In this document: positions 1 through 64,000 of the stretch, piece by piece
Numbering within the stretch: the first letter of the stretch is position 1
Layout of the letters: each line of letters starts with the position of its first letter
DNA from: Macrostomum lignano
Lineage: Eukaryota
Direction: 5' to 3'
Assembly: GCA_002269645.1 (NCBI GenBank)
Contig: NIVC01003240.1
Coordinates: 45,448-109,447 of the forward strand
DNA length: 64,000 bases
The notes under the pieces: model-generated
The model's database searches: none
The model's input: the letters and a program-made list of their open reading frames with translations, nothing else
What the model was told of the DNA's origin: nothing
Translations under genes and position numbers: made by a program

Positions 1-89
1 CAGACTTTCATGTGGGATGTTACTACTTTGTGATGGCTTATATAGCTGAAACTGAAGCTGTGTTGTATGAATATTCAAAATTTTGTGAT

Positions 90-780
90 AATTTTAAGTT
101 AAGAAGTTTATCCATTCAAAAATATGAATACAATAAGCACATTTTATTATCATTGCTAGATTTGTTGCTATAAACAATTTTTGCCTCATATTCTCATATT
201 TAAGAGACTTTAAGCACTTCTGAACTATTCCATTGTACAAACAATGCATAGGATCAATAGGAAAATTAATTATCATATTAATAAATAACATGCTCAGACA
301 AACCATCAGATCAAAATTCTAAATCAATCTGCAAAAGAGCAAAAAGGTCACAAAAGGTGACATGAGCATTAAATTGTTTCTGCCATGCATCCACTGTAGC
401 CCTAGAAAGCCTTGGTGCCTTGTTTCCATTCTTGCTTGTAAAGCCATTTTGGGTTAAACTTGACAGCTCTATCACACAATCAACCATGAATTCACTGCTT
501 GTCCTTGGCTTCTCTTACTGCAATAAAGGATTATGATAAATGCAGACTGATAAATACTATTAATTTTCCAAGTAGAGGCCATATAGTAAATGTATCACTA
601 TTGTACATACAAATGCCATCCAAAAATAGATCAAAATCAATTGATTAAACAGTTAGATGTCTTGCATTTAGACATGACAAACTAAAGTCCTGACTCCAGG
701 CCAAAATGGTAGTACTTGCCAGGTGGGTACATTTCTCAATGACAAATGTGCTATAGACATTTGTGTCCTGAAGTTAGTAG
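90..780 (-). mobile_element. Degenerate DNA-transposon transposase remnant, CMC/EnSpm(CACTA)-like
   Basis: Manual minus-strand translation across stops and frameshifts gives, in order, GKYYHFGLESGL, DLFLDGICMYNSDTFTIWPLLGKL, GTKAF*GYSGC and FPIDPMHCLYNGIVQK. These resemble the NIDG..FWPILG, GY.GC and FP.D.MH...G motifs of animal CMC/EnSpm-type transposases. The family is assigned from remembered motifs, not a search. Confidence 0.6.
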
Positions 781-1031
781 GAAATCCTGCTATTTAAAGC
801 TATTGTTGTTGGTTTATTTTCTGAAGCCTAATCCTAGAGAATCCTGGTCCTGGTCCTCATCCGGATCTTCATAAAAGCAAGGTGAAAAATGGGCATGGTA
901 AAATACTAATAAACATGTTCAGTAGGAAACTGTCATTAACAATTTCTAAATAATGAAAGTTAGATTTCTTTGACTAACACTGCACTGCACTTCCCTCATT
1001 TCAGCTATTCTATCCACTACGTTCGTAAGCC

Positions 1032-3334
1032 ATGACTGAGCGCAAAGTGCTAAATAAGTACTATCCGCCCGACTATGACCCGTCCCGGATACCCAAACTG
1101 CCGCGGGACAAGAATAAGAGTCGCAATAATAAAACATTCAGTATTAGAACCATGGCCCCGTGCAATATGCGCTGCGCCTCGTGCGGCGAGTACATCTACA
1201 AGGCCAGAAAGTTCAATTCTAGAATGGAGATAGCCGAGGGCGAGACCTACATGGGCCTGAGGATCTACAGGTTCTACATCCGGTGTCCAGGCTGCTGCTC
1301 GGAAATTACTTGGAAGACCGACTTGGAGAATGGCGACTATACTATTGAGCACGGGGCTAAGCGCAATTTTGAGGTTTGTGCTTTCTTGTCTATCATTGCT
1401 CATTGCTTTATTAAACTGCGAAATATGGTATGGAACATCGAGAATTATCGCTCACTGAAGGACCAGATGGGGTGGAAGCATCGCTCACTGAATGACCAGA
1501 TGGGTGGGAGCATCGCTCACTGAAGGACCAGATGGGTGGGAGCATCGCTCACTGAATGACCAGATGGGGTGGGAGCATCGCTCACTGAATGACCAGATGG
1601 GTTGGAGCATCGCTCACTGAAGGACCAGATGGGTGGGAGCATCGCTCACTGAAGGACCAGATGGGGTGGGAGCATCGCTCACTGAATGACCAGATGGGGT
1701 GGGAGCATCGCTCACTGAATGACCAGATGGGGTGGGAGCATCGCTCACTGAAGGACCAGATGGGTGGGAGCATCGCTTACTGAATGACCAGATGGGGTGG
1801 GAGCATCGCTCACTGAATGACCAGATGGGTGGGAGCATCGCTCACTGAATGACCAGATGGGTGGGAGCATCGCTCACTGAATGACCAGATGGGGTGGGAG
1901 CATCGCTCACTGAATGACCAGATGGGTTGGAGCATCGCTCACTGAAGGACCAGATGGGTGGGAGCATCGCTCACTGAAGGACCAGATGGGGTGGGAGCAT
2001 CGCTCACTGAATGACCAGATGGGGTGGGAGCATCGCTCACTGAATGACCAGATGGGGTGGGAGCATCGCTCACTGAATGACCAGATGGGGTGGGAGCATC
2101 GCTCACTGAATGACCAGATGGGGTGGGAGCATCGCTCACTGAATGACCAGATGGGGTGGGAGCATCGCTCACTGAATGACCAGATGGGGTGGGAGCATCG
2201 CTCACTGATGGACCGGATGGGGTGGAAGCATCGCTCACTGAAGGACCAGATGGGGTGGGAGAAGCATCGCTCACTGATGGACCAGATGGGGTGGGAGCAT
2301 CGCTCACTGAAGGACCAGATGGGTGGGAGCATCGCTCACTGAATGACCAGATGGGGTGGGAGCATCGCTCACTGAATGACCAGATGGGGTGGGAGCATCG
2401 CTCACTGAATGACCAGATGGGGTGGGAGCATCGCTCACTGAAGGACCGGATGGGGTGGGAGCATCGCTCACTGAAGGACCGGATGGGGTGGGAGCATCGC
2501 TCACTGAAGGACCAGATGGGGTGGGAGAAGCATCGCTCACTGATGAACCAGATGGGGTGGGAGAAGCATCGCTCACTGATGGACCCGATGGGGTGGGAGA
2601 AGCATCGCTCACTGATGGACCAGATGGGGTGGGAGAAGCATCGCTCACTGATGGACCAGATGGGGTGGGAGAAGCATCGCTCACTGATGGACCAGATGGG
2701 GTGGGAGAAGCATCGCTCACTGATGGACCAGATGGGGTGGGAGAAGCATCACTCACTGAAGGAAGGACCAGAGGCACGGAAACATCATTCAGCCAATTAA
2801 AGAAGGTCATATGCTGCGTAGTCTACTATAAGTAGTGTAGTTTATGCTCTGTCGTTATTTTAATTCAGCTTGTATTTACCACAGGCCCTCCGCACCGCCG
2901 AGATGCTGGAACGCAAGCGTCTGGAAGAGGAGGAGGCCGAAGACGCCAAGGACCCCATGAAGCAGCTGGAGAAGCGGACCAGCCAATCTAAACGCGAAAT
3001 GGAAATGCTGGAAACTCTGCAAGATGTTAAAGAGCTCAACAAGCGCAACGCCGGCTCCGATATCGTGGACACGGTCATCCGCGATGTGGAGTCGCGCAGG
3101 ATTACCGAGGAGCAGCAGGTGGAGGACGAGGATGCCAGACTGGCCAGGGAGCTCATGCTCAGTGCTAAACGACCTCGCCTAGCTGGTCCGTCCACCTCGT
3201 CAACGTCGTCCACATCGGCCGGGCCGTCTGGCAGTTCGGCCAGATCAACGGGTCCGGCTTCGTCGATTCGCGATTTGTTGAAAGGCTCGGTTCGGGTGAA
3301 GCCTGCCGCTGCTGCTGCTGCAAAGAAGAATTGA
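1032..3334 (+). CDS. YJU2: Splicing factor YJU2/CCDC94; join(1032..1373,2885..3334), 263 aa
   Basis: N-terminus [17 protein letters not shown], zinc-binding CxxC pairs (CASC, CPGC) and [11 protein letters not shown] are characteristic of the family. GT at 1374 and CAG at 2882-2884 join in phase 0 to [12 protein letters not shown]...[10 protein letters not shown]...[19 protein letters not shown], which matches the CCDC94 coiled coil. Confidence 0.93.
1447..2770. repeat. Minisatellite, ~33-bp unit ATGGGGTGGGAGCATCGCTCACTGAATGACCAG, ~40 copies, inside the YJU2 intron
   Basis: Directly visible tandem array with 32-36 bp variants. Confidence 0.97.
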
Positions 3335-3660
3335 AATTTGACCGACTAGTGATTATTTTGCGAGACTTAATGTACTTTTTTAGTGTTTAATATGCCATAA
3401 AGCAGGAATCAGATGGAGCGCTAATCTGAGCCCTGTCCGCTCGTTCTATTCTATTTGCAGTTCATTGCTTACATAAAAACTTCGAGTACAGACAGTCTGG
3501 TCTGGTCAAAACTGATGGACCGATGGTTAATAAGCAAGCGTATCTGCTCGGACTTGCTTATAAAATTTATAGTACTCGTACCAACAGATTTTATGGGGGG
3601 TGACAGTTACTGCTTTGATAGCTAAGCCGATAAAGTATAGAATCCCCGAATCCCCACTCT

Positions 3661-3965
3661 GCAGAACTGCTCTCGGCCATAGACAATAAAGCCAATCAAC
3701 GCCGCTGCCACAGAACTGCTCTCGGCCATAGACAATAAAGCCAATCAATGCCACTGCCACACAACTGATCAATGCCACTGTCACAGAACTGCTCTCGGCC
3801 ATAGACAATAAAGCCAATCAAAGCCACTGCCACACAACTGCTCTCGGCCATAGACAATAAAGCCAATCGAAGCCACTGCCACACAACTGCTCTCGGCCAT
3901 AGACAATAAAGCCAATCGAAGCCACTGCCACACAACTGCTCTCGGTCATAGACAATAAAGCCAAG
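3661..3965. repeat. Minisatellite, ~49-50-bp unit (GAACTGCTCTCGGCCATAGACAATAAAGCCAATC...GCCACA), ~6 copies
   Basis: Directly visible tandem copies. Confidence 0.93.
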
Positions 3966-4471
3966 ACAGACGGACGGATAGACAGACACGACAGATGTGA
4001 CCAAAAGAGCAAACCCGTCAAAGCCGACTATTTGTCTTTTTCATGTTTGATTTTCACTTTTTTACTTTAATTAACAGGAGCAACATGGTAAAGAATAGGC
4101 AAACGAATCTAAATCAATCATAGCTGGAGTGATTGGTGAAATTTGACTTTGTCTGTCAGTTCTACTGTACGAGTGTGTTTGTAAATTTGGTCTAACCAAT
4201 AAATATAAAGCTGGCTACTTCTGCTTCTGAGCATCGTTGTGTATACAGTAATTAATCTCTCCTTTTTATTGTCTTCTATTTAATCTAGATCTGCATAAAT
4301 CGTTCATTGTAAAAAGCGATATCTTTGGAAAATAATTTCCAGCTGTTGCAACTAGAAAGAAAATTGTGTGTTTAATCGGGATTAGTGGAGGTTATATACT
4401 CTTAGACAGGATTTAATAAGATTATTTGTCCTTTCCTGTTCCCGTGCATTGGTAATTAGCATTGGCGACTG

Positions 4472-5250
4472 GCCAGTGTGCTCAGAGGTCTCTGCCATCA
4501 AGATTCCCAGTGTGCTCAGAGGTCTCTGCCATCAAGATTCCCAGTGTGCTCAAAGGTCTCTGCCATCAAGATTCCCAGTGTGCTTAGAAGTGTCTGTCAT
4601 CAAGATTCCCAGTGTGCTCAGAGGTCTCCGTCATCAAGATTCCCAGTGTGCTCAGAGGTCTCCGTCATCAAGATTCCCAGTGTGCTCAGAGGTCTCTGCC
4701 ATCAAGATTCCCAGTGTGCTCAGAGGTCTCTGTCATCAAGATTCCCAGTGTGCTCAGAGGTGTCTGTCATCAAGATTCCCAGTGTGCTCAGAGGTGTCTG
4801 TCATCAAGATTCCCAGTGTGCTCAGAGGTGTCTGTCATCAAGATTCCCAGTGTGCTCAGAGGTCTCCGTCATCAAGATTCCCAGTGTGCTCAGAGGTCTA
4901 TGCCATCAAGATTCCCAGTGTGCTCAGAGATGTCTGTCATCAAGATTTCCAGTGTGCTCAGAGGTGTCTGTCATCAAGATTCCCAGTGTGCTCAGAGGTC
5001 TATGCCATCAAGATTCCCAGTGTGCTCAGAGGTGTCTGTCATCAAGCATTCCCAGTGTGCTCAGAGGTCTCTGCCATCAAGATTCCCAGTGTGATTAGAA
5101 GTGTCTGCCATCAAGCATTCCCAGTGTGCTCAGAGGTGTCTGTCATCAAGCATTCCCAGTGTGCTCAGAGGTGTCTGTCATCAAGATTCCCAGTGTGCTC
5201 AGAGGTGTCTGTCATCAAGATTCCCAGTGTGCTCAGAGGTGACTGTCATA
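4472..5250. repeat. Minisatellite, 34-bp unit CCAGTGTGCTCAGAGGTCTCTGCCATCAAGATTC, ~23 copies
   Basis: Directly visible tandem array. Confidence 0.97.
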
Positions 5251-6652
5251 AAGATTTTCTGCGTGCTTTGGTCCCTATATATGGTCAAACTATAGTGCTA
5301 TCGTAAGAATACATTTCAAATGAGGTTGTAAACAAATAAACGAGGTATAAAGCACGTGCTCACATCACGAAAGAGGGAACAGTAAGATAAATATAACGGA
5401 TAAAAATGCCCGGAGCTGAGTTCACCTGATAATATCGGGAATGCTGCTGTTTCTCTTTTTTCTAGATATGAATATGCGCTAACTAACGTGTTATTGCAAG
5501 GAAAAAAACGATACGTATCAACATTTCGTACAGTATGGCTATCGCAGCTAATATATGAAATTGACATTATTTCATAACAGAACAATATAACAACTATTTC
5601 AATCTGAGGGGGTTACTTCGCCTTTTGCAGCGAAATCTGTTGACGATAAAATGGCTCCATGGGTTCCTGGGTAGCCATGTAAACTAATGTGAAAGGGGTT
5701 AACTTCTCTCCCAAAAGCTGACCCCAAGTTGTTACAGGGCTGACCTAATCTCAGCTGTTCTCACCAATTTTTACGTAGGGTTATCTTCTAATGTGATATC
5801 TTGATGTACTTTTTAACACTGTACTATGTACTGGTAGTGTATCAGGTAAAGTCAATAGCGTATTATGTATTATTGGCCTGAGCGGTCTTTATGGCTAGTG
5901 CTAGTGCTAGATCTAGTGCTAGTGCTAGTATAAAGCACTAGCCCTGAGGCTGATTATCAATTTCGTCTCCAAATATGATAGTTGGAGAGGTACCAAGAAC
6001 TCAATTGAGCGTGAGAAGAAACCAGGATCAAAAGAGTTTATTTTATTTGGCTTGCAGTCTGCTTCTATTTATACTAAGAAATGCCCTTACTGTTTAAAAC
6101 GAAATTATGGGATAATAAATAATTTTTTTATTCGTAAAGTTTAAGTACCGTTTTCTAAGAAGTGCAAATTAAGCCTACTTAACTAAGCCACCTAGTCACA
6201 TGTTGGACCTTAATGTGAAAGAACTTTTAAGATCCTGCAAATGGAAAAGGCTCTGTGGAGAAAGCAACCAACCAGACCATATATTCTACTGCCTGCTACC
6301 AGAGTTCAAATCTCAGCATAGGGCTTGTGAAACCGTAGGATTTCTAAACACGGTGGTAATGGTATGTCAACATCAGTGTCAAGAGAGGGGAATTTTACGT
6401 CTTCCTTCAACGGTGAATTTGATATTTTTACAGGTAGAGCTGGCGATGTTGACAAACTAGTCCTGGTCGAGTTTCGCCTTCGAAAATAGCGAGCGTAATC
6501 GTCAGCGTAGCGTTTGTACTAGCGAGGAGCACCACAAAGGAGAGCCATCCCTAGTTCTTTTGCTTGTTTTGTTCCATCTTTGAGAGAGCACAAAGGCACA
6601 AACCTTGAGCGCGCCGGATTGCTATTGGGAAGTTTCAAAGACCTTAGGGTAG

Positions 6653-6735
6653 TGCTTGTCGTCACATTGTAATGCTTGTCGTCACACTGTAATGCTTGCC
6701 GTCACACTGTAACGCTTGTCGTCACACTAAAGCTT
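6653..6735. repeat. Short array, 20-bp unit TGCTTGTCGTCACACTGTAA, ~4 copies
   Basis: Directly visible. Confidence 0.85.
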
Positions 6736-8346
6736 GTTGCAATACCGGCTGCTCAGTCGGAATCGTGAGACAAACAGAGCGGGCCGGCACGACTCACCAC
6801 CCACACCCATCGCCCGCCACCAACATACAGGCAAGAACAAAGTATGCGAGCGCTTCTCCCCTCGATGCGTTCAACGCACTGAATTACTCAAAGGGGTGAT
6901 GGACACAATATTGCAATGTTGCGAAAACCGGTCTGCCGCAGTATTTGCTGCCAGATGAATAGTAAATCGGCAGTATAGGGACAAGAAGCCAAATTGCCTG
7001 CGCAATTAAAGCAACCGTATGCAGCGTCGAAATTATGCTCCTTAAAGACAAGTACAATACGAGCACCACGATAAATGCTATTCTTTATGCACCTACAGGT
7101 ATAATTGCTGTGGCTTGCGCACCTGGCACCTCTCTGATGTTTTAGCCATCTGGCATAGCGACGCTTTTTAGACGCGCACAGTTTGAAGAAGAAGCGCACC
7201 TGCTTCTCCTAGAATTGGATAATTATAAAAGCCTTCAATATATAATATCGCACCAGGAAGCGATGAGAGTGGGGATAGTTCTGTCTCCAGAGGGGGGGGG
7301 GTTAAAGATACGTTTTCGCTGGACACAGAGATTGCCGTCAAAAATCTTCTAAAGTGTGTCTGTTGACTCGGTGCACAAAAGGCTTAAAAAGTTATACTCG
7401 TACATTTATTATAAAGCGCTGGGTACTAGCCGCACGATTTTATTGTTTATTGCTAAGTACATTACATAATGCAGCCCGAAGTGCAATCTATGGCTACTTC
7501 GGTAGTTAGAAGAATCTTGCAAGATATGTTCATAATCATAGATTATACTCGCAGAGGTGTTTCTTAATAATTCTCATGCTTAAGTTTTTGTAAGATTCGA
7601 GTAACTTAAATCTTTGATAATCTTAGTAAAATTGGAATTCTGTTTAAATTAGTTTTGTACCCGTACTGAAATATTTCGGCAGGTATAGCTTTCAGCAGGG
7701 TAACCAAGACTGTACATGTAGGTAGGAAAGTTCGTGTGCTCAGGAGTCAGAGCTTGTTGCGGGACGATGTTACCGAAGCCATTGCACCAGGGTGCTTGTA
7801 GCCCTCATTCAAATATTTATGCATGTATGATAGCAAAGAACCGCTGGCTTAGAAATTTCCTAATTTAAATATTTATTCGAGAATGAAAAGATTTCAGATA
7901 GTGGTTCTAGAAAAACTTGGGGTAAAATTCTTTCGCTTGGCTTCTTGCTGGCGAAATACTTGTGCTCTGTAGACTTCCTTTAATCCACAATTGCCGATGG
8001 GAGTCCACTTTGAATTTATAAGCGCGACTGACTTTACTTGCTTTATTAGAAGAAACTCGGCGCTTTCTTGAAGCATATTTTTCAAAAAACGTCAGAACAG
8101 AACAGAACGCAGAAAATATGATTATACTCGTAGAACTTCGTTCAATCAAATGCGCGACGAATACGTACAACTGCGTGCACACGTTTCACAATCGTAGGTG
8201 CAACCATCTGTAGGTGCAGTTGATACGATATAAAAATTAGAAACAATATTTGCTTTTCGATTCTTTTCGATATGATTAAATTTGATATTAACGAATTATT
8301 GGCATTCGTCCAGTGGATCTACTAATCAAGGAACTGTCATTGTCCC

Positions 8347-9390
8347 CTATACTGTTGTCTCGTGAACAATGTAAGCCCAGGATTGCTTTTTCTCGCTTCT
8401 GTGGTTGCCATGGGCAACGAAGACCGTTTCGGCTGGAGCCGCCGACTGGCGCCGCCGTTTACTGCGATGCTGCCGGACAGCAGCGAGGCCGGTGGTGCAG
8501 GCCAGCAGCCCGAAGTTGAACAGCGAGTCCAGCTCAACCAGGGTGTTCACTACGAGCTCTGTCACCGGAGTCTTGCTTCGTACAAAGCCGCACACGTCTG
8601 TCGGACTTTCCAGCAGGAGGCAGGTGACTGACAGGGCCACGACAAGGCGCACGGCCTGCTTCTCGTGGCGATGCATCTGGCTCCGGCGTCGATTATTTGA
8701 GTCGCCTTTGGTCGCCGCCGATGCCGGTAAGATGGCGGTGTTGTCCAAGTTGGCCTGCGGTCGAGCGGTGGCCGCTTTGCGCAGGGCGCAGACGGTCAGG
8801 CAGGTGGCGGTGAACACTGAGACGATGGGCAGGATGCCTTGGTAGGTGTAGAAGACGATCTCCACAATGTGCTCATGTCGCATCGGCGCCTGCTGAGCTG
8901 CCGACTCCTGCGCCAGCACCATCAGGATGCTGAGACAGAGCGCCACCGTGCCGGCTGCCGTCTCCATGGCAACCAGGTGAGTCGGCTTGAATGCCGAGTC
9001 GGAGCGGACGGCCAGCGGACAGCAGACGGCCTCGACGCGAGACCACGAGATGAAGCCCATTGTCCAGTTCCGCATGGTAAGGGAGAACCGCAGCAGCACG
9101 GAGAGCGCGGTGGGCCCGACGCCCTGCTGCGAAGACTGAGCCAGGTGCCGGGCGTAGAAGGTGATGACGGAGCCGTGGAACAGGGCCTCGAAGGCCGACA
9201 TGGCGGCGAGGAGCCGGCGCAGCACCGGGTGCACCGGGGCGCTGGCTCTGGTGAAGAAGACCAGCGCTACGATTGAGCAGGCGGCGTTCACGGCCGACAG
9301 CGGAATGTAGGTGAGCGGCTCCAGCGGGTGCACCGCGACTGGCAGGATGGAAGAGGCGTTGCTATGCGCGAATTCCCGAGCAGCTTCCAT
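8347..9390 (-). CDS. Intronless divergent rhodopsin-like (class A) orphan GPCR
   Basis: About seven hydrophobic segments, N-terminal NAS sequon, TM3 end SRVEAVCCPL, basic TM5-6 loop ending EKQAVRLVVALSVTCLLLESP, TM7 DSLFNFGLL. First ATG is at 9390 (the ORF track starts at GTG 9429). Confidence 0.8.
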   Translation of the reverse strand: MEAAREFAHSNASSILPVAVHPLEPLTYIPLSAVNAACSIVALVFFTRASAPVHPVLRRLLAAMSAFEALFHGSVITFYARHLAQSSQQGVGPTALSVLLRFSLTMRNWTMGFISWSRVEAVCCPLAVRSDSAFKPTHLVAMETAAGTVALCLSILMVLAQESAAQQAPMRHEHIVEIVFYTYQGILPIVSVFTATCLTVCALRKAATARPQANLDNTAILPASAATKGDSNNRRRSQMHRHEKQAVRLVVALSVTCLLLESPTDVCGFVRSKTPVTELVVNTLVELDSLFNFGLLACTTGLAAVRQHRSKRRRQSAAPAETVFVAHGNHRSEKKQSWAYIVHETTV

Positions 9391-10020
9391 GACAGTGATG
9401 CGATTATCGAGGCTAAAACAGAGCTCCACTTTCTTGAGTGGATATAATAAAATTCGGTCGTATTTCAGTTGGAGCAGCCCCTGATTATATTAGCCAATAC
9501 GCGATCAGGGAGGAGCCCAGCCAATCAATTTGGGTAGCTTAGCACTACGGAATTAACTGGCCAGAGGTCTCTCCATTGTAGAATCGAAGTAATGCGCGGC
9601 AAATGAGGAAAAATTGTGTGAGCCCAGCTCGGCTCTCTCTAGGCCCGCACTTGGAGCGGTAATAAGTGGAGCGAACGCCGATGCGGTCTCTGCTTTTATC
9701 GTGCGCATATCTGATTAGGGCGAAGCCGACGCCTTGGCCAAGTTCTTCCGCTGGCCTCCAGCTTGTTGGGATCGAACAAAACGCAGCAAACCGGTTTACT
9801 TGGTTTAACAAATGAATGCCGAAAAGTTGAAGCCACATCGAAATGTACTTTTTTCGTTCTTTGGCTGGCTTTGATCGATCTATTTTTTTCACGAGCTAGT
9901 CAAGCGCTTATAACTGCTTATTCGTGTGTGAATAATCTAGTTAACTGAATGCGTTTAGGCTTATATGGTTTCAATGACTTCCTTAGTATATCCCTGGCTT
10001 AACATCGTGAGTGATTAGAG

Positions 10021-10200
10021 CAGGGGTCGAAAATCTTTTTTTTCACCTCGGAGGGCAAGATAAAGAATTCAGCCGATGCCCATGGCTACGGATGAGAAAA
10101 GAAAGACGAGAAAATACACTGGTAGATTATTTGAGATGGGAGAGAGGGGAGAGAGGAGAGAGGAGTGAAGAGAAAGAGCTGAGAAGAGACCATAGCCGGA
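10021..10200 (+). mobile_element. Fragment of a hAT-like MITE family with a GA-rich internal tract (one terminus)
   Basis: Starts CAGGGGTCGAAAATC. GA-rich tract ends GAGCTGAGAAGAGA, shared with 28363-28585 (reverse) and 44030-44170. Confidence 0.35.
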
Positions 10201-10404
10201 CTACTACACGATTATGAAGTTTCAAAGGCTTCGCCGATAAAGAGGCTTCGCTTGCCGGAGAGTTTGCCGACCCTTGGAGTAGAGTCTTGTTTACTCATTC
10301 TGATACATTGAAACACTTGATTCCAGCTCTGTGATTGCGCAAAGTTTCAGAACAGTAACTTGTCCGCCTCTATACGTACCTCTAACAGTCTGTAAGTATG
10401 AGCT

Positions 10405-12392
10405 CTAGCCTCTATCTCGCTTATCTCCCTGCCTCTACCTCGCTTATCTCCCTGCCTCTATCTCTCTTATCTTCCTGTCTCTATCTCGCTTATCTTCCTG
10501 TCTCTATCTCGCTTATCTCCCTGCCTCTATCTCTCTTATCTTCCTGTCTCTATCTCGCTTATCTCCCTGTCTCTATCTCGCTTATCTCCCTGCCTCTATC
10601 TCGCTTATCTCCCTGTCTCTATCTCGCTTATCTCCCTGCCTCTACCTCGCTTATCTCCCTGCCTCTATCTCGCTTATCTCCCTGCCTCTACCTCGCTTAT
10701 CTCCCTGCCTCTACCTCGCTTATCTCCCTGCCTCTACCTCGCTTATCTCCTTGCCTCTACCTCGCTTATCTCGCTTATCTCCCTGTCTCTATCTCGCTTA
10801 TCTCCCTGCCTCTACCTCTCTTATCTCCCTGTCTCTATCTCGCTTATCTCGCTTATCTCCCTGTCTCTATTTCGCTTATCTCCCTGTCTCTATCTCGCTT
10901 ATCTCCCTGTCTCTATCTCGCTTATCTCCCTGTCTCTATCTCGCTTATCTCCCTGTCTATCTCGCTTATCTCCCTGCCTCTACCTCGCTTATCTCCCTGC
11001 CTCTATCTCGCTTATCTCCCTGCCTCTACCTCGCTTATCTCCCTGCCTCTACCTCGCTTATCTCCCTGCCTCTACCTCGCTTATCTCCCTGCCTCTACCT
11101 CGCTTATCTCCTTGCCTCTACCTCGCTTATCTCGCTTATCTCCCTGTCTCTATCTCGCTTATCTCCCTGCCTCTACCTCTCTTATCTCCTTGTCTCTATC
11201 CCTCTTATCTCCCTGTCTCTATCTCGCTTATCTCGCTTATCTCCCTGTCTCTATTTCGCTTATCTCCCTGTCTCTATCTCGCTTATCTCCCTGTCTCTAT
11301 CTCGCTTATCTCCCTGTCTATCTCGCTTATCTCCCTGCCTCTACCTCGCTTATCTCCCTGCCTCTATCTCGCTTATCTCCCTGCCTCTACCTCTCTTATC
11401 TCCCTGCCTCTACCTCGCTTATCTCCCTGCCTCTACCTCGCTTATCTCCCTGCCTCTACCTCGCTTATCTCCCTGTCTCTATCTCGCTTATCTCCCTGTC
11501 TATCTCGCTTATCTCCCTGCCTCTACCTCGCTTATCTCCCTGCCTCTATCTCGCTTATCTCCCTGCCTCTACCTCGCTTATCTCCCTGCCTCTACCTCGC
11601 TTATCTCCCTGCCTCTACCTCGCTTATCTCCCTGCCTCTACCTCGCTTATCTCCTTGCCTCTACCTCGCTTATCTCGCTTATCTCCCTGTCTCTATCTCG
11701 CTTATCTCCCTGCCTCTACCTCTCTTATCTCCTTGTCTCTATCCCTCTTATCTCCCTGTCTCTATCTCGCTTATCTCGCTTATCTCCCTGTCTCTATTTC
11801 GCTTATCTCCCTGTCTATCTCGCTTATCTCCCTGCCTCTACCTCGCTTATCTCCCTGCCTCTATCTCGCTTATCTCCCTGCCTCTACCTCTCTTATCTCC
11901 CTGCCTCTACCTCGCTTATCTCCCTGCCTCTACCTCGCTTATCTCCCTGCCTCTACCTCGCTTATCTCCTTGCCTCTACCTCGCTTATCTCCCTGCCTCT
12001 ATCTCGCTTATCTCCCTGCCTCTACCTCGCTTATCTCCTTGTCTCTATCCCTCTTATCTCCCTGCCTCTACCTCGCTTATCTCCCTGCCTCTATCTCGCT
12101 TATCTCCCTGCCTCTACCTCTCTTATCTCCTTGTCTCTATCCCTCTTATCTTCCTGTCTCTACCTACAGTATCTCCCTGCCTCTATCTCTCTTATCTTTC
12201 CGCCTCTACCTCTCTTATCTTCCTGTCTCTACCTCTCTTATCTCCCTGTTTTTATCTCTCTTATCTCCTGGTCTCTACCTCTCTTATCTTTCCGCCTCTA
12301 CCTCTCTTATCTCCCTGTTTTTATCTCTCTTATCTCCCTGTTTTTATCTCTCTTATCTCCCTGTTTTTATCTCTCTTATCTCCCTGTCTCTA
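10405..12392. repeat. Pyrimidine-rich minisatellite, ~23-bp unit CTCTATCTCGCTTATCTCCCTGC, degenerating at the 3' end
   Basis: Directly visible array; explains the 674-aa and 560-aa L/S/P ORFs. Confidence 0.97.
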
Positions 12393-13571
12393 AAGCACTG
12401 TCTTTTAATCCTAATCGATTAATATCTTTTTAAAAGAATGACCCGTCTATTTTTTTTTCTGGCAGCCTAATTAGCTTTGCGCGAGCATCTTGTATGCGAT
12501 GTAGAGCATTCTCCCCTCCCCTGCTTCCCTCTCCTGGGAAATAGCAGAAATTTCCTATTTGCATTGCCGTCTGTGTCACACTGTACAAGTCAAGCCTGCC
12601 CATCCTCTCCTATCAGCGGATTTGCGAAATATTTTAGTACAAGTTGTTCTTTAATTTAGTTTGGCCAGACCGCCCCCGCTAGCAGCCTGTCCGGTCAATT
12701 GTAACCGGCACAATATAGAAATTTGCATCCCAATAGGCTTCAACTGAAAGCGAAGCGGAAAGGAGAGAAGGTCAATCTCAAATGAAGCTCAAACGCGCTT
12801 CATCCCGGATGGAAGATGGGGGCGGCAGATCCAGTCCCTGGGGGGGGGGGGTGGGGGCGGCTCGCTCAGTCGCGAATAATAATAAGACTTTTTGTCTTCA
12901 AAGTAAAAATACTCGTACAACCGACACTTCAAAGAGACAAAAAGCAGTGCCGTTTATAATTAAGCCTCTTTAAACCGCTCTGGTGTGGCGGAGGGTGGGG
13001 GCTGCTAGACTGATTGAAGGACCGTTCACAGCGCTAGACTGACTCGAGGATTTCTCTCTTTTTAACCTGAGCTGTTTTGCTCGCGGCGATTCTAATTACT
13101 GATCATGAAAACATTATTATGGCGGGCCAGGAGGCCAACCAAGCGACAACGTCCTAAGTTATCTGATCCACTTTTTAGGCGCTTTCCCCTAGGGGGGAGT
13201 CTCACTTTCCTACTCTTTCTACTCGGCTGTCTTCTCTTCTTCATTATAGCGTCTTGAGATGCTTCTAATTATTGATCCGCAAAGCACACACTCGCAAGAA
13301 CGAATATATAATACACGCTCGTAATAGCACTAGCTGCTATCGATGATGGGGCCTGAAAGCCGGACAGGATGGCTGACTGACAGAATTGCTATGTCTCTCA
13401 GACGCCAAATACGCGCTTTGTGCTTTGTTCGCGTGCAAAAATTAATTAAATTGCTAGCTTGCATTGTAGCTGAGAACATTGATCGTATCATTACAGGGAT
13501 AATTTCATTTCAATACATATTATAGTTCATTACATGCATACTAGCTAGGAGTGTTCGGGACGGGGTAGCTA

Positions 13572-15748
13572 GATTAAGCGCGCCAGGAACAAGCGCGCAT
13601 TTTCGCACATATTTTACATGGTTCGGAATAAGCGCGCAGTTTACTTTCCACAGACCGGAATAAGCGCGCAGTATTTTTGATCGATACAGGAAAAAGCGCG
13701 CAAAGCGCCATGACTTGGAACAAGCGCGCTAAAATTTTACCCGCTTTCGGAATGGCTGACCAAATGATGGCAACAAAACGGCAAGCCGACCAGCCGGCTC
13801 TGGACTCTCAGCCTGTCTGGTATCAGCAGCTCCAGCCGGCTCTGGACTCTCAGCCTGTCTGGTATCAGCAGCTCCAGCCGGCTCTGGACTCTCAGCCTGT
13901 CTCGTATAAGCAGCTCCAGCCGGCTCTGGACTCTCAGCCTGTCTCGTATCAGCAGCTCCAGCCGGCTCTGGACTCTCAGCCTGTCTCGTATCAGCAGCTC
14001 CAGCCGGCTCTGGACTCTCAGCCTGTCTGGTATCAGCAGCTCCAGCCGGCTCTGGACTCTCAGCTTGTCTCGTATCAGCAGCTCCAGCCGGCTCTGGACT
14101 CTCAGCCTGTCTGGTATCAGCAGCTCCAGCCGGCTCTGGACTCTCAGCCTGTCTCGTATCAGCAGCTCCAGCCGGCTCTGGACTCTCAGCCTGTCTCGTA
14201 TCAGCAGCTCCAGCCGGCTCTGGACTCTCAGCCTGTCTCGTATCAGCAGCTCCAGCCGGCTCTGGACTCTCAGTCTGTCTCGTATCAGCAGCTCCAGCCG
14301 GCTCTGGACTCTCAGCCTGTCTCGTATCAGCAGCTCCAGCCGGCTCTGGACTCTCAGCCTGTCTCGTATCAGCAGCTCCAGCCGGCTCTGGACTCTCAGC
14401 CTGTCTCGTATCAGCAGCTCCAGCCGGCTCTGGACTCTCAGCCTGTCTCGTATCAGCAGCTCCAGCCGGCTCTGGACTCTCAGTCTGTCTCGTATCAGCA
14501 GCTCCAGCCGGCTCTGGACTCTCAGCCTGTCTCGTATCAGCAGCTCCAGCCGGCTCTGGACTCTCAGCTTGTCTCGTATCAGCAGCTCCAGCCGGCTCTG
14601 GACTCTCAGCCTGTCTCGTATCAGCAGCTCCAGCCGGCTCTGGACTCTCAGCCTGTCTCGTATCAGCAGCTCCAGCCGGCTCTGGACTCTCAGTCTGTCT
14701 CGTATCAGCAGCTCCAGCCGGCTCTGGACTCTCAGCCTGTCTCGTATCAGCAGCTCCAGCCGGCTCTGGACTCTCAGCCTGTCTCGTATCATCAGCTCCA
14801 GCCGGCTCTGGACTCTCAGCCTGTCTCGTATCAGCAGCTCCAGCCGGCTCTGGACTCTCAGCCTGTCTGGTATCAGCAGCTCCAGCCGGCTCTGGACTCT
14901 CAGCCTGTCTCGTATCAGCAGCTCCAGCCGGCTCTGGACTCTCAGCCTGTCTCGTATCAGCAGCTCCAGCCGGCTCTGGACTCTCAGTCTGTCTCGTATC
15001 AGCAGCTCCAGCCGGCTCTGGACTCTCAGCCTGTCTGGTATCAGCAGCTCCAGCCGGCTCTGGACTCTCAGCCTGTCTCGTATCATCAGCTCCAGCCGGC
15101 TCTGGACTCTCAGCCTGTCTCGTATCAGCAGCTCCAGCCGGCTCTGGACTCTCAGCCTGTCTCGTATCAGCAGCTCCAGCCGGCTCTGGACTCTCAGCCT
15201 GTCTCGTATCAGCAGCTCCAGCCGGCTCTGGACTCTCAGCCTGTCTCGTATCAGCAGCTCCAGCCGGCTCTGGACTCTCAGCCTGTCTCGTATCAGCAGC
15301 TCCACCTCTACAACCAATGGTTTTATTAAGCAGCTCCATTTTTAATATTAGCGAACTTCTCAGCTGTAGTTTCAACTTTTAGCTCAGCTTTTAGCTTTTA
15401 GCAATTTTGTAACCTTGTAACCTTGCTTCGTCTTAAATACATAGTTTAAATTCGACTTTAATCTTAGTTCTGTTGAAAATCTGTGCGCGCTTATTCCAGG
15501 ACTTTTAAAAAACGTTGCGCGCTCTTTCCTGTACCTAAGAATATGGATGCGCGCTTATTACAGTATTTTGACAAAACTTTGCGCGCTCATTCCTGTATCG
15601 AGAAATATCGATGCGCGCTTATTACAGTATTTTGATATATCGCAGCGCGCTTATTCCAACATTTTTCCGTGCGCGCTTGTTCCCTGGCGCGCTTATTCCG
15701 ACGTGTGCAAAAAATACACGTGCGCGCTTATTCCTGGCGCGCTTAATC
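13572..15748. mobile_element. Foldback/MITE-like non-autonomous element: 28-bp inverted ends plus inverted subterminal motif arrays around a 42-bp minisatellite
   Basis: GATTAAGCGCGCCAGGAACAAGCGCGCA (13572-13599) is the reverse complement of 15721-15748 with one mismatch. About 6 GGAA(T/C/A)AAGCGCGC motifs on the left face about 10 inverted copies on the right. No TSD identified. Confidence 0.7.
13790..15305. repeat. Highly homogeneous minisatellite, 42-bp unit CAGCCGGCTCTGGACTCTCAGCCTGTCTCGTATCAGCAGCTC, ~36 copies
   Basis: Directly visible. The unit is a multiple of 3 and lacks stops in several frames, hence four long ORFs. Confidence 0.98.
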
Positions 15749-16199
15749 AGCCCTCCCTTGGTTCGGGGTTCGGGGATTAACCCCGAACCGGGTACTTCTA
15801 CCTCGAACCTAACCCCGAATTTTCAATCAATCATTTCAATCAATAAATACGGTATTTGGTTAAAATAGAGCGCTTTTTTATTTTACTATAATTTGAAACA
15901 TTTTGGGCGCCGACGTAAGCTGAAAAATAAATAAATAATACGCAGCTTTATTGCTCTTTATAAGTGCAAATAATGACACAATTCCAACCCTTCAGGAAAT
16001 TTAATTCAATGCGATTGTTAGACTCCCTCTGAGGGAAAAAGCGCTGATGCCACCGATTCCTGGAAAAAATATGTTGGCCTCAGGTAATTCCTTTCCTTGT
16101 CTCAAATTGAATAAGAAGTAAATCATAAATCATAAAACGCATTTGACAAGCAAAAAGTTTTAGTTCATTCACGTCATACCTCGGCAGGCAGACAAAAAT

Positions 16200-16226
16200 C
16201 AAGGACTTCTAGACTAGAAGTCCTTG
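16200..16226. mobile_element. 27-bp perfect palindromic insertion (13-bp arms) flanked by the 8-bp direct repeat ACAAAAAT
   Basis: ACAAAAAT(16192-16199)-CAAGGACTTCTAG-A-CTAGAAGTCCTTG-ACAAAAAT(16227-16234). Confidence 0.65.
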
Positions 16227-17187
16227 ACAAAAATATGCGCGGCCATCCAACGAAAAACATCTCAAACTTTATTTTGCTTCGCCCCTACGAGTACACACAG
16301 CTGTCCCACTCAATACGATACACTCATACACATCATACAGTTTCCGGCCTAACTGACCCGTGAAACCTGGGGAGAAATAAATAGTTTTATAAATTACATA
16401 CATATTTTATTATGATTAAAGCAGGCAGTTCAAACCACGTGTTAAAATAACTCCAGATGACTTTTTAAACATCAAAATCAACGACTTTCGTTATTTCCAA
16501 AAATTGATGCATGCATCCGTGGTACTATAACGAGATATTTTGGTAGAAACCGTTACATTTTTAGAGCAGTTTTAATGAAAGAGCCTCTTAATTAATCATT
16601 CGAAAAAAATATTTAATTACTAAACTTTTGTCGGAGTAAAATTGAAAACTTGTTATCACAGACCATGCAGCAACCTCGAACGTTTCAATTTGCTCTTGGG
16701 AAGTCGAGAAGTCGAGATATCTTATACGGATTCTTTATAAGGAAACTGAAGTCAGAACAGGTAAGTCACAGGGCCGTTTGCCATTGAGAATAGGAGAGAA
16801 TGAGTGCTCGCTGGAAATGAGTCACTCCACAGATACTAGAATAACAGATATGTCACTCGGAATTAAAATTGTGAAAAAGTAGTTGTCTGCGCTAATGTAA
16901 TTTAAATTTGATGTAGAAGGTAAAATTCCTTTCCTTCCTCTGGGCTTGCAGCCTCAAGAGCATATGGGGTTAAGAATGAACAAGCATTTGTTAACTCAAT
17001 GTACACAAATGAACGCAAGGCGGACGAAACTCAGCCTAGGGGGGGGGGGGGTGGGGGCAGGCCCAATCTAGCTCAGCCAATGAGAGAGCAGTAGAGAGAT
17101 GCCTGGGCGACAGCACTAATTCTCACTTGCTCTCTATGCCAAGCACTGAATTTGGGAATTTTACATTTTTATAGTTTTCTACAGTCT

Positions 17188-17369
17188 CAGTAGCGGATTT
17201 AGAGGTGGGGCGCACAGGGCGCGCGCCCCTCCGTTAAGTTTAATTTTTTTGATTTTTATATGGAAAATACACATTATCATATACATATACTTGTACATGA
17301 TATGAATATATATGTACCTTAGTAGTCTGCGCCCCCTCCCCCGTTCAAAATTTTCTGGATCCGCTACTG
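17188..17369. mobile_element. MITE, 182 bp, TIR CAGTAGCGGAT(YY)AGA
   Basis: CAGTAGCGGAT at 17188 and ATCCGCTACTG ending at 17369. Flanks TACAGTCT / TCAGTCT look like a decayed 7-8 bp TSD (hAT-like). Confidence 0.75.
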
Positions 17370-18173
17370 TCAGTCTTAAGTCTTAAATTCGTTTATTTTT
17401 GAACCGGTAAAACTCCCCCCCCCTTGGATCAAAACTCAGCAGACATGCCTTATTTAATTAGCCTGCTTGTAGAATTAGGCACAGACAAATTTTGCAGCTT
17501 TAAAAGCTTAAAATTTCGCTTAAAAGTAGATAAATTGTAATTTTACTTTTATAAAGGCAAAAACGCTAATTTTGCTACTGAAAAAAGAGTAGAGAAACGC
17601 GTTTTTTGCGAGTGACACATCCTAGTTATTCTAGTATCTGTGAGTCACTCCAGTTGTTTTTTCTGCACGTTGCGGCAAAAATTTTTCAGCTAAACTGAAG
17701 TCACGTGACCAAATATAGTACAAGAATTACCTGCAAAACTTAGAATGAAATTCTAAGATATTAATACCCGGATGTTGTAAAAAAACAATTCTGGAGTTGC
17801 CCAGTATATTCAGTTTTGCAGGATAGAACAGAAGATAAAAGGTAGTTATTATGGAGGGGGTGACATAGCTAGTGCAGTCTGAACCGCACTGGCGTACACT
17901 GCAGCGTACATGCCTACATATGCACACAGGTTTGCAGCACTCAGAAGACTCGGCCACATATAGCCTGCTGTTTACGACACTCAGCGCACACAAGCCTTCC
18001 CTATTTACACTCGCTAACTGCGGAATAAGGAAGCAAGTAGTTCAGCTTTATTGCAATAATAGACTATATCAGGCACATACCAAAGACTTTTCCTAAGCAT
18101 CTAGACAAGAGCACGAAGGGACTGATTCTACCACAAATTAAAACTGAGCTACTCTTACACAGACGAGTCTGCT

Positions 18174-20195
18174 ATGAATTTGCCAGCACTGCGTTTGGCA
18201 GCTCGGTGCGGCGACTGCCAGCAGCTGCAGGCTGGACTTCAACAGCAGCAGCAGCCGCATCCGCTAGGAGCCAATGACCCAAGAAGGCAGCAGCTGCTGG
18301 CGTCGCTACTTGCCGCCGCGGCCGCCTGGGGTCACCTGCCGGCCGTTCGACTTCTGCTGAGCGCCGGCGCCACCGTCTGCGAGGCTAGCGGCGTTGTGGT
18401 CAGTGACTCGAGCAGAGTCAATGCGAGCCCGGACTGCCAGTGCTGGACCGGCGCCTCCGCTCTGCACTGGGCCGTCAGGCGGGGACACGCCGACGTGGTG
18501 AGGGAGCTGCTGTCGCGGAGCACCGTCGGCGCCAGGCTGATCAACTGTCGTGACGAAGACGGCGCCACTCCGCTGTCCGACTGCTGCCAGCACCAGCGGC
18601 TAGAGCTGGCCCGCCTGCTGCTGGAGGCTGGCGCCGACCCGAACGCCGCCTGTAGCCGCTACCAGCGCCGGCCACTGCACTGGGCCGCCTGCTCAGGCGA
18701 TGAAGCTCTAGCCCGGTGCCTCATTGACGCTGGCGCTGAGTCTGGTGCCGTGGACTGGCGCCAGCGGACCGCAGCCGACGTTGCTGAGGCCGTTGGGCAT
18801 GGACGATTGGCGGAGCAGCTCCGCATGGACGAGACTGAGCGGTGGCTGCCGAGCGGAGTAAAAACGTTGCTGTATGTTGTTAGGAATTTAATTGCTTGCA
18901 GGGTGTAAGCACATTCTCACCATGACCACCGTGACATGCTCGCTAGGAAATGCATACTAACATAAGTCAAGGATAACTATGCTTAAATACCCCCCAACGA
19001 TTTTCCTTCTGTCAGGCCTGACGTTGTGTGCTCCACCGCGCCCGATCAACTGCCGCACCAGCCGAAGGAGTCGCAGCAGCTGACCCGATTTCGCTCAGAG
19101 TCCGAGTCTCTTCCGCAGCAACTGCTGGTTGCTGCCAACCAGAGCCAGCTGCCCAGGCATCTGCATCAGCAACAGACAGCAGCCAGCCAGCTGCCCAGGC
19201 ATCTGCATCAACAGTCAAGCATTCCCAGCGCTTCATCTGGCTGGAATGCTCCGGCCATCGATCTGACTCAATCCCAGCCAGCAGCAGTCCTCCAGCAGCC
19301 GCCCGGTGTCAGCTCGTCCCGCCGATTCACCGACCCTTCGCTGCTGCCGCCGCCAGAACCGCAGCTGCCGAAGCTGGCCGCCTATTCGATATCGGAGAAG
19401 CCGCGCGGTCTCTGCTTAGTCCTGAGCAACGAGAACTACATCAAGCTTCAGCCGCGGCATGGCACCCAGCAGGACGTGGAGAGAATCGAGCAGCTCTTCG
19501 AACAGCGTCTCGGCTTCATAGTGGAGGTGAGAACCGACCTCACCGGCCGGCAATTGCTGGAAGCCGCCGCGAAGGCCGCAAAGAAGGCTCACCGGCACCG
19601 CAACGCCGACGCTTTCGTCTGCTTCTTGCTGGCCCACGGCGACTCCAGCGGAAATGTCTACGGAGTGGATGGCGTCAGCGTGTCTCTCAACGACATCGCC
19701 GCCGCATTCGACGTCGTCCGCTGCCCGGAGTTGGCGGGCAAACCGAAGGCCTTCTTTGTTCAGGCTTGCCGCGGCTCCAAGGTGGTCGCGGCGGCCACCT
19801 GCTCTTACGCTCTGCCGCCGGAGCTCGACGGTCCAGCAGCGGCTGCGCAGCCGCGGGCAACTCCGCTGGCAGTGTCGCCGGAGGGTGCTGACTACCTATT
19901 CGGGTTCGCCTGCTGCGAGAGCCGACCTGCCTACAGGTGCAGCGTCTCCGGGAGCATCTTCGTGCAGACTCTGTGCGACGTCATCGACAATTGGCTCGGC
20001 AGCGACGATCCGACGGCTGAGGTCGACGTCGAGGACGCTCTGATGGAGGCCAGGCGACGGATCTGCGCCGCGCCGGTGGATCAGGTCAGTGGCGGCGCCG
20101 TTGGGGGACTCGATCCTTACAGGCGCCCGGTGTACATGGTCCCAGAGGTCCGGTCTACACTGAGGTTTCGGCTGCGTCTCGGCGTGTGCGGCTGA
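18174..20195 (+). CDS. Ankyrin-repeat + caspase (peptidase C14A) fusion protein; join(18174..18871,19016..20195), 625 aa
   Basis: Exon 1 has ~5 ankyrin repeats (WGHLPAVRLLL, GASALHWAVRRGH, DGATPL, RRPLHWAA). Donor GTATGT at 18872 and acceptor TTTTCCTTCTGTCAG ending at 19015 join in phase 2 without a stop. Exon 2 has a Q/S/P linker, then KPRGLCLVLSN, PRHGTQQD, FLLAHG, KPKAFFVQACRG and small-subunit ADYLFGFA...AYR...GSIFVQTLC. Confidence 0.85.
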
Positions 20196-20355
20196 CCGGT
20201 GCAGTTCGGTCCGCCCACTTGCAACTGACTATATTGCAGCTGGTACTAAAACTAGTTAGTGCTTTGTGTACTTTTTATGCACTATCAATAGCCTTTTGCA
20301 CGGCGACTGTCTCTGTGATTAATAGACTGTGACACTAACAGTGTGTAAAAGTAAA

Positions 20356-20728
20356 GTAAAAGTAAAACTCAAACACTTAATCACTCGATCACTCAATCAC
20401 TCGATCACTCAATCACTCGATCACTCAATCACTCGATCACTCAATCACTCGATCACTCGATCACTCGATCACTCAATCACTCGATCACTCGATCACTCGA
20501 TCACTCGATCACTCGATCACTCGATCACTCGATCACTCGATCACTCAATCACTCGATCACTCGATCACTCGATCACTCGATCACTCGATCACTCGATCAC
20601 TCGATCACTCGATCACTCAATCATTCAATCACTCAATCACTCGATCACTCGATCACTCGATCACTCGATCACTCAATCACTGAATCACTCGATCCCTCAA
20701 TCACTTAATCACTCGATCACTCGATCAC
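20356..20728. repeat. Octamer array (ATCACTCG/ATCACTCA)n
   Basis: Directly visible. Confidence 0.97.
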
Positions 20729-20973
20729 TAGAGAGACGTACCGCAATTTTATGAATACGGAAGCCTTTTTTGAGTGTGTTGCTATCCAGAAGTAAATAAA
20801 CATTTTAACACTGCACATTGTGTTTGCAGCTTCAATGTCTCACTTTGTTGGTGTGTTGCAATTTCAATACTCCATCGAATTTCTGTATCTGTACTCCTTT
20901 GTCGCAGTGCGGCCTGTATTTCAATTCCGATGTCATGCCACATGTCTGTATCTACTTTTTCTCTGTGTTTAAA

Positions 20974-21130
20974 AGCGTCAGAGCGTCGGACTCACGACTT
21001 GAAGGTCGAGGGTTCGATTCCCGATCCCACTGGAAAAATTTGTGTCCTTGAGCAAGACACTTAACTCTGCATTGCTTCAGTTCACCCAGCTGTAAAAATG
21101 GGTGCCAGCATGAGCTGGGGTAATCTGGCC
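20974..21130 (+). mobile_element. tRNA-derived SINE with a CORE-like central domain (copy 1)
   Basis: B-box GGTTCGATTCC followed by TGTGTCCTTGAGCAAGACACTTAAC...CTTCAGTTCACCCAGCTGTAAAAATGGG, resembling the MIR/CORE consensus. Homologous copies at ~41027 and ~54727. Confidence 0.75.
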
Positions 21131-21818
21131 ATTAGGGAAGGTGTAATAAATTATTATTAATTATTATTGTTATAGTAAACAAGTGTTGCGCATGTTTCTT
21201 GAAGGAACAAGAATAAAAAAATCGTTACATACACGCACTTCAGTAGTATGTGCTCAACTTGGCAGTGCAGAGCAACACAAATAGCTCTGCTAATACATGC
21301 AGACTTTGTCTGTTATTGTCGGCTTAGCAAACAACTCTTGCAATCGTCTCTCGGGGTATGGAACTGGGAACTTTAAGAGTCTCTAAACTCAATACTCAAA
21401 ATCTAGCTAATTAGACACACATCAAGCAATGGCGCAGAGCAGACGGAGATTTCAGACAGACAGACAGCCGCACACTCAGCTGGATTGTCCGAACATTCTG
21501 CTGAGCTTGACAACTAACTGCCTCTCTTTGCTCTCGGGTCGGTCTTTCATGTCTTGCTTTTAGCTGTATCTCTGCCTATCTCTCTCTTCTGTCCTCTCTG
21601 CCTGCCTATCTGGCTTGGGTCAGAGTTAAAAGAATGGCGAAACAACCAGCAGTCTCGGAGAGCGAAAAATGAATTTATAAACCAACGCGCAAAGCAAAAT
21701 TTGATAAACAGCCAGCCCTCCTCGGCGTGCCCCCCGAGGCTCGAACGATTTGAAAGCTTCGCATCTCTGGCATCTGATTGTGGCGGGGGTGGCGCTCGCA
21801 GCTCAGACAGGTCAGGCC

Positions 21819-24768
21819 ATGCCAGACCCAGATCTGCTTCAGGAGCAGCAGCTGGTGCTGCTTGAGGACGAGGTGTTCGACTTTGACGACCTGGCCGCCG
21901 CGGTTCAGCTGCAGCCGGATGAGCAGCCGCCGGAGCAGCCGCCTCCGCCTCCGCCGCCGCCGCCAGGTGAAGAGTTTATGAGTGGTGATCAGTCACTCGA
22001 AAACTCCCACTTCTAGACACTGGGGAACAAGCGCCTTGGTATATACTCGGTGTCCTTAGCTTTATCTGTGGGTCGAACAAAACCAGAGCGAATCAGAATT
22101 CTTGACGGTCCTCGAGCTCGGAATTAGGAATAGAACGTGCGCCCTAATGAACAATTGAATTCTTCAAATTTCTGTAATTATTCCTCCTGAAGGGCGTCTT
22201 CTTCGTTACGTCCGAAACGAAATGGATAACTCAAATCAAATCAATAAATCCTCTAGTAATATATCCTAGGAAATAAGGAGGCCTTTTTCAAATGTGTCGA
22301 CAATAAGTGGCTTTCGTAAACTCAATTAATCAGCTTATTAGTGCTATAGTAAAGAACTAAATCTGGTAAACGCTTACCAATTGGACAAGTGTAGTCTCTC
22401 CGAGATTGGTCTCCTTCTCTTCTTCTTCAGAGTCATCTTTGAGACCGCTCCAAGTCTGAATTTTTGACTTGGATTTTCGCTTATATTTAAAGTAAAATTT
22501 TGGTGAAAACTGGTTTAAAATCGGTTATTTACTTCGGTCACACATGTTTGATTAAGAGGCCATGAATGTTTGATAATTATCATATATGGAATTAAGCAAA
22601 TACAACTCCCGAGAACCGGTTCCTTGATCAAATAAACGTTGGTTCTACGTAGGGTTCTGAGTCACTTTTATTTGCACATGACTCATTCTAAAAATCGATA
22701 TTCTAAAAATAGATTGCGAGTTTAAGTTGGTTTTCTTAGATGTTACTTTAAGTAGTGCATTACTATCTGACTAACGGCTCTCTACACAGGCTCCGCAGCT
22801 GAGCAGGACGCCCGCGACACTCGCGCGATGATCGCCAGCATGCTGGAGGGCCAGCGCCCGCTGATGACCATGACTGCCATGGACACGGCGCCCTCGGCCT
22901 ATCTGGAGTATCTGAGAGTCATCGTCAACTGCGGCCGCCTTCTGCGACAGCCGGCGATGCCGGCGGACCTCCGCCAGTCAGTGGTGGCCCTGCTAGCCAG
23001 GGCAAAGCCGCTGTTCTGTGCCAACGCGTTGAACCTCATCGTCCAGACGATGTCCGCGTCTATTAGCAGCCGCGGAGACCAGCCGGTCGCCGTCGCGATG
23101 CCCGCCTTCTGGAGCGCCACGTTCAGCCAGCACGAGTGCCGCCTGTGGGTCGACCTGGTGGAGACGCTGCTCTTCTTCTGGGCCGACGGAGGCGGCGGCA
23201 GCGGAGGCGGCGGCGCAGCTTTTGTTGAGTCGTTCGCTTTGGGCCTCCTTGACCGCCTCGCGGAACTGCGTGCCGCCTACGCGCCGCCAACAGCCCAGGA
23301 CTCCGGTGACGGCATCGCTGCGGCCGCCTCGATTGACGAATCTCGATCCAGGGCGGAGCGTCTGGCAGCTGAGCTGAGCCGCAGACTGCGACCCCAGCAC
23401 CTGCTGGCGCTGTCGCTTGGAGCTGGCGGGACTGGCGGCACCCAAAGCCGAAGACGCGCGCCTCTGGGTTCTTCGTCCAGATCGGGGCCGACAAGAGCTG
23501 CAAGGTGCGGCGTTAAAAGCCAGTTCCAGTGGCGGCCTTTGTAACCTTGATTTCGTGCTTTTGTCCTCCCCATCTGCAGTCTTTCTCCTTCTTATTTCTG
23601 CACTCTTTGTCCTCTTCATCTCTGCACTATTTGTCCTCTTCATCTCTGCACTCTTTGTCCGCCTCATCTCTGCACTCTTTGTCCGCCTCATCTCTGCACT
23701 CTTTGTCCTCCTCATCTCTGCACTCTTTGTCCTCCTCATCTCTGCACTATTTGTCCTCCTCATCTCTGCACTATTTGTCCTCTTCATCTCTGCACTCTTT
23801 GTCCTCTTCATCTCTGCACTCTTTGTCCTCCTCATCTCTGCACTCTTTGTCCTCTTCATCTCTGCACTCTTTGCCCTCCTCATCGATCTGCACTCTTTGT
23901 CCTCTTTATCGATCTGCACTCTTTGTCCTCTTAATCTCTGCACTCTTTGTCTTCCCTATCTTCACTCTTTGTTTTCAAGCGTTTTCCTATAAGCTTCAAA
24001 TATGTAAGCACTATTTCTTGCAGATCTTCAACTGCAAACACGACGCGGAAACAGCAGAGACAGACTCAGACGCCGACTCAGAAGCAGCAGCAGCAGTCAT
24101 CTCTGCTGGCAGCCGCCTTTGTCTGCTTCTTGGAAGCCGCGGGCGTCCGGCTGCAGCCGCCACCGTCGTTGGAGGCTGCAAAAGCCGCGCTGGAGGGCGT
24201 CACAATTGAGCAGGCCGGATCGGCGTTGCGCCTCCACCAGACCGACACGTTCGCCGACAATTTGCCGCGGCTGCAGGGACTCCGGAAGACGCTGCGCTGC
24301 CTGCCGACGTCTGCAGCTGACGATGCCGCTGGCTGGCTGCGGTCGCTGCGGACCGAAGTCGAAGCCTCTGCCGCCGCCGCCGGCGTCAACGAGCCCGCCG
24401 ACCTCGGCGACTTGCTGGCCAGCTTTGCTGCCTACGCGTCCGCCGTCTGCGACTTCGAAGCCGCCTGGCAACGAAACGTTGTCAAGGACGCCGATGCGAT
24501 GTCGCCGTTCCTGCTCAGCTGCCTCTCTCGAGTTCTGGCGGGCAACATCGGGCCGGCCAAGGCGGTGCCGGGCTGCTGGGAGGCGCTGCCGGAGACCCTG
24601 CGCGACGAGCTGGAGCAGCTGTCGGCCCGCCGACTGGCCTCGGTGTCGGCGGCGGCTCAGGACGCGGACGACTCGGACAGCGGCCCGGCGGCCCCGGCAG
24701 CCTTTCACTTTGATGTTGTTGTGCTCAAGCAGGCGGAGATCCGGCCCGAGTTTCTGTCACCCGAATGA
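21819..24768 (+). CDS. Uncharacterised protein; join(21819..21966,22790..23504,24024..24768), ~535 aa; acidic/poly-Pro N-terminus, helical A/L-rich body
   Basis: GC-rich coding-like exons with GT/AG boundaries in consistent phases 1 and 2 (total 1608 nt). No family recognised; the start codon is uncertain. Confidence 0.65.
23590..23955. repeat. Intronic minisatellite, 24-bp unit TCATCTCTGCACTCTTTGTCCTC(C/T)
   Basis: Directly visible in intron 2 of the orphan gene. Confidence 0.95.
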
Positions 24769-24769
24769 C

Positions 24770-24918
<149 letters not shown>

Positions 24919-25409
24919 CTTTCTATATGTCATTTTAGAACTAATATTAAAATTTATAATATTTTTATATTTGCCGAATTCTGCATGTCATTTTAAAATA
25001 AAAAGTTTTCATCTAGCTATATAGATTGAGTTTTCAATAAATATTTTCATTTAATTCTGCAGCCAGTGCTGGAACACCCACTGGAATGTCTTTTGGTCAC
25101 CGATTGCGCTTAAGTAAACTCAGACGCGGCTTGGCCACAAGTGACTTAGTAGTTTTACTACTGACTGGGTGACACAGAAGACATTCGAATAAAAATTTAG
25201 CGAGTCAAGATTAGATTGGCGTGTACATTGAACTTCGTTGCAGTAAGGTTTAGTCTTAGCAAAGTGGGAGTGATTGTACATTGGCTGAAATTTTTGTTTA
25301 ATTATCCGATATTTGACGCGTACGATTCACTTACTGTAAGTAGAAATGATAGAAAATGCTATCTAAAGTTTTTCAGAATCCAGCTAAAGGCTTTATACAG
25401 CACGCTGCA

Positions 25410-27966
25410 TCAATTTCTGGCCTCGTATCTTTTGCCGCTGGCCATCATAAACACGAAATCGTCGTAGCTGATGCGACCGTCGCAGTCGAGGTCCGCCTCT
25501 TTGAACATGTCGTCCAGCTCCTCCGGGGTGGCCTCGATGCGCATGCTGGCTAGGCTGGCGGCCAGCTCATCGCGGGTGATGTACCCATCGCCGTCTTTGT
25601 CGAATACCTGCGCGGGTATGTGGGATCAGATGCTGTGATGCTGTGATCAGAGTGATGCTGTGATCAGATTGATGCTGTGATCAGAGTGACGCTGTGATCA
25701 GAGTGATGCTGTGATCAGACCGTGATGCTGTGATCAGAGTGATGCTGTGATCAAAGTGATGCTGTGATCAGAGTGATGCTGTGATCAGAGTGATGCTGTG
25801 ATCAGAGTGATGCTGTGATCAGAGTGATGCTGTGATCAAAGTGATGCTGTGATCAGAGTGATGCTGTGATCAGAGTGATGCTGTGATCAGAGTGATGCTG
25901 TGATCAGAGTGATGCTGTGATCAGAGTGATGCTGTGATCAGAGTGATGATGCTGTGATCAGAGTGATGCTGTGATCAGAGTGATGCTGTGATCAGAGTGA
26001 TGCTGTGATCAGAGTGATGATGCTGTGATCAGAGTGATGCTGTGATCAGACCGTGATGCTGTGATCAGAGTGATGCTGTGATCAGAGTGATGCTGTGATC
26101 AGAGTGATGCTGTGATCAGAGTGATGATGCTGTGATCAGAGTGATGCTGTGATCAGAGTGATGATGCTGTGATCAGAGTGATGCTGTGATCAGAGTGATG
26201 CTGTGATCAGAGTGATGCTGTGATCAGAGTGATGCTGTGATCAGAGTGATGCTGTGATCAGAGTGATGCTGTGATCAGAGTGATGCTGTGATCAGAGTGA
26301 GCTGTGATCAGACCGTGATGCTGTGATCAGAGTGATGCTGTGATCAGAGTGATGCTGTGATCAGATTGAGCTGTGATCAGACCGTGATGCTGTGATCAGA
26401 GTGATGCTGTGATCAGACCGTGATGCTGTGATCAGACCGTGATGCTGTGATCAGAGTGATGCTGTGATCAGAGTGATGCTGTGATCAGATGCTGTGATGC
26501 TGTGATCAGACCGTGATGCTGTGATCAGACCGTGATGCTGTGATCAGAGTGAGCTGTGATCAGACCGTGATGCTGTGATCAGAGTGATGCTGTGATCAGA
26601 GTGATGCTGTGATCAGAGTGATGCTGTGATCAGAGTGATGCTGTGATCAGAGTGATGCTGTGATCAGAGTGATGCTGTGATCAGAGTGATGCTGTGATCA
26701 GAGTGATGATGCTGTGATCAGAGTGATGCTGTGATCAGAGTGATGATGCTGTGATCAGAGTGATGCTGTGATCAGAGTGATGCTGTGATCAGAGTGATGC
26801 TGTGATCAGAGTGATGCTGAGATCAGACCGTGATGCTGTGATCAGAGTGATGCTGTGATCAGAGTGATTCTGTGATCAGAGTGATGCTGTGATCAGAGTG
26901 ATGCTGTGATCAGAGTGATGCTGTGATCAGAGTGATGCTGTGATCAGAGTGATGCTGTGATCAGAGTGATGCTGTGATCAGACCGTGATGCTGTGATCAG
27001 ACCGTGATGCTGTGATCAGAGTGATGCTGTGATCAGAGTGATGCTGTGATCAGATGCTGTGATGCTGTGATCAGACTGTGATGCTGTGATCAGAGTGATG
27101 CTGTGATCAGATTGATGCTGTGATCAGAGTGACGCTGTGATCAGAGTGATGCTGTGATCAGACCGTGATGCTGTGATCAGAGTGATGCTGTGATCAAAGT
27201 GATGCTGTGATCAGAGTGATGCTGTGATCAGAGTGATGCTGTGATCAGAGTGATGCTGTGATCAGAGTGAGATGTGACCAGAGTGAGATTTGACCACAGT
27301 AAACAGTGCCTGACCTTGAAAGCGCCTCTGGTCTCCTCGGTAGGCGTACGGCGCTGCAGTTTAATCATAATCATTTGCACGAACTCTTCGAACTCGATTG
27401 ACCCGTTGCCATCCTGATCAACTTCGTTAACGATGTCCTGTTGGTAGCAAGAAAACTAACTGTAAACAAAATTTTAATTCTCTGTTGTCTTCTCGACTTA
27501 GAAATCGCAGGTATATTATTTTACCATAAGCTGAACTGAGTGACAGGACCGAGTGACAGAGCCGAGTGACAGAACCAGAGTGACGGAGCCCGAGCGACGG
27601 AGTCAGAGTGACAGAGCCAGAGTGACAAAACCGAGTGACAGAGCCAGAGTGACGGAGCCCGTGTGACAGAGCCAGAGTGACAGAACCGAGTAACAGAGTC
27701 TGAGTGACAAAACCGAGTGACAGAGCCGGAGTGACAGAACCGAGTGACAGAGCCAGAGTGACAGAACCGAATAGCATAAGTCAGCAAGTGAGAATAAGCC
27801 TTGCCTTGAGCTCCGAGTCGGTGGGGTTGTGCCCCAGCGACCGCATCGCGTGGCCCAAGTCCTCAACGGTGATGCTGCCGCAGCCGGACCTGTCAAACAA
27901 AGTGAAGACGCTCTTCAGCTGGGCCACCTGCTCCTGTGGAATGCTGCCAATATCGAAGTCAGCCAT
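25410..27966 (-). CDS. Calmodulin-like four-EF-hand protein; complement(join(25410..25607,27315..27437,27805..27966)), 160 aa
   Basis: MADFDIGSIPQEQVAQLKSVFTLFDRSGCGSITVEDLGHAMRSLGHNPTDSELK|DIVNEVDQDGNGSIEFEEFVQMIMIKLQRRTPTEETRGAFK|VFDKDGDGYITRDEL...EADLDCDGRISYDDFVFMM. All joins are phase 0; intron 1 uses an AAG/GCAAG donor. Too divergent to be canonical calmodulin. Confidence 0.9.
25625..27300. repeat. Intronic minisatellite, 17-bp unit GATGCTGTGATCAGAGT, ~100 copies, filling intron 2 of the calmodulin-like gene
   Basis: Directly visible. Confidence 0.98.
27535..27772. repeat. Intronic 12-14-bp array (GAGTGACAGAGCC[A/G]) in intron 1 of the calmodulin-like gene
   Basis: Directly visible. 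Confidence 0.93.
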
Positions 27967-28362
27967 GATTTGCCGAATTAATCTTCTTCTTCGGTTACAG
28001 ACTGCTGCAGCTTGTGAGAAGGCTCTCGGGTCTGCTGCTTATTCAAGTGGGCTTTGTCTGTTGCACTGTACTGGCAGAGTTTTTTGCTATTGTTGCTTAT
28101 CTGTCGCTTTGTTGTCCCGGGCCCGCGCTCCCTGCGACCAGCCCAAATAGCTGCGCACTATCGACCCACTCCACACCGGTGTACGCACAGCTGCATCTGT
28201 AACCTGCTCTCCTCTCGTCTCTCTCCTCTTCACTGAGGCAGAGATATTCTGCTTCAATCCAGCAAACCAACGTTGTACGTGACCAGCTGTTTATTGCTCT
28301 CCATAGTGTGATTATCAGCAAAAGTTCATGGCGAATTTTTTTAAGTAGTCAGTCAGTAGAAA

Positions 28363-28585
28363 CAGGGGTTGCAAACTCACGGGCCACATGCGGCCCGAGA
28401 AGGCTCTCTATCCGGCCCTCGGCTCCTGTGAAACTTCTCAACAGCAATCCGTCCCGCTCTGGGTTTGTATCTCTTCTCAGCTCTCTCCTCTCTCCTCTTC
28501 TCTGCTCTCTCCTCTCTCCCCTCTCTTCATCGTCTCGTCTCCTGGCCTTCCGTCTTCTCTCCCCTCTTCTCTCATCCTATCTCGA
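28363..28585 (-). mobile_element. hAT(Charlie)-like MITE terminus plus CT/GA-rich tract
   Basis: CAGGGGTTGCAAACTCACGGGCCACATGCGGCCC resembles hAT/Charlie-type ends. The internal part is homologous to 10021-10200 and 44030-44170. Confidence 0.45.
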
Positions 28586-28985
28586 TATCTCTGATATAAA
28601 AGTGTTTAATTCACTTCACTCTTGTCAGCCTACTGTTAGTAGTTCACAGCAGAACGAACCCGCTCAATTGTAATTAGCTAAACGGGGTAGAGCCGTACAG
28701 CATGGGTTTACAGTTTTCAAAAATGTTCAATCACGCTTGTATTTAGAACGATGGAACTTCTGCGAATTGATGCGTCAAGTGCGCAAGCTACCAGGAGAGC
28801 GCAAGTTCTGAACTCAATCAATCAGTTTTTGTACCTGATAAAGTGATTTTATTGCAACGTAAGATTGTAAGCGCTAGCTAGGCTGGGTACATTCTCATGT
28901 GGCGAAGTTTACACTAAATTGAATTTACAAAGTATAGAAAACTACTGGTCTGTTACTTGAACACTTTCCACTGACAGCAGTCGGC

Positions 28986-30230
28986 CTAGCTGGCCTCAGT
29001 GATCGGTTCGGAAGTGGCCGCGTCAGCCGCAGATGATGCGGCAGCCTCGGCGGCCTTGGCCCTCTCCAGCTCGGCAGCGTCCTCCTCCTTGAAGAACTTG
29101 TTGCGCCACAGCCGGTGCACCAGCTCGGTGGTGACCAGGTGGCCGGAGTTCGAGGCGATCAGGCGCAGGAGAAACACTCCGTCGTTGCGCAGGTGCCTGT
29201 TGACAAACTCTTGCAGCGCCGCGGAGTCCCGCTCTCCGTGGTACTTGTCGCTGGTGGACAGGTAGCTGTCAATGAAGTCATACTGTTTAAAGGGCAGGCA
29301 GTACAGCAGCCAGTACAACAGACTGACTATATTAGCTGCCGAGATGACAAGGTACCAGAACCAGAGGAAGACGAAGATCTTCTCGTTGAACAGGTTGACG
29401 GTGAGCACGCACTGCATAGTGTAGGGATGCCGGACATTCAACCGGCGGATCTCGAAGTCGCAGTGGGTGATGCGCGGAAAGATGCCGCTGTTGCGCCAGC
29501 TCTTGCCCTGGACAATCTCGCTGAAGACGCCCAAGTCGAAGACACGGTAGCTGGAGCTCAGCATGCAGCAGACGGCCAGCAGGAGGCCGAAGGAGGCGCA
29601 GAAGAAGAGCATCTTGGTGAACACGTAGCTGAGGATCAGGTAGGACCCGAAGCCGCCGCGCAGGGTCCTACGAAGCCGCTCAGTGCGACTCTTGCGGTTC
29701 TTGTCATCCAGAGCGAAGATCACCGCCTCCTCGAATGTCTTGGCCAGCGAGACCACGGCCTGAGGCCTCTCAATTGGGTCAACGCTGATCACCGAAGAGG
29801 CATTGTGCACGATGGTCTTCAGGCTGACCCCGGTGCGCGTGTTGAGAATCTTCCACACAATATTGGGCACATTGAGGGCCAGGGCCATGAGCGCCAGGAT
29901 GAAGGGCACGTACTGGTAGTAGTTGATCTCGTACTGACGTCTCACGTGCTCGTGATCCGGCACGCCGGTCTCATTCATGGGCACAAAGTAGGTGTTCTTG
30001 ATCCAGCAGTAGCTCTCCGAATATTTCTCCCATTGTTCGCTGAACTCGGCAGGAATCCAGCACTGCAGCGGCTTGCCAACGTACTGCCTGGCGCTCACGA
30101 CCACGGCAAAGATCACAATCATGATGGACGTGTAATAGTAGTTGAGCCTGTCGGAGAAATCGTTGTCTGACCTCAGAGACGAGTCGGTCAGCTTGAAATC
30201 TCCAACCTTGCTGAAGAAATCCTGATTCAT
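28986..30230 (-). CDS. Innexin (invertebrate gap-junction/pannexin family), intronless, 414 aa
   Basis: DDFSDRLN-like DNDFSDRLNYYYT, YVGKPLQCWIP, YCW, YYQYVPFIL, FPRITHCDF, QCVLTVNLFNEKIFVFLWFW; four TM segments and two Cys per extracellular loop. Confidence 0.97.
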   Translation of the reverse strand: MNQDFFSKVGDFKLTDSSLRSDNDFSDRLNYYYTSIMIVIFAVVVSARQYVGKPLQCWIPAEFSEQWEKYSESYCWIKNTYFVPMNETGVPDHEHVRRQYEINYYQYVPFILALMALALNVPNIVWKILNTRTGVSLKTIVHNASSVISVDPIERPQAVVSLAKTFEEAVIFALDDKNRKSRTERLRRTLRGGFGSYLILSYVFTKMLFFCASFGLLLAVCCMLSSSYRVFDLGVFSEIVQGKSWRNSGIFPRITHCDFEIRRLNVRHPYTMQCVLTVNLFNEKIFVFLWFWYLVISAANIVSLLYWLLYCLPFKQYDFIDSYLSTSDKYHGERDSAALQEFVNRHLRNDGVFLLRLIASNSGHLVTTELVHRLWRNKFFKEEDAAELERAKAAEAAASSAADAATSEPITEAS

Positions 30231-32104
30231 GACGTCTGTTCAGGACTTCAGGCTGCTGCAAGTAGTAAAGAAAGGGTGGGATTATGTAACTACCAAAGCC
30301 TCGAGGAAGGAAAGGTGAGGGAGCAGAGCGGTATGCCTTGTCCTCAAATAGCCTAAAGTGTTACTTGACTACTCAGTGCACATCCTAAGAGTAAATAAAA
30401 CTGATGGAGCCGCAGGAGTCTGCGCTAGCACTCACAGTTTTCGCCAAGGCGGTCCCAGGTGTTCGTCAGCTCTTCCCTGTGATTATTTTTCCAGGTCTTT
30501 CGAATCGCGCTTCGAGGAAATGGTTGTCTTTTAGAAGCGAAGCGCGCAAGCAAGTTGGAAGGGCAGGGAGGTTGCTAGTTGTCTTTAAAACCGAACTTGG
30601 GAGTGGCAAATTTTCTGCTTTGTTATCTTATCGTAGGTTTTGCAAGACCCTAGCATTGAGCGAGAGAGACAGAGCGCTGAAATGCCGCAGTCTGCATGCC
30701 ACGATTCTCTGATATTGTATCAAACCTGCATGGCTAACCATGAGGCCTGAGAGGCAAATGTCCATTTCTTGTTTCTGGCGCACACTTCGTTGCGGCCTTG
30801 CCTTAATCTATACACTTGGTTAGAACTCAATGATCTATATGCCAGTATGTTCTAAGCTCTTTTTTATAAATTTTTCTTAACTTCTGACTGAGCTAAAGCT
30901 ACCAAAAGCAGAAATATAGCTTCGTCCCTTATCTGCAAAGCATTGTTGAAGATTGTCTAATCTGCAGACGCGCTCTGAAAGCCGAACCATTTATGCAGCG
31001 ACTGCAGCTCGAATCACTGATTAATTCTCTAGTGGACAGCTATAGGCATACATGTACGAGGTTAATTAAATTTCAAATGCCACTAGGCGCTATTTAATTC
31101 ATTAATCCAAATCTCACAGAGGAGCCTGGTTGCCACAGTGAATTCCACCGCTGAGACCGAGTGGCACCTGAGTCTGGCTTGAAATAAGATAATCCTGTTA
31201 TTCGTTTATAGAATATACTATCGAATACAGAGACCAGTCGATGCTGTTCCCAGGAGGAGGAACCAGAAACCTATTGAAATGTGGTGTAATTAAAGAATCT
31301 AATTTTCAATGCGCTGTGTTTTAGTCTTGAATGAATCTTTCAAGCATCAAAGGGAGAAACCTGAGACTATAAGAAAATCGCGGAAATGCAGAGCAGCATC
31401 AAAGCGGACTGAGCTAAAGAGACGGAGGGTGGCGGTACACGCAAAGCAATTTTGTATTACGGATTTCTCCAGCCCATGCAGATATTGTCGGATTTAGCAG
31501 GAAAAACAAATCCTGTCCGTAGGCCTGCATAGCTAATCTTGATAGAGGCCTGACAGACCCATGATTAGTGTCGCACTTGTTGCACGTCAAGTAAGGAATG
31601 AAATTTTTCCAAATCTTCTCATTGTCAATTTATTGCACTAGTTTTTCCCACCTCAGATTTGCTAACCTTGTAGCACGCTGTTCTGCTTCAGATGGAGAAT
31701 ACTGTCATAGGAGTCCTGCTGTTTAAGGAGGCTGAGGTTTTAGGGAGCCCAGTGCTTTAACATTCAGACGTCATATACGACAGATAGCGTCAGGTAAGCT
31801 TATTAACTTCAAAGGGGTGACCGCTAAAGCCGGTATATTAGAGCATATTAGCATACTTAATTCTCATACTTCTGATTAGGCTTTTCAGGAATAACTATTC
31901 GGGAAATGACTTAGAATAAATTTTGCAGACCTAATCACCAAACTCGAGCTTCTCCAGGGGTTAGCGAAATGGGCGGAAACGCTTCCTCGCTACATCTGGA
32001 TGCACGGAGCCCCCTGCAGCAAAGTCAAGTAAGGCTCAAGCTTCTATATAAAGTTATTTAATGGGAATCACGGTCAATTTTTTTATCCACTCATAAAATC
32101 AATG

Positions 32105-32545
32105 AGCCGTGCCCTCTTGCTAGAGTAAGAAACACAAGGGGTCTGTCTGTGTTTTGGGGTGGGGTAAGGCCCCATAAAATCGATGAGCCTAGCTCCTCTT
32201 GCCGAGAGTAAGAAACACAAGGGGGTAAGGCCCCATAAAATCGATGAGCCTAGCTCCTCTTGCCGAGAGTAAGAAACACAAGGGGGTAAGGCCCCATAAA
32301 ATCGATAAGCCTAGCTCCTCTCGCCGAGAGTAAGAAAAGCAAGGGGTCTGTCTGTGTTTTGGGGTGGGGGTAAGGCCCTATAAAATCGATGAGCCTCTCT
32401 TATTGCTTAGAGTAAGAAACATAAGGGGTCAGCGTTTTGGGTTGGGGGTAAGGCTCTATAAAATCGATGAGCCTCTCTTATTGCTTAGAGTAAGAAACAC
32501 AAGGGGTCTGAGTTTTGGGGTGGGGGTAAGGCCCCATAAAAGGTA
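32105..32545. repeat. Minisatellite, ~61-bp unit (GGGGTAAGGCCCCATAAAATCGATGAGCC...GAGTAAGAAACACAA), some units with a ~20-bp insert, ~6 copies
   Basis: Directly visible. Confidence 0.92.
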
Positions 32546-33651
32546 TACATGTGATTTGAGGGTTGTGCCTTGAGGCCCTCATATGTGTGAATCGCACTAC
32601 AACCTGCAGCCCCAAATGAATGTGTTTGCGCACAGAGACGAACCAAGGGTCGTGGTTTTGAAGAGCTTCATACTGAGCTTCATACGAGCTAATGCATATA
32701 CACGGGTAAGCCGCAACAGGGAGAGTTTCGATGTAAAAGCCCTGCAGAAGAACCCAGCTGGAAGCCAGGAAAGGTGAGGTGTCGGACTAAAATAGACCCA
32801 ACCTGAGAGCTGACGCGTGCAGCAGATTAACTCAACAGAGCGACAGCTTGAATATTGAGAACAGGGGATGACATTAATTGAATATACAAAAGTGAGCGCT
32901 ACATTGCAACGACTTTAAAGTTAGACAAAAAAGTTCAAATCAACATCAATGGTAAGCTAATGTGGTTCTTTAAGAATCAGCTTGGATTTTGATTTACGGA
33001 CGATTCAGTTACTAATCACTTTCACCTTTTTTCGTTTCTCACCTGTCAGATGAAGCTCGGGAAATTCGCTCCGCTTTGTTAATAAATATTTAATTGTTAA
33101 AAACACGCAGGGAGAAAATTTCATCAAAGTCACTCAAAATTTGAAGCGCGTGCCACATTTAATTGAATCTGTCAGAATGAATGACGCGGCTCAGGTCTGT
33201 GATTTTTCCCCCCCAAAAAAATAATTTAAAATGAGTCTAACAGTTCTCGCACATAAATACTTAATTGCTCTTGAGACTTGACGGCTTTGTGCTTGTCAGA
33301 AATCCATTAAAAGCAAGACGAAAATTAGATTTCAATTAGCCAGATGAGACCCGTAGGAAAGATTCAGTGATTATTCGGAGGCGTAAAGAATTTTCCATTT
33401 TTAGTCTGATTCTCCGGCAATCAATTGTTCGCGTCATGATTATTTTGTTCAGACAGCGAACGATGCCGTTCAGTGTCTGATGATTTTCACGGACGCGGTG
33501 TAGGCCCAGCACGAGGACGGACAAAGCTAGGGTCTTGGAAATTTTCAGCTGTACTTTTAATTTTTTAAAAAAGATATCACTCTAGAAGTAGTCACTGTCA
33601 GTAATTAGTCAATATCAACGCGTGAGTTGCCACTCCTGCTGGTCCTCGCCT

Positions 33652-34737
33652 CTAGCAGACAGCTCCGCCCTCCGCAGTCGCTGCAGCCCTTCGTGAACGC
33701 CTCTGCAGCCGCTGCTGCTGCAGACTCCGCTGTTGCCGCCGTCTCTGGCCGGCTTGACGGCAGGCCAGAATGCGCCGCATCATCTGCTGTCGGAAGCTGG
33801 CGCTCAGGCACAGCAGCACAAACAGATTCAGGCAGGTGTCGGCAACAATCAGCAGGTGGTTGATTCTGTACAGAATGTGCAGCGTCTCGGCGAACTCCTT
33901 GGGAAAGCCGGCCTTGTTGCCGTTAGCGATCGTCCAGATGATGCCGACGTACACCACCAGTGCGTACGGCAGCTCGAGCAGAGCGAAGGCCACGGCGATG
34001 CTCACCACGATGCGGCTGGCCTGGGCCTCCCTGCGCTGAAACTGAAACACGTTGGTGCGCCGCACCCGGTGCACGATGAGCGCGGAGGCGCCAGCGATCA
34101 CCGTCCCGGCGGCCACGGTGTTCAGGAAGTGTCTCAGCAGGGCCAGCGCGCGTCCAGCCAGTTTAGCCACCGAGTTTGGCGCGCAGCTGACCAGCGTCAG
34201 GTCCAGGCAGCTCCAGGCGGCGCTGGCCAGCCCGAAGCCGGTGAACAGGCAAGCCTGACGCTTCGGCGCCATCAAGTCGCGGGATTGCAACGGACGAGCA
34301 ACGGCCTTGGCCCTGGCGACAGTCATGGCGCAAAGCCAGAAATTGCGCAACAGATGCCAGGCCTCAAAGCTGTAGTTGAATTTGTCCAGAATGTCAACAG
34401 CCGAGCTGCAGCTTGGCGTCCAGACCTCAGCGTGCATCACCAGCAGGGACAGGTTCATGCCGATCTCTGCCGCGGCCAGCAGCGGAATTCCCTTGGCGCC
34501 GGTGCGGGGCCGCGGGGTCCGAGCGAGCAGCACCACCAGACCGCAGTTGAGCACCAGAGCGAGCAGGCTGAGAGCCTGGATGGCCACGGCCAGCTGGCGC
34601 GATGTCGGACCGGGATCCGGGAACTGGATGGCAGCCGACAGCGAGTCGGTGTCGTTTGTAGCATCGCAGAGAACTGGAATCATGTTGATGCTTAGCCTGG
34701 GTATTGCGTGAAGATGAAGCTGGGAAGCTGTCTGCAT
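33652..34737 (-). CDS. Intronless divergent rhodopsin-like (class A) orphan GPCR, ~361 aa
   Basis: About seven hydrophobic helices, N-terminal NDT sequon, TM1 LVLN, TM3 end ARAKAVARPL, TM6 EAQASRIVVSIAVAFALLELPY, TM7 DTCLNLFVL. Confidence 0.82.
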   Translation of the reverse strand: MQTASQLHLHAIPRLSINMIPVLCDATNDTDSLSAAIQFPDPGPTSRQLAVAIQALSLLALVLNCGLVVLLARTPRPRTGAKGIPLLAAAEIGMNLSLLVMHAEVWTPSCSSAVDILDKFNYSFEAWHLLRNFWLCAMTVARAKAVARPLQSRDLMAPKRQACLFTGFGLASAAWSCLDLTLVSCAPNSVAKLAGRALALLRHFLNTVAAGTVIAGASALIVHRVRRTNVFQFQRREAQASRIVVSIAVAFALLELPYALVVYVGIIWTIANGNKAGFPKEFAETLHILYRINHLLIVADTCLNLFVLLCLSASFRQQMMRRILACRQAGQRRRQQRSLQQQRLQRRSRRAAATAEGGAVC

Positions 34738-34894
34738 TGGATTTATTGCTAAAGTATTTCTCTGTCCTGCCTGCCTTAGGCGACATCGAGTCCAATAGAA
34801 AGCCGTATGGGGATTTTCATCCCTAAATTTTCTTCCTTTCCCATCCTCACTCCGTCAGAGGTGAGCAGCACTGTAGACAGATGGGGTTGGCAAG

Positions 34895-35186
34895 AATGAC
34901 CGACAACCTGAGGGTTTCTGAAATGACCGACAACCTGAGGGTTTCTGAAATGACCGACAACCTGAGGGTTTCTGAAATGACCGACAACCTGAGGGTTTCT
35001 GAAATGACCGACAACTTGACGGTTTCTGAAATGACCGACAACCTGAGGGTTTCTGAAATGACCGACAACCTGAGGGTTTCTGAAATAACCGACAACCTGA
35101 GGGTTTCTAAAATGACCGACAACCTGAGGGTTTCTGAAATGACCGACAACCTGAGGGTTTCTGAAATGACCGACAACCTGAGGGCG
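34895..35186. repeat. Minisatellite, 27-bp unit AATGACCGACAACCTGAGGGTTTCTGA, ~11 copies
   Basis: Directly visible. Confidence 0.96.
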
Positions 35187-35189
35187 TCT

Positions 35190-36330
35190 AAAGTGACTGA
35201 TAAACCAGAGATCAAACTCGAATGCCGGCCCGGCGCATCAAACCCGTCAGATCTTCTGAGCCGACAGCCGATGCCAACAAATCTGTCTCGCGCTATGGGT
35301 GAAGCTCTGGACGCCGCCTACATCTGGACGCGGCCTATCTCTAGAAGACTTGAAAAGAGCCACCAGAAGCGACATGGATATCCAGGCTGCCATCACCGGC
35401 ATCAAGACGCGGCATTGGAACCAGCACAGCAGCACGCCAGCTGTCAGAAAGCGATCGCTGTGCCTTCATCGCTGCGGTGGCAGGTCTCAGCATTGGCACA
35501 CACTGGACATCTCAGCGTCGATCTACAGCGGCTGCAGACCAAGGTGTGGTGGCCAGGGGTTCGAGCTTGTCTGCCATGTCAGGCCATATTCCACGCCGCT
35601 GAGGCCTACAGAGATCCCGGACGGAGCCTGGCTCCAACTAGTAATGGATTTCTATGGGCCCATCCACGGGTCTGTCACGTGTCGTTATGACGGATCTGCT
35701 TTCTAAGCACCCTGAAATCAACTACTGTACGTAAGCTCGACATCGGCAGCAGCGGTTATTCCTCACATAAGACAGCCCTTCGCCCGCCACGGTGTCCCGC
35801 TAGAGCCGATCACTGGCAAAACCCAAGCCGCCTTTCAGCTCGCATGAGTTTCGCGACTTCCTGACCTCGTACGGCGTCAGGCATCGCCTCATCTACACGC
35901 TGCATCCCGAAGCCAACGGAGCCACCGAACGCGTCAATCGCTCAGTGAACAAAGTTGTCAGAGGCGCGCTGGCTGAAGGTCGCTGCTCGAAAGAGGCTCT
36001 GGATGAGGGGCTCCTCGCATTCCGGGTGATGTCGCACAGAGCTACAGGTAAAGCACCGGCTGAACTTCTGACAGGGTCGCAGAGTCAACGACGTCATTCC
36101 ATCGGTCAGAGCATCATATCGGGCCAGCTGGTCTACCGGCGACATCAAAGAACTGGCACAATCGCTACAACGACAACATGAAGGCCGGCTTCGACAAGAC
36201 TAATCGAGTTCTACAGCACAGCATCCGGCCAAGGGAACGAGTTCTTCGGCGGCAGAACAAGTCTAAACTGCGCACCCCGTTCGAACTGGAACCGTGGGTG
36301 ATCCAATCCGTCAAAGGCAACTCTGCATAA
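35190..36330 (+). mobile_element. Degenerate Ty3/Gypsy LTR-retrotransposon pol remnant (RNase H end, zinc finger, integrase core)
   Basis: Across frameshifts: CRPGASNPSDLLSRQP; AHTGHL...KVWWPG..CLPCQ (HHCC); PDGAWLQLVMDFYGP; HPEANGATERVNRSV (integrase core); ATGKAPAELL; KLRTPFELEPW (GPY/F-like). Confidence 0.88.
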
Positions 36331-36518
36331 GTTAGCCCTTCTCAGTGCGCAGGGTTAATGCCGCGAACTGTGTATTTAATCACCATGGACTGTGCGCTTA
36401 ATCATAGCTCTTTGGGAATTTCGTGTCTAGCCTAGCGCTATATCGCGGCATTGACTTTTTCTGCAGTGTCCAAAATGACCGAAAATCTGAGGGTTTTCAA
36501 AGTGATATACAATTCTAA

Positions 36519-37150
36519 GCATGAATGACCGACATCCTGAGGCATGAATGACCCACATCCTGAGGCATGAATGACCGACATCCTGAGGCATGAATGACCG
36601 ACATCCTGAGGCATGAATGACCGACATCCTGAGGCATGAATGACCCACATTTTGAGGCATTAATGACCGAAATTCCGAGGAATGAATGACCGACATCCTG
36701 TGGCATGAATGACCCACATTTTGAGGCATTAATGACCGACATTCTGAGGCATGAATGGCCGAAATTCTGAAACATGAATGACCGACATTCTGAGGAATGA
36801 ATGACCGACATCCTGAGGCATGAATGACCGACATTCTGACACATGAATGACCGAAATTCTGAGGCATGAATGACCGACATTCGGAGGCATGAATGGCCGA
36901 AATTCTGAGGCATGAATGACCGACATTCGGAGGCATGAATGACCGACATTCTGAAACATGAATGACCGACATTCGGAGGCATGAATGACCGACATTCTGA
37001 AACATGAATGACCGACATTCGGAGGCATGAATGACCGACATTCTGAAGCATGAATGACCGACATTCGGAGGCATGAATGACCGACATTCTGAAGCATGAA
37101 TGACCGACATCCTGAGGCATGAATGACAGACATTCTGAAGCATGAATGAC
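36519..37150. repeat. Minisatellite, 23-bp unit GAGGCATGAATGACCGACAT(T/C)CT, ~27 copies
   Basis: Directly visible. Confidence 0.96.
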
Positions 37151-37791
37151 CAACAGACTGAGGCGTGTTCTATGATGTTTGTAGGAATCGATTATGGCAT
37201 AGTAGATACGTATAACGCGAACTAATACAGTACTCCTTGGTTCTCAAAGTGTGTAATGAACTCCAGTTAGTTTGCTAGTAAATCATATCTTATCTAAATT
37301 GTACATGTAAATGAATTTCGTTGGGTTCGAATGAATCTAATTAAAATGTGTTGTTATCCCCTTATTTTGCCCGCGGATTTCGATGCAAGTGGGATTGATC
37401 CACCCTATTTCTCTTGTAAGCAGATTTTGCACCGGTTATTTCAGGTCACAGACTCAATCAGCTTGACCTTAGCGAAGTCAAACAACTGCAAAGCGAAGAC
37501 CGTAGCGGGACAGACAGATTTATCCCAATTCTCCCCAACCTGCGGCCCGACCCGAAGAAGCCAACAGAGGCAGACCGGCTGTGTCAACAGGTTTGAAAAT
37601 CTGTCCGCTGCCAAAATTAGAAATTGAAGAAAGCTCGGTCGCTATGGGAAGCTGAAATTGTCAGCAGTGAGGCCCTGTCCGCTCGAATTTCCGTTTCAGC
37701 GCAGGGAGTCGCCAAATGCGAAGGCTGTCTGAGCTGCTGCAAGATTTACAGGAAATTGTGCGCTGGCGTCTTTCAGATGAACCTTGTCAAG

Positions 37792-39517
37792 GACTGTGCG
37801 CTTAATCATAGACTGTGCGCTTAATCATGGACTGTGCGCTTAATCATGGACTGTGCGCTTAATCATGGACTGCGCGCTTAATCATGGAGTGCGCGCTTAA
37901 TCATGGACTGTGTGCTTACTCATGGACTGTGTGCTTACTCATGGACTGTGCGCTTAATCATGGACTGTGCGCTTAATCATGGACTGCGCGCTTAATCATG
38001 GACTATGTGCTTTTATCATGGACGGTGCGCTTAATCATGGATGTGTGATTAATCACGGACTATGCGCTTTATCACGGACTGTGCGCTTAATCATGGACTG
38101 TGCGCTTAATCATGGACTGCGCGCTTAATCATAGACTGTACGCTTAATCATGGACTGCGCGCTTAATCATGGAGTGCGCGCTTAATCGTGGACTGTGCGC
38201 TTAATCATGGACTGCGCGCTTAATCATGGAGTGCGCGCTTAATCATGGACTGTGTGCTTACTCATGGACTGTGTGCTTACTCATGGACTGTGCGCTTAAT
38301 CATGGACTGTGCGCTTAATCATGGACTGCGCGCTTAATCATGGACTATGTGCTTTTATCATGGACGGTGCGCTTAATCATGGATGTGTGATTAATCACGG
38401 ACTATGCGCTTTATCACGGACTGTGCGCTTAATCATGGACTGTGCGCTTAATCATGGACTGCGCGCTTAATCATAGACTGTACGCTTAATCATGGACTGC
38501 GCGCTTAATCATGGAGTGCGCGCTTAATCGTGGACTGTGCGCTTAATCATGGACTGCGCGCTTAATCATAGACGGCGCGCTTAATCATCGACTGTGCGCT
38601 TAATCATGGATGTGCGATTAATCACGGACTATGCGCTTTATCACGGACTGTGCGCTTAATCATGGACTGTGCGCTTAATCATGGACTGCGCGCTTAATCA
38701 TAGACTGTACGCTTAATCATGGACTGCGCGCTTAATCATGGAGTGCGCGCTTAATCGTGGACTGTGCGCTTAATCATGGACTGCGCGCTTAATCATAGAC
38801 GGCGCGCTTAATCATCGACTGTGCGCTTAATCATGGATTGTGCGCTTAATCACAGGCTATGCGCTTAATCACGGACTGTGTGCTTAATCACGGACTGTGT
38901 GCTTAATCATGGACTGTGTGCTTAATCACGGACTGTGTGCTTAATCATGGACTGTGCACTTTATCATGGACTGTGTGCTTAATCACAGGCTATGCGCTTA
39001 ATCATGGACTGTGCGCTTAATCACAGGCTATGCGCTTAATCACGGACTGTGTGCTTAATCACAGGCTATGCGCTTAATCACGGACTGTGTGCTTAATCAC
39101 GGACTGTGTGCTTAATCATGGACTGTGTGCTTAATCACGGACTGTGTGCTTAATCACGGACTGTGTGCTTAATCATGGACTGTGTGCTTAATCACGGACT
39201 GTGTGCTTAATCATGGACTGTGCGCTTTATCATGGACTGTGTGCTTAATCACAGGCTATGCGCTTTATCATGGACTGTGTGCTTAATCACAGGCTATGCG
39301 CTTAATCATGGACTGTGCGCTTAATCACAGGCTATGCGCTTAATCACGGACTGTGTGCTTAATCACGGACTGTGTGCTTAATAATGGACTGTGTGCTTAA
39401 TCACGGACTGTGTGCTTAATAATGGACTGTGTGCTTAATCACGGACTGTGTGCTTAATCACGGACTGTGTGCTTAATCATGGACTGTGTGCTTAATCATG
39501 GACTGTGCGCTTTATCA
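37792..39517. repeat. Minisatellite, 19-bp unit GACTGTGCGCTTAATCATG, ~90 copies, with a ~342-bp higher-order repeat
   Basis: Directly visible. The same diagnostic variant string recurs at 37886 and 38228. Confidence 0.97.
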
Positions 39518-40072
39518 GTCAGTGAATCAACTGAGTTTGTGTCTGCAACGCAGAAGAAGCTCCTGTTTCCTGTTCCTGCCACAAAATAAAGCAGAGCTTT
39601 TAATATATATAAAATAATTAAATTTCGCATCCTCATTAGCCGGGGTGATTGACAGGCAAACAAATAAGGTTTAACAGCTTTTGCACGATGATTGAATTGA
39701 ACTTATTGAACTGATTTTAATTAACAGACCATTTTTAGTATATAGTATATGGTTTCAGCGCTAGTAAAAAAGTACTGTAAGCATACATTCTACTTGCTAG
39801 TAGTATGACGAAAATTTTCTTTCCAATGATCATCAGCTATTTTCCCAATGCCAAAAATTAGCTTTGTTAGTATAGTTGAATGATTTTCCAACAGAAACTT
39901 CAAGTCCGAGTCTCAAATCTGATTTCAACTGAGTCGATGAAGTCAACTTGCATAGTTGGCCGATTGGAGCCTGATATGCTTTATAAATAAAATTGACTAA
40001 AAATTTTATTTATAAAGCATAAATAATAAAAATTTAGAATTTTTTAGAGAAATTCTGCCAATCCAATTCTGT

Positions 40073-40305
40073 CACACAGAGACAGCACACAGACAGCACA
40101 CAGGCAGCACACAACACGGGCAGCACACAGACAGCACACAGGCAGCACACAGGCAGCACACACACAGCACACAGACAGCACACAGACAGCACACACACAG
40201 CACACACACAGCACACAGGCAGCACACACACAGCACACAGGCAGCACACAGACAGCACACAGGCAGCATACAGGCAGCATACAGGCAGCACACAGACAAC
40301 ACACA
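40073..40305. repeat. ~11-bp array (ACAGCACACAG/GCAGCACACAG)
   Basis: Directly visible. Confidence 0.93.
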
Positions 40306-41026
40306 GGCCCCACAGAGACAGTCCCGTGTGGGCTAAAGAAAAGTGCCAAGGACCAGCGCCCGAACAAATTGTCCCCAATATGGGATTATCTGGCTGTCTC
40401 GAGTAGGGGAAACAAGAAGAAAGAAGAAAGAAAGAACGAGCAGCACATAATTTGCGTGCGCGATGCCCCTGCGAGTTAAATAATTTATGGCCGAACGAAG
40501 TCCGGTGGATGGCCGCCGATGCCCCGTGTGCTGCTCCTCCGCAGCCGCCCCCTCTCAAAGTAGCGGCCGATACTCTCCGAGATTTCAGCCAAAGCAACAC
40601 GGACTGAGGGTCTGGCACGCGCCGCGTGTGCACCTCTTCGCGGACACCGCTGCTTCCAATAATCCTTCCTTATCAATTCTACTATTCCTATGCTACTGAA
40701 GAAAACTTCTGGCTTCCCCACCATCTATATACCGGTAGGCCGTCGATTTGTTTACTTACTGTTGCCGGGGCAGTGAGCTTATCGCACCATCTGAATTATG
40801 CAACACTCTTCTGACGGCTCAGCAGCTCTCGCAATCTGAGGCTACAGAGCTCACCAAACTGACTCAGTCCTGAGCTCATTCTATCTTGTTACTATTTGCT
40901 ATTGGTACAGTGAATGGAAGGTTGCCAGGTGTGCAGGTAGGAATTGCTGAAGTTGACACTGGTAAATAACTTTTGGAAACTCTTGGAAACCTTTCTTAAA
41001 ATTGAATAATAAAAATTGATTACACC

Positions 41027-41267
41027 TGCCCAATAGGGCCAGATCTGCAACCGACAGCTCAACCGCCGCAGCTATTGCGCGGCGCATCTGAAGGCTGCGT
41101 ACGGCTGTTCAGTCCAAGGACTGGGGGGGTCGCCACACACCCTCAGTTACCCCAGCTAATGCTGGCACTTATTTTATAGCTGGGTGAACTGAAGCAATGC
41201 AGAGTTAAGTGTCTTGCTCAAGGACACAATTTTTCCGAGTGGATCGGGAATCGAACCCCCGACCTTT
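41027..41267 (-). mobile_element. tRNA-derived CORE-like SINE (copy 2, with 3' tail)
   Basis: Reverse-complement homology to 20974-21130 (GTGTCTTGCTCAAGGACAC, GGAATCGAACC). The tail is nearly identical to that of the 54727 copy. Confidence 0.78.
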
Positions 41268-41831
41268 AATACAATAAATAAGAAATGGATAAAGCGCTTG
41301 TGAGAACCAACGCATGTATGAAATGCGCCTGCAGACCCCTCTTTACAAGATTCCCAACTATGGCAGCCATCGTAATTTCCTGATACAGGTGGAACCCAGT
41401 GCTGAGACTATTCAGACAGACTATTCAGACAGTTGTGTGACCGTGACCAAATCTGCTTAACTGACGAGAATTCAGTAAAGACAATTTGTTGTCAAGTAAC
41501 TTTGGTGCATGTTGTAGGTGCTAGTAAACAATAGCGTAGTCTAAATTCTACATTTCTGTTGAGTGCCGAAAATATGCATGACTCTAAACTTGTTAGTGGT
41601 GTTCTCCAAAACAGCAGGTTACGTAGGAAATTTTTGACACGGTTTTGACACACGAGTCAGTGAACATGTATGTTCTTCATGTGCACTGACATGAACATGT
41701 ACACCCCGTGTGCGCGTGCTGAGGGGTCAGCAGAATGGCATGACTGCCTGCCTCACCCTGGTTGGTCATCTGTCTGCCAGTTATGTAACACAACGGCACT
41801 ACCAGAGTAGTGTATGCAATACAGATTGTTA

Positions 41832-42713
41832 CAGCCCATTTGGGCTTATGCGCATTTAAATTAATCCACGATATGTTTGCCAATGTAATGGAGCTTTTGT
41901 CTATGGTATAAGGCTTGCACAGCGGCATCTAATTTGGTCCATAGCTTTATTTGCAACTGCTGCGGAGGAGCAACATCAGCCCCAGAATAGTGGACTATAT
42001 GCTAGACCAAAGAGTATTGAGGTCGCCTAGTATAGAGTGCCAATAAGGATGAAAATCTGAAGCCGATTTTTAGAATCCACAACTTGTCTAGCCACAACTT
42101 GTGCCATAGACTAAAAAGCTTGGTGACCGGAGGGGGTGGGTGGATTCTAAAAATCGGCTTCTGATTTTCATCCTTATTGGCACTCTATACTAGGCGACCT
42201 CAATACTCTTTGTGCTAGACTGTTGAACCAATGCCATTGGCTTGCGATCGAAGCACTCAACAGAGATGAAGGACACTGCAAGGTTGCCGAGCACTGTAAC
42301 GACGGTTACAGAGCATCCATCAGCGCTCCATTGAAACCGCTGCCGGCAGAGATCGCCTGCGAAAGGGTGGAAATTGCCAAGGCAAGTTGCTCGAGAGCCT
42401 CAAGTCGTCCAACTGCCACGCGACGCAATTGAGACGAACCCTTTGTTGACGTTGCAGAAAATGTAGCAGAATTTGAAGGAACGGTTCCAGATTTCGACCA
42501 TCAGCAGAGCTCTGGAAAAGCGACTAAAAATTGTTGGTATGTAGAGAAGGCAATTGAGTTTCCCGAATGGCTCGCGAGCTTTTGGACCAAATTGATGCAT
42601 GTTGGACCAATTTAAATGCCGCTGTGCCAGCCTTGCTACCATAGACAAAAGCTCCATTGCATTGGCGAACGTATCTTGGATTAAATTCAATGCGCGCAGG
42701 TCCAAATGGGCTG
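41832..42713. repeat. Diverged inverted repeat, ~110-bp arms (41832-41941 / 42603-42713) enclosing a MITE
   Basis: The reverse complement of the left arm aligns to the right arm (TGGACCAA..ATGCCGCTGTGC..ACCATAGACAAAAGCTCCATT..CCAAATGGGCTG), roughly 80-85% identical by eye. Confidence 0.8.
42008..42212. mobile_element. Young MITE, 205 bp, 73-bp TIRs (1 mismatch), perfect 8-bp TSD TGCTAGAC
   Basis: Arms at 42008-42080 and 42140-42212; TGCTAGAC at 42000-42007 and 42213-42220. An 8-bp TSD fits the hAT or P superfamily. Confidence 0.92.
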
Positions 42714-43329
42714 CAAAAGCTATACTATAACTGTACTTTTCTATATTATATCATACGATTCGGCCATCTTTGGTGGGGGGCTTTCTTAATTCGGTCACAA
42801 ATTATAGCCAGTACAAGCTATTTTGGCAGAATTCATATTTTTTTCAATTTTTCCAGTCGCGGCAGATGCATCGCGTACTTTAATACTCACACGAGAGCTG
42901 CATTGGGGGGGGGGTTGATCAGCATGGACGAATGCATGGGCGGACAGAAGCTTTCAGGATGGTAATTTTGCTAAAAGCTGCAGCTGATGGCCGTGGGGGA
43001 GATTCTTGTAGCTTTAATCACTAGCTATGAGATCGTTTTTTTCATTTGCAGCGAAGGAATTTCTGTGTTGGCTGTAGTACGAGCTATTGATAGCATCATG
43101 ACTCTTGTACAGCAATCCGTCGGTGTAATGTCGGTCAATTGGTTCACTGAGGGCCGTTCGATGCTGTCGGAAATCCAGGTGCCAGGCGACTAGCGAGGGG
43201 GCAAACTGTCAGGCCCATTCAGCTGACCCCTGAGCAATCAGCTGACACCTGAGGGGGCACCGGGCATCCGGATACAGCGTGGAGGCGTCGCCAGGGGTCC
43301 GCTAACCTCTGGCGGCATTCACAGATGAA

Positions 43330-43620
43330 TTAATCCGCATTCTCAACACCGGAGAGGCAGAATGGGCATTCCTCGCTTCGGAATTTCTCCAGGAGGTGAC
43401 GATGCCTGGCAAAACAGCCATGACCCGAGAGGGCCATGGTCACCGCCCTGAAGTTCCTGCGGTTGAGTCCAAGCAGGGGCTGACCACTGAGCGCGCTTTC
43501 ACAGAGTGCACAGCGGCCCTGATCACCTGGCATGTACGCTCTCTGTGCCTCGGGGGCTGGCCCTCGTGGCTGTGAATCGCAGGACAACCCCGCGGTCAAT
43601 TTTGGTGCACACCACACGAG
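43330..43620 (-). mobile_element. Non-LTR retrotransposon (LINE) ORF2 C-terminal remnant
   Basis: FRAVTMALSGHGCFARHRHLLEKFRSEECPFCLSGVENAD*FICEC resembles the LTGHG..CxxC..H..C tail of R1/I/Loa-type ORF2. A possible RNase H-like HYTDG lies near 43125. Confidence 0.65.
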
Positions 43621-44029
43621 TTAGGCATTGTGACTCATTCTACCCTCACTGGGTCGATTGCTGTTAGTTGGCACTTTCAAAACAGCAGCAGGATCCTTTT
43701 AGATTAGGATTCCAAGCTGAGGAAGTTGAGGATTGCTGGCCAACCCCAGAGGCCAGAGTTAATAAACAATGCGCATTTAAACCGTCGGAGTGTTCTAAGG
43801 AAGCAGGGCCTGAGGCTGAAAATAACGGACGTGCGGTATTGTTTTTCTCTGCTTTTTCTGCCTATTATGCAATAGTTCTTTCTGACCCGCTTCTCTCCTT
43901 ATCTAATGTACATTTATTGATTTAATTATCGATCGCAACCCACCTACCCTCTCCACCTTTCTAGCCCGTCTCATCCATTGGAACTGAATCGTTAAATTGA
44001 ATATTAAACATTAAATCATTAAACAGAGA

Positions 44030-44170
44030 AGAGAGAGGAGAGGAGAGGAGAGAGAAGAGGATAGGATGGAAGAGGAGAGGAGAGGAGAGGAGAGAAAAGA
44101 GAAAAGAGAGGAGATAAGAGAGGAGAGAAGCGAGCTGAGAAGAGACGCAACTTTTGAGCGGGCCGGATTG
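44030..44170 (+). mobile_element. Internal fragment of the GA-tract MITE family
   Basis: GA tract ending GAGCTGAAGAGACGC...GAGCGGGCCGGATT, matching the reverse complement of 28445-28580. Confidence 0.35.
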
Positions 44171-44869
44171 GTGTTTTGAAGTTTAAAAAGGACCCAAAGT
44201 TTTTGGGTGGAAACTTTCACATGTTGCTGAGTGTATCAGCATTATGCCTACTCAATATGGGACTCTCTTCTCTCCGGACGAGTGGATGACCTCTCTGACT
44301 GCTCTCTCTTTTACTTTCGAATCTATGAATTGAAGTAATAAAGCCTTGGTATTAGTAAGTAGTTTTAGACTTCCAGATAGACCACGAAATGATCGAGTTG
44401 CTCCAGATTTTCTGCGTGATTACTGAAATTAATGAGTACTCAGTCACATAAAATTCCAGACCCGGGTGAGGCTAAAAATTGATTAAATTAATTATTATCC
44501 AACTTACTCTGCTGTTAGCTATTCTCAAAATTCTTTATCTCAGTGTCTGTTCTGACAGTGATAAATAGCCAATGGCAGTTCCATTTTGGAATAAAATTCG
44601 GTAGGGGGGATAATTGCTGGATTGGAATTCACTATGCGATTATTTGATTGGCCACAGAACTAAAGAGAAATTTATGATGAATTTATCTAGCAGGAAATGG
44701 GTTGCTTGGCTCCTGGGTTGCTTGCTTTACTATTAGTTTAGTCTTTGCTCAATAATTTAACCTTTTCTTTTGCCTGAAGTTTGTTTCATGACAGCAAGAG
44801 TGAGTTTTAGCGAATAAGGGTGAATAAATAGGGAGAATTATTAACAGTGAGCACTAATGGGAATAAGGG

Positions 44870-45545
44870 AGAGTGTGAATCAGGATTAGAAAGTGTGAAT
44901 GATGATTGGAGAGTGTGAATGAAGATCAGGGAGTGTGAATGAAGATCAGGGAGTGTTAATGAAGATCAGGGAGTGTTAATGAAGATCAGGGAGTGTTAAT
45001 GAAGATCAGGGAGTGTTAATGAAGATCGGAGTGTGTGAATGAAGATCGGAGAGTGTGAATGAAGATCGGTGAGTGTGAATGAAGATCGGAGAGTGTGAAT
45101 GAAGATCTGAAGATCGGTGAGTGTGAATGAAGATCGGTGAGTGTGAATGAAGATCGGAGAGTGTGAATGAAGATCGGAGAGTGTGAATGAAGATCGGAGA
45201 GTGTGAATGAAGATCGAAGAGTGTGAATAAAGATCGGTGAGTGTGAATAAAGATCGGAGAGTGTGAATGAAAATCGGAGAGTGTGAATGAAGATCGGAGA
45301 GTGTGAATGAAGATCTGAAGATCGGTGAGTGTGAATGAAGATCGGTGAGTGTGAATGAAGATCGGAGAGTGTGAATGAAGATCGGAGAGTGTGAATGAAG
45401 ATCGGAGAGTGTGAATAAAGATCGGTGAGTGTGAATGAAGATCGGAGAGTGTGAATGAAGATCGGAGAGTGTGAATGAAGATCGGTGAGTGTGAATGAAG
45501 ATCGGAGAGTGTGAATGAAGATCGGAGAGTGTGAATGAAGATCAG
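44870..45545. repeat. Minisatellite, 20-bp unit GAGTGTGAATGAAGATCGGA
   Basis: Directly visible. Confidence 0.96.
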
Positions 45546-46089
45546 GCAGTGTGACAAGAGTAAGCATGGACCTGATCAATTTATCTAATCCAATCCTTGC
45601 AGCCATCAAAGATTCAATTTCTTTTCCAACAGGCCAATCTACATTGCCTATAAGTCACCGCTTCTGCGCCTCAATCCTTGCCAGAACTTGGCGAATTGCT
45701 CCCGGAAGCAAAGAGCCGCCGTTCCAAGGAGAAACAAGTCAGCGAGTTGGAAGCGACACCCTTGCTTTCTGATTAATTACAACCACAGGCACCCTGATCC
45801 GCCTCTACCGAAAATGATAACCTTGGCTTCTGCTTCTTGCACACCGGATGCGCACTCGTGCGCTGAGAAGCTGCTGGCTGGCTGAAAAATTGATCACACT
45901 CTGCCGATGCAACCCATCAGCCGTCAACAGGAAGTACCGAAGACTCGAAGAGATTCGAAATCGTTGGAATCTGCCAATCATCTGAGCACAGAGTCAGTTT
46001 TGAGCAAAGGCTTTGGACATGAAAAACTTTTTTTTGGAAAATTTAAACTTCCGAAAGGATATTGTCAAAAATATAGTGTCATAAGTATT

Positions 46090-46386
46090 GTGTCAGAATT
46101 TTAGTGTCAGCATTTTAGTGTCAGAATTTTAGTGTCAGAATTTTAGTGTCAGAATTTTAGTGTCAGAATTTTAGTGTCAGAATTTTAGTGTCAGAATTTT
46201 AGTGTCAGAAGTAAAGTGTCAGAATTTTAGTGTCAGAAGTAAAGTGTCAGAATTTTAGTGTCAGAACTATAGTATCAGAAGTATAGTGTCAGAAGTATAG
46301 TGTCAGAAGTATAGTGTCAGAAGTATAGTGTCAGAAGTATAGTGTCAGAAGCATAGTGTCAGAAGTATAGTGTCAGAATTTGTGTC
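46090..46386. repeat. 14-bp array TAGTGTCAGAA(TTT/GTA), polarised from TTT to GTA variants
   Basis: Directly visible. Confidence 0.94.
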
Positions 46387-46859
46387 TTAAGTCAAGCGAG
46401 AGAATTTGGAGAGCAAAGAAAGAGAGTCAAATAGAGCGAGAGTCAGGGAGAGATGGTCAGAAGGAGAGAAAGAGTCAGGATGGAGGGCCAGATGGGATGA
46501 ACAATCAGGTGTTAGGCTGGATAACTTATTTCGACAGCAGAGCTACAAAGGTTCAGAGAAGGACAAAGGTTCAGAGTAAACCATGCAGTGTCAGGTGCAG
46601 CAAAAGAGCACACTGAGAAAAGAAAACCTCGGCAGACTACAAAGACAAACAGAGGCGGCTCAACTAAAAAGAGAATGGGAGCAGCCTGTTCCGCATCCGG
46701 TTTGTTTGCCGAGCAGGGAAGCGAGTTCGTGACCGGCTTCAGTCTTCCCTCCGAACTGCCAATAACTGATTAAACCATTTTAAGTACGCCTATTTGGGTT
46801 CAAGTAGCATATAGTTGACGATTTATTTGACACTTATGACTGGGAGATGAAGACGCATA

Positions 46860-47562
46860 GGGGAGACTGCATGAGATGGAGACAGAGACACAGAGGGAGA
46901 GTGCATGAGAGGGAGACAGAGACACAGGAGGGAGAGTGCATGGGAGGGAGACAGAGACACAGGAGGGAGAGTGCATGGGAGGGAGACAGAGACACAGGAG
47001 GGAGAGTGCATGGGAGGGAGACAGAGACACAGGAGGGAGAGTGCATGGGAGGGAGACAGAGACACAGGAGGGAGAGTGCATGGGAGGGAGACAGAGACAC
47101 AGGAGGGAGAGTGCATGGGAGGGAGACAGAGACACAGGAGGGAGAGTGCATGGGAGGGAGACAGAGAGACACAGGAGGGAGAGTGCATGGGAGGGAGACA
47201 GAGACACAGGAAGGAGAGTGCATGAGAGGGAGACAGAGAGACACAGGAGGGAGAGTGCATGAGAGGGAGACAGAGAGACACAGTAGGGAGAGTGCATGAG
47301 AGGGAGACAGAGAGACACAGGAGGGAGAGTGCATGGGAGGGAGACAGAGAGACACAGGAGGGAGAGTGCATGGGAGGGAGACAGAGACACAGGAGGGAGA
47401 GTGCATGAGAGGGAGACAGAGAGACACAGGAGGGAGAGTGCATGGGAGGGAGACAGAGAGACACAGGAGGGAGAGTGCATGGGAGGGAGACAGAGACACA
47501 GGAGGGAGAGTGCATGGGAGGGAGACAGAGAGACACAGGAGGGAGAGTGCATGAGAGGGAGA
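46860..47562. repeat. Purine-rich minisatellite, 35/37-bp unit GAGGGAGAGTGCATGGGAGGGAGACAGAGACACAG
   Basis: Directly visible. Confidence 0.96.
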
Positions 47563-48617
47563 CCAAATGTTTCCTGGTTGAATCGCGTCTTAAAAGTATT
47601 TAACTGAGTTTAAAAAATAGGAAAATGAAAATCGAAAGCGGTTAAAATCTGTCTGCGCTGCTACAAGCCACAGCGCAGGCGACTTCTGAGGCATTGGGAA
47701 AATTGGAAACGCGGGAGGAAGGGAGGCTGAGCACGGGCCAGGCCAATAAGAGCGAGTTCCCTCCAGTCGAATGCCTGTGAGGGACAGATGTTGGGCGAAC
47801 TCTGCAGAGAAGGGAGAGCACCGGGGTCCGGATTTGGGGGGGGGGGGGGAAGGCCGCGGCGCAGAAGTGACGAATTGGGATAAAAAACCCGTGCCTGAGT
47901 AAGGGAGTAAAGAAATTGAAACTTCAAGAAGACGGAAGTCTATCTTTCTAGAGAATTCTATTGACAAACTCTGTAATAAAAAACAGAGCAAATCGGCACT
48001 CAATCAGATCAGGCAGCTCATTGCGATTCAATCTTGAGCAGGAACGATAAGCAACACCCAACCAGTTTTGGTGAGCTCTGTGCTGTGTCAAAATGTTAGC
48101 CTATTTATTCATCTCCTCAATCCTTTCTCCTCGGCGAAACAATTCTTCCCGGGAGTGGCAAGAGCAAGAGCTTCAATCTTGTCTGGCTTGTTGAGTCCCT
48201 GCTGACAGCTGTGCCAGCGGCCTCGACCGCTTGCTGCTCTCGCTGGATAGGGGGCTGTTTGGGCGGGGTTGCCCAACTAATCTGAGGGATTACGGAGCTG
48301 CCCCGGTTCGTTTCAGAGCAGAGAAATCCTCATCCAGCAAACCCCGATTCAAGTAGCTGTGCGACTGAGGCATAGCGAGACCCATGGCTTGGGTATTATC
48401 CTTTGTGTGCTCGGGAAAAGTTGTTCCTAGACTTGGCAACACAATGCTGGCTTATGATGCTGCTCTGTTGGGCCAGGCATGTCCTTGATATACGCGAGTT
48501 ATTTCAAGTTATGGGACAGGAAAAGAATTCAACACGACAGCTTCCTCTGCACCGAAATAAATCGCACAAAACATTCTTCTAATAGCAAACATTTGCCAAA
48601 CTTGTGAAAGATTGTGA

Positions 48618-49545
48618 CTGAGAAACAGAGGAAGAAAGTCATGAGAAACAGAAGAGAAAGCCATGAGAAACAGATGGAGAAAGCCATGAGAAAAAGAAGG
48701 AGAAAGCCATGAGAAACAGAGGGTAAAGGACATGAGAAACAGAAAGAAAAAGCCATGAGAAACAGATCAAGAAAGCCATGAGAAACAGAAGTAGAAAGCC
48801 ATGAGAAACAGAAGTAGAAAGACATGAGAAACAGAGAGAGAAAGACATGAGAAACAGAGAGAGAAAGACATGAGAAACAGAGAGAGAAAGACATGAGAAA
48901 CAGAAGTAGAAAGACATGAGAAACAGAGAGAGAAAGACATAAGAAACAGAGAGAGAAAGATATGAGAAACAGAGGGTAAAGGACATGAGAAACAGAAAGA
49001 AAAAGCCATGAGAAACATATCAAGAAAGCCATGAGAAACAGAAGTAGAAAGCCATGAGAAACAGAAGTAGAAAGACATGAGAAACAGAGAGAGAAAGACA
49101 TGAGAAACAGAGAGAGAAAGACATGAGAAACAGAGAGAGAAAGACATGAGAAACAGAAGTAGAAAGACATGAGAAACAGAGAGAGAAAGACATGAGAAAC
49201 AGAGAGAGAAAGACATGAGAAACAGAAGTAGAAAGACATGAGAAACAGAGAGAGAAAGACATGAGAAACAGAGAGAGAAAGATATGAGAAACAGAGGGTA
49301 AAGGACATGAGAAACAGAAAGAAAAGGCCATGAGAAACATATCAAGAAAGCCATGAGAAACAGAAGTAGAAAGCCATGAGAAACAGAAGTAGAAAGACAT
49401 GAGAAACAGAGAGAGAAAGACATGAGAAACAGAGAGAGAAAGACATGAGAAACAGAGGGAGAAAGCCATGAGAAACAGAGGTAGAAGGACATGAGAAACA
49501 GAGAGAGAAAGACATGAGACACAGAGAGAGAAAGCCATGAGAAAG
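48618..49545. repeat. Purine-rich minisatellite, 23-bp unit CATGAGAAACAGA(GAG/AGT)AGAAAG(A/C)
   Basis: Directly visible, with block-wise duplication of variants. Confidence 0.96.
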
Positions 49546-51305
49546 ACAGGGAAAATGACACAGTAATGGTGAGCCAACATAAGTGACAGCAGCGGGGTAC
49601 GAGAGGGGCTCAGGCAGAAGCCAAGCAAGCATCTCATCCGGGATGCAGCTGGCGCGACCCGCCGCCTCGAGCCTCAATGACACTTGAGGCGGTCCTCCCC
49701 CTGGCGGGACGTGTGCCGAACCGAATATAGCTGGCACAAATTCGAATTCCAATCGAGTGCCAGGAGAGCGCGGAGGCGTGGCCGAGCTGTCAAGCTGAGG
49801 ATTAGCCGTCCCGGCGGCGGCAGACAAGGTCGCATTAATGGAATATTTATTACTTGCTCCGAAATTATCTCTTTTATCCGTATTATTTTCGAAATCGATT
49901 CGAGAAATTGAGACGCTGTTTCGGAGCGGCCAAGAGTGCCTCCCTCATCAGCAGCAGAGCACACCTCATCGCAGCATCTCAGAAAGTGCTCGCCGAGAAC
50001 ATGGATTCCGCATTAAACGACCGTCGCAAGAATGCAGAAGCGGACTCAAACCCGGGACTGATCAATGGCTAAATCCTAGATCAGCTACTGTCAGTAGCGA
50101 CAACAGAGTTTTTTCTGCCTAAAAGTACGTAAACGACAGAAAAGCCATAAATTTTGGTTTTTTATTTCGACGGCTTTATTGCTGCCGGCAGGTGAGGCTA
50201 ATTGCCAGTCATTTAGCTGAAGCCGCACGATAGAGAAAGCAATTATGAGAAGCTTCAGGCAGTCAGGCAATTTGCTAATCATTGGTGCAACTGTGCAACA
50301 TAAATGGATCGTGCAGTTTGTAAGCTGGGATTAGGCGCATAAATAAATCTTGCTTGATTGATTCTAAGATATCGATTGCCACCCTCGGTCGCTAGCGAAG
50401 CGAAAGCAGCAGAGAAGTCTCCAGTCCGTTGCAGCTGTCAGATCGCGACATTGTCAAGCAGTGTCAAACGGATCCAGTAAACTGTGGCTGAGGCATGGGC
50501 TCTGGAGGATAACACAGTCTCATTGTGCGGGAAATCCCGTCTAAACCCGGCTACTCTGCACGTGTCGCTGCACCCGACAAGGGCTCCGCACTGCGAGAGC
50601 GTGCAGCGGGGTGAAAATCTTCTGCAACTGTGTGGAGGCAGGAGGGTCGAAGGGGGGACTGGGGACACCTCATGAGTTCTCTTCCCCCCCCCCCTAGCAA
50701 CTGAGTGAATGAACTCCCCATTGAATAATGCATGAACCCCTTCCGGCTCATTGCCGCTCAGCAAACAGGCCAGTGGGGTGAGCAGGGCCGCGGTGACGGG
50801 AACTGAGGCTGCTGAGAGAGGAGGACCTCGCAAAGATTTGGATCAGAAACATTTGTGGGATAAGAGATGCGGGATTATTGTAACTGCAATCCTCTAAGCC
50901 TAGTTCTCTTGGAGTCTGGCTATGGCTGCTTCTTGGCCTTTTCTTCTTCTTCGGCGTAAAAAAGAGGATCCGAGCGGAGGAGGCGACACGGCGCTTCCGG
51001 CCGCTACCGGTGCCGCCATAGGCTGGGGAAGTCGGAGGCACCCAGCCAGCCGCCTCTCTTCCCTCTCTAACAGGCCGGGGAAGCCAGCGACAATCTCCCC
51101 CTGATCGAGGCCAGTCACGAAAAGTGATTTATCCTCCCCAAATCTCCTGCTCTCTTCTCCGCTTCTCTCACCCCGCCCAGCCTCCCGCCTCTCCCCTCCT
51201 GCATCATTCGACATCAGTACGAGCCAGTAGCTAAAAAAGGGTCACAGAAGTCGAGCATGGGGTAAAGCGACTCGGGATCAGTTTGGAGAGGAAGAAGCGA
51301 TCAGC

Positions 51306-57958
<6,653 letters not shown>

Positions 57959-58997
57959 ATTGGCGCGAAAAAAATAACGAAAAAATCGATTTTTAAAAAA
58001 CCAGAAAGTAACAGTTTCTCGAGGGTGGACATCAGATGCAGGATTTTTGTTCCGTTGTGTTTTTCGATTTTGAAAAGCACAGGTCAGTATGAAAAGTAGC
58101 TCCTGTAAGAAAACACGAATTTGTTATAAACTGCATTCTATTTTTGCAAATAACGCACCCCTCATCTCATTGCTTTTTGACTAAACCCATGACTCACAAA
58201 CATTAACAAGTAACTAACCTCAAACTATATTACTGACAGTAGGTAATTATTTTGAGTTCCTGGTCCTGAAAAATTCTGAGTGCAACAATATGCGAATAAA
58301 ACTAATCAGTAAATTCAGTAAATACAAGTATGCAAATTTACAATGAGTTGAAACAATTTAATGTCACTTTTAATTAATTCCCAACATCTCACCTTCGATT
58401 TGGACTTCCAAATTGCAGCCAGCAGGTGTGAGGTGTTTTGTCCGAGCTGCGCTCACAGGTTTATCAAGCTGTTTTTTGATAGGAGTCCAGCAAAGTTGCG
58501 GCGAAATTGCAGCCGCTCCTGTCTCTGCAGTGTTTTGTCTGGACGGATTTGTCTATGGCCAAAGCCCAGTCAGCGCTGTGCAGAACGGCAAATCTTTTTA
58601 AAACACACACAATGCAGTTTTCAGTTTGCATTTTTCCTGTTTTCAGGAAGCTTCCCACCTTGACCTTGCACTGTCACAATGGCCAAGTTTTTTAGTAAAT
58701 CATGAAAAGAATCTCTTTATGTTACCGAAATCCAAAATATGGTTGAAGATATTAGACAAGCAGGCTATGTTGTTAAGCTGTGAACCAACTGGCACAGGTC
58801 GAGTAGGGTTCTTGTGTATTTGCGAATGAGCAGCTAGAGGTTCTGTTAGCAAGTAGTACTGCTACTGAGCGCATACCCTGCCATTAGAGTCTTGGATAGC
58901 ACAATAAGTTGGAGCAGCTACGAAAGAGAGGGTGAAAGGTTGGGTGAGAGAGTTTGTAGCAGATCGCACAAGCACGACAATGTCTACTAATTACCCT

Positions 58998-59205
58998 TGG
59001 GGAGCAGCTCCTCACGAATGATCATCTTGGAAAGCAGCTCTTCACGAATGATCATCTTGGGAAGCAGCTCTTCAGATCATCTTGTGGAGCAGCTCCTCAC
59101 GAATGATAATCTTGGGGAGCAGCTCCTCACGAATGATCATCTTGGGGAGCAGCTCCTCACGAATGATCATCTTGGGGAGCAGCTCCTCACGAATGATCAT
59201 CTTTG
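58998..59205. repeat. 30-bp minisatellite AATGATCATCTTGGGGAGCAGCTCCTCACG, ~7 copies
   Basis: Directly visible. Confidence 0.93.
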
Positions 59206-59346
59206 GAAATACGAGCGTAGCTCTTCAAAAAAGCCATTTTGGGAAGCAGCTTTTCATAACAATCATAAAAAGCAACTCTCAAGGACAACCAGTGGAAGCT
59301 AGCAAAAAGAGGAAGACAGAACTTAAGCAAACCTCAACGATAAGAG

Positions 59347-60542
59347 TCAGACGAGACTCGTCTGCTCCGCAGCCGAGCTGGAAGGCTCTCTCTCCTCTTT
59401 GAAGCAGAGCAGAAAATCCAGAGACTTGCAGCCGCGTCGCCGGCACATGACCCGGAAGATCAGCGCGGCGACTATCCAGAGGACGACAAAGATGGCTACG
59501 AGTACTAAGGCAACGACGATGCAGGAGGTACCGGCGACGCTGAATATCGCCGCAAAGTTAGACTTCGCGGCATCATCACGGGAGTCGCAGCGATAGCTCA
59601 TCACCGCTCGCACAGAAATTCCTCCGCCGCTGTCTTTCACAGTGTACGCTTCAATAAAGGCCAAGTTTTTCTGGTGGAAAAGCTTGATGAGTTTTAGCTG
59701 GGCATTGGGTGACTCCAGCTCAGGAGAGGCTCGGACAGCATCCAGCAGCAGACGGTTGTCGCTGGCCAAGGCGCTGCACTTGGTCGGTGTCAGGTCGAGC
59801 TCGAATGTCGGCTGTCGCCAAATCCGTAGAGATTCAGCTGGACGGTTGTCTCCGGCGACTCGTTGCAGGTCAGCGGGTCGCTCACCAGCACTAGGAAGGT
59901 CAGGTTGGTCGGAGCGTCCGGGGGCGGCCTGTAGGAGAGGATCAGGCGGCCGTCGCGGTCGTCCAGCCGGAGCCAGTCGGGCGCGCCAGTCGCTAGGTGG
60001 AAGCGCATCTCAGACTGCTCGGCGCCACGCGGCGGCACGGCGCGAAACCGGTACAGCTCCGAGCCGTTGAGGGAGCCGCGCCACAGGTGCAGGATTGGTG
60101 GAGTCTCAAGCGCCGGGAAGTCATCGTCAAGGAGAAGTTCCAGTGAGAATTCTATGATGGACGGCATCGGGTCGCCTAGCCTGGACGAGTTTACTTTCTC
60201 AACGCAGAGGTATTTCTCTGCAGCTGACCTGGAAGTCAGCTTCCGGTTGAGCGCCAGGCCGGTGACTGTCCGGGACAAATAGGCAACTCTGCCGTCCAAG
60301 GGAGGCAGGTGCTCTAATTGCACTCCGTGGCTCACCTCAACCAGATTGGAGCCAAGTGAAATATTTGGCTTGAGCTTGATGAAGATGCGCCCGTGAGCAC
60401 CTGTAGGACAGCTGTCGAGTCGCTGAAGTTTCGAAGTCCAGACCGATGACGATGAGCAAGATGAGTGCACTCGAACTAATTTTACGAAAACAATAAGCAT
60501 GGATAGGACTTTGAAAATGTGAAATTTGACTTTGAATGGCAT
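59347..60542 (-). CDS. Cadherin-like single-pass membrane protein split by a frame break near 59810-59830 (indel, assembly error or short intron)
   Basis: ORF 59790-60542 has a hydrophobic N-terminus and a cadherin-like segment (FHLATGAPDWLRLDDRDGRLIL..TFLVLVSD..TTVQLNL). The overlapping frame continues IWRQPTFELDL...TM (IVVALVLVAIFVVLWIVAALIF), RVMCRRR stop-transfer, and C-terminal TSLV. Confidence 0.65.
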
Positions 60543-61271
60543 CTCCAGTCTTCTTTTCTGTTCTAAGTTTATTTACGTGCGCGGCGTTGTCGGGAGCGAG
60601 AATTGATGCGATTATGCGCTATATAAAAATCTGCTCAAGAGGGAGAGAAAATGTCTATTGCATGACAAATGCAAGTACGCGTACGAGCTAATTCACACCC
60701 ACACCTGTACGCTCGTAGTTCCTTGTGCGCGCAGCCAATGGAGCTTGCTAAAGGGCTGAGATTTTCTTACCGCTAAATTGTGTCGCAGGTTTTTTGCTGT
60801 GCGGTTTTACGTACGCTCGTACAGCAGAGACAGAGAGCTCGCTCGCTCACAAAAAAAGCTTTTCACAAACGTCCGCATAGTACTGCTAAATATAGTAAGT
60901 TAAACAATTAGGCAAACCCTTGACAATATCCGTGGTTTTGCCACAAGGTTAGTAAAGCTGGGGAAGGTCCTTATACACCCACCTCACTATGATTCGGCTG
61001 CTGCATTTTTCGAAGAGTTTATTCAGACGCAAACACCGTCTCGTGTACCAAACTTCGGTGTCAGACCTTCAAAGCTAAAAATTCAGCATTCATTCCGACG
61101 CAAACTAGAATCTGCTTGAACTTCGATCTATCTCTTCTATGTGGTATCTATGAGGCGCATTTGCCATCTAAACTAAGCTAAAACTAAAACTAACGATCTG
61201 CAGTTCGACCATTGCTGGTTTCGCAAGTGGCTCAGCAATGGGCGATCCTGCCCATTCCACTGAAAGTTGGC

Positions 61272-61322
61272 CGCGCATGGAATCGAACCAGGGACCGATG
61301 CGTTTACCACTGAGCTGCTGCT
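61272..61322 (-). mobile_element. Isolated tRNA-like SINE head (A and B boxes, anticodon arm deleted)
   Basis: Reverse complement AGCTCAGTGGTAAACGCATCGGTCCCTGGTTCGATTCC; resembles the head of the SINE at ~54940-54990. Confidence 0.45.
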
Positions 61323-61807
61323 ATTAGAATTTATCGGGCGATGTTACTCGTGAGTAGCATTTAAGCGGTATTTAACTTCATTTGGAACCAAGTCTAGCGG
61401 CATGTGGTTCTTAATCAGCAGCGAAAAAAGCAACACCCTGTCATTCGAAAAAAGACAACAAGGACACTAGATTACAGACTCGCTTGAGCACTTTCAGGTT
61501 GGAAAATGAAAGAAGAAACAATTCCTATTCGGCTTGGCCGCTCATCAATAGGGAGACGCAGGTGCGCCACTGTCAGGTTGCTCAGCTCGCCCACCTATTA
61601 TTATCCAGTAAACACAAGACCGTTGCCGCCCAACCAAGCCCGATGTAGCCGAGCTGCAGTCAAAACATTTCGAATAGCACTCAGTTACCCTGTAAGGTGA
61701 CTACCTGCAATCTGAGCTGTCTCTTCTGTTGGGGTTTGCCGCCTTCCTAATCTGACAGCACTACTCCTCTGTCTCCCTCTCAACAGCTAACTGACTTCTC
61801 GATCAAC

Positions 61808-62878
<1,071 letters not shown>

Positions 62879-63200
62879 ACTCAACGGCAGCCGAGTCAGG
62901 CCCATTGGAGCAAACTGCAGGGAAGGCCATTTTTTCTTTGCTTAACAGCCATGCAGGCAGGCAGGCAGGCAAAATCTGCTAAGGATCTCTGCTACTCCTG
63001 TTCTCGTTAAGGTGGCAAAGTGAGTAGCTCGCCACCTGACTATTCCCCATGCAACTTCCCTTCCCATTTCCTTCTCTCCGTCTCTTCGATCTTAAACTGA
63101 AGTGCCTTGCACCTGAGCCAGCCAACATGCGGAGTATCGATCTGACAGCAGCTGGATTAAAAATAGCTGCCGATGCCTTTCTATCTGTCACCATTCTGTT

Positions 63201-63660
<460 letters not shown>

Positions 63661-64000
63661 AGTGTTTATCTTCATGTTTGGTCAGCCTTTAAATATAGTT
63701 TAGATTATTTCCTGCATAAGCTAATTCATTTTAGCTGCTTCATTTATTCTTAGAAATCTGCGGCTTCCCAGGAACAACCAGGCTTCAAGAGCGCCTAGCG
63801 AATCCCTGGGGACACGCAGTTCTTTCACTCGGAACATCTTTTTCCTATTTTATAACCCAAAGTTTAAGAAGCGACAAAGCAAGTCATGTTGCTGCTGGCC
63901 GAAAAGTGCCTCAATTTTCTAAGAAAATAGCTAAGGCAGGCAAAACGGGGCGCGGCGGAAGACCGGGCGCTTGTAAGAAAAGCAGACAAAGTTAAAAGAT

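Follow-up and report, generated by a model that had tools for sequence, protein, structure and literature searches.

The window that we analyzed, a 64,000-nucleotide stretch of the Macrostomum lignano genome, contains on its forward strand (the strand of all features described below) what is, as judged from its sequence, one cis-spliced M. lignano gene of two exons, whose product has N-terminal ankyrin repeats and a C-terminal caspase domain. The start codon of the ORF is the ATG at 18174; a TGA lies 51 nt upstream in the same frame, and no other ATG is in frame. Exon 1 (18174–18871) carries the start codon, the N-terminal region and the ankyrin repeats (residues 1–232 and 2 nt of codon 233), and exon 2 (19016–20195) carries a linker, the caspase domain and the stop codon (residues 233–625; stop codon at 20193–20195). 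Between them lies a single phase 2 intron of 144 nt (18872–19015) that has a GTATGT donor, a perfect TACTAAC branch-point box (18955–18961), a pyrimidine tract and a CAG acceptor, and that has a G+C content of 42% vs. 64–68% in the exons (68% in exon 1). Splicing produces a CDS of 1878 nt encoding 625 residues, whereas without it the ankyrin ORF would end 12 codons beyond the donor, at a stop at 18908. The coordinates and motifs of the original prediction (donor at 18872, CAG ending at 19015, a 144-nt intron and a product of 625 residues) were all correct, and its reading of the ankyrin and caspase ORFs as one joined gene is borne out by the intact joined CDS and by a GenBank model of identical span. 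The observation is confirmed as real and far beyond chance.

A Second Genomic Copy

The GenBank model in question represents a second genomic copy of the gene (98% identical), annotated as hypothetical protein BOX15_Mlig006436g2 (P0001, 625 residues); the flanks of the window gene align to NIVC01000830.1. Exon 1 is a position-for-position match to the annotated model at this second locus (L001), and the 2022-bp span and 625-residue product of the model are both as in the window gene. As the GenBank annotation of M. lignano derives from RNA-seq transcripts assembled with StringTie/TACO (PMC5730564), the agreement in span and product length implies that the same splice junction is used. Between the copies there are 29 differences in 2022 nt, and both ORFs are intact; the intron of the second copy is equal in length, with both splice sites kept and two substitutions. 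The estimated dN/dS between the copies, 0.31, shows purifying selection, and 9 of the 13 nonsynonymous differences are in the prodomain and linker. UniProt also holds the gene model, as a hypothetical protein with an ANK_REP_REGION, and no mention of Mlig006436 was found in the literature searched. Recent duplicates are abundant in M. lignano, owing to the redundancy of its genome (PMC5730564). A 596-residue protein with 45% identity (P0002) was rejected as a paralog, being the same gene in an older assembly, full of frameshifts. Elsewhere in the window, ORFs with Pfam matches at 4449–5306 and 13677–15329 were rejected as genes, being tandem-repeat arrays.

M. lignano has operons, with ~7% of its assembled transcripts representing multi-gene precursors (PMC5730564, PMC8629364), and the acceptor at 19015 resembles cis and trans acceptors alike, so that one could envisage an ankyrin protein and a caspase encoded separately in a polycistronic precursor that is resolved by spliced-leader trans-splicing, the "intron" being an intergenic outron and the fusion an artifact of annotation. 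However, inspection of the exon 2 ORF found no in-frame Met before residue 576, which is downstream of the catalytic Cys, and hence the caspase could here only be made via fusion with exon 1. The M. lignano spliced leader has ATG at its 3′ end (PMC8629364), yet joined at 19016 it would give ATG GCC TGA, out of frame and with a stop after a single codon. Neither AATAAA nor ATTAAA occurs within the 144-nt interval between the exons, the canonical donor and TACTAAC box are present there, and in both copies the ORFs are intact and the two exons remain in compatible frames. Furthermore, a genomic ORF from another data set (L002, SRR23782937), coding for an ankyrin caspase that resembles Mlig019067, has ankyrin repeats, linker and p20 uninterrupted in one frame, and the ANK caspases of parasitic flatworms share the same layout. 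We consider the existence of two separate genes to be very improbable, and below we treat the locus as one cis-spliced gene.

The Caspase Domain

The C-terminal part of the protein matches Pfam Peptidase_C14 (PF00656) over residues 363–582 (E = 4e-41, profile positions 1–211 of 233). Based on the Pfam match and alignment to caspase-8 structures, a p20-like large subunit comprises residues 355–489 (19380–19784) and is followed by an intersubunit linker (residues 490–511; 19785–19850), and by a p10-like small subunit (residues 512–625; 19851–20192). The catalytic residues H440 of LAHG (19635–19637) and C484 of QACRG (19767–19769) are aligned to caspase-8 H317 and C360, and Q482, also of QACRG, to Q358, whereas the S1 arginines R380 of PRHGT in the p20 (19455–19457) and R540 of AYR (19935–19937) are aligned to R260 and R413, respectively. 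The columns occupied by R380, Q482, and R540 are R, Q, and R in >93% of 226 other caspase domains. The His-Cys dyad, in its LAHG and QACRG settings, and this S1 pocket for Asp place the domain in the caspases (MEROPS C14A). Within the intersubunit linker is a candidate autoprocessing site, PELD504/G (D504 at 19827–19829), that is aligned to the caspase-8 cleavage site LEMD384 and is kept in the second copy. These alignments uphold both the catalytic completeness (LAHG, QACRG, PRHGT, and AYR) and the candidate intersubunit site that had been proposed originally.

The best PDB matches of the catalytic domain are to caspase-8 (6px9 and 3h11, E about 1e-29), and its nearest named relatives outside Macrostomum are fish caspase-8 and caspase-8-like proteins. 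With class HMMs, which were used solely to compare caspase-8-type, executioner and CARD classes as the narrow parasite-ANK profile is not comparable with broad ones, the window protein scored 180 bits for the DED/caspase-8 type vs. 153 for the executioner and 150 for the CARD types. Together the comparisons show that the predicted catalytic domain is caspase-8-like, with its catalytic and S1 residues complete. Caspase-8 and caspase-10 not only provide its best structural and sequence matches but have in common with it a motif of SYR (not SWR) type; they differ in having death effector domains where the window protein has ankyrin repeats. Caspase-8 also differs in having QACQG rather than QACRG, and Trp420 where the window protein has Ile547, the latter having GSIF in place of the canonical GSWF/GTWY. 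In canonical caspases the Trp of GSWF contributes to the S2/S4 wall, and as it is Ile here the substrate preference of the enzyme may differ.

The Ankyrin Prodomain and Linker

The region ahead of the caspase domain is 354 residues in length and includes an ankyrin-repeat domain at approximately residues 36–223 (18279–18842) with four to five helix-turn-helix repeats. Confident repeats are at residues 91–122, 133–151, and 167–185, weaker elements are a first repeat (residues 36–70) and a C-terminal cap (residues 200–223), and there is a disordered insert inside the domain at residues 68–86. Pfam identified Ank_2 (residues 47–158), Ank (residues 93–127), and Ank_4 (residues 135–184) in the prodomain, with E = 5e-21 and 1e-20 for Ank_2 and Ank, and the PDB matches of the region are to ankyrin-1/2 and DARPins. 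No Pfam match to a CARD or DED was obtained at E ≤ 0.01 in the 625-residue protein, in agreement with the original proposal of an ankyrin prodomain that replaces them. The remainder of the region is a disordered Q/P/S/L-rich linker of ~130 residues (~224–354; the exon 2 portion, residues 234–354, is at 19017–19379), containing a direct repeat, SQLPRHLHQQ, at residues 276–285 and 290–299.

Structure prediction with AlphaFold2, which had been suggested as a check, is in line with the assignment of the caspase domain, the core repeats and the linker. The caspase domain has pLDDT >90 over residues 350–489 and 520–590, with the loop at 490–511 disordered, the helices of the core ankyrin repeats have values of 86–96 across residues 90–190, and the linker is modeled as disordered, with pLDDT <50 over residues 196–338. 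A BLAST comparison of the ankyrin domain with other ANK caspases was set aside as uninformative, because these are outscored by generic, consensus-like ankyrin proteins, and no specific similarity was found between this ankyrin region and theirs.

A Family of Ankyrin Caspases in M. lignano

M. lignano has at least seven gene families encoding proteins with ankyrin repeats and a caspase domain. Paralogs of the window gene are Mlig000705/009621 (P0165), Mlig001045 (P0155), Mlig008053/008805 (P0250), Mlig019067 (P0162), Mlig004809 (P0350), Mlig030125 (P0235), and Casp.PK (PAA54824). With the exception of Casp.PK, these have the same order of ankyrin repeats followed by caspase, and the catalytic R/H/Q/C/R residues are kept in all, but identity to the catalytic domain of the window gene is only 27–39%. 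At the extremes of repeat number are P0350, in which a remnant of about two repeats (~80 residues) is left, and P0250, with roughly twenty. Protein-kinase domains are present in two members of the family, in one of them together with an added pseudo-caspase. An xxxD sequence is found at the equivalent intersubunit place in paralogs (e.g., HETD/A in P0162), and tblastn indicated a minimum of three introns in Mlig019067, including one within the linker. The top E-values of our exhaustive search were not taken to mark nearest relatives, as they belong to gene models in which two or three caspase domains occur in tandem and have their scores summed.

Relationship to the ANK Caspases of Parasitic Flatworms

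Caspases with ankyrin repeats were first noted in Schistosoma by Lee et al. (2014) and were named and described as ANK caspases by Horkan et al. (Genome Biol Evol 2024, evae204; PMC11463336), who found them to form a monophyletic clade that is sister to the DED caspases, with Casp.PK sister to the ANK caspases (PMC11463336). The novelty of architecture implied by the original prediction is consequently not sustained, as ANK caspases are already a named flatworm clade (PMC11463336) and the gene model is already in GenBank and UniProt. To its proviso that the fusion might belong to a common, well-characterized family the answer is divided: a named clade has been described, but the function of ANK caspases has not been characterized.

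In the same work ANK caspases were considered to be restricted to parasitic flatworms and M. lignano was given as lacking them (PMC11463336), its entry for ANK caspase being N/A in the bioRxiv version (supplementary Table 1); that table also has FADD and DED caspases as absent from M. lignano. The predicted M. lignano proteins contradict this parasite-only distribution. For comparison we used the parasite ANK caspase sequences supplied with the bioRxiv preprint of Horkan et al., examples being Echinococcus multilocularis CDS36952 ("caspase 8"; ankyrin repeats at residues 61–267 and C14 at 476–754 by Pfam), Schistosoma haematobium CAH8442799, and S. mansoni XP_018647858. These proteins are from the same phylum and resemble the window protein in that N-terminal ankyrin repeats are followed by a long linker of low complexity and then, at the C terminus, by a caspase with QACRG, and in occurring in genomes without FADD and DED caspases. 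They also have an aliphatic residue at the position of the GSWF Trp; loss of this Trp was rejected as a synapomorphy of ANK caspases, since ~45% of a similarity-biased comparison set is also without it. In addition, they share the C-terminal PEVRxTL motif, which is VPEVRSTL at residues 608–615 of the window protein. The pattern PE[VM][RK]x[TQS]L is present in the window protein, in two paralogs and in five of five parasite ANK caspases, vs. two of ~229 other caspase domains, and this sharing favors, at the level of sequence, membership of the window gene in the ANK caspases.

The differences are that the catalytic domains are just 31–35% identical to that of the window gene by BLASTP, and that the window gene, from a free-living host, is outside the parasite clade in neighbor-joining trees. 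In these trees Mlig019067 is placed with the parasite ANK caspases (89% bootstrap; 47% in a 244-taxon set), whereas the window gene falls together with P0165, P0155, and Casp.PK (48% bootstrap), in a Macrostomum clade located near the DED and ANK caspases with 3% support. The deep nodes are without support, monophyly of all flatworm ANK caspases having a bootstrap of 1%. By its predicted architecture and its phylum, the window gene is an ANK caspase in a divergent Macrostomum-specific clade.

The combination of Ank and Peptidase_C14, for which a search had originally been proposed, occurs in M. lignano, parasitic flatworms, an annelid, a jellyfish and shrimp. The annelid protein, from Alitta virens, is from the literature (PMC11463336). 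The jellyfish (Sanderia malayensis P0134) and penaeid shrimp (P0376 and P0380) proteins likewise have N-terminal repeats followed by a caspase, but the caspase domains of the shrimp proteins group with CARD/Dronc-like caspases, and that of the jellyfish protein groups with a DED caspase. On these groupings, the shrimp and jellyfish proteins look like independent fusions.

Proposed Function

We consider that the window gene probably encodes an ANK caspase that is an initiator-type zymogen recruited via its ankyrin repeats. A long N-terminal interaction domain is a hallmark of initiator caspases, and ankyrin repeats are generic binding scaffolds. We infer initiator status from two features only, a prodomain of this length and a catalytic domain resembling that of caspase-8. 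The product would be an inactive single-chain zymogen, and binding of its ankyrin repeats to a partner or platform would bring zymogens together; like caspase-8 and caspase-9, the protease would then be activated by proximity-induced dimerization. Self-cleavage at PELD504/G would follow, after which the enzyme would cut executioner caspases or other substrates at Asp sites, so that the protein would supply the upstream cell-death input given elsewhere by FADD and DED caspases. Recruitment or autoinhibition through ankyrin repeats outside the apoptosome and DISC adaptors, as first suggested from the DNA, is plausible, and the idea fits with the report that M. lignano lacks FADD and DED caspases.

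The generic nature of ankyrin repeats as scaffolds is in keeping with the prodomain being a targeting or substrate-selection module, in which case the enzyme would be dimeric at all times, a non-apoptotic or executioner-like caspase that is cut by an upstream caspase and tethered to a structure or to substrates (cytoskeleton, membrane or signaling complex). Two to three near paralogs (P0165, P0250, and Casp.PK) score slightly higher with the executioner-type HMM than with that of the caspase-8 type, the deep tree nodes lack support, and the APAF-1 and CARD-caspase route that M. lignano retains (Horkan et al. bioRxiv supplement) could act upstream. However, the window protein itself has its best matches to caspase-8-type models and structures, the length of its N-terminal interaction domain is that of an initiator, and its linker Asp site is aligned to the caspase-8 autoprocessing site, and we regard a targeting role as unlikely.

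We view as less likely still a sensor-effector in which the ankyrin array holds the caspase inactive (e.g., by folding back) until it meets a ligand, possibly one derived from a pathogen, and in which the expanded family is a repertoire of innate-immune receptors that have a death protease built in. The seven further families found in this one species, with their variable arrays and prodomain swaps to kinase domains, the ~130-residue modeled flexible linker that would permit fold-back, and the concentration of nonsynonymous differences in the prodomain and linker are all consistent with such a role. Conversely, the dN/dS between the copies gives no overall sign of positive selection, and because of the genome redundancy (PMC5730564) part of the copy number is not adaptive.

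Evolutionary Implications

In schistosomes and tapeworms, ANK caspases are the only long-prodomain caspases besides a caspase-2-like CARD caspase, and it has been proposed that they are cell-death components specific to parasites. The presence of ANK caspases in a free-living species corrects the published distribution and changes the evolutionary story. A tentative scenario, to which we would give somewhat less than even weight, is that ANK caspases already existed when Macrostomorpha and Neodermata shared an ancestor (early in the rhabditophorans), rather than being born of parasitism, and were lost in planarians; that the Macrostomum family of at least seven genes, with its variable arrays and kinase swaps, replaced the FADD/DED-caspase input and may be a ligand-gated repertoire of initiators; and that the window gene is a divergent descendant of a single ancient fusion. 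If true, the fusion is older than parasitism, and the loss of DED caspases would then look reciprocal rather than parasite-linked. M. lignano, which is transgenic and RNAi-tractable and carries a clear ortholog (Mlig019067) as well as the divergent expansion that includes the window gene, would serve as a laboratory model for finding, by ordinary genetics and biochemistry, what the ankyrin prodomain binds and on which platform the protease is activated.

A spliced gene joins ankyrin repeats to a caspase

The original prediction that an ankyrin and a caspase open reading frame (ORF) are joined through a single 144-nt intron into a stop-free protein of 625 residues (18174-20195, +) was confirmed in every particular. 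Within the region read, 17800-20600, exons 18174-18871 and 19016-20195 form a 1878-nt frame with no internal stop that ends at a TGA (20193-20195, +). The phase 2 intron (18872-19015, +) has a GTATGT donor at 18872, a perfect TACTAAC box at 18955, and a pyrimidine tract with a CAG acceptor ending at 19015; its G+C content is 42%, versus 68% and 64% in the exons. Unspliced, the first ORF would meet a stop 12 codons past the donor. An in-frame TGA lies 51 nt upstream of the start codon, for which there is no alternative ATG. The GenBank annotation of GCA_002269645.1 was built from RNA-seq transcripts rather than by ab initio prediction, drawing on StringTie, TACO, and a de novo transcriptome, with boundaries set at trans-splice and poly(A) sites that had been observed experimentally (PMC5730564), and the annotated junction, through which the splicing is known here, therefore reflects assembled transcripts.

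The alternative that the ankyrin protein and the caspase are two separate genes is effectively excluded. M. lignano does process operons with a spliced leader, whose last three bases are ATG (PMC8629364), but such a leader joined at 19016 would read ATG GCC TGA, and exon 2 has no start codon of its own upstream of the catalytic centre, as methionine occurs in the protein only at residues 1, 218, 576, and 607. Judging from the reading frame, this locus cannot yield a caspase without the ankyrin part. A related protein is encoded on Logan contig SRR23782937_55709 (L002), where one genomic ORF runs without interruption through the ankyrin repeats, linker, and large subunit (p20).

Neither AATAAA nor ATTAAA was found within 500 nt downstream of the caspase stop, so the sequence gives no clear indication of the transcript's 3' end. 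A microsatellite (20380-20729; 44 copies of ATCACTCG, 92% matches) starts ~185 nt past the stop.

The best database match of the window protein was M. lignano BOX15_Mlig006436g2 (P0001; 625 aa, 98% identical over its full length), whose gene on contig NIVC01000830.1 (GCA_002269645.1) has the same 2022-bp span as the window gene. Between the two loci there are 29 differences (11 in exon 1, two in the intron, 16 in exon 2); intron length and splice sites are identical, and the flanks align too, from which we infer that the two are recent copies, the genome being known for its high redundancy (PMC5730564). That the window gene is a decaying duplicate is argued against by the intact frames of both copies and a dN/dS between them of 0.31 (Nei-Gojobori); none of the 13 replacements is at a catalytic residue. 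An older UniProt model of the same gene (P0002, A0A1I8…), riddled with frameshifts, appends to the caspase an ORF at 21750-22016 (+) (…LVLLEDEVFDFDDLAAAVQLQPDEQPPEQPPPPPPPPPGEEF…); given those frameshifts the join is probably an artefact, and the ORF may be part of a downstream gene.

Domain organization and proposed activation

Pfam matched Ank_2 (E=5e-21) and Ank (E=1e-20) at residues ~47-190 of the window protein and Peptidase_C14 (E=4e-41) at residues 363-582, with no match to CARD or DED. For P0001, AlphaFold2 with an alignment of 113 rows (mean pLDDT 70, pTM 0.53) predicted ankyrin-type helix pairs at residues 36-70, 91-122, 133-151, 167-185, and 200-223, with pLDDT of 86-96 across residues 90-190 and a disordered insert at 68-86. 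Disorder is also predicted for the Q/P/S/L-rich linker (~196 to ~345), which contains SQLPRHLHQQ twice. The caspase domain has pLDDT >90, broken by a disordered loop at 490-511.

Each motif listed in the original prediction was found where it had been placed. By HMMER alignment to caspase-8 (6px9 and 3h11, E ~1e-29), R380, H440, Q482/C484, and R540 correspond to R260, H317, Q358/C360, and R413, and PELD504|G to the autoprocessing site LEMD384. The window protein therefore appears to have all that a catalytically competent Asp-specific caspase zymogen needs. One conspicuous deviation is Ile547 in place of the Trp of the GSWF/GTWY motif.

The window protein combines, in one chain, a prodomain of the binding-scaffold type, a flexible tether, an intact caspase-8-like protease, and an Asp site in the intersubunit loop. 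Caspase-8 and caspase-9 are latent monomeric zymogens in which prodomain clustering leads to dimerisation, activity, and autoprocessing. By analogy, this zymogen would be a latent monomer, clustering via the prodomain would drive dimerisation and hence activity, and autoprocessing at D504 would stabilise the active form; the enzyme would then act downstream on the executioner caspases present in M. lignano. Since FADD and DED caspases are reported absent from this species, the platform to which the ankyrin prodomain links the enzyme is presumably a different one. Alternatively, the ankyrin repeats may serve targeting rather than activation.

ANK caspases in a free-living flatworm

The ankyrin-caspase fusion is real and had been rightly described, but the architecture is not new. 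Lee et al. (2014) were the first to notice caspases with an ankyrin-repeat prodomain (ANK caspases), in Schistosoma; a later study (Horkan et al., Genome Biol Evol 2024 evae204, PMC11463336) recovered them with maximal support as the sister clade of DED caspases. That study described ANK caspases as "specifically restricted to parasitic platyhelminths," apart from one convergent case in an annelid; from M. lignano it reported only a caspase with a kinase-like prodomain (PAA54824, its Casp.PK), placed as sister to the ANK clade, and it detected no other unusual prodomain in platyhelminths. Supplementary Table 1 of bioRxiv 10.1101/2023.12.11.571055 gives ANK-caspase, DED-caspase, and FADD all as N/A in M. 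lignano, and CARD caspase and APAF-1 as present. This conflicts with the authors' own supplementary sequence file (part 40), which contains M. lignano PAA88208 (Mlig019067g3); the representative of its 90%-identity cluster (P0162) has clear ankyrin repeats by Pfam. The presence of ANK caspases in M. lignano thus contradicts their published distribution. In the literature searched, no paper besides evae204 used the term and none mentioned Mlig006436; the window gene model is already public as a hypothetical protein. The architecture is an already known, functionally uncharacterised class, and what is new here is its occurrence, with expansion, in a free-living flatworm model from which the literature reports it missing. 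This is a modest advance, but a concrete one: ANK caspases would have arisen before parasitism, and a class so far known only from sequence gains an experimental system.

An exhaustive search with the window caspase domain (1.84 billion representatives) returned 5634 matches, the apparent best of which were multi-caspase gene models; outside M. lignano, per-domain identity was at most ~40% (BLASTP and trimmed alignments). Among the matches listed, several carry ankyrin repeats, and cluster look-ups assigned most of these to M. lignano: Mlig001045 (~650 aa, about 10 repeats), Mlig019067 (599 aa, "Caspase-8" in UniProt), Mlig000705/009621 (~700 aa), Mlig008053/008805 (1067 aa, about 20 repeats), Mlig030125, and the short Mlig004809. 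All keep the catalytic residues. As a further alternative to activation by clustering, the window protein may be a ligand sensor held in check by autoinhibition, one member of an expanded, immune-like set.

Mlig030125 (BOX15_Mlig030125g1, P0235; 1072 aa) has a kinase, a pseudo-caspase, ankyrin repeats, and an active caspase in that order; either the multi-domain protein is genuine, and remarkable, or the model fuses two neighbouring genes. Its pseudo-caspase retains neither the catalytic Cys nor the catalytic His (QTHRD, IIGCGS). It groups with Mlig004809 at 95% bootstrap. On L002, a 549-aa ankyrin-linker-caspase ORF (2106-3755) is collinear with Mlig019067 (33% identity over 549 aa, E=3e-63) and ends in the small subunit (p10) part, where an intron seems to interrupt; its flanks are AT-rich, as in M. 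lignano.

Lineage was examined in bootstrapped neighbour-joining trees (Kimura distances) of 244 and 46 domains, with parasite ANK caspases (S. haematobium, E. multilocularis, H. diminuta, M. corti) and flatworm DED, CARD, and executioner caspases from the bioRxiv supplement. Mlig019067 joined the parasite proteins at 89% with 46 domains, and at 47%, together with the L002 protein, with 244, where the parasite clade absorbed a Sparganum proliferum protein (P0238). Sequence signatures add slightly to this: "AQR" ahead of the S1 arginine ties Mlig019067 to the parasites alone. That a parasite ANK caspase orthologue is present in free-living Macrostomum is well supported.

The window gene grouped with Mlig000705, Mlig001045, and Casp.PK at 37% (244 domains), its clade reaching 48% with 46. 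Both clades adjoined DED/caspase-8-type sequences, but without support (bootstrap 3%), and flatworm ANK caspases were monophyletic in 1% of replicates (46 domains); the ankyrin regions held no lineage signal. All five parasite proteins share a C-terminal motif, PE[VM][RK]x[TQS]L, with the window protein, Mlig019067, and Mlig000705; it occurs in only two of ~229 other domains. Casp.PK (PAA54824/PAA75167), with two kinase-like domains and a Q-rich linker before the caspase, clusters with the window gene and ankyrin paralogues at 43-48% bootstrap. As this places it among ankyrin-bearing paralogues, the prodomain would have been swapped within one clade, and we read the window gene as part of a divergent clade, specific to Macrostomum, whose prodomain is labile (ankyrin or kinase). 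Because Casp.PK is sister to the ANK clade in the published tree and groups with the window gene in ours, this clade probably derives from the same fusion as the parasite ANK caspases.

Ankyrin-caspase proteins were also found in the jellyfish Sanderia malayensis (P0134) and in penaeid shrimps (Penaeus monodon and P. chinensis; P0376, P0380), in each case with the repeats N-terminal to the caspase. The shrimp proteins are annotated "caspase-13-like" and "caspase Dronc-like"; per the literature, the architecture has not been observed in ecdysozoans. The caspase domains of both groups fall apart from those of flatworms, the shrimp domains with CARD-type and the jellyfish domain with DED-type caspases (46-domain tree), and these look like independent fusions.

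Genomic surroundings

Two neighbours in the window are genuine genes, a single-ORF innexin (28986-30230, -; Pfam E=7e-88) and a rhodopsin-family GPCR (33652-34737, -; E=2e-7), neither of them linked to the caspase gene in any obvious way. Long mini- and microsatellite arrays (periods of 4-42 nt, up to 267 copies) crowd the window, among them 1447-2763, 4473-5256, 10408-12392, 13790-15304, 25635-27286, 37787-39517, 53189-54183, and 61808-62874. A 674-aa ORF at 10398-12422 and Pfam matches to LRR_5 (4449-5306) and to DUF6471 and PurT_C (13677-15329) are spurious products of such arrays, which also explain the strong local GC/AT skews.
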